Part shown: positions 1-64,000 of the stretch, piece after piece
Position numbering within the stretch: the first letter of the stretch is position 1
Layout: every line of letters begins with the position of its first letter
IMG/VR virus record: IMGVR_UViG_3300029240_000008
Direction: 5' to 3' (one strand)
Length of the DNA stretch: 64,000 nucleotides
DNA from: a virus
Position numbers and translations under genes: made by a program
Notes under the pieces: generated by a model
Databases searched by the model: none
Seen by the model: only the letters and a program-made list of their open reading frames with translations
What the model was told of the DNA's origin: nothing

Positions 1-77
1 AAGCACTTTCCCGTTCTAAGAAAATATCTTGCACATACATACGCTTTTGTTCCGAATCTTACACTTGCACTACTCAT

Positions 78-371
78 TCAACTCTCCCCATCCTTCACGA
101 TTTTGATTGCAACTTCAAACGCATCAGTTTCACCCTCGAAATACTCCGATGCTTTCTGTAATGCAGCAGTTCTTGTCTTTTTTGTTTTCAACTGCTCCAC
201 AACCTTGTCCGCATCAAAAGCTGTCGGCTGTTCTTGAACAGTTGTAATTGCAAGATGTGTAAATAAATCCATCGGAGAAACATCATTTTCCGCAGCTTTC
301 TGCTTTTCTTTATCCCAATACCATTCGCTCATTTCTTGAATTAATTTATCAGCGTCAATTAATCTGCTCAT
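78..371 (-). CDS. hypothetical early protein, MxRLIDADK-family paralog
   Basis: 97-aa ORF whose start overlaps the stop of 368..634. It shares an N-terminal RLIDADK(L/I)I block and a central EQPT.FD.DKVV.QLK block with that neighbour. Confidence 0.55.
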   Translation of the reverse strand: MSRLIDADKLIQEMSEWYWDKEKQKAAENDVSPMDLFTHLAITTVQEQPTAFDADKVVEQLKTKKTRTAALQKASEYFEGETDAFEVAIKIVKDGES

Positions 372-634
372 TCAACTCCACCACCTTTCACGATTTCAAT
401 AACCCTGTCTAATGTATTTCCTACATTCTCATAAGCAATATCGAGCTTTTTATCTCCTGTGTTTGCAATTGAAAACCAATACATCGCCTTTAAATCTTTT
501 AACTGCTTCACAACTTTGTCCAAGTCAAAAACTGTCGGCTGTTCGTCAATAACTGCACCTATTGCAAAATCCATATCCGAATTTCCAAGAGAGTCAATTA
601 TTTTGTCTGCATCAATTAAACGCATTCCCATCAT
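368..634 (-). CDS. hypothetical early protein, paralog of 78..371
   Basis: 88-aa ORF. The likely true start is the ATG at 625 (MRLIDADKII), 8 nt after AAAGGA. It carries the same conserved blocks as the downstream gene. Confidence 0.55.
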   Translation of the reverse strand: MMGMRLIDADKIIDSLGNSDMDFAIGAVIDEQPTVFDLDKVVKQLKDLKAMYWFSIANTGDKKLDIAYENVGNTLDRVIEIVKGGGVE

Positions 635-708
635 CCTTTCTCATCAAAATCCAAGTCAACTCTAATCAAATCTGCGCCAATTGCTGTCAATAAATCAATC
701 AGTCTCAT
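631..708 (-). CDS. 25-aa truncated third MRLID paralog
   Basis: ATG at 708 follows GTGGAGGAA. The product is MRLIDLLTAIGADLIRVDLDFDEKG, and its TGA overlaps the next ATG (ATGA). Confidence 0.25.
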   Translation of the reverse strand: MRLIDLLTAIGADLIRVDLDFDEKG

Positions 709-865
709 ACTCTTCGCATTCCTCCACTTTTCAATCATTTACTATAAAATTAGCAATGCATATCACGCATGCTATAATATTAAGTGTCATAACATCCCAC
801 TTCTGATTGATTATATTCACAACAATACATGCAGCATTTGCAATGCTTAAAACTAATGCAAATAT

Positions 866-1024
866 TTATTCATTATTTTCTCCCTCTGCGATATAATCTT
901 CGCATTCCTCTGCATATTCATAACTGTCCATATCATCACATCTGCACTGACAGGAATCCTGCTTAGTACATCAGATGCAGCACTGTGTTTCACTGTCCGG
1001 ACATTCTAATTTACATCTTCCCAT
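866..1024 (-). CDS. Cys-rich, acidic micro-ORF with one in-frame TGA (17 + 34 codons)
   Basis: AAGGAGGAC SD precedes the ATG at 1024. The frame reads MGRCKLECPDSETQCCI-TGA-CTKQDSCQCRCDDMDSYEYAEECEDYIAEGENNE-TAA. Confidence 0.25.
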
Positions 1025-1354
1025 TTAGTCCTCCTTGTAATCCTCGATCGCAGATTTAAGTCCTTCATAGAAATTAATTCTTTTTCTTAGCGTGTTTAAT
1101 TCATTATCGTATTTTTTAAAAAATACTTCCTTTGCTTTTTCATAATCAGGTGCATCCAGAACAACCACTTTGCTGTATTCATTAATGAAATTACCTATTG
1201 ATTCTTTTCTTATAAACGAAGCGTAGACTCTGTCAGGAAATTTAGTTGCCGGTTTATATGTCTTCGGCTTTTCTGTTACTTCACATTCTTCAAGACGAAG
1301 ATTCCATTCATCTGTTTTTCTGTCGCTGTCTAAAATGTAGAAATATAATTTCAT
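1025..1354 (-). CDS. hypothetical phage protein
   Basis: 109-aa ORF tightly packed in the minus-strand operon. Its start overlaps the upstream stop. Confidence 0.55.
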   Translation of the reverse strand: MKLYFYILDSDRKTDEWNLRLEECEVTEKPKTYKPATKFPDRVYASFIRKESIGNFINEYSKVVVLDAPDYEKAKEVFFKKYDNELNTLRKRINFYEGLKSAIEDYKED

Positions 1355-1560
1355 TTTGTGTCCTCCTCATCTTTCTCAATCTCATTGCAGTTAGGTTCAT
1401 AAGGCTTAGGATATACAGTATATCCGCACTTCGGACATTTGATTTCCGGCGGATAGTATTCAACCCATTCCATATTTCCACCGCATTTTCTGCAACGGAT
1501 GTATCTCTCTACTTTCCTTGGTTTTGTTTTGAAAAATGAAGTGTAATTATTGTTTTTCAT
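1351..1560 (-). CDS. small zinc-ribbon protein
   Basis: 69 aa with CRKCGG...CPKCG, i.e. two CxxC pairs. It overlaps both neighbours. Confidence 0.55.
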   Translation of the reverse strand: MKNNNYTSFFKTKPRKVERYIRCRKCGGNMEWVEYYPPEIKCPKCGYTVYPKPYEPNCNEIEKDEEDTK

Positions 1561-1930
1561 TTCCGTTCTCCTGCTCTTTAAATTCCATCTTCAAATCGTA
1601 GACAAACTGGCAAAGTTTCTCTGCAACCTCATCCGCATTCTCTACATTTGCAAGCTGTCTAACATACTGCTTACCGCAGATAACACAAGTCAGCTTTCTG
1701 ATTGTTTCCCAGACCTGCCATGAGATAATGGTGGAATCAAAAGCATCTGCCATAAAAGAATATCTTCCATTTCCATTCTCATCTCTGAACCATTTTTCTC
1801 TTGGTACCTTTAATGTGGCTGCGACATCTTCTCTGATAAGACACCCTTTGTATTTTTCATCCATACGTTTTTCCAGTTCGTCCAGAAGTTCTTTCTTTTC
1901 CTGCTCTGTCATTACGTCCTCACTTTCCAT
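1547..1930 (-). CDS. hypothetical phage protein
   Basis: 127-aa ORF in operon context with overlapping ends. Confidence 0.55.
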   Translation of the reverse strand: MESEDVMTEQEKKELLDELEKRMDEKYKGCLIREDVAATLKVPREKWFRDENGNGRYSFMADAFDSTIISWQVWETIRKLTCVICGKQYVRQLANVENADEVAEKLCQFVYDLKMEFKEQENGNEKQ

Positions 1931-2315
1931 ATCTTTTCAAAACTTCTACAACTGCATTAATATGTTCTGACAGTGTATCTAAATCTTCGTCTTTAATTAC
2001 TCTCAGCCCACGGCTCGACTTAAAATCTTCAATGGCATATACACCATCTCTGATCTCCTTGAATTTCTTTGCCATTTCACTTTCTTTTATGGCTTCGGAA
2101 TCATATTTATAAAATGTCTCACATCTATCGTGTTCTCCGAACTTGTCGGTTTCGATTTTGGTTCGTTTAGGAGTTATGCGAATGATCTTTGCCGGATACA
2201 CCATGACGTGTCTAAAACTTATTCCCCATCCACACCGTACTTCCCTTGCAACTCCAACCACATCTCCGACTTTTAAATCATCTTTATTTATCGGGTTTAA
2301 TTTTGCTATTACCAT
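1920..2315 (-). CDS. hypothetical phage protein
   Basis: 131-aa ORF in operon context. Confidence 0.55.
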   Translation of the reverse strand: MVIAKLNPINKDDLKVGDVVGVAREVRCGWGISFRHVMVYPAKIIRITPKRTKIETDKFGEHDRCETFYKYDSEAIKESEMAKKFKEIRDGVYAIEDFKSSRGLRVIKDEDLDTLSEHINAVVEVLKRYGK

Positions 2316-2405
2316 CCTCTTGTTATCCTCACTTTCCTCATGTAAGCAACTGGCACGCTATTGCGCAGTCCTCCATGATTGATTTATCCAAATGCTACCT
2401 GTCCG

Positions 2406-2825
2406 TTATTCTCCGGGATTCTTTAATACAATCCCTAACTCTTCTTTAATAGCGTCTACATAATCAATCCATTCTGCCAGACCGTCATTGATGTAATCAG
2501 ATGCCCGGTCAAGGCCATTTCTAAATCTCTGACAGCGTTTCTCGCCAAAACCGAAATCATCATGCAGAACGGCAATCGACAATATTACGAACGAATCCGC
2601 TATAACCTCTTTTATTTTCTCTGAAGCTTTATCAAGGTCTTTTACTGCCAGAGAGGTATGTATCCCGGTCACACCCCGGAACTTGCATTCCTGTTCGAGG
2701 GCTTCAATCCCGCCCTGTTTGACAATTCGTCTGGCAAGGTCAAGCCCGTCTTCCCTGCCTCGTTCATATTCACGCATTTTATTCATTGTGTTAGACCTCC
2801 GCTCTTTTTTAGTTTTCCCATCCAA
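2406..2825 (-). CDS. hypothetical phage protein
   Basis: 139-aa ORF. An internal start at MNKMREY is possible. Confidence 0.5.
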   Translation of the reverse strand: MDGKTKKERRSNTMNKMREYERGREDGLDLARRIVKQGGIEALEQECKFRGVTGIHTSLAVKDLDKASEKIKEVIADSFVILSIAVLHDDFGFGEKRCQRFRNGLDRASDYINDGLAEWIDYVDAIKEELGIVLKNPGE

Positions 2826-3066
2826 CAGCCCTCCTTATCTTCTGAGTCAGAATGTCAAATTCCATCAACATCCTGCGATCATTCTTGTTTGAGTATGCGA
2901 TTGTTTGCTGTCCATCATATATGACCGCATATCTTCCGTTAATGTCATATGCCCCGCTGATTGCCTGCGATATCTGACTTCTTGTCTTTCCTGTCAATTC
3001 TGATATTTCAGCAAGCGTCAGCTCCCCGATATATTTTGAACCGTCGTATACGTCATACAGTTTCAT
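2809..3066 (-). CDS. hypothetical small protein, possible HTH
   Basis: 85 aa. LTLAEISELTGKTRSQISQAISG looks like a helix-turn-helix. Confidence 0.5.
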   Translation of the reverse strand: MKLYDVYDGSKYIGELTLAEISELTGKTRSQISQAISGAYDINGRYAVIYDGQQTIAYSNKNDRRMLMEFDILTQKIRRAVGWEN

Positions 3067-3310
3067 GTTTCTTTACTCCTATCAGTTCGTATGTCCTGTG
3101 CGAACCAGTTCCGTAAAATACGATCAATCCATCGTCCTCAAACTGCCTTAGATGCCTTTGAACGGCTGTCATGCTAATTTCCAGTTCATCAGATATAATT
3201 CTTGTCGGCGGTGTGCCTTTATGCGATTTTGAGTATTTCAAAATAAAATAATAAATATCCCGGCGGTTCTGCTTCCATTCCATATGTTTCCGATGTCTAA
3301 AATTATCCAT
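3053..3310 (-). CDS. winged-helix DNA-binding protein
   Basis: 85 aa. ISDELEISMTAVQRHLRQFEDDGLIV is a MarR/ArsR-like wHTH pattern. Confidence 0.5.
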   Translation of the reverse strand: MDNFRHRKHMEWKQNRRDIYYFILKYSKSHKGTPPTRIISDELEISMTAVQRHLRQFEDDGLIVFYGTGSHRTYELIGVKKHETV

Positions 3311-3323
3311 TTTTACGATTCCT

Positions 3324-4157
3324 TTATAAAAAATCTTCTATGCTTATCTGACTGTTTTCCTCAAAAACAAGCATTTCTTCTTTTGCTCTCTTAAAGAAAT
3401 TTCTATCAATTTCAAAGCCGAAAGCATTTCTTCCTATTTCATGTGCAGCTCTTAACGTTGTCCCACTTCCGCAACATGGGTCTATTACTACATCTCCGGG
3501 ATCAGTAAACGTTTCAATCAATCTTTTTAAAAGTTTGACTGGCTTTTGTGCCGGATGAATTTTAGGAATATCTTTTCCATCTTTCTCCCAATCGAACCAG
3601 TTAAAAACCATGTGCCCTGTACCTCTGATTGTTTTTCCGTTTTCGTCAGTCTGAACGCCGTTCCTAAACTTAGGAAGCCTGTCTCTGTAAAACAATAATG
3701 CGTATTCCGTAGCTCCAACCACACGCATATTCGCCTTTAATACTTGAGGGCTGTAATTTTTTATGAAAACAAGCGGGATATAATGTACAAAACCATGTTT
3801 TTCAGCAGCTTTAATCAATGTTTGTGTTTGTTCAAACGAGCAAAATACAATCATGCATGGAGAATTGCTACTTCTTCCTCTTGGCACAGGTGTTGTATCT
3901 TCTTTTTTTAACATTCTTGAGCAAAAGTGAAAGTATTCATATAAGTTAAAATTAAAATCTGAATTAAAGGCAGCTTTTCCTGCTAGTTTACTTTCACCAT
4001 TTTTATTATCCCCCCCTACATACCACATAGGGTTGCTCCCGTAAAAATTATTTGCTACATTATACGGAACATCAGCTATAACAAGCTGTGCTCTTGGAAT
4101 TGCATATTTCTTGTAATTTTGCATTGAGTCTCTGTATATTTCGCATTTTAATTTCAT
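3324..4157 (-). CDS. orphan DNA methyltransferase, beta class (N6-A or N4-C)
   Basis: A catalytic (D/S)PPY-like motif IADVPYN lies near the N-terminus. The SAM-binding motif VIDPCCGSGTT lies near the C-terminus. This IV-then-I order is the beta class. No restriction partner is visible. Confidence 0.75.
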   Translation of the reverse strand: MKLKCEIYRDSMQNYKKYAIPRAQLVIADVPYNVANNFYGSNPMWYVGGDNKNGESKLAGKAAFNSDFNFNLYEYFHFCSRMLKKEDTTPVPRGRSSNSPCMIVFCSFEQTQTLIKAAEKHGFVHYIPLVFIKNYSPQVLKANMRVVGATEYALLFYRDRLPKFRNGVQTDENGKTIRGTGHMVFNWFDWEKDGKDIPKIHPAQKPVKLLKRLIETFTDPGDVVIDPCCGSGTTLRAAHEIGRNAFGFEIDRNFFKRAKEEMLVFEENSQISIEDFL

Positions 4158-4214
4158 ATTTCAAAGAAGCCCGGTGCACCCTTGCGTCACATGAAGGCAA
4201 GCTCCTTTCATTTT

Positions 4215-4832
4215 TTATTCGTACGTTTTCTCATCAATCAGGTTCTGGAACTTTTCAAAAGCCCGGATTGATACTTTGTTACCCTGCTTCTCTGGTTTCA
4301 GCGAAACTTGCAAGTGTGTGTCTATGATGTGTGACAGCTCTCTGGCGAGGGATTTCTTGCCCTGCTTCAAACCATCGTAATAACCTTTTGCCGGTCTGTA
4401 CTCATCAATCTGCTTCTTACCTGCTCCCTGAGAGCCACCAGTCTTGTTTCTGAGCTGATATCCTTGATCTGCAAGCCATCTGATATAATACTGTTCCTTT
4501 TCGTCAAGTTCTGATTCTGGACAATTAATATGCACTACACGCCAACCATATGGATTTTTTTCTGAATATAATCCATGTTTTTTCAAGCTAAGATCAATGT
4601 GCTGTTGATGCCCTGTGCTATGTTGACATAATCTGGTAATTAGTTTCTTTGCCTGGCCTGCATACCCAAACTTAAAACCGTCTTCATCAATTCTTGTCAA
4701 AATGTAGATTCCGGGATTGTCGTTCAGATGCGGGTCAATTTTTAACCACCTCTTACGGTTCTCGGCTTCAATTGCCTTAGCTTTTACAAAATTTTTATAG
4801 TTACTATTCAAAAACTTATCACCTCGATTCAT
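4215..4832 (-). CDS. GIY-YIG domain nuclease
   Basis: PGIYILTRIDEDGFKFGYAGQAKKLITRLCQH matches GIY...YxG...R, followed by YYIRWLADQGYQLRNK. Confidence 0.6.
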   Translation of the reverse strand: MNRGDKFLNSNYKNFVKAKAIEAENRKRWLKIDPHLNDNPGIYILTRIDEDGFKFGYAGQAKKLITRLCQHSTGHQQHIDLSLKKHGLYSEKNPYGWRVVHINCPESELDEKEQYYIRWLADQGYQLRNKTGGSQGAGKKQIDEYRPAKGYYDGLKQGKKSLARELSHIIDTHLQVSLKPEKQGNKVSIRAFEKFQNLIDEKTYE

Positions 4833-4846
4833 TTTCGGTGTGTTTT

Positions 4847-4943
4847 TGATACCATTATGATACCACCTAGATACCTATATTGCAAGATAAAAATGATACC
4901 ACTTTGGTACCTGATTGACACCGACAAGCAAAAATGCTACAAT
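4847..4943 (+). promoter_or_regulatory. promoter with TGATACCA operator repeats for the RHH gene
   Basis: TGATACCA occurs at 4847, 4858 and 4894, with GATACC at 4870 and GGTACC at 4906. Then TTGACA (4915..4920), a 17-nt spacer and TGCTACAAT with -10 at 4938..4943. Confidence 0.6.
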
Positions 4944-4970
4944 GTTCTAAAAACAAGGGAGGGATTTCAC

Positions 4971-5123
4971 ATGACCGTCAAGTCTGATAAGACCAGAACT
5001 AACATCACGTTCCCGATACAGCTTAAAGAACAGCTTGAGCAGATTGCCAAGCAGGAGAACAGGAGCTTTAATAATCTGGTCATTACTGTTCTCCAAGATT
5101 TTGTAAAAAGTGCCGATAAATAG
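4971..5123 (+). CDS. ribbon-helix-helix (CopG/Arc-like) DNA-binding protein
   Basis: ATG at 4971 follows AAGGGAGGG. TRTNITFPIQLKEQLEQIAKQENRSFNNLVITVL fits the beta-strand plus two-helix RHH pattern. Confidence 0.65.
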   Translation: MTVKSDKTRTNITFPIQLKEQLEQIAKQENRSFNNLVITVLQDFVKSADK

Positions 5124-5137
5124 TCGGTGCTTTTTTT
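5109..5137 (+). terminator. intrinsic terminator after the RHH gene
   Basis: AGTGCCGA / TCGGTGCT stem with two GU pairs, followed by TTTTTTT. Confidence 0.5.
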
Positions 5138-5139
5138 AT

Positions 5140-5409
5140 TTAACTGTTATTCTCTCTATCATCCTCTATAGCTTTCCCAAGGCAAGCCATAACCGGTCCT
5201 GACTCAAGTAAGCATTCTCTTTCTCTGGTATTTTTACCATCATTTGAGCGCCAATCGCCAACAATGTATAGACTTGCATTCGCACTTAAAATGTCTGTGT
5301 CCATATTCCAATATTTAATGTGGATTTCGTATGCCGCATTTGCAGAGATCACATATCTGTAAATGCCTTTGGCGACTTCTTTCCAGTCTTTTAAATTTGC
5401 TGATACCAT
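5140..5409 (-). CDS. hypothetical phage protein
   Basis: 89-aa ORF in operon context. Confidence 0.5.
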   Translation of the reverse strand: MVSANLKDWKEVAKGIYRYVISANAAYEIHIKYWNMDTDILSANASLYIVGDWRSNDGKNTRERECLLESGPVMACLGKAIEDDRENNS

Positions 5410-5411
5410 GC

Positions 5412-5813
5412 TTAATCCTCCACAAATGGTGGTTTCTCATCCTCGAAGAAACTTTCGTAATCAAACCATTCATCTTTAATGAAATTTCCAATAATTTTCA
5501 CTGAATGTCCAAGCCCTTTCGTAGCAACTCTAACATGCTTTCCTTTCATTTCTATCAGGTCATCTACGCCAACAACGTCCATGATTCTCATAATCGCTTC
5601 AAGTCCTGCTTTTGAACCTTTAAAGTTTTCCGAGCCAAGGTAACCATGTCCTAAAACATATCCTCCGAATACAACGCCCCAGCCACCGCCAGAAAGAGCG
5701 AGGTCAAGGGTGAGTACTCCGTGATCTTTAAAATTCAATGATACATTTGTAATTTCAGCATTTCTTAATCTGTTTCCGTCGTTAATAAGTTCTTCTTCTG
5801 TCCAAATTTTCAT
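5412..5813 (-). CDS. hypothetical phage protein
   Basis: 133-aa ORF in operon context. Confidence 0.55.
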   Translation of the reverse strand: MKIWTEEELINDGNRLRNAEITNVSLNFKDHGVLTLDLALSGGGWGVVFGGYVLGHGYLGSENFKGSKAGLEAIMRIMDVVGVDDLIEMKGKHVRVATKGLGHSVKIIGNFIKDEWFDYESFFEDEKPPFVED

Positions 5814-5825
5814 TTCTTTCTCCTT

Positions 5826-6573
5826 TCAAAACGGGCATAAATTCAAATCAACATCCAGTCCCGGTCTTGCGATCTGCACCAGAACATCATCCCCGGAAAC
5901 GCCCTGTATCTCTTTCTGCATCACTTCCGGATTTCCCCATCCCTCTGACAGGTGGCATAGCGTTATAGTTCTGAGCGAAGCGGTCTTGTTCACTCGGATA
6001 ATCTCTTTTACAGTAGATAAGCTGCTGTGCCCCCGGACGGAGTGCTCAAACTTAAACGAATCCTGCTCCGGCGATTCGTCCAGATGATTGCATTCTATAA
6101 GGAAGTGATTTATTCTCATGTTCTTGAATGTGAACGGCAAATATGAGAAGTCTGTCGCATATATCAGCCGTCCGCATTCTTCGTGAGATATCAGGTATGC
6201 AAAGTTTGGTGTATTGTCGTGCGGGACATAGAACGGCGTTACCCGGAATGAACCTATGTCCTTTGATTTCTTTTCTGGTAAGCCGATCATCAGCTCGCCA
6301 GAGATTGTGTTTACACTCTTAACTGTCTCGTCATTGGTGTAAATTTGAATGCCGGCATTCAATATTTCTTTGTACGACTTCTTATGGTCGCCTTAATTAA
6401 CCATGTTCATGACTTAATAAGCACCCCGAAACTTCTGATATCCTATAAGAAATTCCTTTCAGGATTTCCGAGTATCTACATCCGCAATCCATAAGCAAGA
6501 TTTCGCCAGATTCAGATTTAAGTGCGTAGCAGTTTCCCGGCTGGCTACCTGTATTTATTATTTTCATGAACAT
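5826..6573 (-). pseudogene. MBL-fold metallo-hydrolase (putative recombination exonuclease), frame interrupted inside HxHxDH
   Basis: The N-terminal piece ends ...CLLSHEHG-TAA at 6397. The downstream frame continues GDHKKSYKEILNAGIQ... from 6392. Removing 10 nt restores HEHGDH. Confidence 0.65.
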
Positions 6574-6574
6574 T

Positions 6575-7144
6575 TCAAACCACCTCTCTTTCAAACTTCC
6601 ACACAAACCCTCCGGCTGTTTTCCTTACTCTCCCCGGTTTATATTCATTTTTATTTGCAACTTGAAGTATATTTCTGGAACATATGCCAGTAATAATTGA
6701 CGCTGTCATTGCATTTGGAAAAGAAGCTAAATAGTTTCCGTTCGTATCATACATATATATTGTTTTCGGGCGTTCATACTGGTTATAATGAATCATCCCC
6801 GTATCTATCTGCGGGAGCATTTTAGCAGTCTCTTTTCTATGTTCTGACGGATGCATTATTTTCAAGTTGGTAACTACGTTGTTCTGCTTATTGCCATCTA
6901 TATGATGTACGTGGTATCCTTTCGGAATTTCCCCTATGAAATGTTTAGCAACTAATGTATGTATTCTAGTTGTATGACATTTATTTCTTTCGTCATATAG
7001 GTTTACCGTAAAATACCATCCGTTTTTATCCTTATTCGACATTATGTGTCCACTTGAATCTTTTCTAAAACTTTTCAGCTTCCCTGTATTTGAAATTTGG
7101 TATAATCCCTCGAAACCATTTACCCATTTCCATTCTTCTTTCAT
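6575..7144 (-). CDS. HNH homing endonuclease (NUMOD4 + HNH_3 architecture)
   Basis: WKWVNGFEGLYQISNTGKLKS matches NUMOD4. HHIDGNKQNNVVTNLKIMHPSEH matches HNH. It is a paralog of 42993..43553. Confidence 0.75.
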   Translation of the reverse strand: MKEEWKWVNGFEGLYQISNTGKLKSFRKDSSGHIMSNKDKNGWYFTVNLYDERNKCHTTRIHTLVAKHFIGEIPKGYHVHHIDGNKQNNVVTNLKIMHPSEHRKETAKMLPQIDTGMIHYNQYERPKTIYMYDTNGNYLASFPNAMTASIITGICSRNILQVANKNEYKPGRVRKTAGGFVWKFEREVV

Positions 7145-7383
7145 ACTTTGTCATCCTTTGGAAATCTAAAAATCCCATCACCCATGCCGACAAATCTTCT
7201 ATCAAGCACATCAAGTGCATCCTGCAATTTATCCTGCGTCGAGTACATTGCCATCACATACGGACTTTGCTGTATCCCTCCGGCAAATACCGCCTGTATG
7301 TAGTTGTCCGAAACAAGCAACGCTGTCATTTCATACGGAAGATTGATTTTTCCATCCTGTGATATAATCCTCATAGTTCTCAC
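7141..7383 (-). CDS. hypothetical phage protein
   Basis: 80-aa ORF with a start/stop overlap. Confidence 0.5.
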   Translation of the reverse strand: MRTMRIISQDGKINLPYEMTALLVSDNYIQAVFAGGIQQSPYVMAMYSTQDKLQDALDVLDRRFVGMGDGIFRFPKDDKV

Positions 7384-7513
7384 CTCTTTTTTCGAAATAG
7401 CCTTTTACCGACTCATAGTACGGGCAGTTTTCACACCGCCCGATCTGAGTCATACCGTGACCGAATTTACCGCAGTCACATCGGTCGAAATTGATGCAGT
7501 CGCCGTACATCAT
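7331..7513 (-). CDS. small Cys-rich protein
   Basis: 60 aa containing CINFDRCDCGKFGH...CENC. It overlaps the next gene by 53 nt. Confidence 0.4.
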   Translation of the reverse strand: MMYGDCINFDRCDCGKFGHGMTQIGRCENCPYYESVKGYFEKRGENYEDYITGWKNQSSV

Positions 7514-7519
7514 ATGCGA

Positions 7520-8470
7520 TCACATCTCTTCTGGCTTCATAAAATCTGGAATCTCTGTTTCCTGTTTGTCTGCTGCCGGAACTGGTTCTTTCTCGGCAGT
7601 CTTTACGACTTCTGCGACTGTTGACTGTTTAGGCTGTTCTTCGATTGCTACTGGTTCGTCTGGGATAAATTCTTCTGCGTTGGCATTCTGCTCGATTTCA
7701 TAAGCAACTTCATGTTCAATAATATCCTGCTTTGGAATTTCTTCTGTGGCTTCCTCAACTTCCTGAATGAAAATATCACCATGACTATTGATAATCTGCT
7801 TTAACGCACGATTGATAACTGTTTTCTTTGCCATCTGGTCAGTAAACTTCTGGTGTGTTCCATTACCGCTTTCCTTGTAACCATAGCCCTGTGACCAAGC
7901 CTGTTTGATCTGTTTTATGTTCATTACTTCCAGATGCTTTGTTCCATCTTCCATCAGCACTACTGCATATGCCCCAAGAATCTGATCGTTGTCAATGTCC
8001 ATAAAATCCTGTTCGTGAGAATCCAGAACCTTGTTTCCATCTTCGATGTGGTATTTGAACTTATCACCATCGTAGATGATCTCGGCATGGATATCTTTCA
8101 TTCCATATCTTCTGGCGATTGTAATGTTTCCGAAGTAAGACCTTTGGAACTGGCACTGACCGCCGTAGGCAATGAAATAACCCTGTTTTTTCTGAACTGA
8201 AAGTCCGAGCGTTGCCATGTTCATAAGGCTGTTTGCAATGCTTGTAGCTGTGCAAGATTCCAGAATTGGCTTATTATTTCTGTCTTTTGTCTCTTTCAGA
8301 GTCAAATATGCCCCCATGAGCGCATTACTGAGGTTGTAGTCTTTTGGGAATGAAAGACCGTATTCGCATTTTTTTTCAAGCTGCTTAACCAACCCATCAA
8401 TGAATGAGTTGTTGATTACGATTGCCGCCTGCTGTTCTCCTGCTGTTGCTAACTGTGTTTTGTTTGCCAT
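7520..8470 (-). CDS. recT: RecT-family single-strand annealing recombinase
   Basis: GLSVQKKQGYFIAYGGQCQFQRSYFGNITIARRYG matches the RecT core pattern. The tail is acidic. Confidence 0.75.
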   Translation of the reverse strand: MANKTQLATAGEQQAAIVINNSFIDGLVKQLEKKCEYGLSFPKDYNLSNALMGAYLTLKETKDRNNKPILESCTATSIANSLMNMATLGLSVQKKQGYFIAYGGQCQFQRSYFGNITIARRYGMKDIHAEIIYDGDKFKYHIEDGNKVLDSHEQDFMDIDNDQILGAYAVVLMEDGTKHLEVMNIKQIKQAWSQGYGYKESGNGTHQKFTDQMAKKTVINRALKQIINSHGDIFIQEVEEATEEIPKQDIIEHEVAYEIEQNANAEEFIPDEPVAIEEQPKQSTVAEVVKTAEKEPVPAADKQETEIPDFMKPEEM

Positions 8471-8883
8471 AACAATTCTCCTTTTCTATATTTTTTATAT
8501 ATTTGCCAACACGCTATTTGCGTGATTGCATCTGTACTGTTTGTTGTTTTGTAGGTTCCCAAACCGCTCTGGATACACTTCCTGATCAGATCCTTAGTTT
8601 CGTACCTACGCTATTTTTCAGGGCTCCAAACCCAAAGCCAATGTCAAGTCCATTCTCGAACCGTTTTGTACCCATGCAAATTCACAGGTCTGTCAAACCT
8701 CAAATATTAAATTTACATGGATTCTAGTGAGTGAACACGTTCCTCACTTTGCAGGTGCAAAATCACCTGTAGCTTGATTAAGCTAAAATTATCTGTTATG
8801 CTATTAGCAAATATAGTTTGCTCTATATTTTGTGTGGAGCAGCTAGGCTGTCGCCAAACAAGTTCCTAGCTGTTCCACTTTTC

Positions 8884-10911
8884 TCAAATTTCCGTTACCG
8901 TCATATCCCCCTCAGAAACTTTCAAGAATATCAACTGCGCATCTGCCTTAATGCCTGCCAGACTGCTGTTATCCAGTTCTGCTGCACAGTCAACGAAAAT
9001 CGGATAGCTCACGCCATAAAACTTCTGCAAGCCGTCCATGATGGCAATTTTTCCTTTCATCATCAGGGCTGTATTGGCGTTCCCAATCAGTTTCTTCCAG
9101 TCGCCGTCCTTGTCCTGCACGTACCAGATGCAAGCATCTACTACTTCACCATTTTTCTGCGTATCAAATAACTTCACCTTAACACCGTCAAAATACTGGT
9201 TTACCGCATCTTCAAGGGCTGTATTCTTTGCCATACTCAGTGATTTCAATTCGTCCAGAATCATCTGTGCATCAGCTTTCTTCTGTGCATACTGTTTCTG
9301 GCTTTCCTGAAGCTTCTCGATCTGTTCGTCGATTCGGACGTTGTTGTTGGCTTCTCCGATTCTCTGATTGACTGCTGCCAATTCCTGTTTTTTGTCGGAT
9401 AACTGCTCTGAAAGCTGTTTCTTCGCTTCTTCTCCATTGTCCAGAGAATTAAGCTCCTGCTGTTTCTCTTTGATTGATGCAAGAATCTGCTGATATTCGG
9501 CATTTCCTGAGAAGTCTGGTTCTGTCGGTATGGCTTCCAGATTCTTGTTTTCTGCATCCAGAGAAGTTTTGATCTGTTCTAATTCCCCTGTCAGCTTGGA
9601 AATCTCGGATGTAAGAGTTTCTTCCTGCTTATGCGCTTCTTTCATATCGACAGACGCTTTGTTTCCAGCCTGAATAACTTCATCAAGTTTGCGTTTCTTG
9701 TCCTGTTCCCATTCTTCCTTAGCCTTTAACTGCTGATTGATTCTTTCCTGCTTTTTCTGTTCAAATCTGCTCTTTAACTGCTCAATCTGCTCTGGCGGAA
9801 GATTCTGACCACAAGTCGGGCAAATGGTCTCTGCATCCTTGAATGTCTCAGATTCAATGTTGTCCAGAGCTGTGTTGTCCCATTCTGTATCTTTGATTTT
9901 GGGATACTGTGTTCTGGCGTTCTGTAACTTTTCGAGAAGTTCTTTCTTCTGCGCTCTCAGAATTACCAAAGCAGAAGTCTCCCTGTTTAATTCGGCTGCT
10001 TTCAGATTTCTTTCTGTCCGCAACTCATTGATTTTAATTTGAATTGCAGTTTTCCTTGTCGAGATTTCTTCATGTGCTTTTGACTCGAAAGAATATTTTC
10101 TAACACCTAAATCTGAAAGTTCTGCTCTGAGTTTGCTGCTACGCTCGTTTCCTGACTGTGCAATCTGCGTTTCAAGGTCAGAAATCTGTTCCTGCAAGGC
10201 ATTCTTCTGCAATTCCAATTCAGCGGTATCAGCATCAACTTTCGACTGCTCCATGCCGATAATCTGGTTTGGAATGGCTTTTAGTTGTTCTTCTGCCTTT
10301 TTCAGTGTTGCACTGTTCATGGCTTTGATTTCGTCTGCCTTGTAGGTTTCCAGAAGTGGTACCAACTCGGCACAATCTGGAACCGTCTTGGCAATCTCTA
10401 AATCTGATTTCCCGGCACCGTCTGACATGGAAAACAGAATCTTTCTGGCATCTGTATCTTTCAGATATGTGAAGATTTCCATGTGAGACAGCATAAGGAA
10501 ATTATCAAAGTCAAACCCCCGTTCTTTCAAATCAGCTTTAAAATCTCTTTCAGCTTTCGGAACGCCGTTGATTTCGTACTTGTTTGATAATGCAACCTTT
10601 CCCGGTTTTCCGTCCTTTGGCTTACTTTCTGTGCGTTTCTGGAACTTCGCTACGCTTACTGGCTTTCCATCAATTACAAGGCCAATATCAACTCTTGGCA
10701 GACATTCTCTGCCATCATCCGGTCTGATATCCGGGTTGCTCTTTAAACTGTAGTCTTTGTCGCAAAACTCCCACATATGAGCGTCTGCCAGTGTGGTTTT
10801 TCCGCATCCGTTCTTCCCGGAAACGACTGTTCTGTGTCCGAACTCTATTTTCTTTTCTGACTGGCCTTTAAAATCGGTCAATCTAATTTCTCTTACTTCG
10901 ATTTTCTTCAT
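8884..10911 (-). CDS. Rad50/SbcC-like coiled-coil ATPase
   Basis: Walker A is SGKNGCGKTTL. A long coiled coil carries a central CPTCG zinc-hook-like CxxC. The C-terminal PIFVDCAAELD is Walker-B-like. Confidence 0.7.
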   Translation of the reverse strand: MKKIEVREIRLTDFKGQSEKKIEFGHRTVVSGKNGCGKTTLADAHMWEFCDKDYSLKSNPDIRPDDGRECLPRVDIGLVIDGKPVSVAKFQKRTESKPKDGKPGKVALSNKYEINGVPKAERDFKADLKERGFDFDNFLMLSHMEIFTYLKDTDARKILFSMSDGAGKSDLEIAKTVPDCAELVPLLETYKADEIKAMNSATLKKAEEQLKAIPNQIIGMEQSKVDADTAELELQKNALQEQISDLETQIAQSGNERSSKLRAELSDLGVRKYSFESKAHEEISTRKTAIQIKINELRTERNLKAAELNRETSALVILRAQKKELLEKLQNARTQYPKIKDTEWDNTALDNIESETFKDAETICPTCGQNLPPEQIEQLKSRFEQKKQERINQQLKAKEEWEQDKKRKLDEVIQAGNKASVDMKEAHKQEETLTSEISKLTGELEQIKTSLDAENKNLEAIPTEPDFSGNAEYQQILASIKEKQQELNSLDNGEEAKKQLSEQLSDKKQELAAVNQRIGEANNNVRIDEQIEKLQESQKQYAQKKADAQMILDELKSLSMAKNTALEDAVNQYFDGVKVKLFDTQKNGEVVDACIWYVQDKDGDWKKLIGNANTALMMKGKIAIMDGLQKFYGVSYPIFVDCAAELDNSSLAGIKADAQLIFLKVSEGDMTVTEI

Positions 10912-10912
10912 A

Positions 10913-11530
10913 TTACAAAATCTCCAATCTTTTTACTGATACCTCCAACGCGGTTAACCATGATTGACTCTGGTCCGACCACAGTTCCCGGCTTTGAAAT
11001 CTTCCGCAGAGTTTGATTTTTGCTCCCTTTTTCAGATTTTCTACGGCATCTGCGTTTTCCTCCCAGCATAAACAACTGATTGCGTCTGATCTGGTATATC
11101 CGGCTTTCTTCTTTCTGTTTACCGCTAGAAGTATTCTTGCCAGCTTCCTGTCGTTGCTTGTGCCAATCATCTTTATTGTCGGCTTTTTAATCAAGTAACC
11201 GGTCAGATAAACTTCGTTTGCATCGTGTTCTTCCAGTCTTTCAAGGTACTGAATGTCCATTGCTCTTACATATGCTGTAAGGCTTTTCTTGCCATCTTCC
11301 CGGACTGTTCGACTTCGCATTTCACCATATACACTGGCAATCAACTCTGTTTCTCTGGAAATCATGTGTTCCGGCACAATAATCGGAAGGATGTCATAGG
11401 ATGTACTCTTTCTAAATATTGTCATTCTTCCCTCGTACATCTTGGTTCCACCGTATTCTTCATGTGAGAATACGAACCCCGCCGGAATGTCACCTGATAA
11501 AAGCACTTGGTTCTCATCTCGCATCTTCAT
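10913..11530 (-). CDS. SSB-like OB-fold protein (divergent)
   Basis: NEVYLTGYLIKKPTIKMIGTS...LARILLAVNRK...CLCWEENADAVENLKKGAKIKLCGRFQSRE follows the SSB OB-fold pattern. The gene sits in the RecT module. Confidence 0.5.
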   Translation of the reverse strand: MKMRDENQVLLSGDIPAGFVFSHEEYGGTKMYEGRMTIFRKSTSYDILPIIVPEHMISRETELIASVYGEMRSRTVREDGKKSLTAYVRAMDIQYLERLEEHDANEVYLTGYLIKKPTIKMIGTSNDRKLARILLAVNRKKKAGYTRSDAISCLCWEENADAVENLKKGAKIKLCGRFQSRELWSDQSQSWLTALEVSVKRLEIL

Positions 11531-11711
11531 TTCCTAAATCACCTTCTTCATTCAACAGCAATAATGTCTCCACAAGAACTGCTGCCTGCTTCAAAACAAT
11601 GTTACTGAGTTTCTTGTTTCTTGCTTCGAGTTTTGCGTTTTCCGCTTCCAGATCACAAATAATCTCGCTTGCAAGTGGTTTCTGTTCGTTGGATGTGTGT
11701 GTTTTTGACAT
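11514..11711 (-). CDS. small coiled-coil protein
   Basis: 65-aa ORF preceded by AGGAGGG SD. Confidence 0.5.
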   Translation of the reverse strand: MSKTHTSNEQKPLASEIICDLEAENAKLEARNKKLSNIVLKQAAVLVETLLLLNEEGDLGNEDAR

Positions 11712-11840
11712 AAAAAATGCCCTCCTAAATTATTTATTGATAAATACAGGAAGGTGTGTTATACTTGTCCTGTATTTAACTTAGCCAAATTAAGTTAGAT
11801 ACGCGGCTCTGCGCGGTATGGTGGTACCCGCAGGGCTTTC

Positions 11841-12599
11841 TTACTCTTTATCTGCTTCTACAAATTCGCCGTTAATGAGTTTATAGAATGTATCTGGCTT
11901 AATCTTTTCACCGTCAACTTTTGCGCTTTTTACATCTACGATGTGGTATTCACCGCCCAGCTCTTTGCATTCTGCCAGTACAATAAAGCATCCAAGTGAA
12001 CCTTTAGCCTTAGAATTGTATCCAATGGCCATTGCGACGCTTTCTTTTCCTTCTACTGTTGCCGCTGACCAGTTTCCGGTGTTGGTTGCCGCTGACCAGT
12101 TTCCGGTGTTGGTTGCCGCTGACCTGTTTCCGGTGTTGGTTGCCGCTGACCTGTTTCCGGTGTTGGTTGCCGCTGACCAGTTTCCGGTGTTGGTTGCCGC
12201 TGACCAGTTTCCAGTGTTGGTTGCCGCTGACCAGTCTCCGGTGTTGGTTGCCGCTGACCTGTTTCCGGTGTTGGACTTTTTATCATCGTCCCAGTTAACC
12301 TGACCTTTGATGTACTCCAGACCGGCTTTAATAATTCCGGCAATTCCGATTTCTGCTTTAATCGAAATCTTCTTTCCTACTCTCTTGCTGTCGTCAGATT
12401 TCTGATCGTTTGCATCCAGCTCGACTTCGCAATATCTGGAATCAGCCGGTGCATAATATCCAAATACATCCAACGGATTCTCACAAGCATGAAATCCCGT
12501 ATCACAAATCTCGGCTCTTTCTTCTTCATACTTCTTTCCGATTTCATACTGAAAATCACGGCATTTTAAGTCTTTGTCAAATCCCTTATAGCATTTCAT
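11841..12599 (-). CDS. phage protein with SAATNTG(N/D)(W/R) nonapeptide repeats
   Basis: Start MKCYKGFDKDLKCRDFQYE at 12599 follows GGAGGACAAGG. There are 8 tandem nonapeptide units. I recall this N-terminal domain plus repeat type from hypothetical Firmicutes phage proteins. Confidence 0.65.
   Translation of the reverse strand: MKCYKGFDKDLKCRDFQYEIGKKYEEERAEICDTGFHACENPLDVFGYYAPADSRYCEVELDANDQKSDDSKRVGKKISIKAEIGIAGIIKAGLEYIKGQVNWDDDKKSNTGNRSAATNTGDWSAATNTGNWSAATNTGNWSAATNTGNRSAATNTGNRSAATNTGNWSAATNTGNWSAATVEGKESVAMAIGYNSKAKGSLGCFIVLAECKELGGEYHIVDVKSAKVDGEKIKPDTFYKLINGEFVEADKE
12058..12273 (-). repeat. 8 x 27-bp in-frame tandem repeat
   Basis: The plus-strand unit is gttgccgctgacc(a/t)gt(t/c)tcc(g/a)gtgttg. 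Copies are nearly identical and differ mainly at a TGG/AGG (W/R) codon. Confidence 0.95.
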
Positions 12600-12790
12600 T
12601 TTTCCTTGTCCTCCAAATTCAGTCCGAGTATAGCTGCACAAACCTCTTTCTTTAAATACGTATTTGCTTCGGTTGTGTTCAGGTACGCTTCAAATGCCTT
12701 TAATCTGCCTACCAGCTCTGCATACTCCTCGGCTACGGTCTCTGCTCTGAAATCCATCTTATTTTCTTTCTCCATCGCAATCCTCCTCAC
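12596..12790 (-). CDS. hypothetical phage protein
   Basis: 64-aa ORF with an ATGA overlap to the next gene. Confidence 0.5.
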   Translation of the reverse strand: MRRIAMEKENKMDFRAETVAEEYAELVGRLKAFEAYLNTTEANTYLKKEVCAAILGLNLEDKEK

Positions 12791-13082
12791 AATACGGACA
12801 TGTGTTGTCCATCAAAATTTTGTTTAAATGGTCAGTTACTTTCTTTACGCTTTCTTCCTGCTGACAACCGCCCTCTACAATGCTGTACATATCAAACTCT
12901 CTTAATGATTCTTTCTTATATATGTTGATGTGTAAGCTGCATCCGATCTTGTAGTTTGCAAAATGAAATGCTACTGTTCTGCCGGTTTCTTTCTGAACTC
13001 TCCTGCACAACTGGTACAGCTCATCTACGGTCTTATCAAATTCATTTATCTTCATCGAAAAGCCCTCCAAGTAAATCATCAA
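12759..13082 (-). CDS. hypothetical phage protein
   Basis: 107-aa ORF with a C-terminal CPYCEEDC. Confidence 0.5.
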   Translation of the reverse strand: MMIYLEGFSMKINEFDKTVDELYQLCRRVQKETGRTVAFHFANYKIGCSLHINIYKKESLREFDMYSIVEGGCQQEESVKKVTDHLNKILMDNTCPYCEEDCDGERK

Positions 13083-13314
13083 ATAATGTTTTTACAACTT
13101 CTTTGATTTTTTCTTTTTGAATAGTTTTAAATTCTTCTTCGTTCATCAGCCCGATTTTGACCGCTTCGTCAATCTCCTGCTTCACAGATTCCTCTGTTTC
13201 TTTGCCATCTTCCATAATGGCTTCTTTGATTCCTCGAACGACAACAGCGAAGTCAGCTATTAATTCTGCTTTACTGCCTTTAAGTGTGACTTCTCCCATT
13301 TTTGCCTCGATCAT
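13042..13314 (-). CDS. hypothetical phage protein
   Basis: 90-aa acidic ORF. Confidence 0.5.
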   Translation of the reverse strand: MIEAKMGEVTLKGSKAELIADFAVVVRGIKEAIMEDGKETEESVKQEIDEAVKIGLMNEEEFKTIQKEKIKEVVKTLFDDLLGGLFDEDK

Positions 13315-13484
13315 CTTTCTTTCCCTCCGATTCTTTTAATTTCATCCGGGTAAATAACCACGAATGATAATGCGAATATTACGATTGCTACTGCAACCGG
13401 CTGTGATGCACTGTCAAATCTCCAGAACGGCAAGTACGGTGACATACCGCCAATCAGAGCTGACAGGATTAATGCTTTTGCCAT
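13311..13484 (-). CDS. 57-aa membrane protein (below the ORF-track cutoff)
   Basis: GGAGGGATAAAAATG start. The product is MAKALILSALIGGMSPYLPFWRFDSASQPVAVAIVIFALSFVVIYPDEIKRIGGKER. Its TGA overlaps the next ATG. Confidence 0.5.
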   Translation of the reverse strand: MAKALILSALIGGMSPYLPFWRFDSASQPVAVAIVIFALSFVVIYPDEIKRIGGKER

Positions 13485-13486
13485 TT

Positions 13487-13648
13487 TTATCCCTCCAATA
13501 TGAGCACAAGCAGGATGTTGTAAACTGGAATATCTGGCATTCCTTTCATGAATAAGTTAATCTCGCATAGATCTGAATACTGTTCTTTGGTAATGTGAAT
13601 GCCGATATTCTCTAAATCCTTTCGGGATGTAGAAAACTGGTTTTTCAC
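13487..13648 (-). CDS. 53-aa hypothetical protein (GTG start)
   Basis: AGGAGGCGAAAAGTG lies immediately after the antirepressor stop. The frame is open to a TAA at 13487. Confidence 0.35.
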   Translation of the reverse strand: MKNQFSTSRKDLENIGIHITKEQYSDLCEINLFMKGMPDIPVYNILLVLILEG

Positions 13649-13658
13649 TTTTCGCCTC

Positions 13659-14351
13659 CTACATTATTATCTGTGCATTACAGTCTCGAATCATAATCTT
13701 TGTATTTGCACATGGCGTCCATTCCTTGATATATTCAACCGCTTCCTGATACCTCAGTTTTGGAATGTTATTCCGGGCATTTACATCAAAGTAAGTTTTG
13801 ACATCCCGGTTGCATTCTGCAAATACTTTCTTCCCGATCTCGTCGTAAGCATTGGATTTCTTGCCACCTAGCACTTCGATTACTACTCTTGAAACTAAAT
13901 CTCCAAGATATTTCTGCTGTCCGTAGTCGATGGTCATTGTGTTCTCAAGTTTCTCGATTCGTTCCTCATGGTCTTGATTGCCCTGAGCCAGTAACTGAAT
14001 CTGTTCTGCTACGGTCATTGGCTTTCTGGAGCCTTTCTCGAAATACTCATCCACCAGTCTGTCGTACACTTCCCACGCTTTGTCAGTGTTCAGCGACTTC
14101 GCATGGAGGAATGCTCCTTTTTCTGTCCAGAGGTAGAGTTTATTGAGATTACTTGGCAAATCGTGATTTTCACGAAACGCCCGAAGCTCATCTCCAGTCA
14201 AGCAAATATAATGTTTTCCATCAACATATCTGTCTTTGTTGTGATTAAAGTTATATGAAACAACTTTTATATCAGTTCCATACGCTTCAGCAATCTGCTG
14301 TGTGGTAAGAACTCGAATATTCTTGTATTCTGTTACTGTTAAGTTATTCAT
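13659..14351 (-). CDS. ORF6N/ORF6C-type antirepressor-like protein
   Basis: YKNIRVLTTQQIAEAYGTDIKVVSYNFNHNKDRYVDGKHY resembles the ORF6N (KilA-N-like) domain. It is the second gene of the early lytic operon. Confidence 0.6.
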   Translation of the reverse strand: MNNLTVTEYKNIRVLTTQQIAEAYGTDIKVVSYNFNHNKDRYVDGKHYICLTGDELRAFRENHDLPSNLNKLYLWTEKGAFLHAKSLNTDKAWEVYDRLVDEYFEKGSRKPMTVAEQIQLLAQGNQDHEERIEKLENTMTIDYGQQKYLGDLVSRVVIEVLGGKKSNAYDEIGKKVFAECNRDVKTYFDVNARNNIPKLRYQEAVEYIKEWTPCANTKIMIRDCNAQIIM

Positions 14352-14503
14352 GATTCTCCTTTCTGCTCAGAACGTCCTTTTCCAGATTCTTTCTCGCTTG
14401 CCATACCCTCGACTTTTCCGAGAATGTAACCTTTGTCAAAATCCGACATTTTCGGAATAGCATCTTTAAGTTTCTCGACAATGCGTTTTTCTTTTTCACT
14501 CAT
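14348..14503 (-). CDS. 51-aa first gene of the early lytic operon
   Basis: AAAGGGGGCAGTGAATAATG start. The product begins MSEKEKRIVEKLKDAIPKMSDFDKGYILGKVEG. It has an ATGA overlap with the antirepressor. Confidence 0.45.
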   Translation of the reverse strand: MSEKEKRIVEKLKDAIPKMSDFDKGYILGKVEGMASEKESGKGRSEQKGES

Positions 14504-14537
14504 TATTCACTGCCCCCTTTCTGTTCGGTATGCGTAT

Positions 14538-14566
14538 ACTATATCACGCTTACAGAACCATGTCAA
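14538..14566 (-). promoter_or_regulatory. early lytic promoter
   Basis: On the minus strand: TTGACA (14561..14566), a 17-nt spacer, then TGATATAGT with -10 at 14538..14543. Confidence 0.6.
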
Positions 14567-14597
14567 CACGTTTTGTTCTTTTTGCGTACTTTTTTTC

Positions 14598-14626
14598 TTT
14601 ACATTTCCGCTTTTACATGGTATATT
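14598..14626 (+). promoter_or_regulatory. repressor promoter
   Basis: TTTACA (14598..14603), a 17-nt spacer, then TGGTATATT with -10 at 14621..14626. It lies 32 bp from the divergent lytic -35. Confidence 0.55.
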
Positions 14627-14647
14627 TATATTGAAAGGAGGTACATT

Positions 14648-15007
14648 ATGAACGAAAGATTGAAAGAATTGCGAAAAGCCTTACGTCTTAGTCAGGAGAA
14701 GTTCGGTGAACTTCTTGGCATAACTAAATCCGGTGTTTCTGATATAGAATCAGGCAGGCGCGAAGTGACAGAAAAGCATATTATTATGTTGAAGAACAAC
14801 GGCGTCAATGAAGATTGGATTCGTACAGGAAATGGTGATATGTTTGTCAAAAAAACCAAAGATGAAGAATTAGCAAAAATGCTTGGAGATATTCAGAATC
14901 TTGGCGAAGAATCATTTAAGCACCGACTTATAACAGCTTTAGCAAGATTAGACGATGCAGGATGGGATAGCTTAGAAAAGCTAATCGACATGATTTCTGG
15001 CAAGTAG
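14648..15007 (+). CDS. XRE-family (CI-like) repressor
   Basis: GAAAGGAGG SD precedes the start. LKELRKALRLSQEKFGELLGITKSGVSDIESGRR is an HTH_3 pattern. The gene is divergent from the lytic operon and has no S24 peptidase domain. Confidence 0.75.
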   Translation: MNERLKELRKALRLSQEKFGELLGITKSGVSDIESGRREVTEKHIIMLKNNGVNEDWIRTGNGDMFVKKTKDEELAKMLGDIQNLGEESFKHRLITALARLDDAGWDSLEKLIDMISGK

Positions 15008-15008
15008 C

Positions 15009-15047
15009 AAAAAAGACAAGGGTAATGCGCAAACCCTTGTCTTTTTC
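15009..15047. terminator. bidirectional intrinsic terminator
   Basis: 9-bp stem AGACAAGGG/CCCTTGTCT flanked by A6 and T5. Confidence 0.65.
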
Positions 15048-15091
15048 TTATTAATATTTTAACAGCGCCTTTACGTATGTGAAAATTACTT

Positions 15092-15409
15092 TTAACCAAT
15101 GTTGATTATTACAATTTTGCACCATTTCAATAATCTCTTTCTTATAATCCATAAATAGCCCTCCCTGTCACAACTACCACCTACATTACAGTATATGTCC
15201 GGCTTGTGGGAAACAGAACCGAACATTAGTTCGTTTTCATCATTATACCACCGATGTTCCCTCTTGGCAACTGCCAAATATACACATGGACTTTTGCTAT
15301 TTCGTAGGCAAACTTCGCAATCGCAAAGAAAATTATGCTTTTGCGAATATAACATCTGATATTGCAGGTTTCCTTGATCTCGCTCAACTCCTGCATCTGA
15401 GCGGAACAA
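15092..15409 (-). CDS. hypothetical ORF overlapping 15226..15558 in another frame
   Basis: 105-aa ORF. The two overlapping frames cannot both be fully coding, so one gene with a frameshift is possible. Confidence 0.25.
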   Translation of the reverse strand: MFRSDAGVERDQGNLQYQMLYSQKHNFLCDCEVCLRNSKSPCVYLAVAKREHRWYNDENELMFGSVSHKPDIYCNVGGSCDREGYLWIIRKRLLKWCKIVIINIG

Positions 15410-15558
15410 ATTTGTTCCGTAGCTTCCTTTGTGATCTGCGCATCTCTGCGGTGGCGTTCTGCTATATCATGTGACGATATATGCACCGCACAGAATATTT
15501 CGTAAAATATCAGGATGAATACGACTATCCTGTATCTGTTCTTTTCCATTACTACCAA
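15226..15558 (-). CDS. hypothetical membrane-anchored protein
   Basis: N-terminal TM segment RIVVFILIFYEIFCAV. A TGCTATAAT extended -10 lies upstream near 15580. Confidence 0.35.
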   Translation of the reverse strand: MVVMEKNRYRIVVFILIFYEIFCAVHISSHDIAERHRRDAQITKEATEQICSAQMQELSEIKETCNIRCYIRKSIIFFAIAKFAYEIAKVHVYIWQLPRGNIGGIMMKTN

Positions 15559-15729
15559 CTCTTTCTAAAAATATATCACGCATTATAGCACGAATTTGTA
15601 TAGTTTTTCTGGCAAGTATAAAATCATGGAATTTTTCTGCAAAAACAATCTATTTTTTTAATATTTTACTATGCACAATTTGCATGAGGTGGTATAATAT
15701 TGTAAAATTTTAACAAGGGAGGGGATTGT

Positions 15730-15978
15730 ATGAGCAAGGGCGAAAAGAAAAAGGATTCAACCCTGAGTGTCATCTCCTGTATTCTGGCAGGTGTGGCATT
15801 CATTCTTCCGTTGCCAATTATCCTATCGTTTCCACTGGCTCTGGCAGGAGCAATTGTAGGATTAGTAGATATTGGCACAAAGAAAGAGGAATATAGACAT
15901 ATTGGCTCATGGTTCGGAATTGTTGTCGGAATCATTGAAGTAGTTTTTATTGCAGTGCAGTATATGAGATTTCTTTAG
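15730..15978 (+). CDS. small integral membrane protein
   Basis: GGGAGGGG SD. The product is 82 aa with 3 hydrophobic segments. A TGGTATAAT extended -10 lies upstream. Confidence 0.6.
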   Translation: MSKGEKKKDSTLSVISCILAGVAFILPLPIILSFPLALAGAIVGLVDIGTKKEEYRHIGSWFGIVVGIIEVVFIAVQYMRFL

Positions 15979-15994
15979 CAGAAAAGAGGGTTTT

Positions 15995-16795
15995 ATGAAA
16001 AAGAGAGTTTGCGGAATTATAACGATGTGTGCTTTTTTATGCATTTCGCCTGTCAATGCCAGTGCTACTTCCTTTGACAACATTAATGAAATGCTTAATA
16101 AGATCAATGGCGAAGATGGGTTTGTCGAAGCATCTGAATGTGTGATTGACAAAAACACTAAATCCTTGCATCTAAGCGTCGTTATAAGTGAGAACGTACC
16201 AGATGATGAAGTTGGCTCATTTGCTTCAAAGGTTTCCAGTGTATTGTCGGAAGCATCTCAGCAGGATTGGTATGATTATGATTATGTTACTGATGATTTC
16301 TATAAGAGTGGTTATGATGGAGTAGTTCTAACAAACGTTTGGAATTTCAAAAATGATACTCTGGCTTGCTCAATTTGGGATGATTCGCTATCAATCACGC
16401 GTCTTTCAGACGGAACTAAATTAAAAGAAGCTGTTTTAAAAGACGTGGAAAGTGAAAATTCTAATTCTCAGGAAAACGATTCTCTTGATGATACCGGCAG
16501 GCTAAATCCAGGTGTTTATATTATTGGCGAAGATATTCCTGCCGGAAAGTACACCTTTTCAATAACCGACGGAGCAGGAATTATCAGCGTATATGACAGC
16601 TACGATGATTATAAGAATGATGATTACGAACATTCAGAAGAATACCATGTCGCTTCAAAAAAATATAAAGAAAGTCTTGGTTCTGACTTAGAAAGCATTA
16701 ATTCTTTGTATTCCAGTGAAATTGGGAATCTACCGTTAGAGAATGGAATGTGCGTAAAAATAGATACTGTTTCAGTTTTATATTTAGCGAAATAA
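15995..16795 (+). CDS. secreted protein (signal peptide)
   Basis: MKKRVCGIITMCAFLCISPVNASA signal-like N-terminus. It is co-oriented with 15730..15978. Confidence 0.6.
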   Translation: MKKRVCGIITMCAFLCISPVNASATSFDNINEMLNKINGEDGFVEASECVIDKNTKSLHLSVVISENVPDDEVGSFASKVSSVLSEASQQDWYDYDYVTDDFYKSGYDGVVLTNVWNFKNDTLACSIWDDSLSITRLSDGTKLKEAVLKDVESENSNSQENDSLDDTGRLNPGVYIIGEDIPAGKYTFSITDGAGIISVYDSYDDYKNDDYEHSEEYHVASKKYKESLGSDLESINSLYSSEIGNLPLENGMCVKIDTVSVLYLAK

Positions 16796-16799
16796 ACAA

Positions 16800-16825
16800 G
16801 AGGGGCAACCGCCCCTCTTTCTTTT
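16800..16825 (+). terminator. intrinsic terminator
   Basis: GAGGGGC-aacc-GCCCCTC followed by TTTCTTTT. Confidence 0.7.
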
Positions 16826-17046
16826 GCCTGTCGTTCTCGCAGGCAGTCTCTCTATCCACACATCCTCCCGGACACAGAAACCATATTTTTCGAATTATGT
16901 CAAACTTTAATGCTTTACACTAACAATTTCAAGTGCTACACTTTGTTTGTGGGGCAATAATACCACAAACAAAAAGAAAAATGTGTGTACTGTCAAAATC
17001 ATTGCGTATTTTGACAAAATTGAGACTACGAAAGGAGGGCGCGCAT

Positions 17047-17745
17047 ATGAGAATAGCCATATGTGACGATAACCAGCTTGAAGTTGACTTGTTTAAAGAG
17101 TGCGTATCGGGATTCTTACGGCGCAAAGGAGATTATCGCTATGAAATCAGCGAGTATTCAGCAGGTTATCCGCTTGTTGAAGATGTGAAAGAGGGTAAAT
17201 GGTATGATGTAATTGTACTGGATATGATTCTGGAAAATGAGAACGGTTTGGAGATTGCAAACCGGCTCCGGGATATTGGATATGATGGAAAGATTATCTT
17301 CTGGACAGCCGACGATTCTCATCTACAAGAAGCATTTGACGTCGGTGCTATGCAGTATGCGGTCAAGGGCAAGGAATACGGCAGAATATACCGGGCTATT
17401 GACGAGGTCCTGTCGCAGATGAGGGATGAAACATTGACATTCAAATTCCGCAGGCAGATAAACCGGCTCAAATACGATGAAATTGAGTACGTCGAGAGTC
17501 AGGCAAGAGTTTGCCATATTTTTGCTACAAATAACCGATGTTTCGTGACCACTTGTAAGCTGAACGATCTGGAAGAAAAGCTGTCTGATAAGCGATTCTT
17601 GCGCTGCCATCAGAGTTATCTGGTGAACATGGATCACATCCAGTCGGCAGGTGATAATTTCGTCATGGATTCTGGGGACATTGTCCAGATAAGACAGAAT
17701 GGGTCAAAAGAAATCAAAGAAAAATATGAAAATTACATAAGTTGA
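17047..17745 (+). CDS. orphan LytTR-family response regulator (AgrA/LytR-like)
   Basis: AAAGGAGGG SD. The receiver domain reads MRIAICDDNQ...DVIVLDM. The LytTR domain reads FKFRRQINRLKYDEIEYVESQARVCHIF...CHQSYLVNMDHI. No kinase gene is nearby. Confidence 0.8.
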   Translation: MRIAICDDNQLEVDLFKECVSGFLRRKGDYRYEISEYSAGYPLVEDVKEGKWYDVIVLDMILENENGLEIANRLRDIGYDGKIIFWTADDSHLQEAFDVGAMQYAVKGKEYGRIYRAIDEVLSQMRDETLTFKFRRQINRLKYDEIEYVESQARVCHIFATNNRCFVTTCKLNDLEEKLSDKRFLRCHQSYLVNMDHIQSAGDNFVMDSGDIVQIRQNGSKEIKEKYENYIS

Positions 17746-17887
17746 CAGTGAAGAATGACCGCCAACCCGGGAAGGAGTAATTGGCGGTCATTCTCATTGT
17801 TAACACTTAATAAATAAAAGGTTTGCAATACGAACTACTATATCGAACACATTTTATTATAGCATTATAAAAGTCATATTACAACTG

Positions 17888-19315
17888 TCATTTAGAAATT
17901 TCTGTGATTCTGGTAAACGTTCCCTTTGGAACAAATTCAAAAACAAACCCTTCTGTCGGATGCGGGATGCGGATGAAGTACCATTTCAGCCCTGAACTGT
18001 CGGTTTCCGTGTACTTCATCACCTCTACAACTGCACCTTTTTTCAGTTTTGGGAACAGTTTAGATGGGCTGTTTTTGTTTGATTTTGTATAACATTTTGT
18101 GCCTTTTTTAATCTGCGCAATGTAGGCTCTAGTGTTCTGTTTTTTGACTGTATCTGAGTCTGAAACTGACGTTGTATTTTTAACTAAACTGTAATTTGGA
18201 GTGCAGAATTTTGTTCCGGGAAGGTTGCTGTTGTAGTAACTTTTCTGGCATACGCCACCACCATTTGCGATAATTGTAGAGCCACCAGAAGTATTTCCTT
18301 CGACTGTCCAGAACCGATCTCCTGACACTTTTATTACGATTCCAGTATGCGTAAATTCTCCGTTTCTGTAGAAAATAACAATGTCTCCGACTTTTGGATT
18401 GCTGTTCAGAGTAAACAAATCCGCCATTGTCGGGCAATAAACGTATGGCCAGTGTTTCAAAAGTTTCTTCGCTGTGTCTAAGCCGAATGCTTTCATCATG
18501 CACCACGAAACAAATGCAGCGCACCATGGCTGTCCTTGATAATCCGGCTTAATATCACGCCAATATTTCGTATAATTATTTTCTCCGGCATTTGCTGTCT
18601 TACTATCAAGCTGACTATTACTTGCCTTTTCAAGATATCCGGTTTCATTCTTTGCGATCTGGATTAATTTATCAATTGCGTTCATGTCTGTCTCCTCACT
18701 TTCTGGAAAATATGTCTTTAATGCGCCATAAACAAATCTCTGCCTGCTCTCATATGCCCCGACTTGATTCCCTGTGTCCGTCTGACAAGCTGCATAGAGA
18801 TTATCGAGCGTATATGGCTTCTGAGTCTTTGCCAGAATCCTCGTTACTGCTCCCTGTCCGCCTTGGTGTCTAAAGTTCACACACATAGCTTGCGCTCTAG
18901 CGTCCGTAACGCCCTGTTTAAGGGCTTCTTCTGCATAGGTGGCTAATTGTTCATCCATAAGGCTATCTTGACATTTAACGCCCAAATCGGACGAAATAAG
19001 GGCAACTATGGTATCGGCAAGCTGTGACACTCTGGAAATATTAAAGCATTCCCAGTTTGCGGTCTGGACCTGTTCCAGAAGTCTGACCTTGTCCATCTTC
19101 TCCCACTGTTCCGGGTCAGCATCGTAAATTCGTTCCAGAAGCGCCTTGGCTTCGGTTCCGTACCACGCTCCTGCTCCAATCGTGATTGCATGTTCATCTG
19201 AATTATTCTCATAGGCTTCCGTGAAGTCCGAATAATCCTGCTGTCCGTAAACCTGTCCGCCGGTTTCGACTGCATAAATAATCTTCCTGAGAACTGCTTT
19301 CTGCTCGTTTGTCAT
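17888..19315 (-). CDS. endolysin: N-terminal lysozyme-like region + CHAP/NlpC-P60 + SH3b-like
   Basis: QPWCAAFVSWCMMKAFG...GDIVIFYRNGEFTHTGIVIK shows the Cys/His of CHAP. The C-terminal KGAVVEVMKYTETDSSGLKWYFIR is SH3-like. Confidence 0.7.
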   Translation of the reverse strand: MTNEQKAVLRKIIYAVETGGQVYGQQDYSDFTEAYENNSDEHAITIGAGAWYGTEAKALLERIYDADPEQWEKMDKVRLLEQVQTANWECFNISRVSQLADTIVALISSDLGVKCQDSLMDEQLATYAEEALKQGVTDARAQAMCVNFRHQGGQGAVTRILAKTQKPYTLDNLYAACQTDTGNQVGAYESRQRFVYGALKTYFPESEETDMNAIDKLIQIAKNETGYLEKASNSQLDSKTANAGENNYTKYWRDIKPDYQGQPWCAAFVSWCMMKAFGLDTAKKLLKHWPYVYCPTMADLFTLNSNPKVGDIVIFYRNGEFTHTGIVIKVSGDRFWTVEGNTSGGSTIIANGGGVCQKSYYNSNLPGTKFCTPNYSLVKNTTSVSDSDTVKKQNTRAYIAQIKKGTKCYTKSNKNSPSKLFPKLKKGAVVEVMKYTETDSSGLKWYFIRIPHPTEGFVFEFVPKGTFTRITEISK

Positions 19316-19494
19316 ATTGTGTTGCTCCTTTCTGCTAAATATGCCTTGTAAGCTCCGTATTTGCCCCTAAAATCAATTTTTATATGTCGTTCGAGGATTT
19401 TATCGAGTCGCACGTAAAATCGCTATATGAGTCAAATACAAGGTTGTTAATAAAAATGGTTCGCTTTGGGCTGAAACGAATTGAGAATGTCAGG

Positions 19495-19621
19495 GTCGAA
19501 TAGCACTTATTCGACGATTAATATATATCTTGTATATATATTAATTATATTCTTATTCTATTTCTTATTCTTATTCTATTGCGTTACATTGCGTTACTGG
19601 TAACGTTATTGTAACGTTACA
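19495..19621. repeat. cluster of palindromes and short direct repeats
   Basis: GTCGAATA/TATTCGAC hairpin at 19495..19515. An 11-bp AT palindrome at 19518..19544. A TTCTTATTCT array at 19550..19577. CGTTACATT and GTAACG/CGTTAC palindromes at 19581..19621. Confidence 0.9.
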
Positions 19622-19767
19622 TTGAGATATTATGTAAACGAAAATTGCTCGTTGACAGAATATTTATTTTTGGATTTTATTATTTTCTCAGATAATTGAA
19701 TTATTCTGAAAACAAGCAAAATTTACGTTTACAAATTATTCATTTTTTATTTTCAATATAGTTACAT

Positions 19768-19877
19768 TTTAGTACGGTAAGGGCTTGGATTTTGACGGTT
19801 TTTGGGCGAATAAGGGCTTATTTCGGTTTTTATGGAAAATGCGCTCTTATTTGCGGTTTTGGGGTTTTTATTCGTTT
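19768..19877. repeat. iteron-like direct repeats
   Basis: TAAGGGCTT..CGGTTTTT occurs twice, followed by CTCTTATTTGCGGTTTT and GGGGTTTTTATTCGTTTTT. T-tracts are phased. Confidence 0.8.
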
Positions 19878-21146
19878 TTACAGTGGTACCTCATCTATGG
19901 AATACACTAGGCTGTAAACATCCGAACTGTATTTATCGACATTGAATTGCTTATGCACATACAGTTTATTATTGGCAATTGTAAGGCAAACAGCCCCGAT
20001 AAAAGTGTATGAAGCTTCTATTTTGCCGTAAAATATTCTTGTTATTTTCTCACTTTTGCTCATTTCGTATATTAGTTTGGGCGTTCCACGTGTTGTTAAA
20101 TTAAGTTTGTATACACCATAAGGATACTTAGAATTATGCGAATCAGGATTTGATATAAAGTACATATTATTTGCATAAAATGCGCAAGGAGTCTGTATAC
20201 GCATACCCCAGTTTCTCCAATCTAAAGAAGCATCAGTGTCTTGCCATGCAGAATAAACAAGACTGTAATTTTCTCCGTCATATTTGTGTACATACGCACC
20301 ATAATCTTTATCAAGTTTTCCTGTCATATATACAAAGCCTTTATATCCCCCCAAAGACACATATGAAGCAGAATCTCTTCCGGAAAATAATATCAGTTTA
20401 TCTGATTTCACTTCTAATAAAGCTTGTATGAACGGATATTCGGAATACGGAGTTAGAAAGCGGTTTGATTCAAGGAGTATTTTTCCGGCTATTTTGTATT
20501 GGTTTGAAACATAATCTGTTGACGAAGACTTGCACGATATTTTTTCAATTTTTCTGTTTCCGATATTTTTTCCATTTTTATATTCATACACAGTCGGAGA
20601 AACACTTGTATCTGGACTTGGCATATATGAGGATGATAATTGATTGTAAAATATGCAATAAAAAGTATCATCATCTCCAACATAGAATCCTTGAAAAAAC
20701 ATTTTTTCAACTTTATCGGAATTCGAATAATGGAAAATAAGTTCTCCCTTGTCAGAGTACTTATAAAAGTCTTTGATATTTTCAAAAAGCCCGTCTGTAT
20801 GAAGGATATAAAAATAGTTTTTATATGCTACCGCAAAACCTGCTTCGTTTTGCATTATGTTGCTAAAATCATATATTATCTTGACTATTGAATTTCCGCC
20901 AACAAAAAATGCGAATTTATTACTGATCGCACCTCCTGTTCCTTTGAAACCATAAATTAAATTAACTAATGTAGCTCCTGTGGTTGTTGTGCATTTGTCG
21001 ATTGCAGCATAATCAACTATATTCTTTCTAATACCGCCAGATTTTTTCCACAACAATGTATTTCCACCCCATATTTCACTTGTTTCTTTACCTTTGACAG
21101 GAAACCCAGTGATTTCCTGTCTGTTCAAAAATGCCTTATATATCAT
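19878..21146 (-). CDS. distal tail / receptor-binding-region protein (unknown family)
   Basis: GAGGAGGG SD and an ATG at 21146 (MIYKAFLN). It is the last gene of the tail module and is visibly more AT-rich than its neighbours. Confidence 0.55.
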   Translation of the reverse strand: MIYKAFLNRQEITGFPVKGKETSEIWGGNTLLWKKSGGIRKNIVDYAAIDKCTTTTGATLVNLIYGFKGTGGAISNKFAFFVGGNSIVKIIYDFSNIMQNEAGFAVAYKNYFYILHTDGLFENIKDFYKYSDKGELIFHYSNSDKVEKMFFQGFYVGDDDTFYCIFYNQLSSSYMPSPDTSVSPTVYEYKNGKNIGNRKIEKISCKSSSTDYVSNQYKIAGKILLESNRFLTPYSEYPFIQALLEVKSDKLILFSGRDSASYVSLGGYKGFVYMTGKLDKDYGAYVHKYDGENYSLVYSAWQDTDASLDWRNWGMRIQTPCAFYANNMYFISNPDSHNSKYPYGVYKLNLTTRGTPKLIYEMSKSEKITRIFYGKIEASYTFIGAVCLTIANNKLYVHKQFNVDKYSSDVYSLVYSIDEVPL

Positions 21147-21150
21147 CCGA

Positions 21151-24100
21151 TCAGCCCTCCTCAAATGTGAAATACAACGTATCTGCTCGGTCAGTTCCTG
21201 CGGCTACAAGAGCATCATAATCAGCTTTTTTTATTCGCTTTACACACCTTAATTGTGCCTTTTTTAATTGTTCAGAAGTACTGCCAGAACCACCAGAACC
21301 GTCTGTAAAATCATCAATCGTTGCCGGAGAAAATTCAGAATCCGAACCATCTGTAAACTCTGCATAACTGATTGTCGGCATTTCAGATCGTGTAAGATTG
21401 ACCGTTCCAGATATTTCGGGAGTGTATTTTCCCAACTGCTGGCTGTTACTATTAAACGGTGCATTGTTGGCAGAATAGGTGTCAATCATGTCTGTAGCGC
21501 CGATTTTGAGTATCCTGCTCATGATGTATGAATGAACGTACCATTGCAGTTCTGTAGGCTCCTGTTCGTCGTGCTGAATCTGCTTTTTATAGTAGAGTTC
21601 GACTGCCTGACCAACCATGTTCAGTGGGTTTCCCTGAACCTCGGCAGTATATCCCTGCGCACGATAATATTTCCGCAAATCTTGATTTACGAATACACCA
21701 TAGCAAATCTTCATAATTGGTTCAGCCCTTGAAATACCGCCATATTCGTCTGCATCCCAAACGTAATTTAGCCAGTCTTCATTTCCTACAAAGAAGCTGT
21801 TTCTGTTGTAATAAACGTTGTTGTCATACGCTTCTTGCGCTGTATAGTCGCCCTGCGTAAAGCCGAAGGCTCTATTCGGGTCAGGATCACAAAATATAAC
21901 ATTCGGGAACCAAATTCTACCCTCTTTTGCGGTAAAACTTTTGAATGTATCGAGATGAACTTCCTCGTTGTTGTAGTATTTATAAATGTTCTGATTACTG
22001 GTGGTCTGCCCGTATCTATAACTGTTCTGCCGGAGTTTCAGATACTCAAACTTGCCGTCCCTGTTCATCCAACCAAAACGGTCATTCTGCAAGCATAAAT
22101 CTTTCAGAATATTTACTACGTTCATTTCGTTTGAGTTATTCGTATCAGGCACATAAGCGTCGTCCCAATGCAGCTTTGTACTGACCTGTTCGAGTCCTAA
22201 AAACTCAAATAATTTATCTCTGAATTGCTTTTGAGTCAGTTTTTTCTTCTTATCAGTCGTCTGGTTCTTGTACCACCTTGCAATGTCAGTATTTCGTAAT
22301 TTATACAGATAATCGTATGCGATAAAATTACGTGTCAGGGAGTTTGCTTTCCGCTCCGCACTGTCGATTTCACCTGTGAAAATTTTGATTTTTGTTCCTT
22401 TTCTTTCAATATAAACTTCGATTTTTCCAGATGGATAAAATTCTTCCGAAGTACCATTAAACTGATCGTGATGAGCCTGAAATGTTATCTGATTGCAGAC
22501 ACAACCGCCAAAAATGAAATAGCTTTCAGAACAAATAGACTCCTGCAAAGTAAGCGTATTCTGGCCGATATTTTCATTTGTAAGGTCGGCAAATTCTCCG
22601 TTAATCCAGTGTACTGTTATTTCTATTGGCTCGGTTTTCTCTTCTTCAACATCACCAGAACCGCCACCAGAGCCGTCATTTGAACCACCATCAAATGGGT
22701 TGTTCCCATCATTTGTGACTTTGATTTGAAAGCTATCAGAGCCGACAAATTTGGAAACTCCGTTGATTGTGACATTATAAGAAACTGTAATAGTCTTAGA
22801 GCCTGCGGTGGAACTATCGAAGCCAGAAATATCATAATCTGTAATTTCTTTCTCGGTTCCGTCCTGTCTTACCTCTGCAACAGTCAGCCCGGATGGGTTA
22901 AATAATTCTCCGATTTTGTAGTAAACTTTTGACGGAAAACTCGTGATTCGGATTCCTGAGAGGCCATATACAGTCACTTTGAAAGTGGCGGTATGGGTTT
23001 TGTAGGTTACTGTGATTGTCTTTTCACCAACAGAACTGCTGTCAAAACCAGATACTTCAAATCCAGTTGTTTTTGTTTCTGATGTTCCGTCAGTATATTT
23101 AACAAGAATGGATAATCCAGTTGTGTCGAATACATCTCCTTTTTGATATTCGACTTTAGTAGGCATGGTTTTTACTTCAATTCCAGAAATGTCTACCACA
23201 AGAATGCTGAAATCCACGGTCTTTTCATCGAATGTAACCGTTACAGTTTTGCTTCCATATACTGACATATCTGGGCTTGATAAGGTATATCCTGTTACTT
23301 GTTCGGACGTATTATCGTTGTAATATGCGGTAATTATGAGCCCTGTGCTGTCAAAAGTTTCGCCTACGAAATATCTGGTTTTGGTTGGCATATGAGTAAC
23401 TTCAAGTCTGGTTACCCGGATTAACCATGTGATTATGCCTCTCGCTCCCCACGGGGAACCGGAAATTTCGTTTGTTTTTTTGTTCAGAGTGACACTTGTT
23501 GTTACAGGCGTGCTGAAAGCATTTGCTCCAATGGATGTAACGCTTGCAGGAATAGTAGCACTTGTGAGTTGTGTGCCGTAAAACGCCTGAGTACCAATAG
23601 TTTGAACGCCGTCAGGAATTACCAGATTTTTAAGTGAAGTACCGGAAAACGCATTATCTCCAATATTTGTAACGCTTGCAGGAATGGCAATTTCTGTGAT
23701 TTTACTACAACTTGCAAAACATGATGTTGGTATTTCTGCTATTCCATTTTCGATAGTGACTGTTTTTAAAGCATAGAAGCATGGTGTAAACTGTGATGCC
23801 CCAGTAAACTTAACCGTGCTTTTTAATGTAAGATTTTCGAGTATAGAGAGCGCTTTCGTACCACCCGTTCCATCAATAGTTCCGCCTCGAATCATCAAAT
23901 TCTTGCAACTTGGAATATAGATTCCAGATGAATTAATCGTGGAATCTGAGCTTCCAATTTCTACATTATTTATTGTGGCACCTGCAAAAGCACCAGATGA
24001 TAGTAAATTTAATGATAATGGAAAAACAACACTATCCAACGATTGAAATCCGTTTAATGTTCCACCTTGAATTTCTTGCAAGCCTTCATGAAAAACAATC

Positions 24101-25698
24101 TCTGTTAGGTTGGGGCAAGAACTGAACGTGCCACCTTGAATGGCTTTAAGACTCGCAGGAAACTCTAACTTAGTTCCTAAAAAAGTAGTAAAGTTTCCAC
24201 CGGCAATACTTGTAATTGTGTTCCCTAATTCGATATGTGTTAAGCTTTCAAATTGATAGCCAAATCCATCGGAAATTTCGGTAATACCATCACTGAAAAT
24301 AATTTTTACACATCTTTTAAATAGGCTATCGGGGACTATAAGGTGTTCTGAATTTTCATGTAAGATCGTAATTTTTCCAGTCCCAGAAATTGAAAGTGTG
24401 TTTGCATCAAGATTAAATTCGGCTGTTACGTCTTCGTGATTCGGCGAGCCTATATGTACAGAAAACGAGTCATACACCGTAACATTTTTAGTTCCTACCA
24501 CGTTGAAATAATTAACATTTATAGGAATTTGACCTGCTTCTGTAACAAGTGTATTATCGACAGTATATCCACTTTTTACAATTTCCGGCCCATCCGAGTA
24601 CTTAACGGTTATACTTCGAACAGATAAGCTTGTGGTATCTCCCACAAAATAAACATTATTATAGCTTACTATGTCTGAAATGCTTTCTGGCTGCATAATC
24701 GCAACTTCAAATTCACAAGTGAAACTGCCGTAATGAACTGTAATTTCACATTGCTTTGGAGAACTGCTGTCAAATCCAGAATACGTGCAATCTTTTGTAA
24801 CATCTATGGTGTTTCCATCACTTGCCGTTGCAGTAACCACAATGCCCGTAGAATCAAATTCTTTTCCTATGTGATAATTTGTCTTGGTTGGCATAGTAGT
24901 TACTGATATGGCGGTGATAGAGGCTTCTGAGACAGTAATCTCAAACGTTGTGGTTTTGCCAGATGCAGTAACGGTTATGGTCTTTGCACCTGCGGAACTG
25001 CTGTCAAAGCCCGATAATTCGTAATCTGTGACACTGACTGTTTCTCCTGTGCTTGTTGTTCCTGATATTTCAAGACCTGTTTTATCAAAAAATTCTTTCT
25101 GATAATACATAGTCTTATCTGGCATTTTTGACACAGATATACTGGCGATTATTAAATCAGAATATTTTTCATAAGAAATCTCCTGAGATATGCCCGCATT
25201 TTTGACCAAAATCGAAATCGGTACCGTAGAAGATACAGAAATATTCAGATTTGTTGTGGTTTTACCGTCAGTGATTGACGATGTACCGGTGTACGAACTG
25301 CTTGTAGGTCTCTGAATAACATTGACAAAAAGAGTCTGTCCCTCTATCAAGAATACTTCGTATTTCAGCGCATACGATGATGATGTGCTTGAATAATACA
25401 CATAGCCTTCAACCCTGATTTTGAGGAATCTTTTTCCTGACGTAAGTGTTCCTTCCTGTCGGTAGATATAATAAATCGCGCCATCCCGGCGCCAGATTTT
25501 GAGTTGTTCGGCGTTCTGCCCGAAACCGATAAAATTGTTTCCTGAAACATATATGGTACTGGCGGTCTTGCCTGCATAAGTAAACCAATCAACACCTGTG
25601 ACACTGACTACATCATCATCATGCTTCTTGTTGTTAACAACAGCCGTCATCCCGGCCGTCGTATTCAATAAGCTATCAAAAGATACTGTATTTTCCAT
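21151..25698 (-). CDS. giant tail protein: 5 Big_3-like Ig domains + BspA-type LRRs + C-terminal Tal-like (prophage-tail) domain
   Basis: The start is MENTVSF at 25698. The repeated unit MPTKT.Y..GE.FD.TGL....Y.DG....VT.Y..SGFDSS..G.KTITVT occurs 5 times. LRR_5-like units include IPASVTNIGDNAFSG.SLKNLVIP. After a GGGSG linker comes EPIEITVHWINGEF..., a tail-associated-protein-like region. Confidence 0.7.
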   Translation of the reverse strand: MENTVSFDSLLNTTAGMTAVVNNKKHDDDVVSVTGVDWFTYAGKTASTIYVSGNNFIGFGQNAEQLKIWRRDGAIYYIYRQEGTLTSGKRFLKIRVEGYVYYSSTSSSYALKYEVFLIEGQTLFVNVIQRPTSSSYTGTSSITDGKTTTNLNISVSSTVPISILVKNAGISQEISYEKYSDLIIASISVSKMPDKTMYYQKEFFDKTGLEISGTTSTGETVSVTDYELSGFDSSSAGAKTITVTASGKTTTFEITVSEASITAISVTTMPTKTNYHIGKEFDSTGIVVTATASDGNTIDVTKDCTYSGFDSSSPKQCEITVHYGSFTCEFEVAIMQPESISDIVSYNNVYFVGDTTSLSVRSITVKYSDGPEIVKSGYTVDNTLVTEAGQIPINVNYFNVVGTKNVTVYDSFSVHIGSPNHEDVTAEFNLDANTLSISGTGKITILHENSEHLIVPDSLFKRCVKIIFSDGITEISDGFGYQFESLTHIELGNTITSIAGGNFTTFLGTKLEFPASLKAIQGGTFSSCPNLTEIVFHEGLQEIQGGTLNGFQSLDSVVFPLSLNLLSSGAFAGATINNVEIGSSDSTINSSGIYIPSCKNLMIRGGTIDGTGGTKALSILENLTLKSTVKFTGASQFTPCFYALKTVTIENGIAEIPTSCFASCSKITEIAIPASVTNIGDNAFSGTSLKNLVIPDGVQTIGTQAFYGTQLTSATIPASVTSIGANAFSTPVTTSVTLNKKTNEISGSPWGARGIITWLIRVTRLEVTHMPTKTRYFVGETFDSTGLIITAYYNDNTSEQVTGYTLSSPDMSVYGSKTVTVTFDEKTVDFSILVVDISGIEVKTMPTKVEYQKGDVFDTTGLSILVKYTDGTSETKTTGFEVSGFDSSSVGEKTITVTYKTHTATFKVTVYGLSGIRITSFPSKVYYKIGELFNPSGLTVAEVRQDGTEKEITDYDISGFDSSTAGSKTITVSYNVTINGVSKFVGSDSFQIKVTNDGNNPFDGGSNDGSGGGSGDVEEEKTEPIEITVHWINGEFADLTNENIGQNTLTLQESICSESYFIFGGCVCNQITFQAHHDQFNGTSEEFYPSGKIEVYIERKGTKIKIFTGEIDSAERKANSLTRNFIAYDYLYKLRNTDIARWYKNQTTDKKKKLTQKQFRDKLFEFLGLEQVSTKLHWDDAYVPDTNNSNEMNVVNILKDLCLQNDRFGWMNRDGKFEYLKLRQNSYRYGQTTSNQNIYKYYNNEEVHLDTFKSFTAKEGRIWFPNVIFCDPDPNRAFGFTQGDYTAQEAYDNNVYYNRNSFFVGNEDWLNYVWDADEYGGISRAEPIMKICYGVFVNQDLRKYYRAQGYTAEVQGNPLNMVGQAVELYYKKQIQHDEQEPTELQWYVHSYIMSRILKIGATDMIDTYSANNAPFNSNSQQLGKYTPEISGTVNLTRSEMPTISYAEFTDGSDSEFSPATIDDFTDGSGGSGSTSEQLKKAQLRCVKRIKKADYDALVAAGTDRADTLYFTFEEG

Positions 25699-25761
25699 AA
25701 TCATCCTCCCGTCTATAAAATAAAAGAGCACATGAGCTGTGACACCCATGCACTCTGGTTG

Positions 25762-26193
25762 TTAGTATTCGATCAGTGCGAACCGCATCTTATTATAAAG
25801 AATGTTCTTTGTCTCTTCGTCCACATTGATAATTTTGTAATCCACATCGGGCATATAAAAAACCCCCGTTCTGTAGGTGTTCTGCTCATCATCCCAATAT
25901 GTGACATTGTACTTCCGCTGTGCTCTGTTGACCAAGCCAGAAGCAAATGTAGACTGCAAATCAATCTTCTCTGCCAAATAAAGCGGTCTGGTATTAAAAT
26001 CAATCTTTGTCTTAAAATTCGGGCTTGTGTCCCTGTGCAAGAGATTATTCAAGTCCCTGTATGCTTCTACTTCTGTTCTCTGGTTCGGAGTCGCGGTGTA
26101 ATCATCGTAGGCGAGGTACTTATTTGGAACAACTTTGCTTCCAAACTTCAAGAGCCATCCATCAAAACTGCTTCCTGCAATAAAATCACTCAT
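25762..26193 (-). CDS. putative distal tail protein (short)
   Basis: 143-aa ORF immediately after the tape measure gene. The call is positional only. Confidence 0.4.
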   Translation of the reverse strand: MSDFIAGSSFDGWLLKFGSKVVPNKYLAYDDYTATPNQRTEVEAYRDLNNLLHRDTSPNFKTKIDFNTRPLYLAEKIDLQSTFASGLVNRAQRKYNVTYWDDEQNTYRTGVFYMPDVDYKIINVDEETKNILYNKMRFALIEY

Positions 26194-26202
26194 TTACCTC
26201 AC

Positions 26203-29200
26203 CTACCTTTCAAATAATCCGAATCCATTGCGGTTTCTGAACTGTTCGTTTTCCTCTTGCAAATATCCGACTAAGTGACCATCTGCATAAATTGCCATGC
26301 CTTTGACAGCTTCCCGGATAACCTGTGCGATATTCTGATTGTTGTCGAATGTGTTGTTACTGATTGCAATTACTTCACGGCGAATATCGTCACCAAAAGT
26401 ACCATTCGCAGATACCGGCTTCTGATACATTTTGGCAGTCGGAACAGCCTTTATATTTGCTTCCATTTGTGGGAGCTGAATACCCTGTATAGATGCGCTT
26501 ATATTTCCGATTGTAGACTGTAATGCCGGAATCATGTTCTGCATACCTATCTGAAAGCCCTGCATGGTGTAGCTACCAAGTTCTTCAAATACCTGAGATG
26601 GGCTGTGAATTTTGAGAACTTTGCGGAACGTATTTGATATATTTTGCGCGATTTTTTGCACATTTGCATAAAGCTGTTGTGCCGCGCCTACGATTCCATT
26701 GTTTAAGCCAATAATAGAGTTCCAACCGATATTATACAGGTTTCCAATGGAATTGCTGATTCTGCTTCGGATTCTTCCGAACCATGTGAACGACGCAGAA
26801 AAGCCCGGCTCTAATCCGTTTCGGAATCCTTGACCGCAGTATTCTGCAAGCTGCTTGAACCATCTGGACGGAGAGTGGGAGTCTACTGCTTCCTGCGCAG
26901 GGGCTTTTACGCTGTTATTCATTAGGTCAAGAATCGAAGTCTTTGTGCTTTCTTTCTTCCCGTTAATTCCAGACTGTAATCCCTCTGCAATGTTGCTTCC
27001 AAGGGTTTTACCGCTTGATTTCGCAGTTTCTTCTGCATCTTTTGCAGATGATTGAATTGTTGAGTTAAGCTTTTCAGTGACTTTGCTGCCGTTCTGCTCA
27101 ATCCCACTACCTACGGCAAGAATCTGATTCTTTCCGAGTTCCGTAACTAATTCAAAACCAGAATTGTTATCCAGAACGCCGTTGATTGCCCCCTGCAGAG
27201 TTGAATCCATTGTACTTTGTAGAGTACTTTCATAGTCAGAAATACCTTTTCCAAACTGCACCATCTGTCCGTTTGCTAAAGTATAGTAACCGTTATCATC
27301 CGGTTCTAATCCCTTTGCAATTTCCTGATAAATCTGCAATGCTTTTTCACCGAGAATCTGTTTTCCATTTTCCCAGATACCGCCCATCTCATCAATTGCG
27401 TTTGCCGTATCTGTTACCAGAGTTGCAAAGTCAACGGTCTGGATAAGTGTCTGGAATCCCGTAAGCTGTTCTGAGATATCCTCAAACGACACATTGTTAA
27501 TCCGATCAGCCATATTTGAAAACTGATTAGAGGATGTTTCCGCTGTATCTCCAAGGTCTTTGACTGGTTTGTTTACTCCTGCTATCGCATTCTCGAAATC
27601 TTCGGACGAAATTCCAAGATTATTAAGCTTAAGTTCAAGTTCAAATAACGCCTGTTCTGTGCTATATCCGTTATCTTTTAGCTCGGAAAGGAATGTTAAT
27701 AAAGGATATGCTTGTTCGCCTGAAATCTGGCTTGCGTGAACCAAACCGAGAATAGCATCTTCATACTCCTGAAATACCTTTAAATCGTCCTCTGTCAGTT
27801 TATCTCCGACTCCGAATATATCTTTCATCCATTCGTTGATAGCACCGGTAAAATCTCCTTTTTGATATCCGAATACATTATCTTCCAAAAACTCTCCAAA
27901 AGTTTTATCTTCGCCGCCGAACAGATTGACGCTTATCCATTTTCCAAGGTTGAAACCTGCCATTGCAGTTCCTAAGACAACCATACTGTCTGCGAATCCT
28001 GCTACAAGTGTAGAACCTAGTCCAGAGCCAAAGAATGTCTGCAATGCACCACTGGCTGTGGAAAGAACCGTTCCTAACCCACCGAAGATTGTTCTGAGTG
28101 CACCGATAGAGCTAACTACATTGTATATGTTTCGAGCAAAATTAATGCTCCCTCTTATAATAAAAAACCGTGCTAGAGCTTCGCCAAGAGCTTCTATCTG
28201 CTTATCGTCAAGCTTTCCTAAGGCTTTTGCGAAAGCATCTAAGGCGCTTACTAATGCGTTAATCAGAGGGGCGCCGATATCGTTCAGCATTATATCGAAA
28301 AAGCTGATAAACCCATCTGCGAATCCCTCGGCAAATGGCTGGAATACATCCCATACATCACCGATTGTTTTTATTAACGAATCCCAATTAATATTTTTGA
28401 TGAAATTCACAATTACGTCTTTAAGATTCCCGATTCTTGTCCATAACCCGTCCCAATCAACATCAATCACTCCAAATTTATCAAGTGCGGCAACAGTAAG
28501 ACCAAGTCCTGCCGCTATCGAAGCATATGGATGCGCTGCTAACATGGTGATTCCTTTGCCTATCACTCCTTCTTTACCGAAAATGCCACCGAACCATGTA
28601 AGTCCTTTAAATGCTACAAAAGCTGTCAGGAGCTGACCAAGGAAATAGCCGATAGATTGTGCCTGTTCTGGCGAAAATGTTGCGATAAACTCTTTGAACC
28701 TGTCAACCAGATCAGGAAGTTTATTAACTCCATCTGCCGCCTTGTCAAAAAAATCATCGAAGAAATCAAGTAATCCTGTTCCGACATTCTCAGCAAATGG
28801 CTCTAATACATCCCATAACTGTGCAAGGGAAGCATTGATTTTGTCCCAATTGATCTTTACAAGAAAATCATTGAAAGCATTAATTAATCGCGGTAATCCC
28901 TTTTCTCCTAATGTCCACTTTCCAAGTGGAACTAAAAAGTGTTTCCAGAAATCTTTTAATGCTGTCCATGTGAAATCTCTGAGTTGTTTCAATCCATTGT
29001 TCCAGAGATTTTTTAGTGCTTTTGTGGTAGGTTCTGCGACTTTTGCAAGTTTCTTAAATGTGTCTGTAACTTTATTTGCGAATGCCATAGCCTTATTTTC
29101 CATGGAATTGTAAGCGGCATCCCATTTCTTCTGGTATTCGTTCAAAAGTTTATCCAGTGCATCATTGAGGATTCCTGCGTCAATTGCAGATGTGTCAATT

Positions 29201-32154
29201 TTTGGCGCTTTAATTTTAGAATTTGCAAGGTCAGACAGAGAACTATCGTCTTTGCTCATAATTTCAAGTTCATCATAGGATGCGAGGAACTGTTTTAATT
29301 TTTTTGCGCTCTTAGTCGCATCTTTCAGATTGTTATTTGTATCTTTTGTAGCATCATCTACGTCCGAAATTCCAGAATCGTCTATGGAATCAAGTGCATT
29401 CGAGAGATTTTCACTTCCGCCACCGATAGAACCGAACATTTTTCCGATTTTGGTATCAACTCCAAGAAGCGAACCAATGTATGTCAAAAGTCTCTGGAAT
29501 GCGATTACAAGACCATTGATATATGGCAACACTGCCGCAACTACAGGCATAAAGATGTTCCCTAATGCTCTGGCACAGGATACTAAGTTTGCACGAAGTA
29601 TACGTAACTGGTTGGCTGGCATATTTATCGTATTTGCCATATCCGCCCATGCGTACCGGGTGGAATCCAGTATCACTATTGTTCTCAGCATTGCCTTGCT
29701 TGCTTGGTCCATATTAGAAACAGACGTTTGTATACCAAGATTTGCCGCATATTGCTGTAAGTTTGCCACACGAATGTTTGCACCATATTTGTCTACAGCA
29801 CGGCTCATACCTACTAATCCAGAGGACAAGTTCTCATAAACTGTGCTAAAATCAAGATTCTTAACAGATGCAAGGTCAGCACCGATCATGGTTAATGCAT
29901 TCGACAGTTTTAATGCCTGCTCAGAAGTCGTTCCCATAGATGATGATAACTGCGCAAACTGTCCTTGATAATTCAAGAGCATGGACGGATCCATACCGAG
30001 TGATTTACCTGATTTATTTGCGGTCAAAATCGCATTATCAGAAACATCGAACCCAGACATTTTGGATGTAAGTTCTCTAGCTCTATTACTAAATGAATTT
30101 GCGTAAGCTTCCGCAGAATCATACCCTGCTTCTGACCAAGTCTCTCCCGTTTTATCCGCTACCTGGCGGAATGCTGCTTGAAAGTAGTTGTAATCTTCGA
30201 GAAAATTCATGGAACTTTCAATTGCGCTTCCAAATTTTCCAACAACAAATTTCAACGTCCAGAATTTTGCCACCAGAGACATGATGCTAGGCAAACTTTT
30301 CTTTGCCTTGCTTCCTACACTTCCAACGGCGTTTGCAAGTTTTCTGACCTTTCCTGTAGAAGTACCCGCACCCTGTCCTAATCTGGAAAATGCGCCTGCG
30401 GTAGACCTTGCCGCTCTACCAGCATTTGCCCCAGAATTTGCCAACTGAGCAATGGCCTGCGTCATTTGAATTGTACTGCTACTGATTCTAGGAGCGGTAC
30501 TCATCGTCTGGAAGAATGATTTTAAGCTATTTGCCAGATCATTAAGCTGAGTTGCTGTCTTTCCAGTTTTATCACCTGCATTTGCCAACTGAGATATTGA
30601 CTGAACAAATGTATTAATTGGCTGAGAAATATTGCCTATTTCAGAGAATGAGCCTACGATTTTTTCAAGTTCTTCACCAAGTTTCGGGAGTTTTGATGTA
30701 ACTGCATCAATAGAACCACCGGCATTTGCCAATCTTGCCAGTGAAGAAACAAACCGGTTCACATTGTTTGATACGTCCGGAATACTGCTAAGACCAGATA
30801 ATTCGGAAATCATGTTCTGAATCTTTCCAGACACATCACCTGTGGAGTTTAATGTTTCGTTCAATCTACGGATAGAATTTACAAACGAATTTAATCCACT
30901 ATCTTTCAGATTAAGACTTCCAAGCGTGCTCATGGACTGAGTGAACTGCTGTAACTGGCTGTTTACTGTCGATAAATCCAGACCGTTCAATTTTGCTTCT
31001 ATATTGTTCTTGAGCTCATCCGTATTAATTGAAAGATTTACTTTTACCGGGTCATAGGTAAGCGTGGATGCCTTGTTGATGGCATTTCTAATATCTCTGG
31101 CAATCTTTTCTTCATTAATCTTTACGTCAATTGGAATCTGACCGTTTGCAGACTCCATGGCAGACGCAATGTTCCTCTGGATTGACGCACCGAGTTGCGT
31201 GCCTAACTCATTTACCGAGCTGTACACCCTGTCCGATGCCATTGCCGCATCTGAACCAGACAAAGCCTGAATTGATATTGGTTTGATGGAATCCCTGACT
31301 TTTTTAAGGTTTTCCAGAACGGTTATCAACTGATCTGCGTCGTTGATGGTATTCTTTGGAATCAATGTAGGGAACTTTTCTGATAGTTCTCCCCATGCTG
31401 AGTTAAGGTTAATTCCTTTTGTCGCATCAACTGTGATATTTCCAAGGTATTTCTGCAATAATTCCCTGAACTCGCCTTTTCCGATGTCTACTTTGAGCAT
31501 ATCGGAAACGTAGATTTTTTTGCCCTTGAAATAATTGTAAAAGTCCTGCCACTCTTGTTCTGCACCATCCAGATAACTTCCGAGATTGGATTTTACGACT
31601 TTCCCGCTCTGCTCAATGCTTTTTGCAATATCATCCAGAGTCTTTCCCCAGTCACCGGCTGTGAAGTTTTGTCCGTCAAATGAATTTGTAAGCTGTTGTG
31701 CCAACAAATCTATCTGTCTTTGAAGTTTGGAAGCGGCACCGCCTTTTAATTCAAATGCACTTGCAAGCTGTTTGGACAATGCAGATGCGTCTATTCTGGT
31801 AGTCTCTAAAGATTTCTCAACAGAATATTTCAATTTTTCGGACATATCCGCTGAATTAATCTCTACATTTACTTTGAGATTCTTGTTTTCAAGATTACTC
31901 AAATTCACTTTACTGAGACGTTCGAGCTGTGCGGCCATGCTATTCAACTTACTTGTATCAATACTTTTGATAGATTGCACAGCATAACTGAGAGTACCGA
32001 TAGATTTAGAAAAATTCCTCATCAAGCCTACGCTTTTGGACATTAAGCTGTCTAATCGGTCGAATTTATTGCACAAATCATTGATTGATCTTGACGCACT
32101 GGAAACGTCACTGCCGACTTGTATCGCCAGGGTATCAATCGTATTGTCAGCCAT
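26203..32154 (-). CDS. tail tape measure protein
   Basis: 1983 aa, the largest ORF in the window. It is helical and low-complexity with internal hydrophobic segments. It sits between the chaperone pair and the distal tail genes. Confidence 0.85.
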   Translation of the reverse strand: MADNTIDTLAIQVGSDVSSASRSINDLCNKFDRLDSLMSKSVGLMRNFSKSIGTLSYAVQSIKSIDTSKLNSMAAQLERLSKVNLSNLENKNLKVNVEINSADMSEKLKYSVEKSLETTRIDASALSKQLASAFELKGGAASKLQRQIDLLAQQLTNSFDGQNFTAGDWGKTLDDIAKSIEQSGKVVKSNLGSYLDGAEQEWQDFYNYFKGKKIYVSDMLKVDIGKGEFRELLQKYLGNITVDATKGINLNSAWGELSEKFPTLIPKNTINDADQLITVLENLKKVRDSIKPISIQALSGSDAAMASDRVYSSVNELGTQLGASIQRNIASAMESANGQIPIDVKINEEKIARDIRNAINKASTLTYDPVKVNLSINTDELKNNIEAKLNGLDLSTVNSQLQQFTQSMSTLGSLNLKDSGLNSFVNSIRRLNETLNSTGDVSGKIQNMISELSGLSSIPDVSNNVNRFVSSLARLANAGGSIDAVTSKLPKLGEELEKIVGSFSEIGNISQPINTFVQSISQLANAGDKTGKTATQLNDLANSLKSFFQTMSTAPRISSSTIQMTQAIAQLANSGANAGRAARSTAGAFSRLGQGAGTSTGKVRKLANAVGSVGSKAKKSLPSIMSLVAKFWTLKFVVGKFGSAIESSMNFLEDYNYFQAAFRQVADKTGETWSEAGYDSAEAYANSFSNRARELTSKMSGFDVSDNAILTANKSGKSLGMDPSMLLNYQGQFAQLSSSMGTTSEQALKLSNALTMIGADLASVKNLDFSTVYENLSSGLVGMSRAVDKYGANIRVANLQQYAANLGIQTSVSNMDQASKAMLRTIVILDSTRYAWADMANTINMPANQLRILRANLVSCARALGNIFMPVVAAVLPYINGLVIAFQRLLTYIGSLLGVDTKIGKMFGSIGGGSENLSNALDSIDDSGISDVDDATKDTNNNLKDATKSAKKLKQFLASYDELEIMSKDDSSLSDLANSKIKAPKIDTSAIDAGILNDALDKLLNEYQKKWDAAYNSMENKAMAFANKVTDTFKKLAKVAEPTTKALKNLWNNGLKQLRDFTWTALKDFWKHFLVPLGKWTLGEKGLPRLINAFNDFLVKINWDKINASLAQLWDVLEPFAENVGTGLLDFFDDFFDKAADGVNKLPDLVDRFKEFIATFSPEQAQSIGYFLGQLLTAFVAFKGLTWFGGIFGKEGVIGKGITMLAAHPYASIAAGLGLTVAALDKFGVIDVDWDGLWTRIGNLKDVIVNFIKNINWDSLIKTIGDVWDVFQPFAEGFADGFISFFDIMLNDIGAPLINALVSALDAFAKALGKLDDKQIEALGEALARFFIIRGSINFARNIYNVVSSIGALRTIFGGLGTVLSTASGALQTFFGSGLGSTLVAGFADSMVVLGTAMAGFNLGKWISVNLFGGEDKTFGEFLEDNVFGYQKGDFTGAINEWMKDIFGVGDKLTEDDLKVFQEYEDAILGLVHASQISGEQAYPLLTFLSELKDNGYSTEQALFELELKLNNLGISSEDFENAIAGVNKPVKDLGDTAETSSNQFSNMADRINNVSFEDISEQLTGFQTLIQTVDFATLVTDTANAIDEMGGIWENGKQILGEKALQIYQEIAKGLEPDDNGYYTLANGQMVQFGKGISDYESTLQSTMDSTLQGAINGVLDNNSGFELVTELGKNQILAVGSGIEQNGSKVTEKLNSTIQSSAKDAEETAKSSGKTLGSNIAEGLQSGINGKKESTKTSILDLMNNSVKAPAQEAVDSHSPSRWFKQLAEYCGQGFRNGLEPGFSASFTWFGRIRSRISNSIGNLYNIGWNSIIGLNNGIVGAAQQLYANVQKIAQNISNTFRKVLKIHSPSQVFEELGSYTMQGFQIGMQNMIPALQSTIGNISASIQGIQLPQMEANIKAVPTAKMYQKPVSANGTFGDDIRREVIAISNNTFDNNQNIAQVIREAVKGMAIYADGHLVGYLQEENEQFRNRNGFGLFER

Positions 32155-32279
32155 ATTCTCACTCCCTTCTCAAAAAATATTTATAGTAAAAAAGAGGGGA
32201 CAAAAATGTCCCCTCCATCTGGTTTTCTACAGTTTGAGTTTCACGATTTTAAATCGGAAAACATAATTGTCCCGTTTTT

Positions 32280-32630
32280 TTATTTTTTCTTATATTTCTT
32301 AGAATCCGCAGCAAGCGCATCAAAATAATTAATTGCTTTTTGCAATTCCTTTTCTTTTTTCTCTTCTTCTTCCTCTGCGGTGAGCGGGAAGATTCGAAAC
32401 GGCTTTGCCGGATACTCATATGGTGCTTGACCATTTTTCCTGAACATATTGCATACGGTAGCTTTGAGAGCTTCTACAGTGTACACGCCCTGCATATGTT
32501 CGTGGAAATTCTTTCTGTCCTCAGAAAACTTATATGCTAAATCGTAGCATTCCAGCTCTCTTGGTTCAGAGTCCATAAACTCTGCTTTTGAAACTCCGTT
32601 ATAAATATAGAACGGAAGTAAATCTTCCAT
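32280..32630 (-). CDS. tail assembly chaperone, T part (Gp15-like); also reachable by -1 frameshift from 32663..33091
   Basis: The ORF lies in the -1 frame relative to the upstream chaperone. The connecting frame AAA GTA AAA AAA ATT CAG AAA CCA TTT AGC CGA TAT GTT ATG is open. Confidence 0.6.
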   Translation of the reverse strand: MEDLLPFYIYNGVSKAEFMDSEPRELECYDLAYKFSEDRKNFHEHMQGVYTVEALKATVCNMFRKNGQAPYEYPAKPFRIFPLTAEEEEEKKEKELQKAINYFDALAADSKKYKKK

Positions 32631-32662
32631 AACATATCGGCTAAATGGTTTCTGAATTTTTT

Positions 32663-33091
32663 TTACTTTTTGGCTGGCTTCTCGTGATCCTGTGGTGCTT
32701 TCACTCCATTCTCCATTTCCGGATTCGGATTCTGAAGAATATCGTTTAAAAAACCCGCGTTCATAAGCTCATCGGCAAGAATGCCAAACAACTGTAAGAG
32801 TCCTCTTGGTTCATCGGTTTCTTCATCTTTGTAATCATCCAGTAAATTCCCGATTTCCTGCAATGATTCTGCCGGATTGTATTTTTTAAATCCAACAAAA
32901 AGAAGCTCCCTGATTACGCAGAATAAGTCTTTAGTTCTTCTAATTCCGGAAACGTCTCCATCTGTTTCGATTTCTGCTGATTTAAAAAGCTTTGCCAAGT
33001 CCTGAACTCTTTCCATAAGATCTGTATCGCAGAACGCATTGTAACCAAATTTGATAATATAATCAGTTCCATTAATTGTTAATTTTGTCAT
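32663..33091 (-). CDS. tail assembly chaperone, G part
   Basis: 142-aa acidic protein between the major tail and tape measure genes. It ends CCA GCC AAA AAG TAA, which contains a slippery A-run. Confidence 0.6.
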   Translation of the reverse strand: MTKLTINGTDYIIKFGYNAFCDTDLMERVQDLAKLFKSAEIETDGDVSGIRRTKDLFCVIRELLFVGFKKYNPAESLQEIGNLLDDYKDEETDEPRGLLQLFGILADELMNAGFLNDILQNPNPEMENGVKAPQDHEKPAKK

Positions 33092-33104
33092 ATCATATAT
33101 CCTC

Positions 33105-33151
33105 CCAAATTAAAATAGAAATTCCCGCCATAGATTTGACTCAATGGCGGG
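33105..33151 (-). terminator. intrinsic terminator/attenuator after the major tail gene
   Basis: On the minus strand: CCCGCCAT...ATGGCGGG, an 8-bp stem followed by AATTTCTATTTT. Confidence 0.55.
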
Positions 33152-33158
33152 ATGTTTA

Positions 33159-33671
33159 TCAGCCCCCGAGTGGAGATGGAAAATCTTCATCAGACGGCTC
33201 AATTTTGTCTTCAATCTTGATTTCATCTGAAATTGTTACGTTTGCAGTAACTTCCCATGCTGCATTTACTTCGGCAGATGGAACGCCAAGTCTTGAAGGT
33301 ACAATCGGAATAAACCAAGCCTTTGTAAGGTCTGGATGATAAATTTCCAGCCAAGGTCTTTTGCCTTCTGCTTTGTTCTTGTCCCATGTGCCACAGATGT
33401 TTTCCCAAGTATCAATGAACACCTGAGACATACCAAATGTAAATCCCATGGCTCCCGATAAATCGAGAAGTCCCGGAACGGATGTTTTGTATTTTGTTGC
33501 GTTCAGAGATGTGGTGTCGATAGTATCAGGTTCCGGGTTCATATCCGGAATGGATTTTGGTTTCTGTAAATTGTAATATTTGTCTGTTGGGCGTGTGCCC
33601 GCTATAGTTTCGAATGCAATCGCGACCTTCATGCCAATGGTACTGAGGTCAATCGCTGGTGTTGCTGCCAT
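33159..33671 (-). CDS. major tail protein
   Basis: 170 aa with a strong AAAGGAGCC SD. The gene is bracketed by terminator hairpins and lies upstream of the chaperone pair. Confidence 0.6.
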   Translation of the reverse strand: MAATPAIDLSTIGMKVAIAFETIAGTRPTDKYYNLQKPKSIPDMNPEPDTIDTTSLNATKYKTSVPGLLDLSGAMGFTFGMSQVFIDTWENICGTWDKNKAEGKRPWLEIYHPDLTKAWFIPIVPSRLGVPSAEVNAAWEVTANVTISDEIKIEDKIEPSDEDFPSPLGG

Positions 33672-33707
33672 ATTCGGCTCCTTTCTGCTTTTCAGCTATA
33701 AAATTAC

Positions 33708-33731
33708 AATAAAAAAGAGCCACATGGCTCT
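33708..33731 (-). terminator. intrinsic terminator
   Basis: On the minus strand: AGAGCC-ATGT-GGCTCT followed by TTTTTTATT. Confidence 0.65.
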
Positions 33732-33776
33732 GATGCGTAACCCTGCATCCGGGAGATAAAAGGATCACCGTCCTTT

Positions 33777-33989
33777 CTATTCATCTGTGCCTGTTTTCAG
33801 TTCTGGAAGCCCTGCTACAGATGTAAGCAAGGATAAAACACCGGAAAGAACGGACGCGGATACGACCATCTTCCAGTCAACGCTTCCAAGGACTGTTGCG
33901 GTTCCGATTGTAGCAACTGCTGTCTGAGCAATTGTCTTAACAGCTCTGATTCCCGCAGCTTTCAGCCATTGTAATTTATCTTTACTCAT
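33777..33989 (-). CDS. small two-TM protein, LL-H-type holin-like
   Basis: 70 aa. GIRAVKTIAQTAVATIGTATVLG and VVSASVLSGVLSLLTSVAG are hydrophobic helices. Confidence 0.4.
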   Translation of the reverse strand: MSKDKLQWLKAAGIRAVKTIAQTAVATIGTATVLGSVDWKMVVSASVLSGVLSLLTSVAGLPELKTGTDE

Positions 33990-34031
33990 AGGACACTCTC
34001 CTTTCTTTTTGGTATAAAAAAATAGAAGCTG

Positions 34032-34439
34032 TTACGCTTCCAATAATTGCCCGGTGTAAATTCTACTGTACCGGCTTATGATTCGTTTGAAACTCTTTTC
34101 GGAGTTTGCAACTTCTTCCGGTCCGTATGTTCTTCGGAATCCCATAGAAATCATGGCTTCATGACTCTTACTGTCGATTTCGTACGCTGTTGACAAGGCT
34201 TTTACACCTGATGCGTAGCTCTCAGTTTGAAACGAAAGCACAGTCGCGCATTCACTTCCATCAAGGCTAGATGATTGTGTTGGATTTCCCATCAAAAACA
34301 ACCGGGCATATTTCTTTTTGTCTGTCGCTATTGTCTGACTTTTTTCCATGGAGTAATTGCCTTTGCCGACAAATGCTCCAACAATCTTGCTCCAACGTAA
34401 AAGTGCTTCCTCTACTGGAGGATAGATAACAGTCGGCAT
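34032..34439 (-). CDS. tail completion/terminator-region protein
   Basis: AAAAGGAGGTG SD and an ATG at 34439 (MPTVIYPP). It is the first gene after regulatory cassette B. The call is positional. Confidence 0.45.
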   Translation of the reverse strand: MPTVIYPPVEEALLRWSKIVGAFVGKGNYSMEKSQTIATDKKKYARLFLMGNPTQSSSLDGSECATVLSFQTESYASGVKALSTAYEIDSKSHEAMISMGFRRTYGPEEVANSEKSFKRIISRYSRIYTGQLLEA

Positions 34440-34461
34440 AGGGCACCTCCTTTTGAGCATG

Positions 34462-34554
34462 AAAAAAGCACCCACCGCTCAGGTAGATGCTTTTATATGT
34501 TATAGTATATCAAAGACAGAGGTATTATTCAGTATTATCAGGTATTAACTTTCA
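34462..34554 (-). promoter_or_regulatory. cassette B: 34-nt conserved box + -10 (TGATATACT) + leader terminator hairpin
   Basis: The box at 34521..34554 is identical to 50056..50089. The -10 TATACT lies at 34504..34509, exactly 11 nt after the box. The hairpin plus U-tract lies at 34462..34494. Confidence 0.6.
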
Positions 34555-35079
34555 TGATGCAAACACTTCTTTTGCAATTTTCCTAATACTCTGCATGATT
34601 TTCACGCTTGCCTTATATACCGGCATAGTGGCTTCGGTACCATAAGAGCGTACCCATTCGCCAGAATCGGCAAAATAAACCCACGATTCATTCTTTCCGT
34701 TTCCTTGCCCGTATGAACCGATTGTATATCCAAATTCTTGCCCTTTGGGATGTAGACTGGTTCCTGCAGGAGTGTTATACGAAATACCCGCTCCGAACTC
34801 AATGAATAAAAGGTCAGAGCCTTCGCACACAAGTGTTGCCTGAGAATAGCCACCAAAGTTATTGATTCTGATATAGGTATTATGATTTTTGTCAGAATCG
34901 CCTTGTGCCAATGCTATGTTTTCATCTATGACCGGGATTCCAAGTTCTGCCAGCCTGCGGACAAACTCTTCATTCTTGCTTGCAAGTGACTTCTGGTACG
35001 CTCTGAGCTGCTTTATTGTGTCCTGTATAGATTTATGCGACAATTCCATTTTGATAGTCTTATTCGCCATCTGAGCCAT
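34552..35079 (-). CDS. head-tail region structural protein
   Basis: 175-aa ORF overlapping the upstream gene. The call is positional; an HK97 gp10-like role is possible. Confidence 0.5.
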   Translation of the reverse strand: MAQMANKTIKMELSHKSIQDTIKQLRAYQKSLASKNEEFVRRLAELGIPVIDENIALAQGDSDKNHNTYIRINNFGGYSQATLVCEGSDLLFIEFGAGISYNTPAGTSLHPKGQEFGYTIGSYGQGNGKNESWVYFADSGEWVRSYGTEATMPVYKASVKIMQSIRKIAKEVFAS

Positions 35080-35458
35080 CTCCTATATACTTGATGCCAT
35101 ATCGTGCCACATTGCCTTTCTGGGTGTCGAGAATCTTTTTCAGACGGTAATCTGGCGGTACTGTAGGTTCTCCGCCTTCACCTAAAACAAGTTCTCCTGC
35201 TTCGGTCAGTTCCGGTTTGCAGTCTATCCAGAATACATCGGCAGTCTGTGGCTTGAAGTTGCGGTCGAAGTTTGTGATATACCTGTCATAATCCGGGATA
35301 TAACCGGCGGATAATTCCTCTGGCGTTCCGGCAGTCGCAGATACGGACAGGTGATGTGGTTCTGGTTTTTGGTATGCTTTGATTGTGTCTATCCCGTCAA
35401 GTCCTTCAGTCACCCTTGACCAATACACTGTCTGTTTTTGACGTTTCAATCCTCTCAT
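35060..35458 (-). CDS. head-tail region structural protein
   Basis: AAGGGAGAAATCGCC SD and an ATG at 35458 (MRGLKRQKQTVYW). Confidence 0.5.
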   Translation of the reverse strand: MRGLKRQKQTVYWSRVTEGLDGIDTIKAYQKPEPHHLSVSATAGTPEELSAGYIPDYDRYITNFDRNFKPQTADVFWIDCKPELTEAGELVLGEGGEPTVPPDYRLKKILDTQKGNVARYGIKYIGDGSDGE

Positions 35459-35498
35459 GGCGATTTCTCCCTTCAAAAAGAGTCTTTTTATTTTAATC

Positions 35499-36494
35499 TT
35501 ATATTGCATATTTCATATGAGACACTTTTACATCTTCATCAGATACTTTTGCGTAGATCATTGTCGTGTTAATGTTGACATGTCCAAGAATCTTCTGCAC
35601 CTCAGTAATCGGCGTGCCTCTTTGAAGCATAAGAGTCGCAAGAGTATGCCTAAATAGATGCGGCGTTAGAGGTCTGTCCAGTTCTGCCCGCTCACCGATT
35701 ATTCGTACAATTCTTTCTATTGCTTCTTTCTTGAGTACTTTATGTGGCTTTCTTTCACTTACAAAAAGATATTCCGACTCATCATCTCTAATTGCGAAGT
35801 ATTGTTTTAAAAGTAATTTACATCGGGCATTTAGGTACGTTGTTCTATGCTTGTTGCCTTTCCCCAAAACAACTACTTCGCCTTTGTAAAAGTCTATATC
35901 TGTTTTCTTTACACCACATACTTCTGTAACCCTAGCTCCGGTACTATACAGAAATTCAACCAGTGCTTTTTCGCGTACGGTTTCGCACGCTTGCCTGATT
36001 CTTTCCAACTCCATATCTGTCAGAGGTTGCTTTTCGATACGCTCATATTTGATGTTTTTGATAACTCTGCATGGGTTCTTGCCTATATATCCTTCGTTTG
36101 CAGCCCACTCGAAGAAAGCGTGTATGGCAGTTCTTCTACTATCAAGTGTTCGATTGCTCAATCCTCTGCTCTCCTGAGCGTTATACAGATATACACGGAT
36201 ATCATTTGCAGTAATGTCTTCTGCGTTTTTATTGACTGTGAAAAAGAAATCATCCAGATAAAGATTGTAGAGTTCGAGCGTCTTTTTGCTCAAACCCTCG
36301 ATTTTCCTACTTACAATGTAAGTTTTGTAGAAATCTGGCAAATATCCAGTATACTTTACAACTGCTGTTTCTCTTTGACTAATATCAAAATCATTTACAT
36401 ACAACGCCAGTTTGTTTCTGACTCTTTCAAGATATTCTTCTGGAATTTCTTCATACAGCTTGGTCATAAACCCATTCACGAATTTATCTCTCAT
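35499..36494 (-). CDS. tyrosine recombinase (XerC/D-integrase family)
   Basis: AAAAGGAGGG SD and MRDKFVNGF at 36494. It has a SAM-like N-domain. Catalytic residues are ARVTE...GKGNKHR...HLFRHTLAT...LGHVNINTTMIYAKV, giving R..K..HxxR..H..Y. Confidence 0.85.
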   Translation of the reverse strand: MRDKFVNGFMTKLYEEIPEEYLERVRNKLALYVNDFDISQRETAVVKYTGYLPDFYKTYIVSRKIEGLSKKTLELYNLYLDDFFFTVNKNAEDITANDIRVYLYNAQESRGLSNRTLDSRRTAIHAFFEWAANEGYIGKNPCRVIKNIKYERIEKQPLTDMELERIRQACETVREKALVEFLYSTGARVTEVCGVKKTDIDFYKGEVVVLGKGNKHRTTYLNARCKLLLKQYFAIRDDESEYLFVSERKPHKVLKKEAIERIVRIIGERAELDRPLTPHLFRHTLATLMLQRGTPITEVQKILGHVNINTTMIYAKVSDEDVKVSHMKYAI

Positions 36495-36614
36495 AAAAAA
36501 TACCCTCCTTTTGGGTTCACAAAGGGAGAGTACCATGTTATAATAATACTGTACCCTTTGTGGTGTTGGAGTTAGGTTTTTTTGATTGGTAGTCGGGAAC
36601 CTAACTCCTTTTTA

Positions 36615-36806
36615 TTATGCTTTTTTGATTGTTATTTTCTCTTCATCGTATTCGAGAATTACTTTTCTGTCTTCTTTGGTAATACCGAGCATCCGAACTG
36701 CTTCTGACGGAAGTGATATTTTATAGTTGACAGATTCTTTGCCTGCGTTTCCGCCGGCCTTGTTAATCATGATATTTCTTTCTACTTTTATCGAACTCAC
36801 CTCCAT
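36615..36806 (-). CDS. AbrB/MazE (SpoVT-AbrB)-like small DNA-binding protein
   Basis: YKISLPSEAVRMLGITKEDRKVILEYDEEKITI matches the swapped-hairpin barrel pattern. The start is ambiguous (36806 or 36770). Confidence 0.5.
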   Translation of the reverse strand: MEVSSIKVERNIMINKAGGNAGKESVNYKISLPSEAVRMLGITKEDRKVILEYDEEKITIKKA

Positions 36807-36822
36807 ATAATGAATTTATACT

Positions 36823-36851
36823 CATTATATATCATTGGTGTCCAATAGTCA
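36823..36851 (-). promoter_or_regulatory. near-consensus sigma-70-type promoter for the AbrB-like/recombinase unit
   Basis: On the minus strand: TTGACT (36846..36851), a 17-nt spacer, then TGATATATAAT with TATAAT at 36823..36828. Confidence 0.65.
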
Positions 36852-36870
36852 ATAATTAACTTTAGGGGCT

Positions 36871-37038
36871 TTAGTTAAGTTTACCCTCAGAATCAGTTTC
36901 TTCCTTATTAATATCCATCAGCTCATTGTACTGTTCCTCAGTAAGCCTGCCCGTTGCGAAGAAAATATCAATCTTATTTTTTAAATCATCTGTCAGACCG
37001 TTTTTCTCTTTAAGTTTTAGTAATGTTCTATATAACAT
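36871..37038 (-). CDS. XkdX-like small protein
   Basis: GGAGGTATGATT precedes the ATG at 37038. The 55-aa product contains FFATGRLTEEQYNELM, the XkdX-family motif, directly after the fibre gene. Confidence 0.5.
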   Translation of the reverse strand: MLYRTLLKLKEKNGLTDDLKNKIDIFFATGRLTEEQYNELMDINKEETDSEGKLN

Positions 37039-37040
37039 AA

Positions 37041-38717
37041 TCATACCTCCAATTCTGTAAGTGCTACTGCGTACTCGCTGTTAACATAGGCTTCTGCCGC
37101 CTGTGTGTCGATGTCCTGAGCGCGTGCATCCATATCATAGATATAATCTCTCGTATCGCCTATCTGCTGTTTTACATAGTTCCAACCGTTCTCCATTGAA
37201 ATTGGATAGTTGAATACTGTATATCCGTCCAACTGTTCTGAATTGATAGATATGTTTGTGGTTGGATAATATGTTGCAAGTGCCTTGAACGCAGTGATTT
37301 CTTCTGTGGTGAGGTCGATTTCTTCTGGAGTTTCAAGTTCATAAATAATTTTTACATTATGATTACCGACAGGAAGATAAACTCTTAATTCTCCTACATT
37401 ACTTCCTGATATACAAGCTTGTTTTGAAGCCCACCCTTGGTTAATATCTTCATAAACTATATTTGTAATATTGCAAATTACATTTTTAATAAACGGAATA
37501 TCATAATCGTAAATACCTAATCCGCCAACAGACACAGTGACAGCAATGCTTATAGTGTCAGATTTTTCCTTGATATGTCTCACCAACTTCCCCCGCTCCA
37601 CATCCACATAATCCGCAATATACTGTTGTCCGTCGATTGTGACGTTACCGCCTGAACTTACAGGGATTGCATTCAATGTGTATGGGAGAGTGAGTGTCTG
37701 TTCGTCGTGGTATGGTTCATAAGATGTAGCTTCTGAGCCTTTTTCAATTTGAATGTTCTTGTAGCTGATGGTATCCCCTGTCGCGGCTACGCCAAACCTG
37801 AATGTAATAAATGTAACCCCGCTTGGGACAGTATATGAAAGTTTTTTTGATTTTCTATTATCGATGTTAACCGAATTACTTGCTATTCCATTTCCAAAAA
37901 TATAAATATAACCTTCTTTATTATTTTCAATCTGTTCCCAGGATAAAGTAAGAGTTTCGCCCTCACTTACTTTGATTTTAGCATTATCAGGAAAATTATT
38001 TCCCATTTCAGAATAGCAGTCATTCTCAGTAGCCGTAAGAGTAATTCCATTGTTCTCATAAATCGCGGTTCCTCTTGTAATAGGCGTGCCTTTCCATGCA
38101 TTATAATTCAGCAAATTCTTCCCCCACACCTTCACTGTCGGATTCACCACGCTCTTAATCTCAACTGGATTCTCTGGCGTTGGCGTTCCATCCTGCGAAG
38201 ATTTCCCATACAGCATCATATCTTGAATCTTGCCATTGTCAGAGTCGGCAAGATGAGTTTTGCCTTGTGAACTTGCGTAGAACTTAGTGATTTTGGTGGA
38301 TATATCTTCCTTTAGTGAATTAGTTTCCGTTTTCAGTGAAGCAATGTCTGTCTTGTTCTGCTCGATCTGCTGTGCCTGTTCCGTGGTGGCTCCGGGCTTG
38401 ACCGGATTCTTTTCAAAGTATTCCGTAACTAATCTTTGTATTACCGCCTCTGCTTCTTCTTTTGTGAGATACAGTGACATATCAATTGGAGCGCCCATGG
38501 TGTCCCAAACTACGCCATTCCATGCCACATTCATTCCTGCTTCGCCGTAGACCGACTTAGACTCGATATTGTACATATCGCCAATGTCTGGATTTAATGG
38601 AAGCAAATCAGCAGTCGCAACTGTACCTCTGTATCTTACAGGGCTGTTCAGTTTTGCTTCCATATCGGAAATCTGGCGTTTTAAAATTGCATATACTTTC
38701 TTTGCTGTTAATGCCAT
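37041..38717 (-). CDS. tail fibre-like protein
   Basis: AAAGGAGAAGCGC SD and MALTAKKVYAIL at 38717. The 558-aa product has a coiled-coil segment (QIEQNKTDIASLKTETNSLKEDIS) followed by a beta-rich C-terminus. An XkdX-like gene follows it. Confidence 0.55.
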   Translation of the reverse strand: MALTAKKVYAILKRQISDMEAKLNSPVRYRGTVATADLLPLNPDIGDMYNIESKSVYGEAGMNVAWNGVVWDTMGAPIDMSLYLTKEEAEAVIQRLVTEYFEKNPVKPGATTEQAQQIEQNKTDIASLKTETNSLKEDISTKITKFYASSQGKTHLADSDNGKIQDMMLYGKSSQDGTPTPENPVEIKSVVNPTVKVWGKNLLNYNAWKGTPITRGTAIYENNGITLTATENDCYSEMGNNFPDNAKIKVSEGETLTLSWEQIENNKEGYIYIFGNGIASNSVNIDNRKSKKLSYTVPSGVTFITFRFGVAATGDTISYKNIQIEKGSEATSYEPYHDEQTLTLPYTLNAIPVSSGGNVTIDGQQYIADYVDVERGKLVRHIKEKSDTISIAVTVSVGGLGIYDYDIPFIKNVICNITNIVYEDINQGWASKQACISGSNVGELRVYLPVGNHNVKIIYELETPEEIDLTTEEITAFKALATYYPTTNISINSEQLDGYTVFNYPISMENGWNYVKQQIGDTRDYIYDMDARAQDIDTQAAEAYVNSEYAVALTELEV

Positions 38718-38730
38718 ATGCGCTTCTCCT

Positions 38731-38973
38731 TTACAGTTTGTACCATGTGTCGGTAGGTTTGTGATATTCGTATAATTCAGAAGTATCAAGGCATAATGCC
38801 GAAGAACCACTCTGTACATAATGTGGGAGCTTTGACACGTCCTTTGAAAGCCCCTCGTAATCACGAACCATACCTCTTGCGTCTGTACATACCCAACTGC
38901 CTAAATCCGGCAATTCATCACCGGGATTGTACTTGATTCCATCAAAAATAACTGTGTTTTCTGCTTTTGCCAT
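38731..38973 (-). CDS. hypothetical protein
   Basis: 80-aa ORF. Its ATG lies directly after the upstream TAG. Confidence 0.5.
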   Translation of the reverse strand: MAKAENTVIFDGIKYNPGDELPDLGSWVCTDARGMVRDYEGLSKDVSKLPHYVQSGSSALCLDTSELYEYHKPTDTWYKL

Positions 38974-39360
38974 CTATGCAATCATCCTTTCTGCCCCGAT
39001 AGGAGCCACATATGTGAACTGGTTTCCTAAAATGTCTCTGGCTGTGCCAATCACGAAACAAGAATAGTCGGCCAGAAGATTGCAACACCATTCTTCTGCA
39101 TCAACCCAATATCGTTTCTTGACCATGCGGTGAAGTTCTGGCAATAGACCGTAGCTGAACATCACGCAATGACCTAATTCATGAATAAATACACGGTTCA
39201 GAAGCTCTCCGTGAAGGTTATTTGCGATTGAAATAATACGGGTGGAATAATCCGATACCCCGAGCGTTCTATTGCCTGTACGGTCAATTAACACGCTGTC
39301 GTGCGGAGACACAAACTGTACTCTCCATAGGTCTCCGTTCATATAAAATTGTCTTAGCAT
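38974..39360 (-). CDS. HExxH zinc metallopeptidase-like protein (ImmA/IrrE- or SprT-like)
   Basis: 128 aa with the motif RVFIHELGHCVMF. Confidence 0.55.
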   Translation of the reverse strand: MLRQFYMNGDLWRVQFVSPHDSVLIDRTGNRTLGVSDYSTRIISIANNLHGELLNRVFIHELGHCVMFSYGLLPELHRMVKKRYWVDAEEWCCNLLADYSCFVIGTARDILGNQFTYVAPIGAERMIA

Positions 39361-39459
39361 GGCTTATCACCAGCGTCGCAGGGCAAGGAAACTCACCACT
39401 CTTGAGTGGTGGGAGGAATGCCCGTTTTAGCGACGCATTTTCCTTTCTATAAATAAATA

Positions 39460-39488
39460 TTGTTCTTCGCCAAAATGTATGTTATAAT
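39460..39488 (+). promoter_or_regulatory. tnpB promoter
   Basis: TTGTTC, a 17-nt spacer, then TGTTATAAT, an extended -10. Confidence 0.55.
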
Positions 39489-39517
39489 GTTTTTGGTGAA
39501 GAAAGTAGGTGTTATAT

Positions 39518-40645
39518 ATGGAACAGACAATTACGGCAAAACTTCAGATTTTAGTCAATCCTTCTGATAAACAGATACTCTGTGATACCATGAAGGCTTA
39601 TTCTGATGCCTGTAATTATGTATCCGAATTCATATACAAGACTCATAATCTTAGCCGTTATAGCGTGCAGGAAGATACTTATCATCAGGTACGGGAAATT
39701 TATGGTCTCCGTTCCCAGATGGCTGTTTCTTGTGTACGCACAGTTATAGCCAAATACAAAACCATTCTTAAAAATCAGAAAGAATGGATAAAACCTACAT
39801 TTAGACTGCCTCAGCTAGACCTCGTATGGAATAGGGATTATTCTCTTAACACCAAAAACAATATTTTCTCTGTAAATACACTAAGCGGTCGCATCAAGGT
39901 GTCTTTCTATAAAAATGGTTTTGAACGATATTTTGCCGATGACTGTAAATTCGGAACGGCTAAACTTGTTAATAAGCACGGTATGTTTTTCTTACATATA
40001 CCTGTAACATACGAAATTTCTATGCTCAATAAGTCAGAAGTTTCTAATGTTGTCGGTGTAGACCGTGGGATAAGATTTCTTGCTGCTACATATGACAGCA
40101 AAGGAAAATCTGTATTCTACGATGGTAATATAATCAAGCAAAAACGTGCTCATTATAAGGCTTTGCGTAAACATTTACAGCAAGTCGGTACTCCGTCATC
40201 CCGTAGACGAATAAAAGCTATTGGTCAACGAGAAAACCGTTGGATGCAAGATGTAAATCATTGTATTTCTAAGGCACTCGTTGAAAGCAATCCTGATGGC
40301 ACTATGTTTGTTATCGAAGATTTAACAGGAATCCGCTCTGCTACTGAAAGAGTGAAAGTAAAGAACCGTTGTATATCTGTATCATGGTCTTACTATGATT
40401 TAGAGCAAAAATTGTCTTACAAAGCCTTAAGACATCATCAGCTTGTAGAAAAGGTTAATCCTGCTTATACAAGCCAAGCATGTCCGAAATGCGGTCATAC
40501 CGAAAAAGCGAATCGCAATAAGAAAATACACTTTTTCTGCTGTAAAAATTGCGGTTATAAATCGAATGATGACCGCATAGGAGCTATGAATCTGCATCGT
40601 ATGGGAATAGAACTTTTAGTACCTGATGCAGTTGCTACGGAGTAA
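39518..40645 (+). CDS. tnpB: TnpB RNA-guided endonuclease (IS605 OrfB family)
   Basis: The RuvC triad context is VVGVDRGIRF (D), MFVIEDLTG (E) and NDDRIGAMNL (D). The zinc ribbon is CPKCGH...CCKNCGY. Confidence 0.85.
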   Translation: MEQTITAKLQILVNPSDKQILCDTMKAYSDACNYVSEFIYKTHNLSRYSVQEDTYHQVREIYGLRSQMAVSCVRTVIAKYKTILKNQKEWIKPTFRLPQLDLVWNRDYSLNTKNNIFSVNTLSGRIKVSFYKNGFERYFADDCKFGTAKLVNKHGMFFLHIPVTYEISMLNKSEVSNVVGVDRGIRFLAATYDSKGKSVFYDGNIIKQKRAHYKALRKHLQQVGTPSSRRRIKAIGQRENRWMQDVNHCISKALVESNPDGTMFVIEDLTGIRSATERVKVKNRCISVSWSYYDLEQKLSYKALRHHQLVEKVNPAYTSQACPKCGHTEKANRNKKIHFFCCKNCGYKSNDDRIGAMNLHRMGIELLVPDAVATE

Positions 40646-40800
40646 ATCTCTATAGCACAGGTACAAGTCAACGTGCCTACAATGTAACGCCACTTTTAGC
40701 AGTAATGCTAAACGACTAAATGTGGAAGGAGTAATCCGTTATACCACAGGGCAGTTACAAGCCCATTCCATTTAAGTGATGGGTAGTTGACCATCCTTTT
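40600..40800 (+). ncRNA. candidate omega (right-end) RNA of TnpB
   Basis: The region covers the 3' end of tnpB and a roughly 155-nt ORF-free, hairpin-rich tail up to the right end. This is the known layout of TnpB guide RNAs. The extent was not determined. Confidence 0.35.
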
Positions 40801-40802
40801 CT

Positions 40803-40845
40803 CAACTGAAAAGCCCCTGCTACATTCCTGTAACAAGGGCAAAAT
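40803..40845 (-). terminator. intrinsic terminator of the Cys-rich three-gene unit
   Basis: On the minus strand: GCCCTTG...CAGGGGC stem followed by TTTTC. Confidence 0.45.
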
Positions 40846-40856
40846 TCATTTCATAT

Positions 40857-41483
40857 TTAATTCATCTGCTGTATGAAACGTGTCAAGTCAGTCTTCATCT
40901 GCTGTCTGATTGATGCGTCTGCATCATCCCACATTTCTTTCATATTGCGGATGATATCTTCTGTATACTCTTTCATGGAATCATCCATTTTTCTCTTAGA
41001 TTCAGCGTCTTTGGAATCGTGATAATGTCTGCGATTCTCACTGTATCTGTCGTAGGTTTCACCATATCTGGACTGCCTATTGTTCATACCGTCCATTCTC
41101 ATATCACTACGGTCTGGATGATAGCCCATGCGGTACATATTACGTTCAAGCTCTGGATTGCTCGGATATTCACTTACCCAGTCGTCATCCTGCATATGGA
41201 GATACGGCATATATCCCATTCGGCTTCCTCTTCCTTTTGGTGCAAATCTGCCGTTTGCGTAACGATAGTTGTCATATCCCATGCGTCCAAGATACTTCTC
41301 TTCCTGCTCGCATTCGTCCATAGCTTCTACGATTCTGTAATCCTTATCTGCACAGATTGCACATTTTACCGCTTCTAAGCAATCTTTCAGATCATCCCAG
41401 TCCTGAGAACTAAGATTGTCAAATCCATGTGCTTTGGCTTTTTCCATAGCCCATTTTCCCATTTCCATTGCAACTTTATGCAT
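40857..41483 (-). CDS. hypothetical protein rich in M/Y/R/D repeats (RMGY motifs)
   Basis: The start MHKVAMEMGKW at 41483 overlaps the upstream stop. GRMGYDNY, SRMGYMPY and YRMGYHPD recur. Confidence 0.5.
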   Translation of the reverse strand: MHKVAMEMGKWAMEKAKAHGFDNLSSQDWDDLKDCLEAVKCAICADKDYRIVEAMDECEQEEKYLGRMGYDNYRYANGRFAPKGRGSRMGYMPYLHMQDDDWVSEYPSNPELERNMYRMGYHPDRSDMRMDGMNNRQSRYGETYDRYSENRRHYHDSKDAESKRKMDDSMKEYTEDIIRNMKEMWDDADASIRQQMKTDLTRFIQQMN

Positions 41484-41907
41484 TAATTGCCCCCTTTCTG
41501 GCAGCCTGTGTAACAGGTGTGTCTGTCGTTGGGGCTGTACCATTAATTGCTGTTAAATTGTTACTCGGACTACAAGCTGGATTTCCCAACATCTTGAATA
41601 CTCCGCCAGTTGCACTTGTAGCTACTCTGGTTGCGTATTTCGTTCTGGTTCTTATTCCGCAAGCCGTAACCTGTGCACAGCAACGATTCTCTAGCGGATA
41701 CAAAGTTGTTCCTGTTCCTATTTGAATCATTACCGGGGCGGTAATTGTGGTGGCTTCTGGTATACTTTGTGCGATCACAATGCAATACTTTTCTCCATTG
41801 GAATAACTGCCTGCCGGGAGTGTGATTACAAGATTGCCACCGGTAAACGATACAGACTGGCTGATTACAAGATGGCTGCAAAGCTTACAAACATTTTTAC
41901 AACTCAT
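41476..41907 (-). CDS. Cys-rich hypothetical protein
   Basis: 143 aa starting MSCKNVCKLCSHLVISQSVSFTGGNLVITLPAGSY. It has 9 Cys and a T/A-rich tail. Confidence 0.5.
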   Translation of the reverse strand: MSCKNVCKLCSHLVISQSVSFTGGNLVITLPAGSYSNGEKYCIVIAQSIPEATTITAPVMIQIGTGTTLYPLENRCCAQVTACGIRTRTKYATRVATSATGGVFKMLGNPACSPSNNLTAINGTAPTTDTPVTQAARKGAINA

Positions 41908-41986
41908 ATTTTATACCTCTCAATCAAATAAGAGGTGAGCCGCAACCCACCTCTTAGAATTTAGTCAACCTCTAAGGGTGAGTTAC

Positions 41987-42793
41987 TTAGCAGCAACCAC
42001 TGTTGCATCCACATCCGTTGTTTCCGTAATATCCATACAAATTACTTGCCGGATATGCCGGAACCGGAAGTGGTGCAGTGCGTCTGAGAATTTCTGCTGT
42101 ATTTGCGTTCATAGCCGCCTGTAATACCGCATTCTGGTCGGACTGTGAAGCCGCCAGTTTAAGTGCCTGATTCTCTGCTCTAAGGTCTGCTGTTTCCTTC
42201 TGGCAAAGATAATCAAGAATGGCACGGGTGTTGCTGTTCTGATTTTCCAGAATATCTCTGGTATTGTTGTTCATTGAGTTCTGGATTGCACAAGCGTTGG
42301 TAGCCATATCATATCTGATCTGAGCCTGTCCTTCCCTGTTGTCACAGCAACACTGAGCTAACTGAGACTGTAATGCATTCTGTCCCTGCATAAGTGCAAT
42401 GTTTGTACTATTAAATCCCTGCTGGGTCTGATAGCCAAGATTGCAGATAGCATTATCTACGCCGTGGAATCCATTAGAAATATTCTGATTGATTCCATTC
42501 AGCTGAGCCAACTGGTCATAACCAAGGTTACAGATACCATTGCTGATACCATCGAGCTTGCTAATTACGGACTGGTTATCGAAGCCACGTTGTAAAGCAG
42601 AGTCTAAGAAATCTGTGCTTCCATTTCCTCTGTTTCCGCCGAAGCCCCAGCCATTGCCTCCCCAACCAAAGATGAGAAGTATAATGATCCACCATGCCCA
42701 TCCACCGCCGAAGCCGTAGCCATCATCTGCATGATTATTAGAGCCTGTTGCTGCCGCAATGTCAGCAAGGCTATATCCGCCTGAATTCATCAT
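41987..42793 (-). CDS. membrane-anchored Gly/Trp- and Cys-rich protein
   Basis: GGGWAWWIIILLIFGWGGNGWGFGG is a TM segment. (A)ICNLGY occurs twice. There is a QCCCD motif, a coiled-coil Q/N-rich middle, and a C-terminal GCGCNSGCC. Confidence 0.55.
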   Translation of the reverse strand: MMNSGGYSLADIAAATGSNNHADDGYGFGGGWAWWIIILLIFGWGGNGWGFGGNRGNGSTDFLDSALQRGFDNQSVISKLDGISNGICNLGYDQLAQLNGINQNISNGFHGVDNAICNLGYQTQQGFNSTNIALMQGQNALQSQLAQCCCDNREGQAQIRYDMATNACAIQNSMNNNTRDILENQNSNTRAILDYLCQKETADLRAENQALKLAASQSDQNAVLQAAMNANTAEILRRTAPLPVPAYPASNLYGYYGNNGCGCNSGCC

Positions 42794-42992
42794 AAATTCA
42801 AACCTCCTATTTGATTTATTTTACAAATCAAGTAGAAATCCCGGGCTTTCAGCTCAATTTTGTAGCAATGTTAAATGAAATATAGTATAATATTTATGTG
42901 GGAATAGGGATTCGCGACCCGAAAGTCACATGCCTTAGTGATTTTCCCACAACCAATAAAGGCGTACATCAGAAAGGCAAGGTGTTATTTTT

Positions 42993-43553
42993 ATGAAAGA
43001 AATATGGAAAGACATTCCAAAATACGAAGGTGTTTATCAAGTAAGCAATCTAGGGAATGTAAAAAGTTTGCAATCAGGAAACCATCATTCCAAAATCAAA
43101 ATATTAAGTCCAATCTGCGCTGACGGGAGATATTTGCGAGTCAGTTTATATCGGAATAAAAAGCCTGCGTATTTTATGGTACATCGTCTTGTTGCAATAG
43201 CGTTTATTCCAAATCCGGAAAACAAGCCTCAAGTTGACCACATTAACGGAAACAAAAAAGATAATTGTGTAAATAACCTTGAATGGTGCACGTCTTCCGA
43301 AAACAATTTGCACGCTTACAAAATCGGAATAAACAAAGGTTCTAAACCGTGGCTAGGGAAAACCGGATTCCAAAACGCATCTTCTATTCCAGTGAGCCAA
43401 ATTGATTTAAACACTGGGAATATTATTGCCACTTTTGGAAGTATAGGTGAAGCTTCCAGAGCGACTGGATGTTCGGAGTCCAAAATAGGGAAATGTTGCA
43501 AAGGCATTTTTTCTCAAACACACGGATTTGGTTGGAGATATGCGGATAAATAA
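42993..43553 (+). CDS. HNH homing endonuclease (NUMOD4 + HNH_3 + IENR1-like)
   Basis: Motifs are WKDIPKYEGVYQVSNLGNVKS, VDHINGNKKDNCVNNLEWCTSSEN and ATFGSIGEASRATGCSESKIGKCC. It lies on the opposite strand to all its neighbours. Confidence 0.75.
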   Translation: MKEIWKDIPKYEGVYQVSNLGNVKSLQSGNHHSKIKILSPICADGRYLRVSLYRNKKPAYFMVHRLVAIAFIPNPENKPQVDHINGNKKDNCVNNLEWCTSSENNLHAYKIGINKGSKPWLGKTGFQNASSIPVSQIDLNTGNIIATFGSIGEASRATGCSESKIGKCCKGIFSQTHGFGWRYADK

Positions 43554-43562
43554 TTTATCCGC

Positions 43563-43802
43563 TTATTTTATTCCAAACTGGTTCTTAACCTGCGATAACA
43601 TATCATCAGGATTAATTCCTTTTTCTTTGCAAAGGTTTCTTGCAAGTTTTTCAAGACCTGCACTGTCGCCTTTTTCCATCATATTGATAGCATTGTTTAT
43701 AACTGGGCTGTTCCCAGACTGATTTTTCATAATATTGATGATAGCTTGCTGTGGATTTCCACCGTTACGTATCATCTGCATAAGTTGCATAGGGTTCATC
43801 AT
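43563..43802 (-). CDS. hypothetical M/N/Q-rich small protein
   Basis: 79-aa ORF with an ATGA overlap to the upstream gene. Confidence 0.5.
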   Translation of the reverse strand: MMNPMQLMQMIRNGGNPQQAIINIMKNQSGNSPVINNAINMMEKGDSAGLEKLARNLCKEKGINPDDMLSQVKNQFGIK

Positions 43803-44296
43803 CTCTGCCTACCTCCGTTCTGCTTAGGTTCTGGTGTTCCCGACATCTGCGTCGGAAACATATTCTTTATTTCAGAAATCTCCGAACAAACATCATTCCG
43901 AAGCTGATTAAACATTGCTTCAATGTCAATCTGCTTTTCATCTTGCTTTGGCTGTTGTTCGTCTGGGTTTGCAAGTCGGTAAACAAAAATCCTGCTCCTT
44001 CCATCGGATTGAAGCTGTTTTCTGTAAATTTCAGTTCCGTCTGTTTTTGGATAGTAAACAGGATTGCCGGACATATCCACATCTTTAGCCTTTACAGTAT
44101 CAATCCCATCCACCATCTGTCCTTGAAGCATAGGGGATTGTGGAATTGACTGTAACTGTTGCATCTGCATTTGACCATAAGGCATTGCCTGTTGGTAATT
44201 ATTCTGCAATTGTGCCAGCCTGTCCTGATACGGCTGTATTTGTCCGTATGGGTTGTTTATCATTGGCTGTTGCGGATAATACGGATAACCTGCCAT
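43799..44296 (-). CDS. Q/P/Y-rich low-complexity protein
   Basis: AGGAGGAACAGATT SD and MAGYPYYPQQPMINNPYGQIQPYQ at 44296. Confidence 0.5.
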   Translation of the reverse strand: MAGYPYYPQQPMINNPYGQIQPYQDRLAQLQNNYQQAMPYGQMQMQQLQSIPQSPMLQGQMVDGIDTVKAKDVDMSGNPVYYPKTDGTEIYRKQLQSDGRSRIFVYRLANPDEQQPKQDEKQIDIEAMFNQLRNDVCSEISEIKNMFPTQMSGTPEPKQNGGRQR

Positions 44297-44451
44297 AATC
44301 TGTTCCTCCTGTCCGGGATTCAAGAATCATATCCATATCATCTATGGAACGATGCTTTTCCCATATACCCTCGTAAGGGTTCCTTAACATAATCATTGTG
44401 TTTTCTCCTATGATTATATTATATAGGAAGGAACTCTGTTTTTGAACGTCA

Positions 44452-44706
44452 CTATTTCGCCACGTTTTCGCCATAATACAAAGAAAAGCCCCGACAATAC
44501 ATCGGGGCAACTTTGGAAATTTTCTTCTTTATTCTTTTGTTAATTCGGTCTATGGTTCTCGGACTATACCCCATAAGTTCAGATGCTTCCCATAGTGTCT
44601 TTTCGCCATAAGCCCGTAATCGAAACAGTTTTTCTTCTCTGGAATCGAAGCCTGCTTCTTTTAAATAAAATTTTCTTTCATCTTCTGAAAAGTCTGTATA
44701 ATTCAT
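44452..44706 (-). CDS. sigma-70 region-4-like HTH protein
   Basis: GGGAGGACGGTGG SD and MNYTDF at 44706. The HTH reads LWEASELMGYSPRTIDRINKRIKKKI. Confidence 0.5.
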   Translation of the reverse strand: MNYTDFSEDERKFYLKEAGFDSREEKLFRLRAYGEKTLWEASELMGYSPRTIDRINKRIKKKISKVAPMYCRGFSLYYGENVAK

Positions 44707-44735
44707 ATTTCCACCGTCCTCCCTTACAAGTGGAA

Positions 44736-45047
44736 TCAAACTGGAAGAATACCGCTTAACATAAAACCGATAACTGCGCTGACAATCGCTGTAATAACGC
44801 ATACAATGATTGTATCGTAACGCTTTCCCGGGACTGCCATGAGAGTCTTTATATTGTTATTCATCTCATCCACAGTCGACTTGATATGGTTCAAGTCATT
44901 CTCACTTAATGCTGTCTTTCTTTCCAGTTCCCCGATACGCTCATAAAATTCTTTACTACGATCAGATTGCTTCTCTTGCATCAGCTGAAAATTCTTTTCC
45001 AGTTCTTCTATGCGGTGTTCATTAAAACATTCATGTTCACATCCCAT
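44736..45047 (-). CDS. XhlA-like membrane-anchored coiled-coil protein
   Basis: An N-terminal coiled coil (HRIEELEKNFQLMQEKQ...LERKTALSENDLNHIKSTVDEM) plus a single C-terminal TM (TIIVCVITAIVSAVIGFMLSGIL). This is the XhlA architecture. Confidence 0.5.
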   Translation of the reverse strand: MGCEHECFNEHRIEELEKNFQLMQEKQSDRSKEFYERIGELERKTALSENDLNHIKSTVDEMNNNIKTLMAVPGKRYDTIIVCVITAIVSAVIGFMLSGILPV

Positions 45048-45159
45048 CGCCAGTTCCTTTCTTCACTCCCTTAACATTTGCTTTTCCCTACTGAATATAA
45101 GCAACCCAGCGGCACTCCGGGAGGACAACATACTGTGCCACGTGACCCAACCATCTTAG

Positions 45160-45486
45160 TTAAATTAAACTTCCTGCAAATGGAAAAACGCCATGATTGA
45201 TATATATTTCCGTTTCGGATTCCCATTTTCGACTTACTGAATTTTCAGAGTGCGATTCTTGGAACTCGGCCCCCTGTTTCACAAGGAAATAGAGAGCCAG
45301 ATCAAATATGCAATCATAACAGCATTCCATATCGGTATTGATTTTTTCGTCTGTATATCCAGACGGATAGTTGCGTTTCTTTTTGAATGAACGAATTGCA
45401 CGCTTCACAGACAAAGAAATCATACCGTCAGTTTCCACATCATCGGATAGATACTCTTTCAGATCATTCACAAGCCGTTCGTCCAT
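45160..45486 (-). CDS. head-tail connector (gp6-like) protein
   Basis: 108 aa. LKEYLSDDVETDGMISLSVKRAIRSFKKKRNYP fits the pattern. It lies after the capsid gene. Confidence 0.5.
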   Translation of the reverse strand: MDERLVNDLKEYLSDDVETDGMISLSVKRAIRSFKKKRNYPSGYTDEKINTDMECCYDCIFDLALYFLVKQGAEFQESHSENSVSRKWESETEIYINHGVFPFAGSLI

Positions 45487-45496
45487 TCAAGATCAC

Positions 45497-45601
45497 CTAC
45501 CCTTGCTGAGATAAAATTTCAGAGATAATACCAGCCTTATTTGTCGATGTCAGGGCATAGCCATTGTCACTTGCGAGCTGTTTCAGTTGAACTACTGTCA
45601 T
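45497..45601 (-). CDS. HeH/SAP (Rho_N-like) motif peptide; may instead be the end of a -1 frameshift extension of the capsid protein
   Basis: MTVVQLKQLASDNGYALTSTNKAGIISEILSQQG has only a weak SD. The frame is open without an upstream start codon all the way back to the capsid stop. Confidence 0.35.
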   Translation of the reverse strand: MTVVQLKQLASDNGYALTSTNKAGIISEILSQQG

Positions 45602-45696
45602 GCTTGACAGCTCGCTTTCTGTATGCTTGTGTTTTGAAGCATCATTAACACTTACTACAGATGGTGACTGGCTGTTCTCGTCGAGACTATGCCCGT

Positions 45697-46734
45697 TTAT
45701 TCCCCCGCTTTGGTACCGATTACGATACCGCCATTAGCTTTTGCTGCTACTGGAATAAACATACCTGATGCTTTAGTCCAAACTGCAACTGGGTCTTGTG
45801 TAGCCCACATGGACAGTGTTACGAAAGAACGGTTTTCTTCCTGAATGAACTGTCTGTATTCAAGTTCCTCAGGTGTTACGCCCCAGAGTCCAGTGCCAAA
45901 TGAACCGTTCGGTTCTGCTTCATACAGAGTGAATACATCCTCTTTGAAGTATCTTCCTGTTTTGAGTGAACCATCTGCTTTTCTGAATTTGAATTTCTCG
46001 TCACAACGATCAATTGTGATTCCGTATTCCTGCATAAGCAGATTAGCAAGCTCCTGTTTTGTCAGAAGACGTTTGTTTGCTGCTCCTAAGACCGCTGTCT
46101 GCATTGCAGTGTTGTTTCTCATATAGTTAATCATTTTGAGAGATGTAAGGGCTTTGTTTACTACGAAGCCATTGTCTTCTGCGATAGCAACCATCTTCTG
46201 AATATCACCCATGATGTCCGCATCTGGCTTAGACCAGTCTGTCATTTCTACCTTTGCGCTGGACGGAACGCCGTAATCAATGCTCATATCAACGTTGTTC
46301 TCTTTGACTTTTACTGCACCAGTAGAAAGGAACTGTCCTTTCATGACATTTGCTCTGGCAACAACGCCTTCAAACAGGTTAGCTGCATCATCAAATACAA
46401 ATCTCTTTAAGTTCTCGTCATCCGGCACACCATTTTCAATTGCCTGCTGTAATCTCTCAGACTGATTAATTTTTCTCTTAATAAAGAGCTTTTCAGTCAG
46501 GACTTTTTCGAAGCCCGGTCTTGTTCCGATTTCTGCTTCAGTATCAAGTGCATGAACGAATGCTACCTCTGGAAATCTCTGTCCAGCCATAAGTCTGTAG
46601 TATTCAGCTTTCAGGAACTGGGTTTTGACATCCGGGAAGATGGTGTCAAGAATGCCCGGTCTTTTTACGCTGAAATCTTGAGAAAAGTTAAGTCTTTCTT
46701 CCTGTGTGATTGATTCTAAAATATTAAATGGCAT
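45697..46734 (-). CDS. major capsid protein (gpE-like family)
   Basis: 345 aa located after the scaffold and decoration genes. The N-terminus MPFNILESITQEERLNF...YYRLMAGQRFPEVAF resembles the major-capsid-protein-E type. Confidence 0.7.
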   Translation of the reverse strand: MPFNILESITQEERLNFSQDFSVKRPGILDTIFPDVKTQFLKAEYYRLMAGQRFPEVAFVHALDTEAEIGTRPGFEKVLTEKLFIKRKINQSERLQQAIENGVPDDENLKRFVFDDAANLFEGVVARANVMKGQFLSTGAVKVKENNVDMSIDYGVPSSAKVEMTDWSKPDADIMGDIQKMVAIAEDNGFVVNKALTSLKMINYMRNNTAMQTAVLGAANKRLLTKQELANLLMQEYGITIDRCDEKFKFRKADGSLKTGRYFKEDVFTLYEAEPNGSFGTGLWGVTPEELEYRQFIQEENRSFVTLSMWATQDPVAVWTKASGMFIPVAAKANGGIVIGTKAGE

Positions 46735-46746
46735 CTGCTTACCTCC

Positions 46747-47091
46747 TTAAAATTCTGGGTCTGTAGTGGTTACAAAAACGATACCTGCTTTTTCAAGCTC
46801 TGTTTTCGCAGTGGTTTCTACTGTTACCGGAAGTCTTTTTTCAAGAACACGTCCTGCAACAATTACGGAAATCGGTCGTTTTGTATCGTCTGTCATATCG
46901 ACGTCTTCAAACACAATGCCTTTAGCACCAGTTGCGTTTGTCGGATATACAGAACCTGCCTTGATAATCTTCTTAGTTCCAACGGTTTCAGCATTTGTCT
47001 GTTCTGCTGTATAGGTTTTAAGTACCAGTCCTACCTCGGATTCGAGGATATTAGGTGTGGATTCGTACTGCTCTGTTTTCATAAAAGCCAT
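46747..47091 (-). CDS. head decoration-like protein
   Basis: 114 aa between the scaffold and capsid genes. A DUF2190-like position and size. Confidence 0.45.
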   Translation of the reverse strand: MAFMKTEQYESTPNILESEVGLVLKTYTAEQTNAETVGTKKIIKAGSVYPTNATGAKGIVFEDVDMTDDTKRPISVIVAGRVLEKRLPVTVETTAKTELEKAGIVFVTTTDPEF

Positions 47092-47109
47092 AATCTAAAT
47101 CTCCTTTTC

Positions 47110-47736
47110 TTAAATATTTACTGGGGCATTATCATCTGCCGGTTTATTTTCTGGATACATTTTTGCTGAGTACGCTTTTGCATATTCAGATGCTTCGCTT
47201 TTCTTTTCTGGTTCTCCACCAGGTTTACCGCCACCCGGATTAGGTGTGTTTTCAAGGGCTTCTTTTTCCCATGCGGCTTTTGCTGTATCAAGCGTTGATT
47301 TATTTACTTCGGAAATTCCATCAACAAAAGTCTGGGCTTCTTTGAGTGCATCTTCAGCATCCATATTTGAAAATGCTTTGATTGCTCCTGCGTAGGCATC
47401 TCCTTTCATTCCTGCACTCGCAAAAATAGAAGTGATTTTGCCTGTCAGGGCATCTTTCTGAGCTGCTTTGAGTGCAGATTCGAGATCAGAAATTCTTTTT
47501 TCATTTGTTGCCTTCTCTTTCTGATGCTCCAATTCTGTTCTTTCAGCTTCGCTCATGTTCTGCTTTTTCAGTTCTTCCAGTTCTGTTTCCAACGCTTTTG
47601 CTTTTTCTGCATCTTCTTTTAATTTCTGATTTTTGGCTTTTTCCTTAGCCACATCAGAATTTGACTGATTCAGGAAAGAGGTAATCTGCTCATCGGTTGC
47701 ATCTGGAAAGATCTTCTTTACATCTTCTCTTGTCAT
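47110..47736 (-). CDS. scaffolding protein
   Basis: 208 aa. It is highly charged with an alpha-helical coiled coil (KEKAKNQKLKEDAEKAKALETELEELKKQ). It lies upstream of the capsid gene. Confidence 0.65.
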   Translation of the reverse strand: MTREDVKKIFPDATDEQITSFLNQSNSDVAKEKAKNQKLKEDAEKAKALETELEELKKQNMSEAERTELEHQKEKATNEKRISDLESALKAAQKDALTGKITSIFASAGMKGDAYAGAIKAFSNMDAEDALKEAQTFVDGISEVNKSTLDTAKAAWEKEALENTPNPGGGKPGGEPEKKSEASEYAKAYSAKMYPENKPADDNAPVNI

Positions 47737-47831
47737 TGAAATCTCCTTTCACCAATACGCTTTTTTTACGCTGTTCGCTCAGCTCAAGGTGTCTCCCATG
47801 ATTACGCTATCGGGATGCATATTTTTTTTAA

Positions 47832-47859
47832 TAAAAAAGAGACGATTTTACTCGTCTCT
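47832..47859 (-). terminator. intrinsic terminator
   Basis: On the minus strand: AGAGACGA-GTAAAA-TCGTCTCT followed by TTTTTTATT. Confidence 0.65.
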
Positions 47860-47862
47860 AAA

Positions 47863-48516
47863 TCAACTGTATTGAATTGAACACCGGCAGTTCACAACCT
47901 CATCTGCCGAAGCTCCTAGCGAGGTGTCTTTTGGAAATTGTAGTAAGCTATCTCCAACCGAAAACGGCTCATCAATCGGGAGTATGGTTCCTCCGACTTC
48001 AAGGTGTGTCTTTCGTTCCCTTTTGTCTCCTACGTCAATCCATTTCTTCTTTGTCTTTCCTGCTTTCACAGCTTTTGAATACTGTCTGTAATTCAGTATC
48101 GAATTAGCTTCGCATTCTGAAATAAACATTGTCCGGTCATTTGACAGGTAATAATCATCAGTAATGCTTTTGTCTTCGGCAGAAAATCTTTCAAATGTTG
48201 CATCAATAATTTGTTTTGTCACGTCAAGAGCATATTGCTTGATATATGTGTCTATAAGCATATACGAAGCAATTACATCCAGATATTTGTCGTAAAATTG
48301 AGTCTGAATGTATTCTTGATCTGATTCTCCACTTTCTATGGTTGTTTCTATCAACGCTAAAATATAAAGGACAACTTCTTCCATTTGTTCAGAAAAAGCT
48401 ATCCTTTCTTGCTTTTCTTTGTCTGATATTGACATTTTGCTGAAATATTCTTTATACGGTTCACTTCTGCGATTGTTGGGCCTGATATTTAATTCATCGT
48501 ATGATGAAATACTCAT
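47863..48516 (-). CDS. minor head protein (Mu F / SPP1 gp7-like)
   Basis: The C-terminal KRERKTHLEVGGTILPIDEPF...VVNCRCSIQY is the Mu-F family signature. The gene follows the portal gene. Confidence 0.7.
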   Translation of the reverse strand: MSISSYDELNIRPNNRRSEPYKEYFSKMSISDKEKQERIAFSEQMEEVVLYILALIETTIESGESDQEYIQTQFYDKYLDVIASYMLIDTYIKQYALDVTKQIIDATFERFSAEDKSITDDYYLSNDRTMFISECEANSILNYRQYSKAVKAGKTKKKWIDVGDKRERKTHLEVGGTILPIDEPFSVGDSLLQFPKDTSLGASADEVVNCRCSIQYS

Positions 48517-49967
48517 TCTGAAATCACATCCTTATTGAAGCCATTCAGCAAATCTTGCGCTTTCTGCAACTCTGAGTCTGGGTCTGCCAATTCCGGATAA
48601 ATGGTTCCGAGATATGGCAAACTCATTTCATATACTTTTTGTGGATCACTAAATAATCCGCAAGTAATCAGCGCAATAAGCGGATGAATTTTATTTTTGA
48701 ACAGATAATCAAGTGCCTGCGCTTTGACAAGCATGTTATCCGTTGGGTTTCTGGTGATTTTTACATCAAAATCTCTGGTCGAAATATTTACATCCATTGA
48801 AGTTTTTCGGATGATATTCAAAATAATTCTGGCAGATGCTTTTTCAGCTTCTTTCGTAAATGCTTCTACCAATTTTGCGTCTCGTTCTGCAAAATCCCAA
48901 CCATTCCTCAGATACACCGCATTCCCTGTGTCTCCACCGGTATTGCCCTGTCGATTCGGCATTGCTTCTACAATCAGCATATTGTTGTAAATATCATCTT
49001 TTGCAACCTGACTTTCTGACTGATTTAGTTCAGCAGTCATTAAATCAACATCTGATTGCGTTCCATTCCCGACGTCTTTTACGGATACAGCACCGAGTTT
49101 TATCATTTTTACAAATTCTGCTTCGTCAATCTCACAGTTTTTGAATTTCATTAGGGCTTGCACGAACTGTTCAACCCCATTCAGTCTGTCAGATTGATAT
49201 TTGTTGATTGCATCATACATTGTGATCGCAATTTCAATGTCAGAAAGTCTGTCGTGATTATTTGGATATTCAATGATAGGAATACCGCCAAAACCATTGA
49301 TTCCAGATTCTGTTACCGCTCCATTTTGTATTTTGAAATACTGTCTGGAAGAATAACACTGGTAATACTGCTGATTGTCCTCGTCTTTTAAAATCTGGAC
49401 GGAAAGCACTGGTTTGCCAGTAACGCTTGAATAAACAATATATACATCCTGCGGTGATGGGATAAATATTCTGAAAGGCGGTAAGTCTCCATCCTTTGTC
49501 CATTCATCCTCTCTTAGAATTGCTTTATATGCAGTTCCTACTGCGCTCTGGTATATTCCAAGCTGAATGTTTCTGGCGTCTGAATTGGCTTCGTCCAGAT
49601 AATCATTGAGCCTATCAACTTGTTCGTTTGTTTCTTCACTCGCTTTTTTCTTCTTGCAGACATACTGAATAGGTTCTCCGTATATCTGTCCTGCCTTGAA
49701 TTTGACTGTTTCAAGGGCATGATTCTCAACAACTTTATTGTTGACCTCTGGGCGAACAAGTTTTTCACGATATAAAATTGGCTGATCGCCTTTGTAATAT
49801 CTGTAAAGATAATCCATCAGGGTTCTATTCCTGTTATGGATTCCGATTGTATCAGAAAGGACCTGTGCCACGTTCTGGGGAGTAATCTGGTCTACGCCAG
49901 TATAGGCAGTTTTTCTGCCAAACTCGCCTTGGCATAGGTCAACAAAATTTATTTTGTTTCTCCCCAC
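48513..49967 (-). CDS. portal protein (SPP1 Gp6-like)
   Basis: AGGAGGACAGGCA SD and a GTG at 49967 (VGRNKINFVDL). About 484 aa, lying between the terL side and the MuF-like gene. Confidence 0.75.
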   Translation of the reverse strand: MGRNKINFVDLCQGEFGRKTAYTGVDQITPQNVAQVLSDTIGIHNRNRTLMDYLYRYYKGDQPILYREKLVRPEVNNKVVENHALETVKFKAGQIYGEPIQYVCKKKKASEETNEQVDRLNDYLDEANSDARNIQLGIYQSAVGTAYKAILREDEWTKDGDLPPFRIFIPSPQDVYIVYSSVTGKPVLSVQILKDEDNQQYYQCYSSRQYFKIQNGAVTESGINGFGGIPIIEYPNNHDRLSDIEIAITMYDAINKYQSDRLNGVEQFVQALMKFKNCEIDEAEFVKMIKLGAVSVKDVGNGTQSDVDLMTAELNQSESQVAKDDIYNNMLIVEAMPNRQGNTGGDTGNAVYLRNGWDFAERDAKLVEAFTKEAEKASARIILNIIRKTSMDVNISTRDFDVKITRNPTDNMLVKAQALDYLFKNKIHPLIALITCGLFSDPQKVYEMSLPYLGTIYPELADPDSELQKAQDLLNGFNKDVISE

Positions 49968-49993
49968 TGCCTGTCCTCCTATTTTTCTGCATG

Positions 49994-50089
49994 AAAAAAG
50001 CACCAAGGGTTCTTCCCGGTGCTTATTTTACAGCTTATATTATATAATATATGCAGGTATTATTCAGTATTATCAGGTATTAACTTTCA
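49994..50089 (-). promoter_or_regulatory. cassette A: 34-nt conserved box + -10 (TATAAT) + leader terminator hairpin
   Basis: The box at 50056..50089 is identical to 34521..34554. TATAAT lies at 50039..50044, 11 nt after the box. The hairpin AAGCACC..GGTGCTT plus T6 lies at 49994..50024. Confidence 0.6.
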
Positions 50090-50505
50090 AAATTCTTAAT
50101 GTTTTTGACGATATTCAGTGCTTTCGAATGCAATAATTTCACATGAGAATAGGAATATCCCATTTCACAGGCAATCATTTCAAGCCTTTCATCTTTTACA
50201 TATCGCCTAAACAGCAGATCATACAAATCTGAATTGATATCGCTCACCTTGTCTATTGTTTCAATAATGTCTTGCTTTTTCTTTGTGTATTCAATAACCA
50301 TTTTTTTGATTTCTGTTTGAATGTCAACAAGTTCGCTTACGGCATCGGTCATTTGATTGGGATTCGGAGTAGACTGAACTTTTTCACCATATGAGAACGA
50401 TTTAAGCCCAAGAGCAAGACTTCTTAAATGTTCTTCTTCGTATTTTTTATTTTTAATAAGCTTGTCATATTTCTGAATTTGCCCTAAATATTCTCTTGTG
50501 GTCAT
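50080..50505 (-). CDS. ArpU/RinA-like late transcriptional regulator (sigma-r4-like HTH)
   Basis: 141 aa. ERLEMIACEMGYSYSHVKLLHSKALNIV is the HTH. It sits between terL and portal, immediately upstream of cassette A. Confidence 0.5.
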   Translation of the reverse strand: MTTREYLGQIQKYDKLIKNKKYEEEHLRSLALGLKSFSYGEKVQSTPNPNQMTDAVSELVDIQTEIKKMVIEYTKKKQDIIETIDKVSDINSDLYDLLFRRYVKDERLEMIACEMGYSYSHVKLLHSKALNIVKNIKNFES

Positions 50506-50506
50506 A

Positions 50507-52201
50507 TTATCTCCTTCCCCAAAATGGATTCTGTACTGCTGAAACTTCTGCGAGCCTTTTTTCTGTGATTGACATCATAAGTTGTGTTACCCCGTCAGGT
50601 GCATCGTCATGGTCATTGTCCCCAATATATACAAAAGTGGTTAATTCTTCCATGGCATTTTCATATTCTCGGCTGCGATATTTCGGGGCTAAAAATATAA
50701 ATCTATTTTTTACATCTCCTGAGTATTGATTTATTTTTTCTTTTTTAGCTTGCTTTGACGGAGCTTTTGTACTGGTTGTACTGCACGAATACATATGTTC
50801 TTTCAATCGCTCGCTCACATAATATGCGTACATATCTCCACCATTATTTGCCTCAAAGTTAATGTTTTGTATTTTATTCCCCATAATTCTTCCGACAACT
50901 AATGGAAGTGTCACCTCTTTAGGACCTGTATTAAAAATCCAGTCATAAATGTAAATATCTCCATTTTCAAATTCCGCTCCTACGGGCATCGACAAACTGT
51001 CGCCACCACCCCATGCCACATCACAAGCAGATATATTTCTCACAAAACCGCCTTCGGGAAGAATTCCGTTGTAATATCTCAATTCATCTTCTGCAAATAT
51101 AATCCCTTCTCGTAAAAATGGTCTCTGTTGATATTTAGCCTCCCATTCGTTAGCATCAAGTCTGGCTTTCATATCCACATAATACTTTGTAGAAAAGCCA
51201 ACTCCATAATCATATTCGAAGTTTGATTCACCATCATCATTCAAGGCAGGAATCTTACGGAACCTATACAGTGGATTATCTCGATTGAGTTTCTCAATTT
51301 TGCCTAATGGGTCGTACAGATTCCATCTTGTTCCAACCATCAGCTCTCTTGCCCCATCAATTTTACGGTCAACCATTTTGTTCAGATACTCTTGATAAGT
51401 ATTCTCCAAACGAGTAGGGCTTAAAGAATGCTGCCTGTCTCGAACAAGGTCATCCACATACAAATATCCATCAGACGAAATATCAACAGCACCCGTCCAT
51501 GTTCCCTCGATACCGCGGCAAGTCATTGTGGCGAATCGGTCTGGCTTGTCCAAATTTATCTCAAAATCATCAGCACTTTGCTTTTGCAATTTTGATTTTG
51601 GAAATATATCACTGTAGGTATATTCTTGTGTGTTTATGAGATTTAGAAGTTCGCCATAGAAGCCCTTTGCCAGTTTTCCGGAATGACCACCCATTGCATT
51701 GTGGCTGTTTGGTCGTCTTCCCATTATCCATGACATAAAAAATATGCACATAGTACTCTTGCCAACACGACTTGGTAACGACAGACCGTAAAATTCAATT
51801 ATCCTATCTTCCAAATCCTGTAAATCTCGAGCGACTACTTGGAGTGTTTTCTTTCTTGGAATATAAAACTTTTTGCTGTCCGGTCTATTCTTCTCCATGT
51901 ATAACAAATAACTCTCGAACGCCCATGGAGCTTCCAGCAACAAATAATCCCAGTAAATATCATCAAAATTACCATCACCAGTAATAGCAGCTTGCCTTTC
52001 AGCAAGATTATGTGCGTACTGACTGGTTTTTATTGCAATCTTTCTTGCCTCTGGATTCTCATTAAAAGGGAGATCCATGTTCATATTCAGTAACAGATCA
52101 AGGCAGTCTTTCTGATTCTGGTATATCGACATATCCCCACTGATAACCTGATTTAATACCGCCCGATACCATTCGAGCGAACCTTCTGTAATTTTTGACA
52201 T
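50507..52201 (-). CDS. terL: terminase large subunit
   Basis: Walker A is LPSRVGKST and Walker B is YLYVDDL. Nuclease motifs are ACDVAWGGGDS and DHDDAPD. Confidence 0.85.
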   Translation of the reverse strand: MSKITEGSLEWYRAVLNQVISGDMSIYQNQKDCLDLLLNMNMDLPFNENPEARKIAIKTSQYAHNLAERQAAITGDGNFDDIYWDYLLLEAPWAFESYLLYMEKNRPDSKKFYIPRKKTLQVVARDLQDLEDRIIEFYGLSLPSRVGKSTMCIFFMSWIMGRRPNSHNAMGGHSGKLAKGFYGELLNLINTQEYTYSDIFPKSKLQKQSADDFEINLDKPDRFATMTCRGIEGTWTGAVDISSDGYLYVDDLVRDRQHSLSPTRLENTYQEYLNKMVDRKIDGARELMVGTRWNLYDPLGKIEKLNRDNPLYRFRKIPALNDDGESNFEYDYGVGFSTKYYVDMKARLDANEWEAKYQQRPFLREGIIFAEDELRYYNGILPEGGFVRNISACDVAWGGGDSLSMPVGAEFENGDIYIYDWIFNTGPKEVTLPLVVGRIMGNKIQNINFEANNGGDMYAYYVSERLKEHMYSCSTTSTKAPSKQAKKEKINQYSGDVKNRFIFLAPKYRSREYENAMEELTTFVYIGDNDHDDAPDGVTQLMMSITEKRLAEVSAVQNPFWGRR

Positions 52202-52268
52202 AAAAATAGAGCCAGGCCTCCCTTCTCCTTAGGATTTAGTCTGGCTCTCGCGTGGCTCTCTGACTGAT

Positions 52269-52535
52269 TTATTTATTCTTCTCAATAATAATTACTTGAC
52301 CTTCGAAACCAAAATCAGTTGACTGGTCAAATGTATGTGTTTCGGCTGATTCGTTATCTCTCATTGGTCGAGTAAGATACCACAAATCATCGTCTTTCCA
52401 TGTGATTTCTTCCAGTTTTACACCTGGTTTTAATTTTATTGTGGTTGTCCCACCCAAATTCTTTGTTGTCGATTGACATGCTGTTAATCCAAACAGCATC
52501 ATTGATAATAACGCAGCAAAAAATATTTTCTTCAT
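52269..52535 (-). CDS. small lipoprotein
   Basis: MKKIFFAALLSMMLFGLTAC carries the lipobox LTAC. It has an ATGA overlap with the ligase-like gene. Confidence 0.6.
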   Translation of the reverse strand: MKKIFFAALLSMMLFGLTACQSTTKNLGGTTTIKLKPGVKLEEITWKDDDLWYLTRPMRDNESAETHTFDQSTDFGFEGQVIIIEKNK

Positions 52536-53125
52536 AAACTCTCCCTTTCCCCCTTTACTGGCCATTCAAAACCAAAATCTGAACGCTTGATTTTACATTG
52601 TGGGCTTCCGCCTTTCCAGAAAACTAATCCCTCTATTCTATGTTCGGAAAGATATTTCTTGATTCCTTCAAATGTTCGTTCGACTTCTACAACATTTCTC
52701 CCATGCGGGACAAGATCATCGTAATTATAGTTATATGGATTTCCACTAAAATGTTTTCCAATAGCTTCATACGTGCCGTCCACCCATGGGCTAAGATTAC
52801 ATTGCATTGAAAAGTTATACGCTTTTACAAACCACTTATCAGACGGATTATTCTCATCAACCTTTACCCATCCCGGCCAATGACCTGTAATTGCGTCTGG
52901 TTCGCAACAGGGAATAAATCCCTCTGGTGGTATTTTGCCCTTCTTACAGTCATATCGTTTATAAATTTTTCCGTCAATTACTGCACAACAAGAGCCGTCG
53001 TATTTGACTGTTGCAATCCCTTCTCCTTCAAGCACCCATTCCATGCCCGGATGCACTTTCGGAAAAACCTTTGCAACGTTATGGTCTTTAAATTCTCGTT
53101 CAAACAATGTTGGTATCTTTTTCAT
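52532..53125 (-). CDS. minimal ATP-dependent RNA/DNA ligase-like nucleotidyltransferase
   Basis: Motif I is ATVKYDGS (KxDG). Motif IV is IEGLVFW. Motif V is CKIKRSDFG. The product is 197 aa. Confidence 0.6.
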   Translation of the reverse strand: MKKIPTLFEREFKDHNVAKVFPKVHPGMEWVLEGEGIATVKYDGSCCAVIDGKIYKRYDCKKGKIPPEGFIPCCEPDAITGHWPGWVKVDENNPSDKWFVKAYNFSMQCNLSPWVDGTYEAIGKHFSGNPYNYNYDDLVPHGRNVVEVERTFEGIKKYLSEHRIEGLVFWKGGSPQCKIKRSDFGFEWPVKGERESL

Positions 53126-53406
53126 TTGTTCGCCATCTTTCTTTTTGATTTCAAGTATTTTCTGTATTTGCGACTGTATTTCCGAAGAATCAAATCAAGC
53201 ATGATGCTATTTGTCTGTTCTACGCTTTCTGGCATAGTTGTGAGATATGGATAATCTTCTCTATCATCTACTAATGTCTTGAAAATCAAGTCTAAGGCAA
53301 ACTGAGCACTGATAGGTGGATCGCACAGTTCAAAGTCTTCATCCTTGTACCACTCATCAATCTTCTTTTGGAATCCATCAAAGGATATTTCTTCGTTCCA
53401 TATCAT
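53122..53406 (-). CDS. hypothetical small protein
   Basis: 94-aa ORF overlapping its neighbours. Confidence 0.5.
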   Translation of the reverse strand: MIWNEEISFDGFQKKIDEWYKDEDFELCDPPISAQFALDLIFKTLVDDREDYPYLTTMPESVEQTNSIMLDLILRKYSRKYRKYLKSKRKMANK

Positions 53407-53636
53407 ACATTCACCATAAATTCTTTCTTGCAGTTGCTACCCTTACATTTATACGGCATCCGATAAATCTTTGTGGTCGGGAGAATCTTTAAGGCTTTCT
53501 TTCCGCAAAACGGACAAATTACCCATTTTGTACCATTTTCCATTTTAATTTGTGCTGAGCCGTCCCATGGTTCGGGTATATTCATATATTCGGAGAAGTC
53601 TACTCCCTCTGATTCAAGTGCTGTTTTAATGCTCAT
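53403..53636 (-). CDS. zinc-ribbon small protein
   Basis: 77 aa containing CPFCGKK...CKGSNCKK. Confidence 0.5.
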   Translation of the reverse strand: MSIKTALESEGVDFSEYMNIPEPWDGSAQIKMENGTKWVICPFCGKKALKILPTTKIYRMPYKCKGSNCKKEFMVNV

Positions 53637-53875
53637 TTACCGTTGTCCTTTCTGATCAATGTCAAAATCGTCAAATAATTGTCCCCGATGTAATCTGCTT
53701 TCCATGTTTTAGAAAGATTTCCCGTTTTGTTGTATATTACGGTCGTATTCCCTGCTAGAAGCAAGCGTCTGTCTGGATAGAACCTAGTCGGGATGTTCAT
53801 TCGGTGGCATTCTCCCTCGATATTGTATGTGGCGTCAAGAAAATCAATGTCCGAGCCTGAATAAACCAGTAACAT
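53633..53875 (-). CDS. hypothetical small protein
   Basis: GGAGGAAACAG SD. 80 aa. Confidence 0.5.
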   Translation of the reverse strand: MLLVYSGSDIDFLDATYNIEGECHRMNIPTRFYPDRRLLLAGNTTVIYNKTGNLSKTWKADYIGDNYLTILTLIRKDNGK

Positions 53876-54038
53876 ATTTCTGTTTCCTCCTAGTGGACTT
53901 ACGAATCATTGGTTTGCCGTGCATTTTTAAGTAATTATTTTTAATGAATGTACGTGGTATTCCGTATTTTATGCCATCGTGTAAAACGGATGTGTCAATC
54001 ATAACTGCATTATATTCGGTATTTTTATGTCGATTCAT
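53844..54038 (-). CDS. hypothetical small basic protein
   Basis: 64-aa ORF with a 32-nt overlap to the next gene. Confidence 0.4.
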   Translation of the reverse strand: MNRHKNTEYNAVMIDTSVLHDGIKYGIPRTFIKNNYLKMHGKPMIRKSTRRKQKYVTGLFRLGH

Positions 54039-54309
54039 TATCCCATCCCATTCCAGCTAAAATACATTCTGAAATATACGTTTTGCGTATGTTCTCTAAT
54101 TCGTTAATTGTTTTTGTCATGGCTTCTGCCATTCTATTATCATAGTATGTATTCCTAATTTGTAACTTATTTTCACGCGGATTAACGCTTATCGAATCTT
54201 CTAACAACGGATAATTTTCGCCTAAGAACACTGGCATATCTCCAAATCCATTCATCGAAAGCTCATCAAGTATATTTAATAATCGGCTAACAGTAATTTG
54301 ATTATCCAT
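54025..54309 (-). CDS. hypothetical small protein
   Basis: 94-aa ORF. Confidence 0.5.
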   Translation of the reverse strand: MDNQITVSRLLNILDELSMNGFGDMPVFLGENYPLLEDSISVNPRENKLQIRNTYYDNRMAEAMTKTINELENIRKTYISECILAGMGWDNEST

Positions 54310-54313
54310 AATA

Positions 54314-54643
54314 TCAACTCACCCCATGAATCTTTCTCATGTTTGCATATCGGTCAACCAAAGCGTCAAGAGCTACTGTTAGTTCGTTGATTCGGATGCA
54401 ATCGGACTGGTGTCGTTCACTGTACCATTGATTACTATGCTCCGTATCAGATTGAGAAGATATCAGTGGTGGTTGCGTCTCCCAAACGCCTTTCATAACT
54501 TCTCTGGTTTTCAACTCTTCTATATATGCCATAACAGTCAAATTGGCTTTTTCGAGTTTTTCTTTGAGTTCTTTGTTTTTTGCTACAAGTCTTTTATTTT
54601 CCTTTTCCAATTCCAAATTTTTTTTGCTTTCAACACCGTTCAC
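54314..54643 (-). CDS. hypothetical coiled-coil protein
   Basis: 109-aa ORF containing LELEKENKRLVAKNKELKEKLEK. Confidence 0.5.
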   Translation of the reverse strand: MNGVESKKNLELEKENKRLVAKNKELKEKLEKANLTVMAYIEELKTREVMKGVWETQPPLISSQSDTEHSNQWYSERHQSDCIRINELTVALDALVDRYANMRKIHGVS

Positions 54644-54658
54644 CTGAAATTCCTCCCG

Positions 54659-54898
54659 CTAAATTTTTGTAAAAATTTCCATGTCGTAGTTATCTCGAAT
54701 ATAATCCACGCATTCAGACAACTTTTCTTTTAAGAATGGGTCGTTTGCAATGTCTGGATGCAAGATATATAACATACAACTGTTTTCTTTTCCGTCTTTA
54801 TGAAATTTCTTCCAGTCAAAAGTCATTATGAACAATGGAATCCTTGTGAGATTTTTTGTCTTATATCTTATATAGAGATTGAATATCTTTTTGAACAC
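54659..54898 (-). CDS. hypothetical small protein
   Basis: 79-aa ORF. Confidence 0.45.
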   Translation of the reverse strand: MFKKIFNLYIRYKTKNLTRIPLFIMTFDWKKFHKDGKENSCMLYILHPDIANDPFLKEKLSECVDYIRDNYDMEIFTKI

Positions 54899-54909
54899 GA
54901 ATATCCCTC

Positions 54910-55119
54910 CTATCTGATCGAACTTAAAATAATTTTATTCTTGCACTGTGGACAAACAATGTATTTTTGCTTGTACCCGAATCCAGATGGCATATTTGTA
55001 GCAAAATGCTTCTCTATATTTTCTTCTTTAACATCTTCTTTTTCATCGTACTGCAACAATGCTCCGCATTTTACACATTTTATTCTTTTTAATGTTCCAG
55101 GAACTAAAATTTTAATCAT
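54910..55119 (-). CDS. zinc-ribbon small protein
   Basis: 69 aa containing CVKCGA...CPQCKNK. Confidence 0.5.
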   Translation of the reverse strand: MIKILVPGTLKRIKCVKCGALLQYDEKEDVKEENIEKHFATNMPSGFGYKQKYIVCPQCKNKIILSSIR

Positions 55120-55279
55120 TTTTTTCTCTTTCCTCCCTGTGCTTCATCTGGCACTCGATCATCTTTGCTATATTCTCACGTTCCTGTTTTATTCCATGTC
55201 CCTGACGGAACAACTCGCATTCGAGGATATTTCCGCATCTGGAACACTCGTCTTTGATTTCTTTTCCTGCTATTTGCAT
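55112..55279 (-). CDS. 55-aa Cys-containing protein (below the ORF-track cutoff)
   Basis: It has a TAATG overlap with the upstream gene and an ATGA-type overlap with the downstream gene. The product starts MQIAGKEIKDECSRCGNILECELF. Confidence 0.4.
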   Translation of the reverse strand: MQIAGKEIKDECSRCGNILECELFRQGHGIKQERENIAKMIECQMKHREEREKND

Positions 55280-55545
55280 TATTCGTCCCCATAATAAATT
55301 AAAAGGTGTTTGGCAATTTGTCTAAGTTCACTTTTTCCGTATAATCGGATTCCAGTTTTTAATCCGCGATCAATCAACCAATTTGCTACCTTTATAGGGT
55401 CTATGGGCGGTTCGTTTTCCAGCTCTTTTATAATAAGACCGCCATTATTAATAAGTTCAGACAAATCACTCATGCTTATTCTCCTCCCAACATTCACAAC
55501 TATCATCCAGGCATCTAAAGTCTGCACAATGTTCACTGTCGCCAT
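55279..55545 (-). CDS. hypothetical small protein
   Basis: 88-aa ORF, the first gene after the tRNA island. Confidence 0.5.
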   Translation of the reverse strand: MATVNIVQTLDAWMIVVNVGRRISMSDLSELINNGGLIIKELENEPPIDPIKVANWLIDRGLKTGIRLYGKSELRQIAKHLLIYYGDE

Positions 55546-55737
55546 TTCAGCAGACGCCTTCGCATACTGCGTACCATTTACACGTGCAACAACATTTACA
55601 TCCTTTTGTGTCCATAGCCATCTCCTTAATTAAAAAAATCCAGTGCGCCGACTTGAACGGCATAAATCTCCCAACGAGAAACACTGGAACCGAACGAAGT
55701 AAGAGAAAAAAATTCCAATGATTGCAGTTCATTGGAA

Positions 55738-55809
55738 TCGGAAAGGCAGGAATCGAACCTGCGGCACATAGCTTACAATGCCATTGCTCTACCACTGAGC
55801 TACATTCCG
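55738..55809 (-). tRNA. tRNA-Thr (anticodon UGU)
   Basis: Hand-folded cloverleaf. The acceptor CGGAATG/CTTTCCG has one mismatch. The D arm is GCTC-AGTGGTA-GAGC. The anticodon arm is ATGGC-ATTGTAA-GCTAT. The T arm is GCAGG-TTCGATT-CCTGC. Confidence 0.85.
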
Positions 55810-56100
55810 TACCGCCTATAACGGCCAGTTCTCTGAAAAGAAACTGGGTTGATTCCCACATCACATGCTTTCGGACCGGATGAAAATATCCAGATAAGCA
55901 TTAACCTTTCCATCGTAAAACACATGAACTAGATGGTTCTTTTAGAATTGCCGACTATCACTTCTCACGGCCCGTGGTCTCATCTCTCTAAAAAGTTTTT
56001 TACGCAAACGCCTAGTGAGTTGTACGTTTACGCTCATGCGTAAATCCACCTGAGACATAGACCGCCTGTATACAAACAGCTTAACTCTAAGCGGATTAAA

Positions 56101-56169
56101 GCGGAACGCCCGGAATCGAACCGGAGACCAGAGCGCGACTCTGTCAGTTTGCCACTAGCGTACATTCCA
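56101..56169 (-). ncRNA. degenerate tRNA-like element
   Basis: The acceptor (TGGAATG/CGTTCCG with GU pairs) and the T arm (TCCGG-TTCGATT-CCGGG) fold. The 35-nt middle cannot form canonical D and anticodon arms and is 4 nt too short. Confidence 0.4.
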
Positions 56170-56545
56170 CATAACCCGGAAACCCCGGGTTAGCAATATG
56201 TTTATCGTGTTATGCTTTCCACTAGGCAATTTCCTGCAACTTGGACTATCGTATTTTTGCCAACCTGACGGCTTTTTGGTAACCGTGGTATGCTCCACGG
56301 AGTTGTTTCGAAATTGGATATTTACGTCTTTATAGACAACGACAAAACCTTTTGATGTCTCTTAAAAACTTCCTGTCCTCAACGTGCACCTATTGACGAC
56401 AATTTAACTCAGAGACTGTGCCGAACGGGGAATTATCTTCATCGAACAGGCTGTGCCGTTACACACCTTTCATAAAAATAATCCACATACACTCATTCAG
56501 CAGTTTTTTCTGTCCATAAAACGGATAGACAGCATATGGAAGAAA

Positions 56546-56618
56546 TGGAAACTACAGGACTCGAACCTGTGACTTGTCGGTTATGAGCCGACCGTTCTGC
56601 CAACTGAACTAAGTTTCC
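56546..56618 (-). tRNA. tRNA-Met or tRNA-Ile2 (anticodon CAU)
   Basis: Perfect cloverleaf. The acceptor is GGAAACT/AGTTTCC. The D arm is GTTC-AGTTGGCA-GAAC. The anticodon arm is GTCGG-CTCATAA-CCGAC. The T arm is ACAGG-TTCGAGT-CCTGT. Confidence 0.9.
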
Positions 56619-56820
56619 TGAGCAGAGGGCTATTGCAGTTCAAGAGTAACTTCCTCTGCTGTTGCGATTCTTGCCCTCGCAGTCGCAACAAAGGGTCTAA
56701 ATGCTGTTCTGCATAAGCAGAGTCCAACCGGGGCGTTTGAAGCCCCTTTAATCATCCCCGTTGGGATAGATGGAACCAATTCGGAGGGGAACTATATCAT
56801 GGCTAAACAATATAGTCCGA

Positions 56821-56892
56821 CTGGGCTAGCGGGATTCGAACCCGCGAATACAGCAGTCAAAGTGCTGTTCCTTACCGCTTGGAGATAGCCCA
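56821..56892 (-). tRNA. tRNA-Gln (anticodon UUG)
   Basis: U1-A72 acceptor TGGGCTA/TAGCCCA. The D region ATCTCCAAGCGGTAAGGAA is typical of tRNA-Gln. The anticodon arm is CAGCA-CTTTGAC-TGCTG. The T arm is GCGGG-TTCGAAT-CCCGC. Confidence 0.9.
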
Positions 56893-57201
56893 TTATTTGT
56901 CCGGGATTTTACCCGGACTCGTGATAGAGTGATATATTTTATAAAATTTTAGAAAGCATCATGTCTATATTTGTACCGTTAAGTCCGCGCCAGTTACTTT
57001 GCAATGGGCGGGAAAAGTTATTCTCCATTAGGTTTCACCAACGCAGACCTAAGCTACTCTGGATGCCTCGACCTGTCAGATTCAAAGGCTTTCCCGAACC
57101 TGAGAACGACGGGCTTCTGCTTTTCTTGTATTTTCACCCATTCAATCAGTATGATGAACAGGGGAATTTGTATTGTGAATGCTAACCACATTGGGTTCTC
57201 C

Positions 57202-57378
57202 TTATAATCTAAAAATCACAACTGCATTAACTGCAAAACATATTTCCATTAATATAAATACTGCCGTTGCTATTGGATTGTTTTTCTTTTCGGTTTCGTC
57301 CTGTGATATAAGAAATGCTAAAACCAATGTGAAAAATGCAATATCCAACATGACTGCTACGAATTTTGCAAGAATCAT
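57202..57378 (-). CDS. 58-aa two-TM membrane protein (below the ORF-track cutoff)
   Basis: The ATG lies 3 nt after the upstream TAG, preceded by GGAGAGGAA SD. The product starts MILAKFVAVMLDIAFFTLVLAFLISQDETEKKNNPIATAVFILMEICFAVNAVVIF. Confidence 0.45.
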   Translation of the reverse strand: MILAKFVAVMLDIAFFTLVLAFLISQDETEKKNNPIATAVFILMEICFAVNAVVIFRL

Positions 57379-57383
57379 TCCTT

Positions 57384-57779
57384 CTATTCCTCTCCGATCA
57401 TAAAATCAAGAATCTTACCGGCGGTCTCGTCTTCTGGCTCGAATGGCAGGCCGCATGTACAGTACTTCTCAATCGCTGTTTTAAGGCTTGCTTTGAAACC
57501 ATTGTAAACTTCTCCGTGTATCAGAAGTTCGTGTCTTAAAACGGCTACTGCATCGGTCACGGATTCTGGTGTGAATCGAAATCGGATATCTCCAACCATT
57601 TCTATATCCGGCAGACCGAACATTTCAAACTCAAATGTCGGAACTTCATCGACATCAACATGGAAGTCAACCGATTTTACTCTTGGGATTTCTTTTCCAT
57701 CAACTACGCATCTGGTTCCACACCAACCACTTCCATCGGGATTAAATATCTTTACTTTTGGAGCATTAGTACTGTTCAT
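57384..57779 (-). CDS. hypothetical protein
   Basis: 131-aa ORF overlapping the upstream gene. Confidence 0.55.
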   Translation of the reverse strand: MNSTNAPKVKIFNPDGSGWCGTRCVVDGKEIPRVKSVDFHVDVDEVPTFEFEMFGLPDIEMVGDIRFRFTPESVTDAVAVLRHELLIHGEVYNGFKASLKTAIEKYCTCGLPFEPEDETAGKILDFMIGEE

Positions 57780-58086
57780 TCTTCAAGTCCTCCATTTCCT
57801 TTACGCTGATTCCGACTATCCTGGCGCTATCTTTGCTGTCTGTGGCTTTGAAATGTGCTTTAGGATGCTGCGGGTACATAAACTCGAACATGAGGTAATT
57901 TGCTGCATCCACGAGATATTCTGTGTTGCCGGTGGAATTGTATTTCTCAATACATCGTTCCATGGATGGGAGTGCTTGCACATTCCCGGTTTTAAAATTC
58001 TTCCTGGCAGGACCGTATTTATGATAGCTTACCTCGACTCGATTCTTACGAAGTTCATCAAAGCGTTCACTGTATTCTTCTGACAT
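57766..58086 (-). CDS. hypothetical protein
   Basis: 106-aa ORF. Confidence 0.55.
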   Translation of the reverse strand: MSEEYSERFDELRKNRVEVSYHKYGPARKNFKTGNVQALPSMERCIEKYNSTGNTEYLVDAANYLMFEFMYPQHPKAHFKATDSKDSARIVGISVKEMEDLKNEQY

Positions 58087-58136
58087 ATAAAAACCTCTTT
58101 TTTATTTTTTTGAGAAAAATTGAGTCGGCGTTTTTC

Positions 58137-58286
58137 CTATCTCCTTCGGAAATATTGTTCCAACGCTTCTCTGGTGATCTGCGATACGCTTTTGCCGGTT
58201 CGGTTCTTTTCGGCTATGAGCTTTCGCTCTAGCTGTCCTGTGAGACGGATTCTGATTGATTCGCCCTGAGGGTTATTCTTTTTCAT
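58137..58286 (-). CDS. ribbon-helix-helix protein (below the ORF-track cutoff)
   Basis: MKKNNPQGESIRIRLTGQLERKLIAEKNRTGKSVSQITREALEQYFRRR fits the RHH pattern. The start is embedded in the end of the upstream gene. Confidence 0.5.
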   Translation of the reverse strand: MKKNNPQGESIRIRLTGQLERKLIAEKNRTGKSVSQITREALEQYFRRR

Positions 58287-58530
58287 AGGCAGTGTCCATT
58301 TTTACTGAAAGGATTGGTTTGTCATCAGTTTTTGCTAAAAGCGTAATCCCTTTGCCTTCTTTCCAAGGTGATGTGACTATCTGAATATTAGAAACGCCAG
58401 TTTCGCTGCAGATATTCAGTAACTGTCTAGCAATATCCATCAGCCCTGACCGAAGATATCCATCGTTGTTTAATATTTTCTCCATCTTGTTCCTACCCTT
58501 CTGTGAATGTAAATGGTTATCATAAATCAT
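58273..58530 (-). CDS. hypothetical protein
   Basis: 85-aa ORF. Confidence 0.5.
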   Translation of the reverse strand: MIYDNHLHSQKGRNKMEKILNNDGYLRSGLMDIARQLLNICSETGVSNIQIVTSPWKEGKGITLLAKTDDKPILSVKMDTAYEKE

Positions 58531-58909
58531 TTATTGCTTTTAATTTCTGATTAGCAATTTCAACCTGAGAAGCAAGTACGCTAAGCGACACGTCTCTTAT
58601 AAATGATTCTTCTAACGCCATGTTTTCTCTCTGAAACAACATCGGAGCTGTAAGCACATAAATTTCAATATTCAAATCACGGAGTCGTCTCCATGTTTCT
58701 TCGATTTCATCCTTGGTATTTCCAATATCATCAACTCCGCAAATAATCAAAGAATCACCATTTCTCATGTTTTCGCAAAGATGTTCGAAATTATTATTTT
58801 CATCTATTGAGTCGCAAGCAAATGTGTCAATTTTTTCATTCAAAAGCATCTTTTTCTTTGCAAGCAATGGAAACCAAATGCCTGACTCTTTTGCATATCC
58901 TATTTTCAT
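58520..58909 (-). CDS. resolvase N-terminal-domain-like protein, probably catalytically degenerate, no HTH
   Basis: MKIGYAKES aligns with the resolvase GYARVS. GDSLIICGVDDIGNT aligns with GD.LVV..LDRLGR, but both Arg residues are replaced. Confidence 0.45.
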   Translation of the reverse strand: MKIGYAKESGIWFPLLAKKKMLLNEKIDTFACDSIDENNNFEHLCENMRNGDSLIICGVDDIGNTKDEIEETWRRLRDLNIEIYVLTAPMLFQRENMALEESFIRDVSLSVLASQVEIANQKLKAINDL

Positions 58910-59420
58910 ATTTATACCTGCCTTTCTGATATCGCCTTGTTGTTTATGGCAGAGAAACCATTAAGGCTTATGGCTTTCGTGTTGCAATCACTATCCCTGC
59001 CATGGTGAACTCTTTTTTTGTTTTTTTCGGAATTTTAAAGCCTTGCTGTTAGAAGAGGCTTTTTTAATTTTTCGGGAACTCGGAGTACTCACTCGGCGCG
59101 TATTGGGCTTTATATAGACCCCTCCCGGTGTCCCCTGCCGGACGCTACCAGGGAAGCCCGCCGCCCCATGGGTTCCCGCTTCCTTGGTTTAACGCTGACT
59201 TTTAATGGCCTGCGGCAGTGGTCAAGGGAATGTGTGATAACGGTTATTCAGCCAGAACATATGTATCTATGGAACAAACTTCAGTTTTCTTTATAGATCG
59301 GTGTACATATTAAACAAACACAGTCATTTTATATTGTGCATGTTATACAATTTACACTATTCAGGCTATTTCCATGCTCTTTTGTCCGCCCTCTGCGTAC
59401 TTTTTAGGGTCTCTGATCTG

Positions 59421-60029
59421 TTACAGCTCCGGCTTTTCCATCTCTGGAAGCTCCAGCGCCGCCCTGTGTTTATCTGCGATCTGCTGCGCTGTCTGGTGTG
59501 GTATGCCGTCCTGCTGTGCTGTCTGCACTGGTGCCGTCTCTGCCATACCGTAAGCTGCTTTTGCAACAAAAATCAAGTTGGCATTTGTGCCGGGCTGGTT
59601 GTTCAATCTATTGACTGTACAATTCTTGCAGATATCGAACCATTTTTTAACCGTGTCGCCGTGTGATGTGCTTGCCCTATACTGTCCATTAGACCATTTA
59701 GTGAACGTTCTGCGCTCTATTCCTACCAAAAAGCTAAATACTTCTAACGTTGGTAACACTCCGTATTTAGTACATATTCTCACATATACACTAAATATAT
59801 TATCTAATAATTCTATATCCTCTGTACCTGGTTTCGGTATTCTATCAGCAATATAAAAGATCATATCTACAAAACTATCAGCAACAACAGCTTTATATTC
59901 TTTCTGTGTGTCAAATTCTTCTGGAGATACTTGTAACACAGTGTTTATATATTCATCCACAAGTCTATATATATCATTCTCATACACTTCTATCCCCTGT
60001 TCTGTTACTGTTGTATTACTCTTTTTCAC
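59421..60029 (-). CDS. terminase small subunit-like protein
   Basis: GGAGGTGATACA SD and a GTG at 60029. The HTH-like region is LPTLEVFSFLVGIERRTFTKWSNG. NANLIFVAKAAYGM resembles the conserved terS C-terminal block. Confidence 0.5.
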   Translation of the reverse strand: MKKSNTTVTEQGIEVYENDIYRLVDEYINTVLQVSPEEFDTQKEYKAVVADSFVDMIFYIADRIPKPGTEDIELLDNIFSVYVRICTKYGVLPTLEVFSFLVGIERRTFTKWSNGQYRASTSHGDTVKKWFDICKNCTVNRLNNQPGTNANLIFVAKAAYGMAETAPVQTAQQDGIPHQTAQQIADKHRAALELPEMEKPEL

Positions 60030-60198
60030 TGTATCACCTCCAAAAATTGAAATAAAAAAAGACGACAAAAACACGCTTGCAGATACACTCTGGGACCTTT
60101 CTAAATCCCTTTCTTCTTTCCGATCTGCTACGGTTTTAATCGTCTTAAATAGTCTTAATTATCATTATTGCCTTTCGGCTTATTCAGTTGTTAATTCT

Positions 60199-60227
60199 GT
60201 TTTATCATACTTTTATATCACTGTCAA
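60199..60227 (-). promoter_or_regulatory. promoter upstream of terS
   Basis: On the minus strand: TTGACA (60222..60227), a 17-nt spacer, then TGATAAAAC, an extended -10. Confidence 0.45.
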
Positions 60228-60407
60228 CAGTCTATTTAATTTTATTTTTACCGTTACATTACTCTTATTAACTCTATATATCTATACGGTACTGTATAGT
60301 ATGTATATTAATAAACTCTAGGTCTTTAGAATCTTGGAGGGGATTATAAATACAGTTATTATATATTTATACATCTTGTAATACGGTCATTTTCCGGCAT
60401 ATATCGC

Positions 60408-60517
60408 ACAAAAAGCCAGACCTTCCGGCACCTTGTCCGGCGTGATCTGGCCTGCTAAATTCTTATTCTTTTCGCGCTCTGGCTACCGCTCCCCTCCTGA
60501 GTTCCGTCGCCTGTCGT
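60408..60517 (-). ncRNA. candidate sRNA 2 (GC-rich, own promoter and terminator)
   Basis: On the minus strand: TTGATT (60548..60553), a 17-nt spacer, TAAAAT (60525..60530). About 110 nt follow without a start codon. The terminator is GCCAGA..TCTGGC plus TTTTTG (60409..60451). Confidence 0.45.
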
Positions 60518-60612
60518 TGATTTTATTTTATCCACATCTTTTTTAAAAATCAAGTCCCAAAATAAAAAAATTTTTGCTTGACAACTTCGACAGTTTTATG
60601 ATAAATGTATTT

Positions 60613-60708
60613 TAACAACTTCGGCGGCGGGGTTGTTCCCCCGCACTTATTACGCCGCCAGAATAAGAAAACAAAAGCCCCCGGGATTATCTCTCAGGGG
60701 CTTATTTT
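60613..60708 (+). ncRNA. candidate sRNA 1 (repeat-like GC hairpin + A-rich tail + terminator)
   Basis: TTGACA (60578..60583) followed by TGATAAAT. A 7-bp stem GGCGGCG/CGCCGCC spans 60623..60659. The tail AGAATAAGAAAAC follows. The terminator is AGCCCC..GGGGCT plus TATTTT. Confidence 0.5.
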
Positions 60709-60810
60709 GCGTCTTTCCAAAATGGAAATATTAAAATTTGCACTTATTCAGTACTATTTCAAGTTTACATTCAATTACCTCAGTAATTGTTGTCTAAATA
60801 ATACTATAGA

Positions 60811-61500
60811 TCAGATGAAAAAACAAGGATTGTTTAAATTATCACAATCTGTAATTACTTTCATTCCTCGATCTAAATATTTCACGCGAACATCATTAAA
60901 TCTTCGCTTTCGCTTATCAATTACATAGTCTTTGTGAATTGTGTAAACAGTTCCGGGTGTTTCTACCGTAGCCGGTGTATAAATGCACATATCAAGCGTC
61001 ATTTCTTGTGCTGGCAAAACGTTAACAACCTGCACTCCGTCAATTCTTATCAAGTCCTCATGTCGTCCCAGGCTTGGGAATGTCCGCGGGTTCAGAATCT
61101 TTCTACAAATCACATCAACTTCTTTCTGATTTTCCGGCATAACATGCAATCTCAGGTCCAGATCAGACACCACGCTTTCATAAATCGGTGTATTAACCCA
61201 GCCCACAAACGAATCCCCAGATTTTACCCTGACTGGAAAACGCTGCTTAAATTCCTCCGTTTCTGATCCTGCGACAGCTCCGCCGCGCCACCTCATACAG
61301 ATTTCCGGCTTATTTATGACTCCATTGCCGGATACGGACATCTTCATATCATGCCAACTGTCCCACCTGCAAAGAAAATGAACCATCCCAGCAACTGTAG
61401 AAAAAGGCGGAAGCGGGTACGTTTCGCCCCGCTTGCCGTTCCATCCCGGTATTGAAAACCGGGCGGTATCCATATGCCCTTGTATCATTACTGCTTTCAT
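60811..61500 (-). CDS. cas5: solitary Cas5-like RAMP protein (resembles subtype I-B Cas5)
   Basis: MKAVMIQGHMDTARFSIP......GETYPLPPFSTVAGMVHFLC follows the Cas5 N-terminal signature: a beta strand, then A.F, then tYP.PP.ST..G. KMSVSGNG and FPSLGRHEDLIRI resemble later Cas5 blocks. The product is 229 aa. Motif recall only, with no HMM run. Confidence 0.55.
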   Translation of the reverse strand: MKAVMIQGHMDTARFSIPGWNGKRGETYPLPPFSTVAGMVHFLCRWDSWHDMKMSVSGNGVINKPEICMRWRGGAVAGSETEEFKQRFPVRVKSGDSFVGWVNTPIYESVVSDLDLRLHVMPENQKEVDVICRKILNPRTFPSLGRHEDLIRIDGVQVVNVLPAQEMTLDMCIYTPATVETPGTVYTIHKDYVIDKRKRRFNDVRVKYLDRGMKVITDCDNLNNPCFFI

Positions 61501-61697
61501 GCGTTCATTTCCTTGTCTGCTCGGAATCCTTCAAGAATATCGTCATACAGACTTTCGGGTATTTCTTCCTCCATCAGTGGCTTTCTTTCTTCAAGTTCTG
61601 AGTCGAGGCTTGCATCGATGTCTGCAAGCGCCTGTTCTCTGTTGAATCCCATTTCTACAGCTGCATTCAATAAGTCAATTGTTTTCTTCATTTTCAT
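61497..61697 (-). CDS. small acidic protein
   Basis: 66 aa and D/E-rich. It has an ATGA overlap with the cas5-like gene. Confidence 0.55.
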   Translation of the reverse strand: MKMKKTIDLLNAAVEMGFNREQALADIDASLDSELEERKPLMEEEIPESLYDDILEGFRADKEMNA

Positions 61698-62136
61698 TTT
61701 CCTCCCTTATCTGTTCTTCATATTTTTTTATGAGCCATTCCGGGACCGGTTCGTCTCCGTCCTCGCCATTGTATTTGATCGGGTCAATGTTGTTCGTGAA
61801 ACACCATTCCCAGCTGTTATAATCGTCGCCGTCTTTTGACACGATGTAAAATATATCGTATTCGCTGTCCACAAATGCCATTGTATCTGTTGCGTTCATC
61901 GTATATAACATGATATACATGTTTCTCCTGTATGCGTACGCCATTTCTAGCGGAGAATCTTCGCCACTCAGAAATCCCATAAACATTTTAACGTCGTATG
62001 AATCTTTCGATAATTTGTTATAATAATCGTAGACTTTTTCATCCCATCCGTCCGGGAAAAGTTTACGATTTTTTATTTCCTCGTTATCTTCTTTAGCCAT
62101 TTTGTAAATGGTTTCAAGTTTTACTCTCTTAATCAT
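61675..62136 (-). CDS. acidic hypothetical protein
   Basis: 153 aa with the C-terminus EEQIREENENEENN. Confidence 0.55.
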   Translation of the reverse strand: MIKRVKLETIYKMAKEDNEEIKNRKLFPDGWDEKVYDYYNKLSKDSYDVKMFMGFLSGEDSPLEMAYAYRRNMYIMLYTMNATDTMAFVDSEYDIFYIVSKDGDDYNSWEWCFTNNIDPIKYNGEDGDEPVPEWLIKKYEEQIREENENEENN

Positions 62137-62260
62137 TTTCTTACCTCCGGTTTATTTCCAGCGCTTTACAATGTCCCCATCGTAATGATCTGGTGCGCCT
62201 TCGTCTGGGTTGACGCTTTCCAGAACGTAAAACTCCGTCCTGTGTTTCCGACTTATTTTT

Positions 62261-62683
62261 TTAAAGCATTATATAGGACTCTCCGTCTCCGTCATACTCG
62301 TTAGCTGCCTCTTCTGCCTCTTCCAGGCTGGAATAAACACCAATTGTTTCATAACTTGGTGTTTCGACAACTTCGATTTTCATTGGAGTTGTCTCTAACG
62401 TGTCTATAAAGCCCGTCTGCACGAACTCGTTTTCGTCCTCGTCAAACTCGAACTCATTTTCCTCAATCGCATACTCCTCAACTGAGTAAAACGTCATATT
62501 GTGATTTTCAAACTTGCTGACGCTTGTCTTGCGTTTTGCAAGTTCCTTTTTAGCCTCTTCCAGATCGTCAAACGTTTTTATGTATTCGGGATCCGGATCC
62601 AAAGCTGTACATCCTTCTTTAATCTCCTTTCTATTTTGGCGGTTAAATTCTGCCGTTCTTTTCACCAAATCATATTTTATCAT
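62261..62683 (-). CDS. acidic hypothetical protein
   Basis: GAGGAGGAATAGGAAC SD and an ATG at 62683 (MIKYDLVKR). The product is very D/E-rich. Confidence 0.55.
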   Translation of the reverse strand: MIKYDLVKRTAEFNRQNRKEIKEGCTALDPDPEYIKTFDDLEEAKKELAKRKTSVSKFENHNMTFYSVEEYAIEENEFEFDEDENEFVQTGFIDTLETTPMKIEVVETPSYETIGVYSSLEEAEEAANEYDGDGESYIML

Positions 62684-62687
62684 GTTC

Positions 62688-62864
62688 CTATTCCTCCTCT
62701 TCCATATCAAGCCAAATTTCACACTGTTCGCCGTCCTCCTCGTAGCTGACAACCTCGCCAGCTTCCAGGCGTTCCCGCCAGTCTTCCGGGTAGTTTTCCG
62801 GGATGTAAATACAGTTTCCCGGAAAGAACTGGTTGTTGCGTTTCTCATTAACTAAATATTCCAT
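62688..62864 (-). CDS. 58-aa acidic protein (below the ORF-track cutoff)
   Basis: TAAGGAGGGCAAA SD and an ATG at 62864. The product is MEYLVNEKRNNQFFPGNCIYIPENYPEDWRERLEAGEVVSYEEDGEQCEIWLDMEEEE. Confidence 0.5.
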   Translation of the reverse strand: MEYLVNEKRNNQFFPGNCIYIPENYPEDWRERLEAGEVVSYEEDGEQCEIWLDMEEEE

Positions 62865-62899
62865 TTTGCCCTCCTTACGTCCTCTGCTTTACATTGTTT

Positions 62900-63130
62900 T
62901 TAATCAATCCCGGTAACCTTAACCCGGGCCTGTAAAATGTCCTCCGCAGATTCCAGAGCCTCGAAATCCACGATATACTCCTCACCATCCTGATATACGG
63001 CGATTGCTCCAGACTCTAACAGCTCTTCGCCGTCTCCGTTTCCATCCCAGAGCTGGCCGAAGAAATATTCTTTACCGGCTTCAATTGTATCCTCTGTTCC
63101 GAGGATATATGCCAATGTGTTTAATTTCAT
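62900..63130 (-). CDS. small acidic protein
   Basis: 76 aa containing GDGEELLESGAIAVYQDGEEYIVDFEALESAEDIL. Confidence 0.55.
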   Translation of the reverse strand: MKLNTLAYILGTEDTIEAGKEYFFGQLWDGNGDGEELLESGAIAVYQDGEEYIVDFEALESAEDILQARVKVTGID

Positions 63131-63222
63131 TTCTTTCCCTCCGTTCCGCCCCCTCCTGGGGCTGCGTGATTGGTTTTTTTAATTCATGATCGGGACGATT
63201 TCTCGCCCCTCTGGTTGTTTGT

Positions 63223-63696
63223 TTACCTGCAATTATTTGCTATTTTTACATCATAGCAATAATGTTTTCCGTATTTTTCAAAATATGCGTCTTTTAAATT
63301 CTCATCTGTCCCAAGCTCGAACGCTATATCATTGCAAATATATGCTGCAATATCAAGAGTATTTTTATAATATCCAACATCATTTTTGTTATATAACTTA
63401 AAACCAGCTTTTGCCAATGTGAACATGTAAATTTTTTCGCAAAAATCCAATTTACTTTTTGCAACTTCTTCGTTGTAAAATTTGTGAAGCACTAGAAAAG
63501 TAAATTCGTCTTCTTTGTCTTCATTAATTTCTTTTACGTTATGAGTGCCGTTTTGAATCCCTGTTTTATGTTGTAATGCTCTCTTTTTAATATTCGTGCT
63601 TTGCCCAACATACGCCATCATTTTTGTTCTGTTGACAACTGCATATATTCCAGCCTTATTATATTGTGGAATATAAAATTTTTCTAAGTTTGCCAT
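63223..63696 (-). CDS. GIY-YIG domain nuclease
   Basis: AGIYAVVNRTKMMAYVGQSTNIKKRALQH matches GIY..YVG..R. It is followed by FCEKIYMFTLAKAGFKLYNKN. Confidence 0.6.
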   Translation of the reverse strand: MANLEKFYIPQYNKAGIYAVVNRTKMMAYVGQSTNIKKRALQHKTGIQNGTHNVKEINEDKEDEFTFLVLHKFYNEEVAKSKLDFCEKIYMFTLAKAGFKLYNKNDVGYYKNTLDIAAYICNDIAFELGTDENLKDAYFEKYGKHYCYDVKIANNCR

Positions 63697-63697
63697 A

Positions 63698-63753
63698 CTG
63701 TAACCACTTCCTTTCTATGGTTACAGTATAATCTATTATCGTGTATTTGTCAA
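63698..63753 (-). promoter_or_regulatory. promoter plus 9-bp inverted-repeat operator in front of the GIY-YIG gene
   Basis: On the minus strand: TTGACA (63748..63753), a 17-nt spacer, TATACT (63725..63730). The inverted repeat CTGTAACCA/TGGTTACAG (63698..63726) spans the -10 through the SD. Confidence 0.5.
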
Positions 63754-63772
63754 TAGTCTATTATAATGTATT

Positions 63773-63994
63773 TTATTTACTTTTATATTCCATAATGTCA
63801 GCTGGTTGACAATTCAATAATTTGCATAATGAACAAATAACTTCACAAGTTACATTTTCATTCTTTGTTAGCTTCGCCACTGTATTAGAATGCAAACCAT
63901 TGTTCTTTAACCACTGTTTATTAAGTTCTTTCTTTTTTAATACGTTCCATAGCTTAGAAAAGTCAATATATCCATTCTTTCCATAATCGGCCAT
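63773..63994 (-). CDS. XRE-family HTH protein
   Basis: LHSNTVAKLTKNENVTCEVICSLCKLLNCQPADIMEY is an HTH_26-like pattern. Confidence 0.6.
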   Translation of the reverse strand: MADYGKNGYIDFSKLWNVLKKKELNKQWLKNNGLHSNTVAKLTKNENVTCEVICSLCKLLNCQPADIMEYKSK

Positions 63995-64000
63995 TGTTTT

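Follow-up and report, generated by a model that had tools for sequence, protein, structure and literature searches.

In the window (the whole 64 kb stretch of DNA that was analysed), an operon of small genes includes a homologue of the type I-B Cascade subunit Cas5b, here called vCas5, and a crRNA-like RNA gene lies directly 3' of it. The phage is a temperate siphophage of gut bacteria: among related contigs, L001 carries an integrase gene and L007-10 have prophage ends. The features of the locus, from upstream to downstream, are:

63773-63994, minus strand: HTH_26 (Cro/C1-type) gene, first of the operon (Pfam 1.8e-11)
63223-63696, minus strand: GIY-YIG endonuclease gene (Pfam GIY-YIG 7e-8)
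62261-63130, minus strand: further small acidic ORFs, as a group comprising the next three
62900-63130, minus strand: 76-aa acidic ORF (pI 4.05)
62688-62864, minus strand: 58-aa small acidic ORF
62261-62848, minus strand: small acidic ORF of uncertain start, with a weak DUF7336 match
61675-62136, minus strand: 153-aa acidic ORF (pI 4.35, net charge -16)
61497-61697, minus strand: 66-aa acidic ORF (pI 4.2), whose stop overlaps the vCas5 start (ATGA)
60811-61500, minus strand: vCas5, viral Cas5b homologue (229 aa, ATG start), from profile, AF2 and Foldseek results
60798-60826, minus strand: weak promoter-like site TTGTTT-17-TATTAT, read by eye, overlapping the 3' end of cas5
60772-60789, minus strand: surrogate hairpin CAATTAC-TGAG-GTAATTG, replacing the 5' part of the first pseudo-repeat
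60763-60771, minus strand: AATGTAAAC, 3' end of the host I-B repeat and source of the 8-nt crRNA 5' handle ATGTAAAC
60737-60762, minus strand: pseudo-spacer TTGAAATAGTACTGAATAAGTGCAAA (26 nt), its first 16 nt those of the host CreR pseudo-spacer
60716-60736, minus strand: second pseudo-repeat TTTTAATATTTCCATTTTGGA, corresponding to the 5' 21-22 nt of the I-B repeat (crRNA 3' handle) and degenerate at its 3' end
60667-60715, minus strand: tail and intrinsic terminator (AAGCCCC..GGGGGCTTTTGTTTTC), from the RNA fold

vCas5 is a genuine, though divergent, homologue of type I-B Cas5 with the Cas5 RAMP fold. Its coding strand is the minus strand; the plus-strand translation of 60811-61500 is riddled with stops. 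The original prediction, which quoted the N-terminus correctly, had recognized Cas5 in this product, and profile searches bear it out with significant matches to the PADLOC Cas5b profile PDLC02094 (E = 6.2e-21) and to TIGR01895 (Cas5b/Cas5t; E = 3.7e-19). Because the scores lie under the curated family cut-offs (69.2 vs 96.7 bits for TIGR01895, 18.4 vs 23 for PF09704 and 16.4 vs 17.8 for TIGR02593), vCas5 is to be regarded as a divergent homologue and not as an equivalog. Two of the motifs once picked out as Cas5-like are indeed common to vCas5 and cellular Cas5b in an alignment (ETYPLPPFST-GM-H and SLGRHEDL). The AF2 model is confident (pLDDT 90.2, pTM 0.82), and its first Foldseek matches in the PDB are Cas5 chains of I-E, I-B, I-C and I-A Cascades (E about 1e-7, TM about 0.55-0.59); the top chains 5u0a_N, 4tvx_H, 8fcj_A, 8ip0_A and 8g9s_N, all Cas5, have probability 1.0 and TM 0.5-0.6.

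By sequence comparison, the vCas5 family is a clade apart from cellular Cas5, carried on mobile elements outside CRISPR-Cas loci. Its members share 47-99 per cent identity with one another and at most 35 per cent with cellular Cas5b (25-32 per cent for vCas5 against the Cas5b of the host), and the alignment reveals a viral-specific insertion and deletions common to the family. Scores under the curated cut-offs might be expected of a functionless, decaying remnant of a captured cas operon. That explanation has next to no probability and is refuted by the selection data, as far as sequence analysis allows: dN/dS is 0.14, as estimated in two clades (purifying selection), and the ORF is intact in 79 of 79 copies, with a length of 229-230 aa. 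The confident fold also speaks against decay, as does the position of the gene, which is kept across phages that share only 47-58 per cent identity in vCas5.

The claim that no other cas gene accompanies vCas5 holds: in tblastn searches with host Cas6, Cas8b, Cas7, Cas5 and Cas3, vCas5 was the only match in the 64 kb window. The companion claim, that there is no CRISPR array, stands for canonical arrays (none was detected in the window with TRF) but not for the adjacent RNA, which is a degenerate mini-array. A cas operon just outside the window was a further possibility. The 73.5 kb contig L001, which carries a 99 per cent identical vCas5 homologue, has no cas genes within 10 kb on either side of it, and therefore no cas operon is hidden beyond the window edge. 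Cas neighbours are also absent from more than 90 related vCas5 loci, all solitary phage copies.

The surrounding operon has the character of an anti-defence locus, as originally proposed, with an HTH_26 gene in first place, small acidic ORFs and, in the relative L006, a gene overlapping cas5 that exceeds the Pfam AcrIC5 threshold. The HTH_26 gene occupies the same position in L001, L002-4, L006 and L011-13 and is a candidate Aca-like regulator. The small ORFs upstream of vCas5 have pI values of 4.05-4.35 and net charges of -10 to -16, and the predicted ATGA overlap is present between the vCas5 start and the stop of the 66-aa ORF. Neither the 66-aa nor the 153-aa product matches a Pfam, PHROG or PADLOC family, and the latter does not resemble the AcrIC5-like neighbour in L006. 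The GIY-YIG gene within the operon is probably a mobile insertion.

The element downstream of vCas5 had been described as a repeat-like sRNA. Repeat-like it is, but its fuller identity is that of a degenerate mini-array: the RNA gene (60789-60667, minus strand) consists of two pieces of the host I-B repeat, GTATTAATAGAAACAT(T/C)GTGGAATGTAAA(T/G), around a 26-nt pseudo-spacer. The joined repeat CATTnTGGAATGTAAA was predicted from these pieces before metagenomes were scanned for arrays, and the scan found it in real arrays of up to 108 copies that adjoin cas6b-cas8b-cas7b-cas5b-cas3b. Lone full repeats in genomes of Blautia and other Lachnospiraceae, considered as possible prophage elements, proved to be array remnants or array ends. 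The region 60664-60797 folds with an MFE of -36.1 kcal/mol (z = -4.5), and the non-coding region of the window matches no Rfam family. No terminator was seen between cas5 and the RNA gene. The promoter-like site at 60798-60826 was not called by a consensus promoter scan; relatives of clade B have the consensus TTGACA-17-TATTAT at the equivalent site.

Viral cas5 and RNA of this kind are recurrently linked. The RNA lies beside vCas5 in all 80 vCas5 loci, with the handle motif AATGTAAAC at a fixed offset in each. IMG/VR was searched with a tight sequence pattern for the RNA architecture, since a looser one gave mostly chance matches. The 114 loci with this architecture include 88 with cas5 just upstream, nine with a cas5 of a different clade just downstream, six with none and one deletion derivative. 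About 93 per cent of such RNAs in IMG/VR thus adjoin a solitary viral cas5, and at least two viral Cas5 lineages are involved, with spacings of tens of bases and a gene order that differs between the lineages. In Fusobacterium phage FNU4, three repeat-like copies with a 51-55 nt period adjoin a full-length, solitary Cas5b. At least four families of similar viral RNAs have no nearby cas5, and the vCas5 clade P0034 (L007-10) has no adjacent RNA; each part is therefore able to exist alone.

The surrogate hairpin is found in 87 of the 88 IMG/VR loci with the RNA 3' of cas5. Its pairing is kept across loci with at least seven different stem sequences, and its closing C-G pair directly abuts the handle. 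We discarded a simple division in which Cas5-linked RNAs have the hairpin and Cas5-less RNAs a repeat-type first unit, because nine presumed Cas5-less loci turned out to have cas5 just downstream. The hairpin tracks the position of the RNA 3' of cas5, not Cas5 as such, and so may merely reflect co-transcription and processing. Alternatively, vCas5 could be a maturation or stabilization factor that cuts at the hairpin base, as Cas5d does, or caps and protects the handle, making host Cas6 dispensable for the 5' end of the viral RNA. In loci with the RNA 3' of cas5, a stable hairpin does replace the Cas6-recognized part of the repeat and ends exactly at the handle, and hairpins also occur on internal units of two-unit arrays; the Cas5d structures 4f3m and 3vzi are among the fold matches of vCas5, and Cas5d is cited as a processing enzyme in PMC10651486. 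We nevertheless regard such a role as improbable. Catalytic residues are not assignable, the invariant residues being common to non-catalytic Cas5b in the alignment, the position of Cas5d Tyr46 appears to be Cys in vCas5, and both clade 3, in which the first pseudo-repeat is of the repeat type, and the L006 clade lack the hairpin.

The original prediction of a host type I-B system was borne out by a survey of the host, a Blautia wexlerae-lineage strain: the system is present and targets the phage of the window. One host locus (L466) has six array spacers that match the window (34/34, 34/34, 35/35, 36/37, 34/36 and 32/35 nt, three of them perfect), with a CCN PAM at all six protospacers. One perfect protospacer lies in the GIY-YIG gene (63633-63666; host spacer 34/34, CCA PAM). 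Across the vCas5 phage family, CCN flanks 24 of 26 real protospacers.

Host loci of this type also contain putative CreR-type regulatory guides, which we recognize in Blautia/Lachnospiraceae by their sequence and placement. The genes are divergent and upstream of cas6 in five distinct host loci, with further examples in eight of eight additional contigs of the L083 type, and each has a promoter target with a CCA PAM. In four of the five loci, mismatches between CreR and promoter within the first 17-18 nt occur only at positions 6, 12 and 18; CreR of L044 pairs less well (12/15). The window pseudo-spacer is identical to the CreR of L083/L466-type hosts over 16/16 PAM-proximal nt, well within the criterion of at least 9 shared PAM-proximal nt used for Cracr RNAs. 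Its pairing partner in the host cas6 promoter is CCA-TTGAAATAGTATTGAA, with flipped position 12 as the sole mismatch in 16 nt, and its only two CCN-flanked matches in the host DNA examined are both at a cas6 promoter. Three further phage pseudo-spacers share seed runs of 18, 18 and 18 nt with CreR-type guides (16 nt in the window). The pseudo-spacers of clade 3, L006, L201, L011 and the Cas5-less families had no target in the few host promoters examined. With two degenerate repeats flanking a pseudo-spacer on a mobile element, outside a CRISPR-Cas locus, the window RNA has the anatomy of a Cracr and is probably a Cracr-like viral copy of the host CreR guide, which would repress the cas genes.

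These matches bear on the idea that the prophage uses its guide and Cas5 to redirect or boost host Cascade against rival phages (superinfection exclusion). The phage is temperate, as noted above, and viral mini-arrays have been discussed for inter-viral conflict (PMC10651486 and PMC11656645), but we find this use very improbable: a search of the phage loci collected for this analysis gave no better than chance matches to the pseudo-spacers, which are conserved within phage clades, are too short and match the host cas promoter and CreR instead.

The explanation that we favour, at a probability of about 0.5, is that vCas5 and the adjacent RNA form a two-part anti-CRISPR module against the I-B system of the Blautia wexlerae lineage. 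The viral RNA is made up like a mature I-B crRNA (5' handle, short guide and 3' repeat part), and its guide, copied from host CreR, would pair over about 16-18 nt with the CCA-flanked cas6-promoter site, a length that should be sufficient for Cascade binding and insufficient for Cas3 cutting. Loaded on host Cas7, Cas8b and Cas6, the RNA would repress the entire cas operon more tightly and divert Cas proteins from immune crRNAs, as in the 'Cracr' mechanism. vCas5 would most likely fill the Cas5 slot on the viral RNA by binding the ATGTAAAC handle. The viral guide would then be favoured during assembly and might also acquire its 5' end without Cas6, and the hybrid complex so formed would repress and not defend. 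We infer expression and loading of the RNA, repression of cas, and binding of both the RNA and host subunits by vCas5. An early suggestion that vCas5 could be a partner of the adjacent RNA has been the most fruitful one, and the linkage and anatomy described above support it, with binding itself predicted. Two points weigh on this picture. With vCas5 only 25-32 per cent identical to host Cas5b, its assembly with host Cas7 and Cas8b is not assured, and viral RNA and host crRNAs carry identical handles, with no sequence sign of a vCas5 preference for the former.

The main competitor builds on AcrIB3, a Cas5 homologue on Listeria mobile elements that co-purifies with Cascade and blocks target DNA recognition without an RNA partner (10.1101/2023.06.24.545427). 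vCas5 could likewise be a stand-alone poison subunit that replaces host Cas5 and blocks recognition of target DNA, the RNA being an independent, co-encoded Cracr. The Cracr would then keep the cas operon repressed when inhibition of Cascade would de-repress it, escaping vCas5 through, for example, its short guide or 5' hairpin. AcrIB3, which co-purifies with Cas6 and blocks CRISPRi, is a direct precedent, and a published logic of Acr-plus-Cracr synergy holds that short spacers spare the Cracr complex (10.1101/2024.10.29.618823); the phage pseudo-spacers are short (16-31 nt vs 34-38 nt for host spacers), and some vCas5 clades and the Listeria plasmid Cas5 lack an RNA partner. We judge this account unlikely, although less so than the other alternatives. 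Linkage of about 93 per cent, in at least two Cas5 lineages and FNU4, is tighter than expected for independent inhibitors; a DNA-binding block by vCas5 would conflict with a guide that depends on DNA binding and, because both kinds of RNA carry the same handle, would also disable complexes with the viral RNA; and vCas5 is only 25 per cent identical to the likely AcrIB3-family protein.

Within the two-part module, a more specific proposal, which we hold tentatively, is that the Cas5 proteins of viruses serve specifically as subunits for viral guides: the phage would provide both the CreR-copied guide and the handle-binding protein, and a hybrid virus-host Cascade (with host Cas7, Cas8b and Cas6) would silence the cas operon and be unable to defend. 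If true, vCas5 would be the first structural subunit of Cascade encoded by a virus to build a repressor complex and not merely break that of the host. The strategy would recur in Lachnospiraceae phages, in at least two of their Cas5 lineages, and a Fusobacterium phage has a comparable arrangement. The locus joins two recent anti-CRISPR ideas, viral copies of Cas proteins and viral copies of host regulatory guides; its protein is homologous to the very subunit by which the handle of such an RNA is gripped. A pair working jointly would let the phage outcompete, for Cascade assembly, a host making dozens of crRNAs. It would also spare the phage the surge of Cas production with which self-regulated systems respond to ordinary anti-CRISPRs. 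Because the host lineage, its I-B locus, the six spacers, the PAM, the regulatory guide and the promoter target are all identified, the hypothesis is directly testable. The catalogued orphan viral cas5 genes, including those of Fusobacterium phages considered for therapy, merit re-examination for RNA partners.

Solitary viral Cas5 homologues are not new, contrary to the original prediction: Katz et al. (10.1101/2023.06.24.545427) published both AcrIB3 and a catalogue of 358 orphan viral cas genes, and their Table S3 includes a member of the wider family, IMGVR_UViG_3300006168_000014 (L387). Our literature search found no report of a viral Cas5 paired with a Cracr-type RNA. Like vCas5, AcrIB3 is a solitary Cas5b homologue on a mobile element that faces type I-B immunity in its host; each of the two shares about one third of its residues with host Cas5, forms a clade of its own and lies in an operon of small genes. 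The Cas5 of Listeria plasmid pLM33, a probable AcrIB3-family member, is only 25 per cent identical to vCas5, which points to a separate lineage, and has no crRNA-like RNA within 3 kb, whereas the family of the window has the RNA in every copy examined. A CATATGTAAAT pair on pLM33 that might have been taken for a crRNA-like gene is a palindromic operator-like site. With Listeria Cas5 as query, a protein search gave 1,700 matches, and among the matches listed (at least 54 per cent identity) true Cas5b dominate. The only phage-database matches to vCas5, the Listeria 'phage' entries OR848150 and OR846720, were rejected as AcrIB3 since they are unverified contigs with a complete host I-B operon and array.

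Cas5d of type I-C offers a parallel for a Cas5-fold protein acting on a hairpin directly before the crRNA handle; unlike Cas5d, vCas5 is closest to Cas5b by profile and has no demonstrable catalytic residues. The host element resembles CreR/CreA (10.1101/2023.03.10.532045), degenerate mini-CRISPRs beside cas operons with partial PAM-proximal complementarity to cas promoters. Those are host genes and not phage genes, and the Blautia/Lachnospiraceae examples, divergent and upstream of cas6, are in silico predictions. The RacrIC1-AcrIC5 bicistron (Camara-Wilpert et al., Nature 2023, PMC10651486) likewise combines a repeat-mimicking viral RNA with an anti-CRISPR protein, possibly on one transcript. 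RacrIF1, which lacks the 5' handle, excludes Cas5f and Cas8f (PMC10651486). In contrast to Racr RNAs, the window RNA combines a conserved handle with a guide and a second repeat portion and resembles a complete crRNA, not a solitary repeat.

Close counterparts are the Cracr RNAs of Liu et al. (10.1101/2024.10.29.618823): viral crRNA-like RNAs with two degenerate repeats and a short pseudo-spacer, which is copied from a host CreR/CreA guide and has a PAM-flanked match in a cas promoter, sometimes in two-unit arrays, as in the vCas5 family, and genetically linked to a protein anti-CRISPR (AcrIF24-CracrIF). The window RNA differs in having a hairpin in place of the first pseudo-repeat. It belongs to subtype I-B and to gut Lachnospiraceae, and I-B candidates are among those that Liu et al. 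list. The main text of that paper does not mention Cas5, and the proteins that it links to Cracr RNAs are unrelated Acrs, whereas the window links its RNA to a homologue of the very Cascade component to which the RNA's own 5' handle binds.

The open reading frame in which the original prediction had recognized a Cas5-like gene is real. It is encoded on the minus strand, and the same interval read on the plus strand contains many stops.

60811-61500, minus strand: viral cas5 gene (product vCas5), 229 aa, N-terminus MKAVMIQGHMDTARFSIPGW

In profile searches, vCas5 significantly matched the PADLOC Cas5b profile PDLC02094 (E = 6.2e-21) and TIGR01895 (E = 3.7e-19), though it scored under all curated cut-offs (69.2 vs 96.7 bits for TIGR01895, 18.4 vs 23 for Pfam PF09704, and 16.4 vs 17.8 for TIGR02593); no PHROG family matched it. 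In an alignment of vCas5, its relatives, and cellular Cas5b proteins, the blocks ETYPLPP-ST-G--H and SLGR-ED- are invariant; the viral clade is set apart by an inserted RW-GG...ETEEFK-RFPV segment and by several deletions in the C-terminal part. The AlphaFold2 model, for which vCas5 aligned with relatives and cellular Cas5b served as input, is confident (pLDDT 90.2, pTM 0.82), and its top matches among solved structures are the Cas5 subunits of I-E, I-B, I-C, and I-A Cascades (probability 1.0, TM 0.5-0.6). Both the profile and the fold comparison bear out the predicted Cas5 identity.

The gene is also solitary, as had been proposed: a tblastn search of the whole window with host Cas6, Cas8b, Cas7, Cas5, and Cas3 returned vCas5 alone, and a canonical CRISPR array is absent from the window. 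A 99 per cent identical copy sits on a 73.5 kb contig, where the 10 kb to its left and right contain replication, integrase, terminase, and portal genes and no cas genes; the window is therefore not bordered by a hidden cas operon. The coupling to small acidic proteins holds as well, in that the start codon of vCas5 shares an ATGA with the stop codon of a 66-aa ORF and the upstream products have pI values of 4.05-4.35. Elsewhere in the window, a 27-nt perfect tandem repeat of eight copies (GTTGCCGCTGACCAGTTTCCGGTGTTG, 12058-12274) is in register with a minus-strand ORF (11841-12641), in which it would encode a nine-residue protein repeat, and three phage tRNA genes (Thr-TGT, Met-CAT, and Gln-TTG) lie on the minus strand at 55738-56892.

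The vCas5 family consists of metagenomic proteins of 227-231 aa that are 47-99 per cent identical to the window protein; cellular Cas5b proteins appear at no more than 35 per cent identity. A further 80 copies or more are present in IMG/VR. All 79 complete ones are intact (229 or 230 aa), and two clades each gave a median dN/dS of 0.14; judged by these intact copies and this ratio, vCas5 is a working protein. In all contexts examined, the family cas5 is solitary, resides in a siphophage or prophage, and is preceded by an HTH gene and small ORFs. Two neighbors in this setting are of note.

63223-63696 (window): GIY-YIG endonuclease gene within the putative anti-CRISPR operon, flanked by the HTH gene and the acidic ORFs
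1488-1952 (L006, a relative): gene overlapping the cas5 start, 154 aa, N-terminus above the Pfam AcrIC5 gathering threshold (29.3 vs 27 bits)

The GIY-YIG gene recurs in some relatives (L005 and L458) and is missing from others, a patchiness as expected of a mobile homing element. AcrIC5 is an inhibitor of type I-C systems, and L006 represents the most divergent of the clades in which the RNA described below is retained.

Aligned across loci, the gaps downstream of cas5 (570-920 bp) contain a conserved element directly 3' of the stop codon. It opens with a variable-sequence hairpin, whose closing pair is C-G, followed by AATGTAAA(N). A short stretch of variable sequence separates this block from (T)TAATAGnnnCATnnTGGA, after which come a degenerate tail and a terminator. 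The two conserved blocks resemble the ends of a clostridial-type I-B repeat, which predicts arrays with a joined CATTnTGGAATGTAAA. Such arrays exist: a metagenome scan recovered them with up to 108 copies at a period of 64-68 bp, with the repeat GTATTAATAGAAACATTGTGGAATGTAAAT and close variants, spacers of 34-38 nt, and an adjoining cas6b-cas8b-cas7b-cas5b-cas3b operon; among named genomes, they were found in gut Lachnospiraceae. The phage element therefore possesses the components of a mature I-B crRNA, with an 8-nt 5' handle (ATGTAAAC) from the repeat 3' end, a guide-like segment, and a 3' handle from the first 21-22 nt of the repeat. It differs from a normal crRNA in its short guide (26 nt in the window; 16-31 nt over 47 distinct units) and in a downstream repeat that lacks the handle.

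~60789-60667, minus strand: crRNA-like RNA, folding well (MFE -36.1 kcal/mol, z = -4.5)

The original prediction had called this RNA repeat-like, which is correct as far as it goes; in full, it is crRNA-like, with handle, guide, and a second repeat part. Rfam has no family for it, and some relatives carry two tandem units. Co-transcription with cas5 is plausible in the window, since the intervening gap contains no terminator and the RNA has only a weak -35 box of its own; in clade B relatives, a consensus promoter (TTGACA-17-TATTAT) is present at the RNA. The surrogate hairpin occurs with at least seven stem sequences in which pairing is kept, and it tracks the RNA position 3' of cas5, not Cas5 as such. 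Farther downstream, the minus strand of the window (60405-60660) holds two further conserved non-coding features. One is a GC-rich hairpin (GGCGGCG...CGCCGCC, ~60659-60623); the other is a candidate small RNA, for which there is a promoter-like site at 60553-60525, the core GGAACTCAGGAGGGG is conserved, and 60429-60415 plus a T run make up a terminator. The two features are kept in relatives with Cas5 only 58 per cent identical, and Rfam returned nothing for either.

No protospacers for the guide-like segments were found in the phage sequences compared. The segments match single-copy crRNA-like genes of host I-B loci (L083, L059, L045, L044, L084, and L095), each upstream of cas6 and transcribed away from it.

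L083 ~5440-5560: CreR-type gene, divergent from cas6
L466-L473, upstream of cas6: CreR-type genes, divergent from cas6

Each of these host genes comes with a promoter and a terminator of its own and contains degenerate repeats 1 and 2 and a pseudo-spacer of 24-30 nt, for which a CCA-flanked target lies between the gene and cas6, at or beside the -35 box. At four of five loci (L083, L045, L084, and L095), pairing extends over 17-18 nt, with mismatches in that stretch at positions 6, 12, and 18 alone, and collapses beyond it; pairing at L044 is weaker (12/15 effective pairs). Positions 6, 12, and 18 are the bases that are flipped out and unpaired in type I Cascade. The four guides thus follow the published CreR/CreA design, which allows promoter binding without licensing Cas3 (10.1101/2023.03.10.532045), and the host genes imply that abundant commensals of the human gut use guide RNAs to regulate their own CRISPR systems.

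The phage pseudo-spacers reproduce this host design. That of the window pairs with the L083 target over 16 nt with a single mismatch at position 12, and those of relatives pair over 18 nt with L045 (L214a) and L084 (L224b and L002a). In the host DNA examined, exactly two CCN-flanked sites match the window pseudo-spacer with at least 13/15 effective pairs, both at a cas6 promoter. Independently of this, genuine protospacers in the phage family have 5'-CCN in 24 of 26 cases, 18 of them CCA. The exact L083-type cas6 occurs on eight contigs with a complete locus (cas6-cas8b-cas7-cas5-cas3-cas4-cas1-cas2 plus array), all eight with the CreR gene and the CCA-TTGAAATAGTAnTGAA target. The suggested survey for a host type I system yielded a I-B system whose array targets the window: six spacers of the host contig L466 match it, and all six protospacers have a CCN PAM.

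63633-63666: 34/34 match
41544-41577: 34/34 match
2957-2991: 35/35 match
29786-29822: 36/37 match
27513-27548: 34/36 match
34856-34890: 32/35 match

The L466 chromosomal flank is 97-98.6 per cent identical to Blautia wexlerae MSK.20.46, and spacers of the isolates Ruminococcus sp. AM36-2AA and AF41-9 match the window too. One of the perfectly matched protospacers (63633-63666) lies within the GIY-YIG gene, and some host spacers target the viral cas5 gene of relatives. The phage has copied the regulatory guide of the very host whose array targets it. In the reference strain MSK.20.46 itself (L152, ~2593), a lone repeat occupies the place where L466-type strains hold CreR, the I-B operon, and the array (region compared, L466 7156-9877); the entire I-B locus looks to have been lost by recombination between repeat-like sequences.

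The RNA lies at a fixed offset in 80/80 IMG/VR cas5 loci, and a reverse scan of IMG/VR by RNA architecture found 114 loci.

Loci recovered by RNA architecture
88/114: cas5 directly upstream, same strand
9/114: cas5 of another clade (clade 3) directly downstream
6/114: no cas5 within 1.5 kb
1/114: deletion derivative, cas5 and first handle lost together (L458)
4/114: chance matches in coding DNA
6/114: flanks too short for assignment

About 93 per cent of assessable elements are thus Cas5-linked. Clade 3 proteins (234 aa; L447 7480-8340, also L345, L360, L376, L396, L434, L439, L444, and L407) are ~30 per cent identical to the window protein and likewise to host Cas5. Their RNA gene precedes cas5 and has a separate promoter (TTGACA-17-TATAAT) and terminator; no target for its pseudo-spacer (ATTTACTTAAATCATATAAT) was found in the host promoters examined. 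In L458 (~2200-2420), a small ORF runs straight into the remnant of pseudo-spacer 1, and the second RNA unit is retained despite the loss of cas5 and the first hairpin-handle. A cultured phage, Fusobacterium phage vB_FnuS_FNU4, has repeat-like copies directly beside its solitary cas5.

L464 (OQ808964.1) 1831-2898: solitary Cas5b, full-length, 355 aa, 427 bits
L464 3015-3144: three repeat-like copies, 51-55 nt period, CTAAT-TAGT-ATACAT core

On the opposite strand, from which these copies are probably transcribed, they have the sequence ATTTTTAATGTATCACTAGATTAGAATTTAAA; the published description of FNU4 gives cas5 HMM hits alone and leaves the mini-array unmentioned (PMC12632247).

Taken as a module, vCas5 and the RNA very likely have an anti-CRISPR role against the host I-B system. 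Host Cas proteins would load the viral RNA, which would reinforce repression at the cas6 promoter and act as a competitor of immune crRNAs. The recurrent, very close Cas5-RNA linkage across different gene orders, and Cas5 being the handle-binding subunit, suggest that vCas5 takes the place of Cas5 on the viral RNA; we put this at close to even odds. vCas5 might then give the viral RNA assembly priority or a Cas6-independent 5' end, in a hybrid complex that represses and does nothing more. Against such a role stand the low identity of vCas5 to host Cas5 (25-32 per cent), the same handle in viral and host RNAs, and the occurrence of vCas5 and RNA each alone. No adjacent RNA was seen at cas5 of one vCas5 clade (P0034), nor any crRNA-like RNA within 3 kb of a cas5 on Listeria plasmids.

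L465 (pLM33, NC_014255.1) 3001-3723: solitary cas5, 240 aa

Annotated on ~44 Listeria plasmids, in a small-gene operon followed by an AP2-domain gene, this solitary cas5 encodes a protein 42 per cent identical to Listeria Cas5 and 25 per cent to the window protein, probably of the AcrIB3 family. vCas5 could instead act as AcrIB3 does, with the RNA an independent partner preventing Acr-caused cas de-repression, but if a Cas5 mimic blocked DNA binding, the viral guide would be disabled too; we regard this alternative as the less likely of the two. Two records labeled 'Listeria phage LM 4-11-1' and 'LM 4-14-1' (UNVERIFIED_ORG; OR846720.1 [L014] and OR848150.1) were not accepted as phage sequences: an entire Listeria type I-B operon and an array are present in them, and they are at least partly host DNA.

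The original prediction held such a gene to be undescribed, which is contradicted by published viral Cas5-homologue anti-CRISPRs and an orphan viral cas5 catalogue; the latter lists a wider-family member (L387) and none of six contigs of the window's own clade. Racr RNAs (PMC10651486), CreR RNAs (10.1101/2023.03.10.532045), and Cracr RNAs (10.1101/2024.10.29.618823) are likewise published. The pairing of a solitary viral Cas5 with a crRNA-like RNA was not found in the literature searched, and the Cracr preprint tables may list the RNA. The mechanism proposed for the viral RNA is one demonstrated experimentally for other Cracrs, of which those of V-A and I-E repress cas genes and those of I-F act on the creT toxin promoter (10.1101/2024.10.29.618823). 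With its copied guide design, promoter matches, and CCN PAM, the RNA described here has the sequence characters of a Cracr, a viral mimic of host Cas-regulating RNA (10.1101/2024.10.29.618823).
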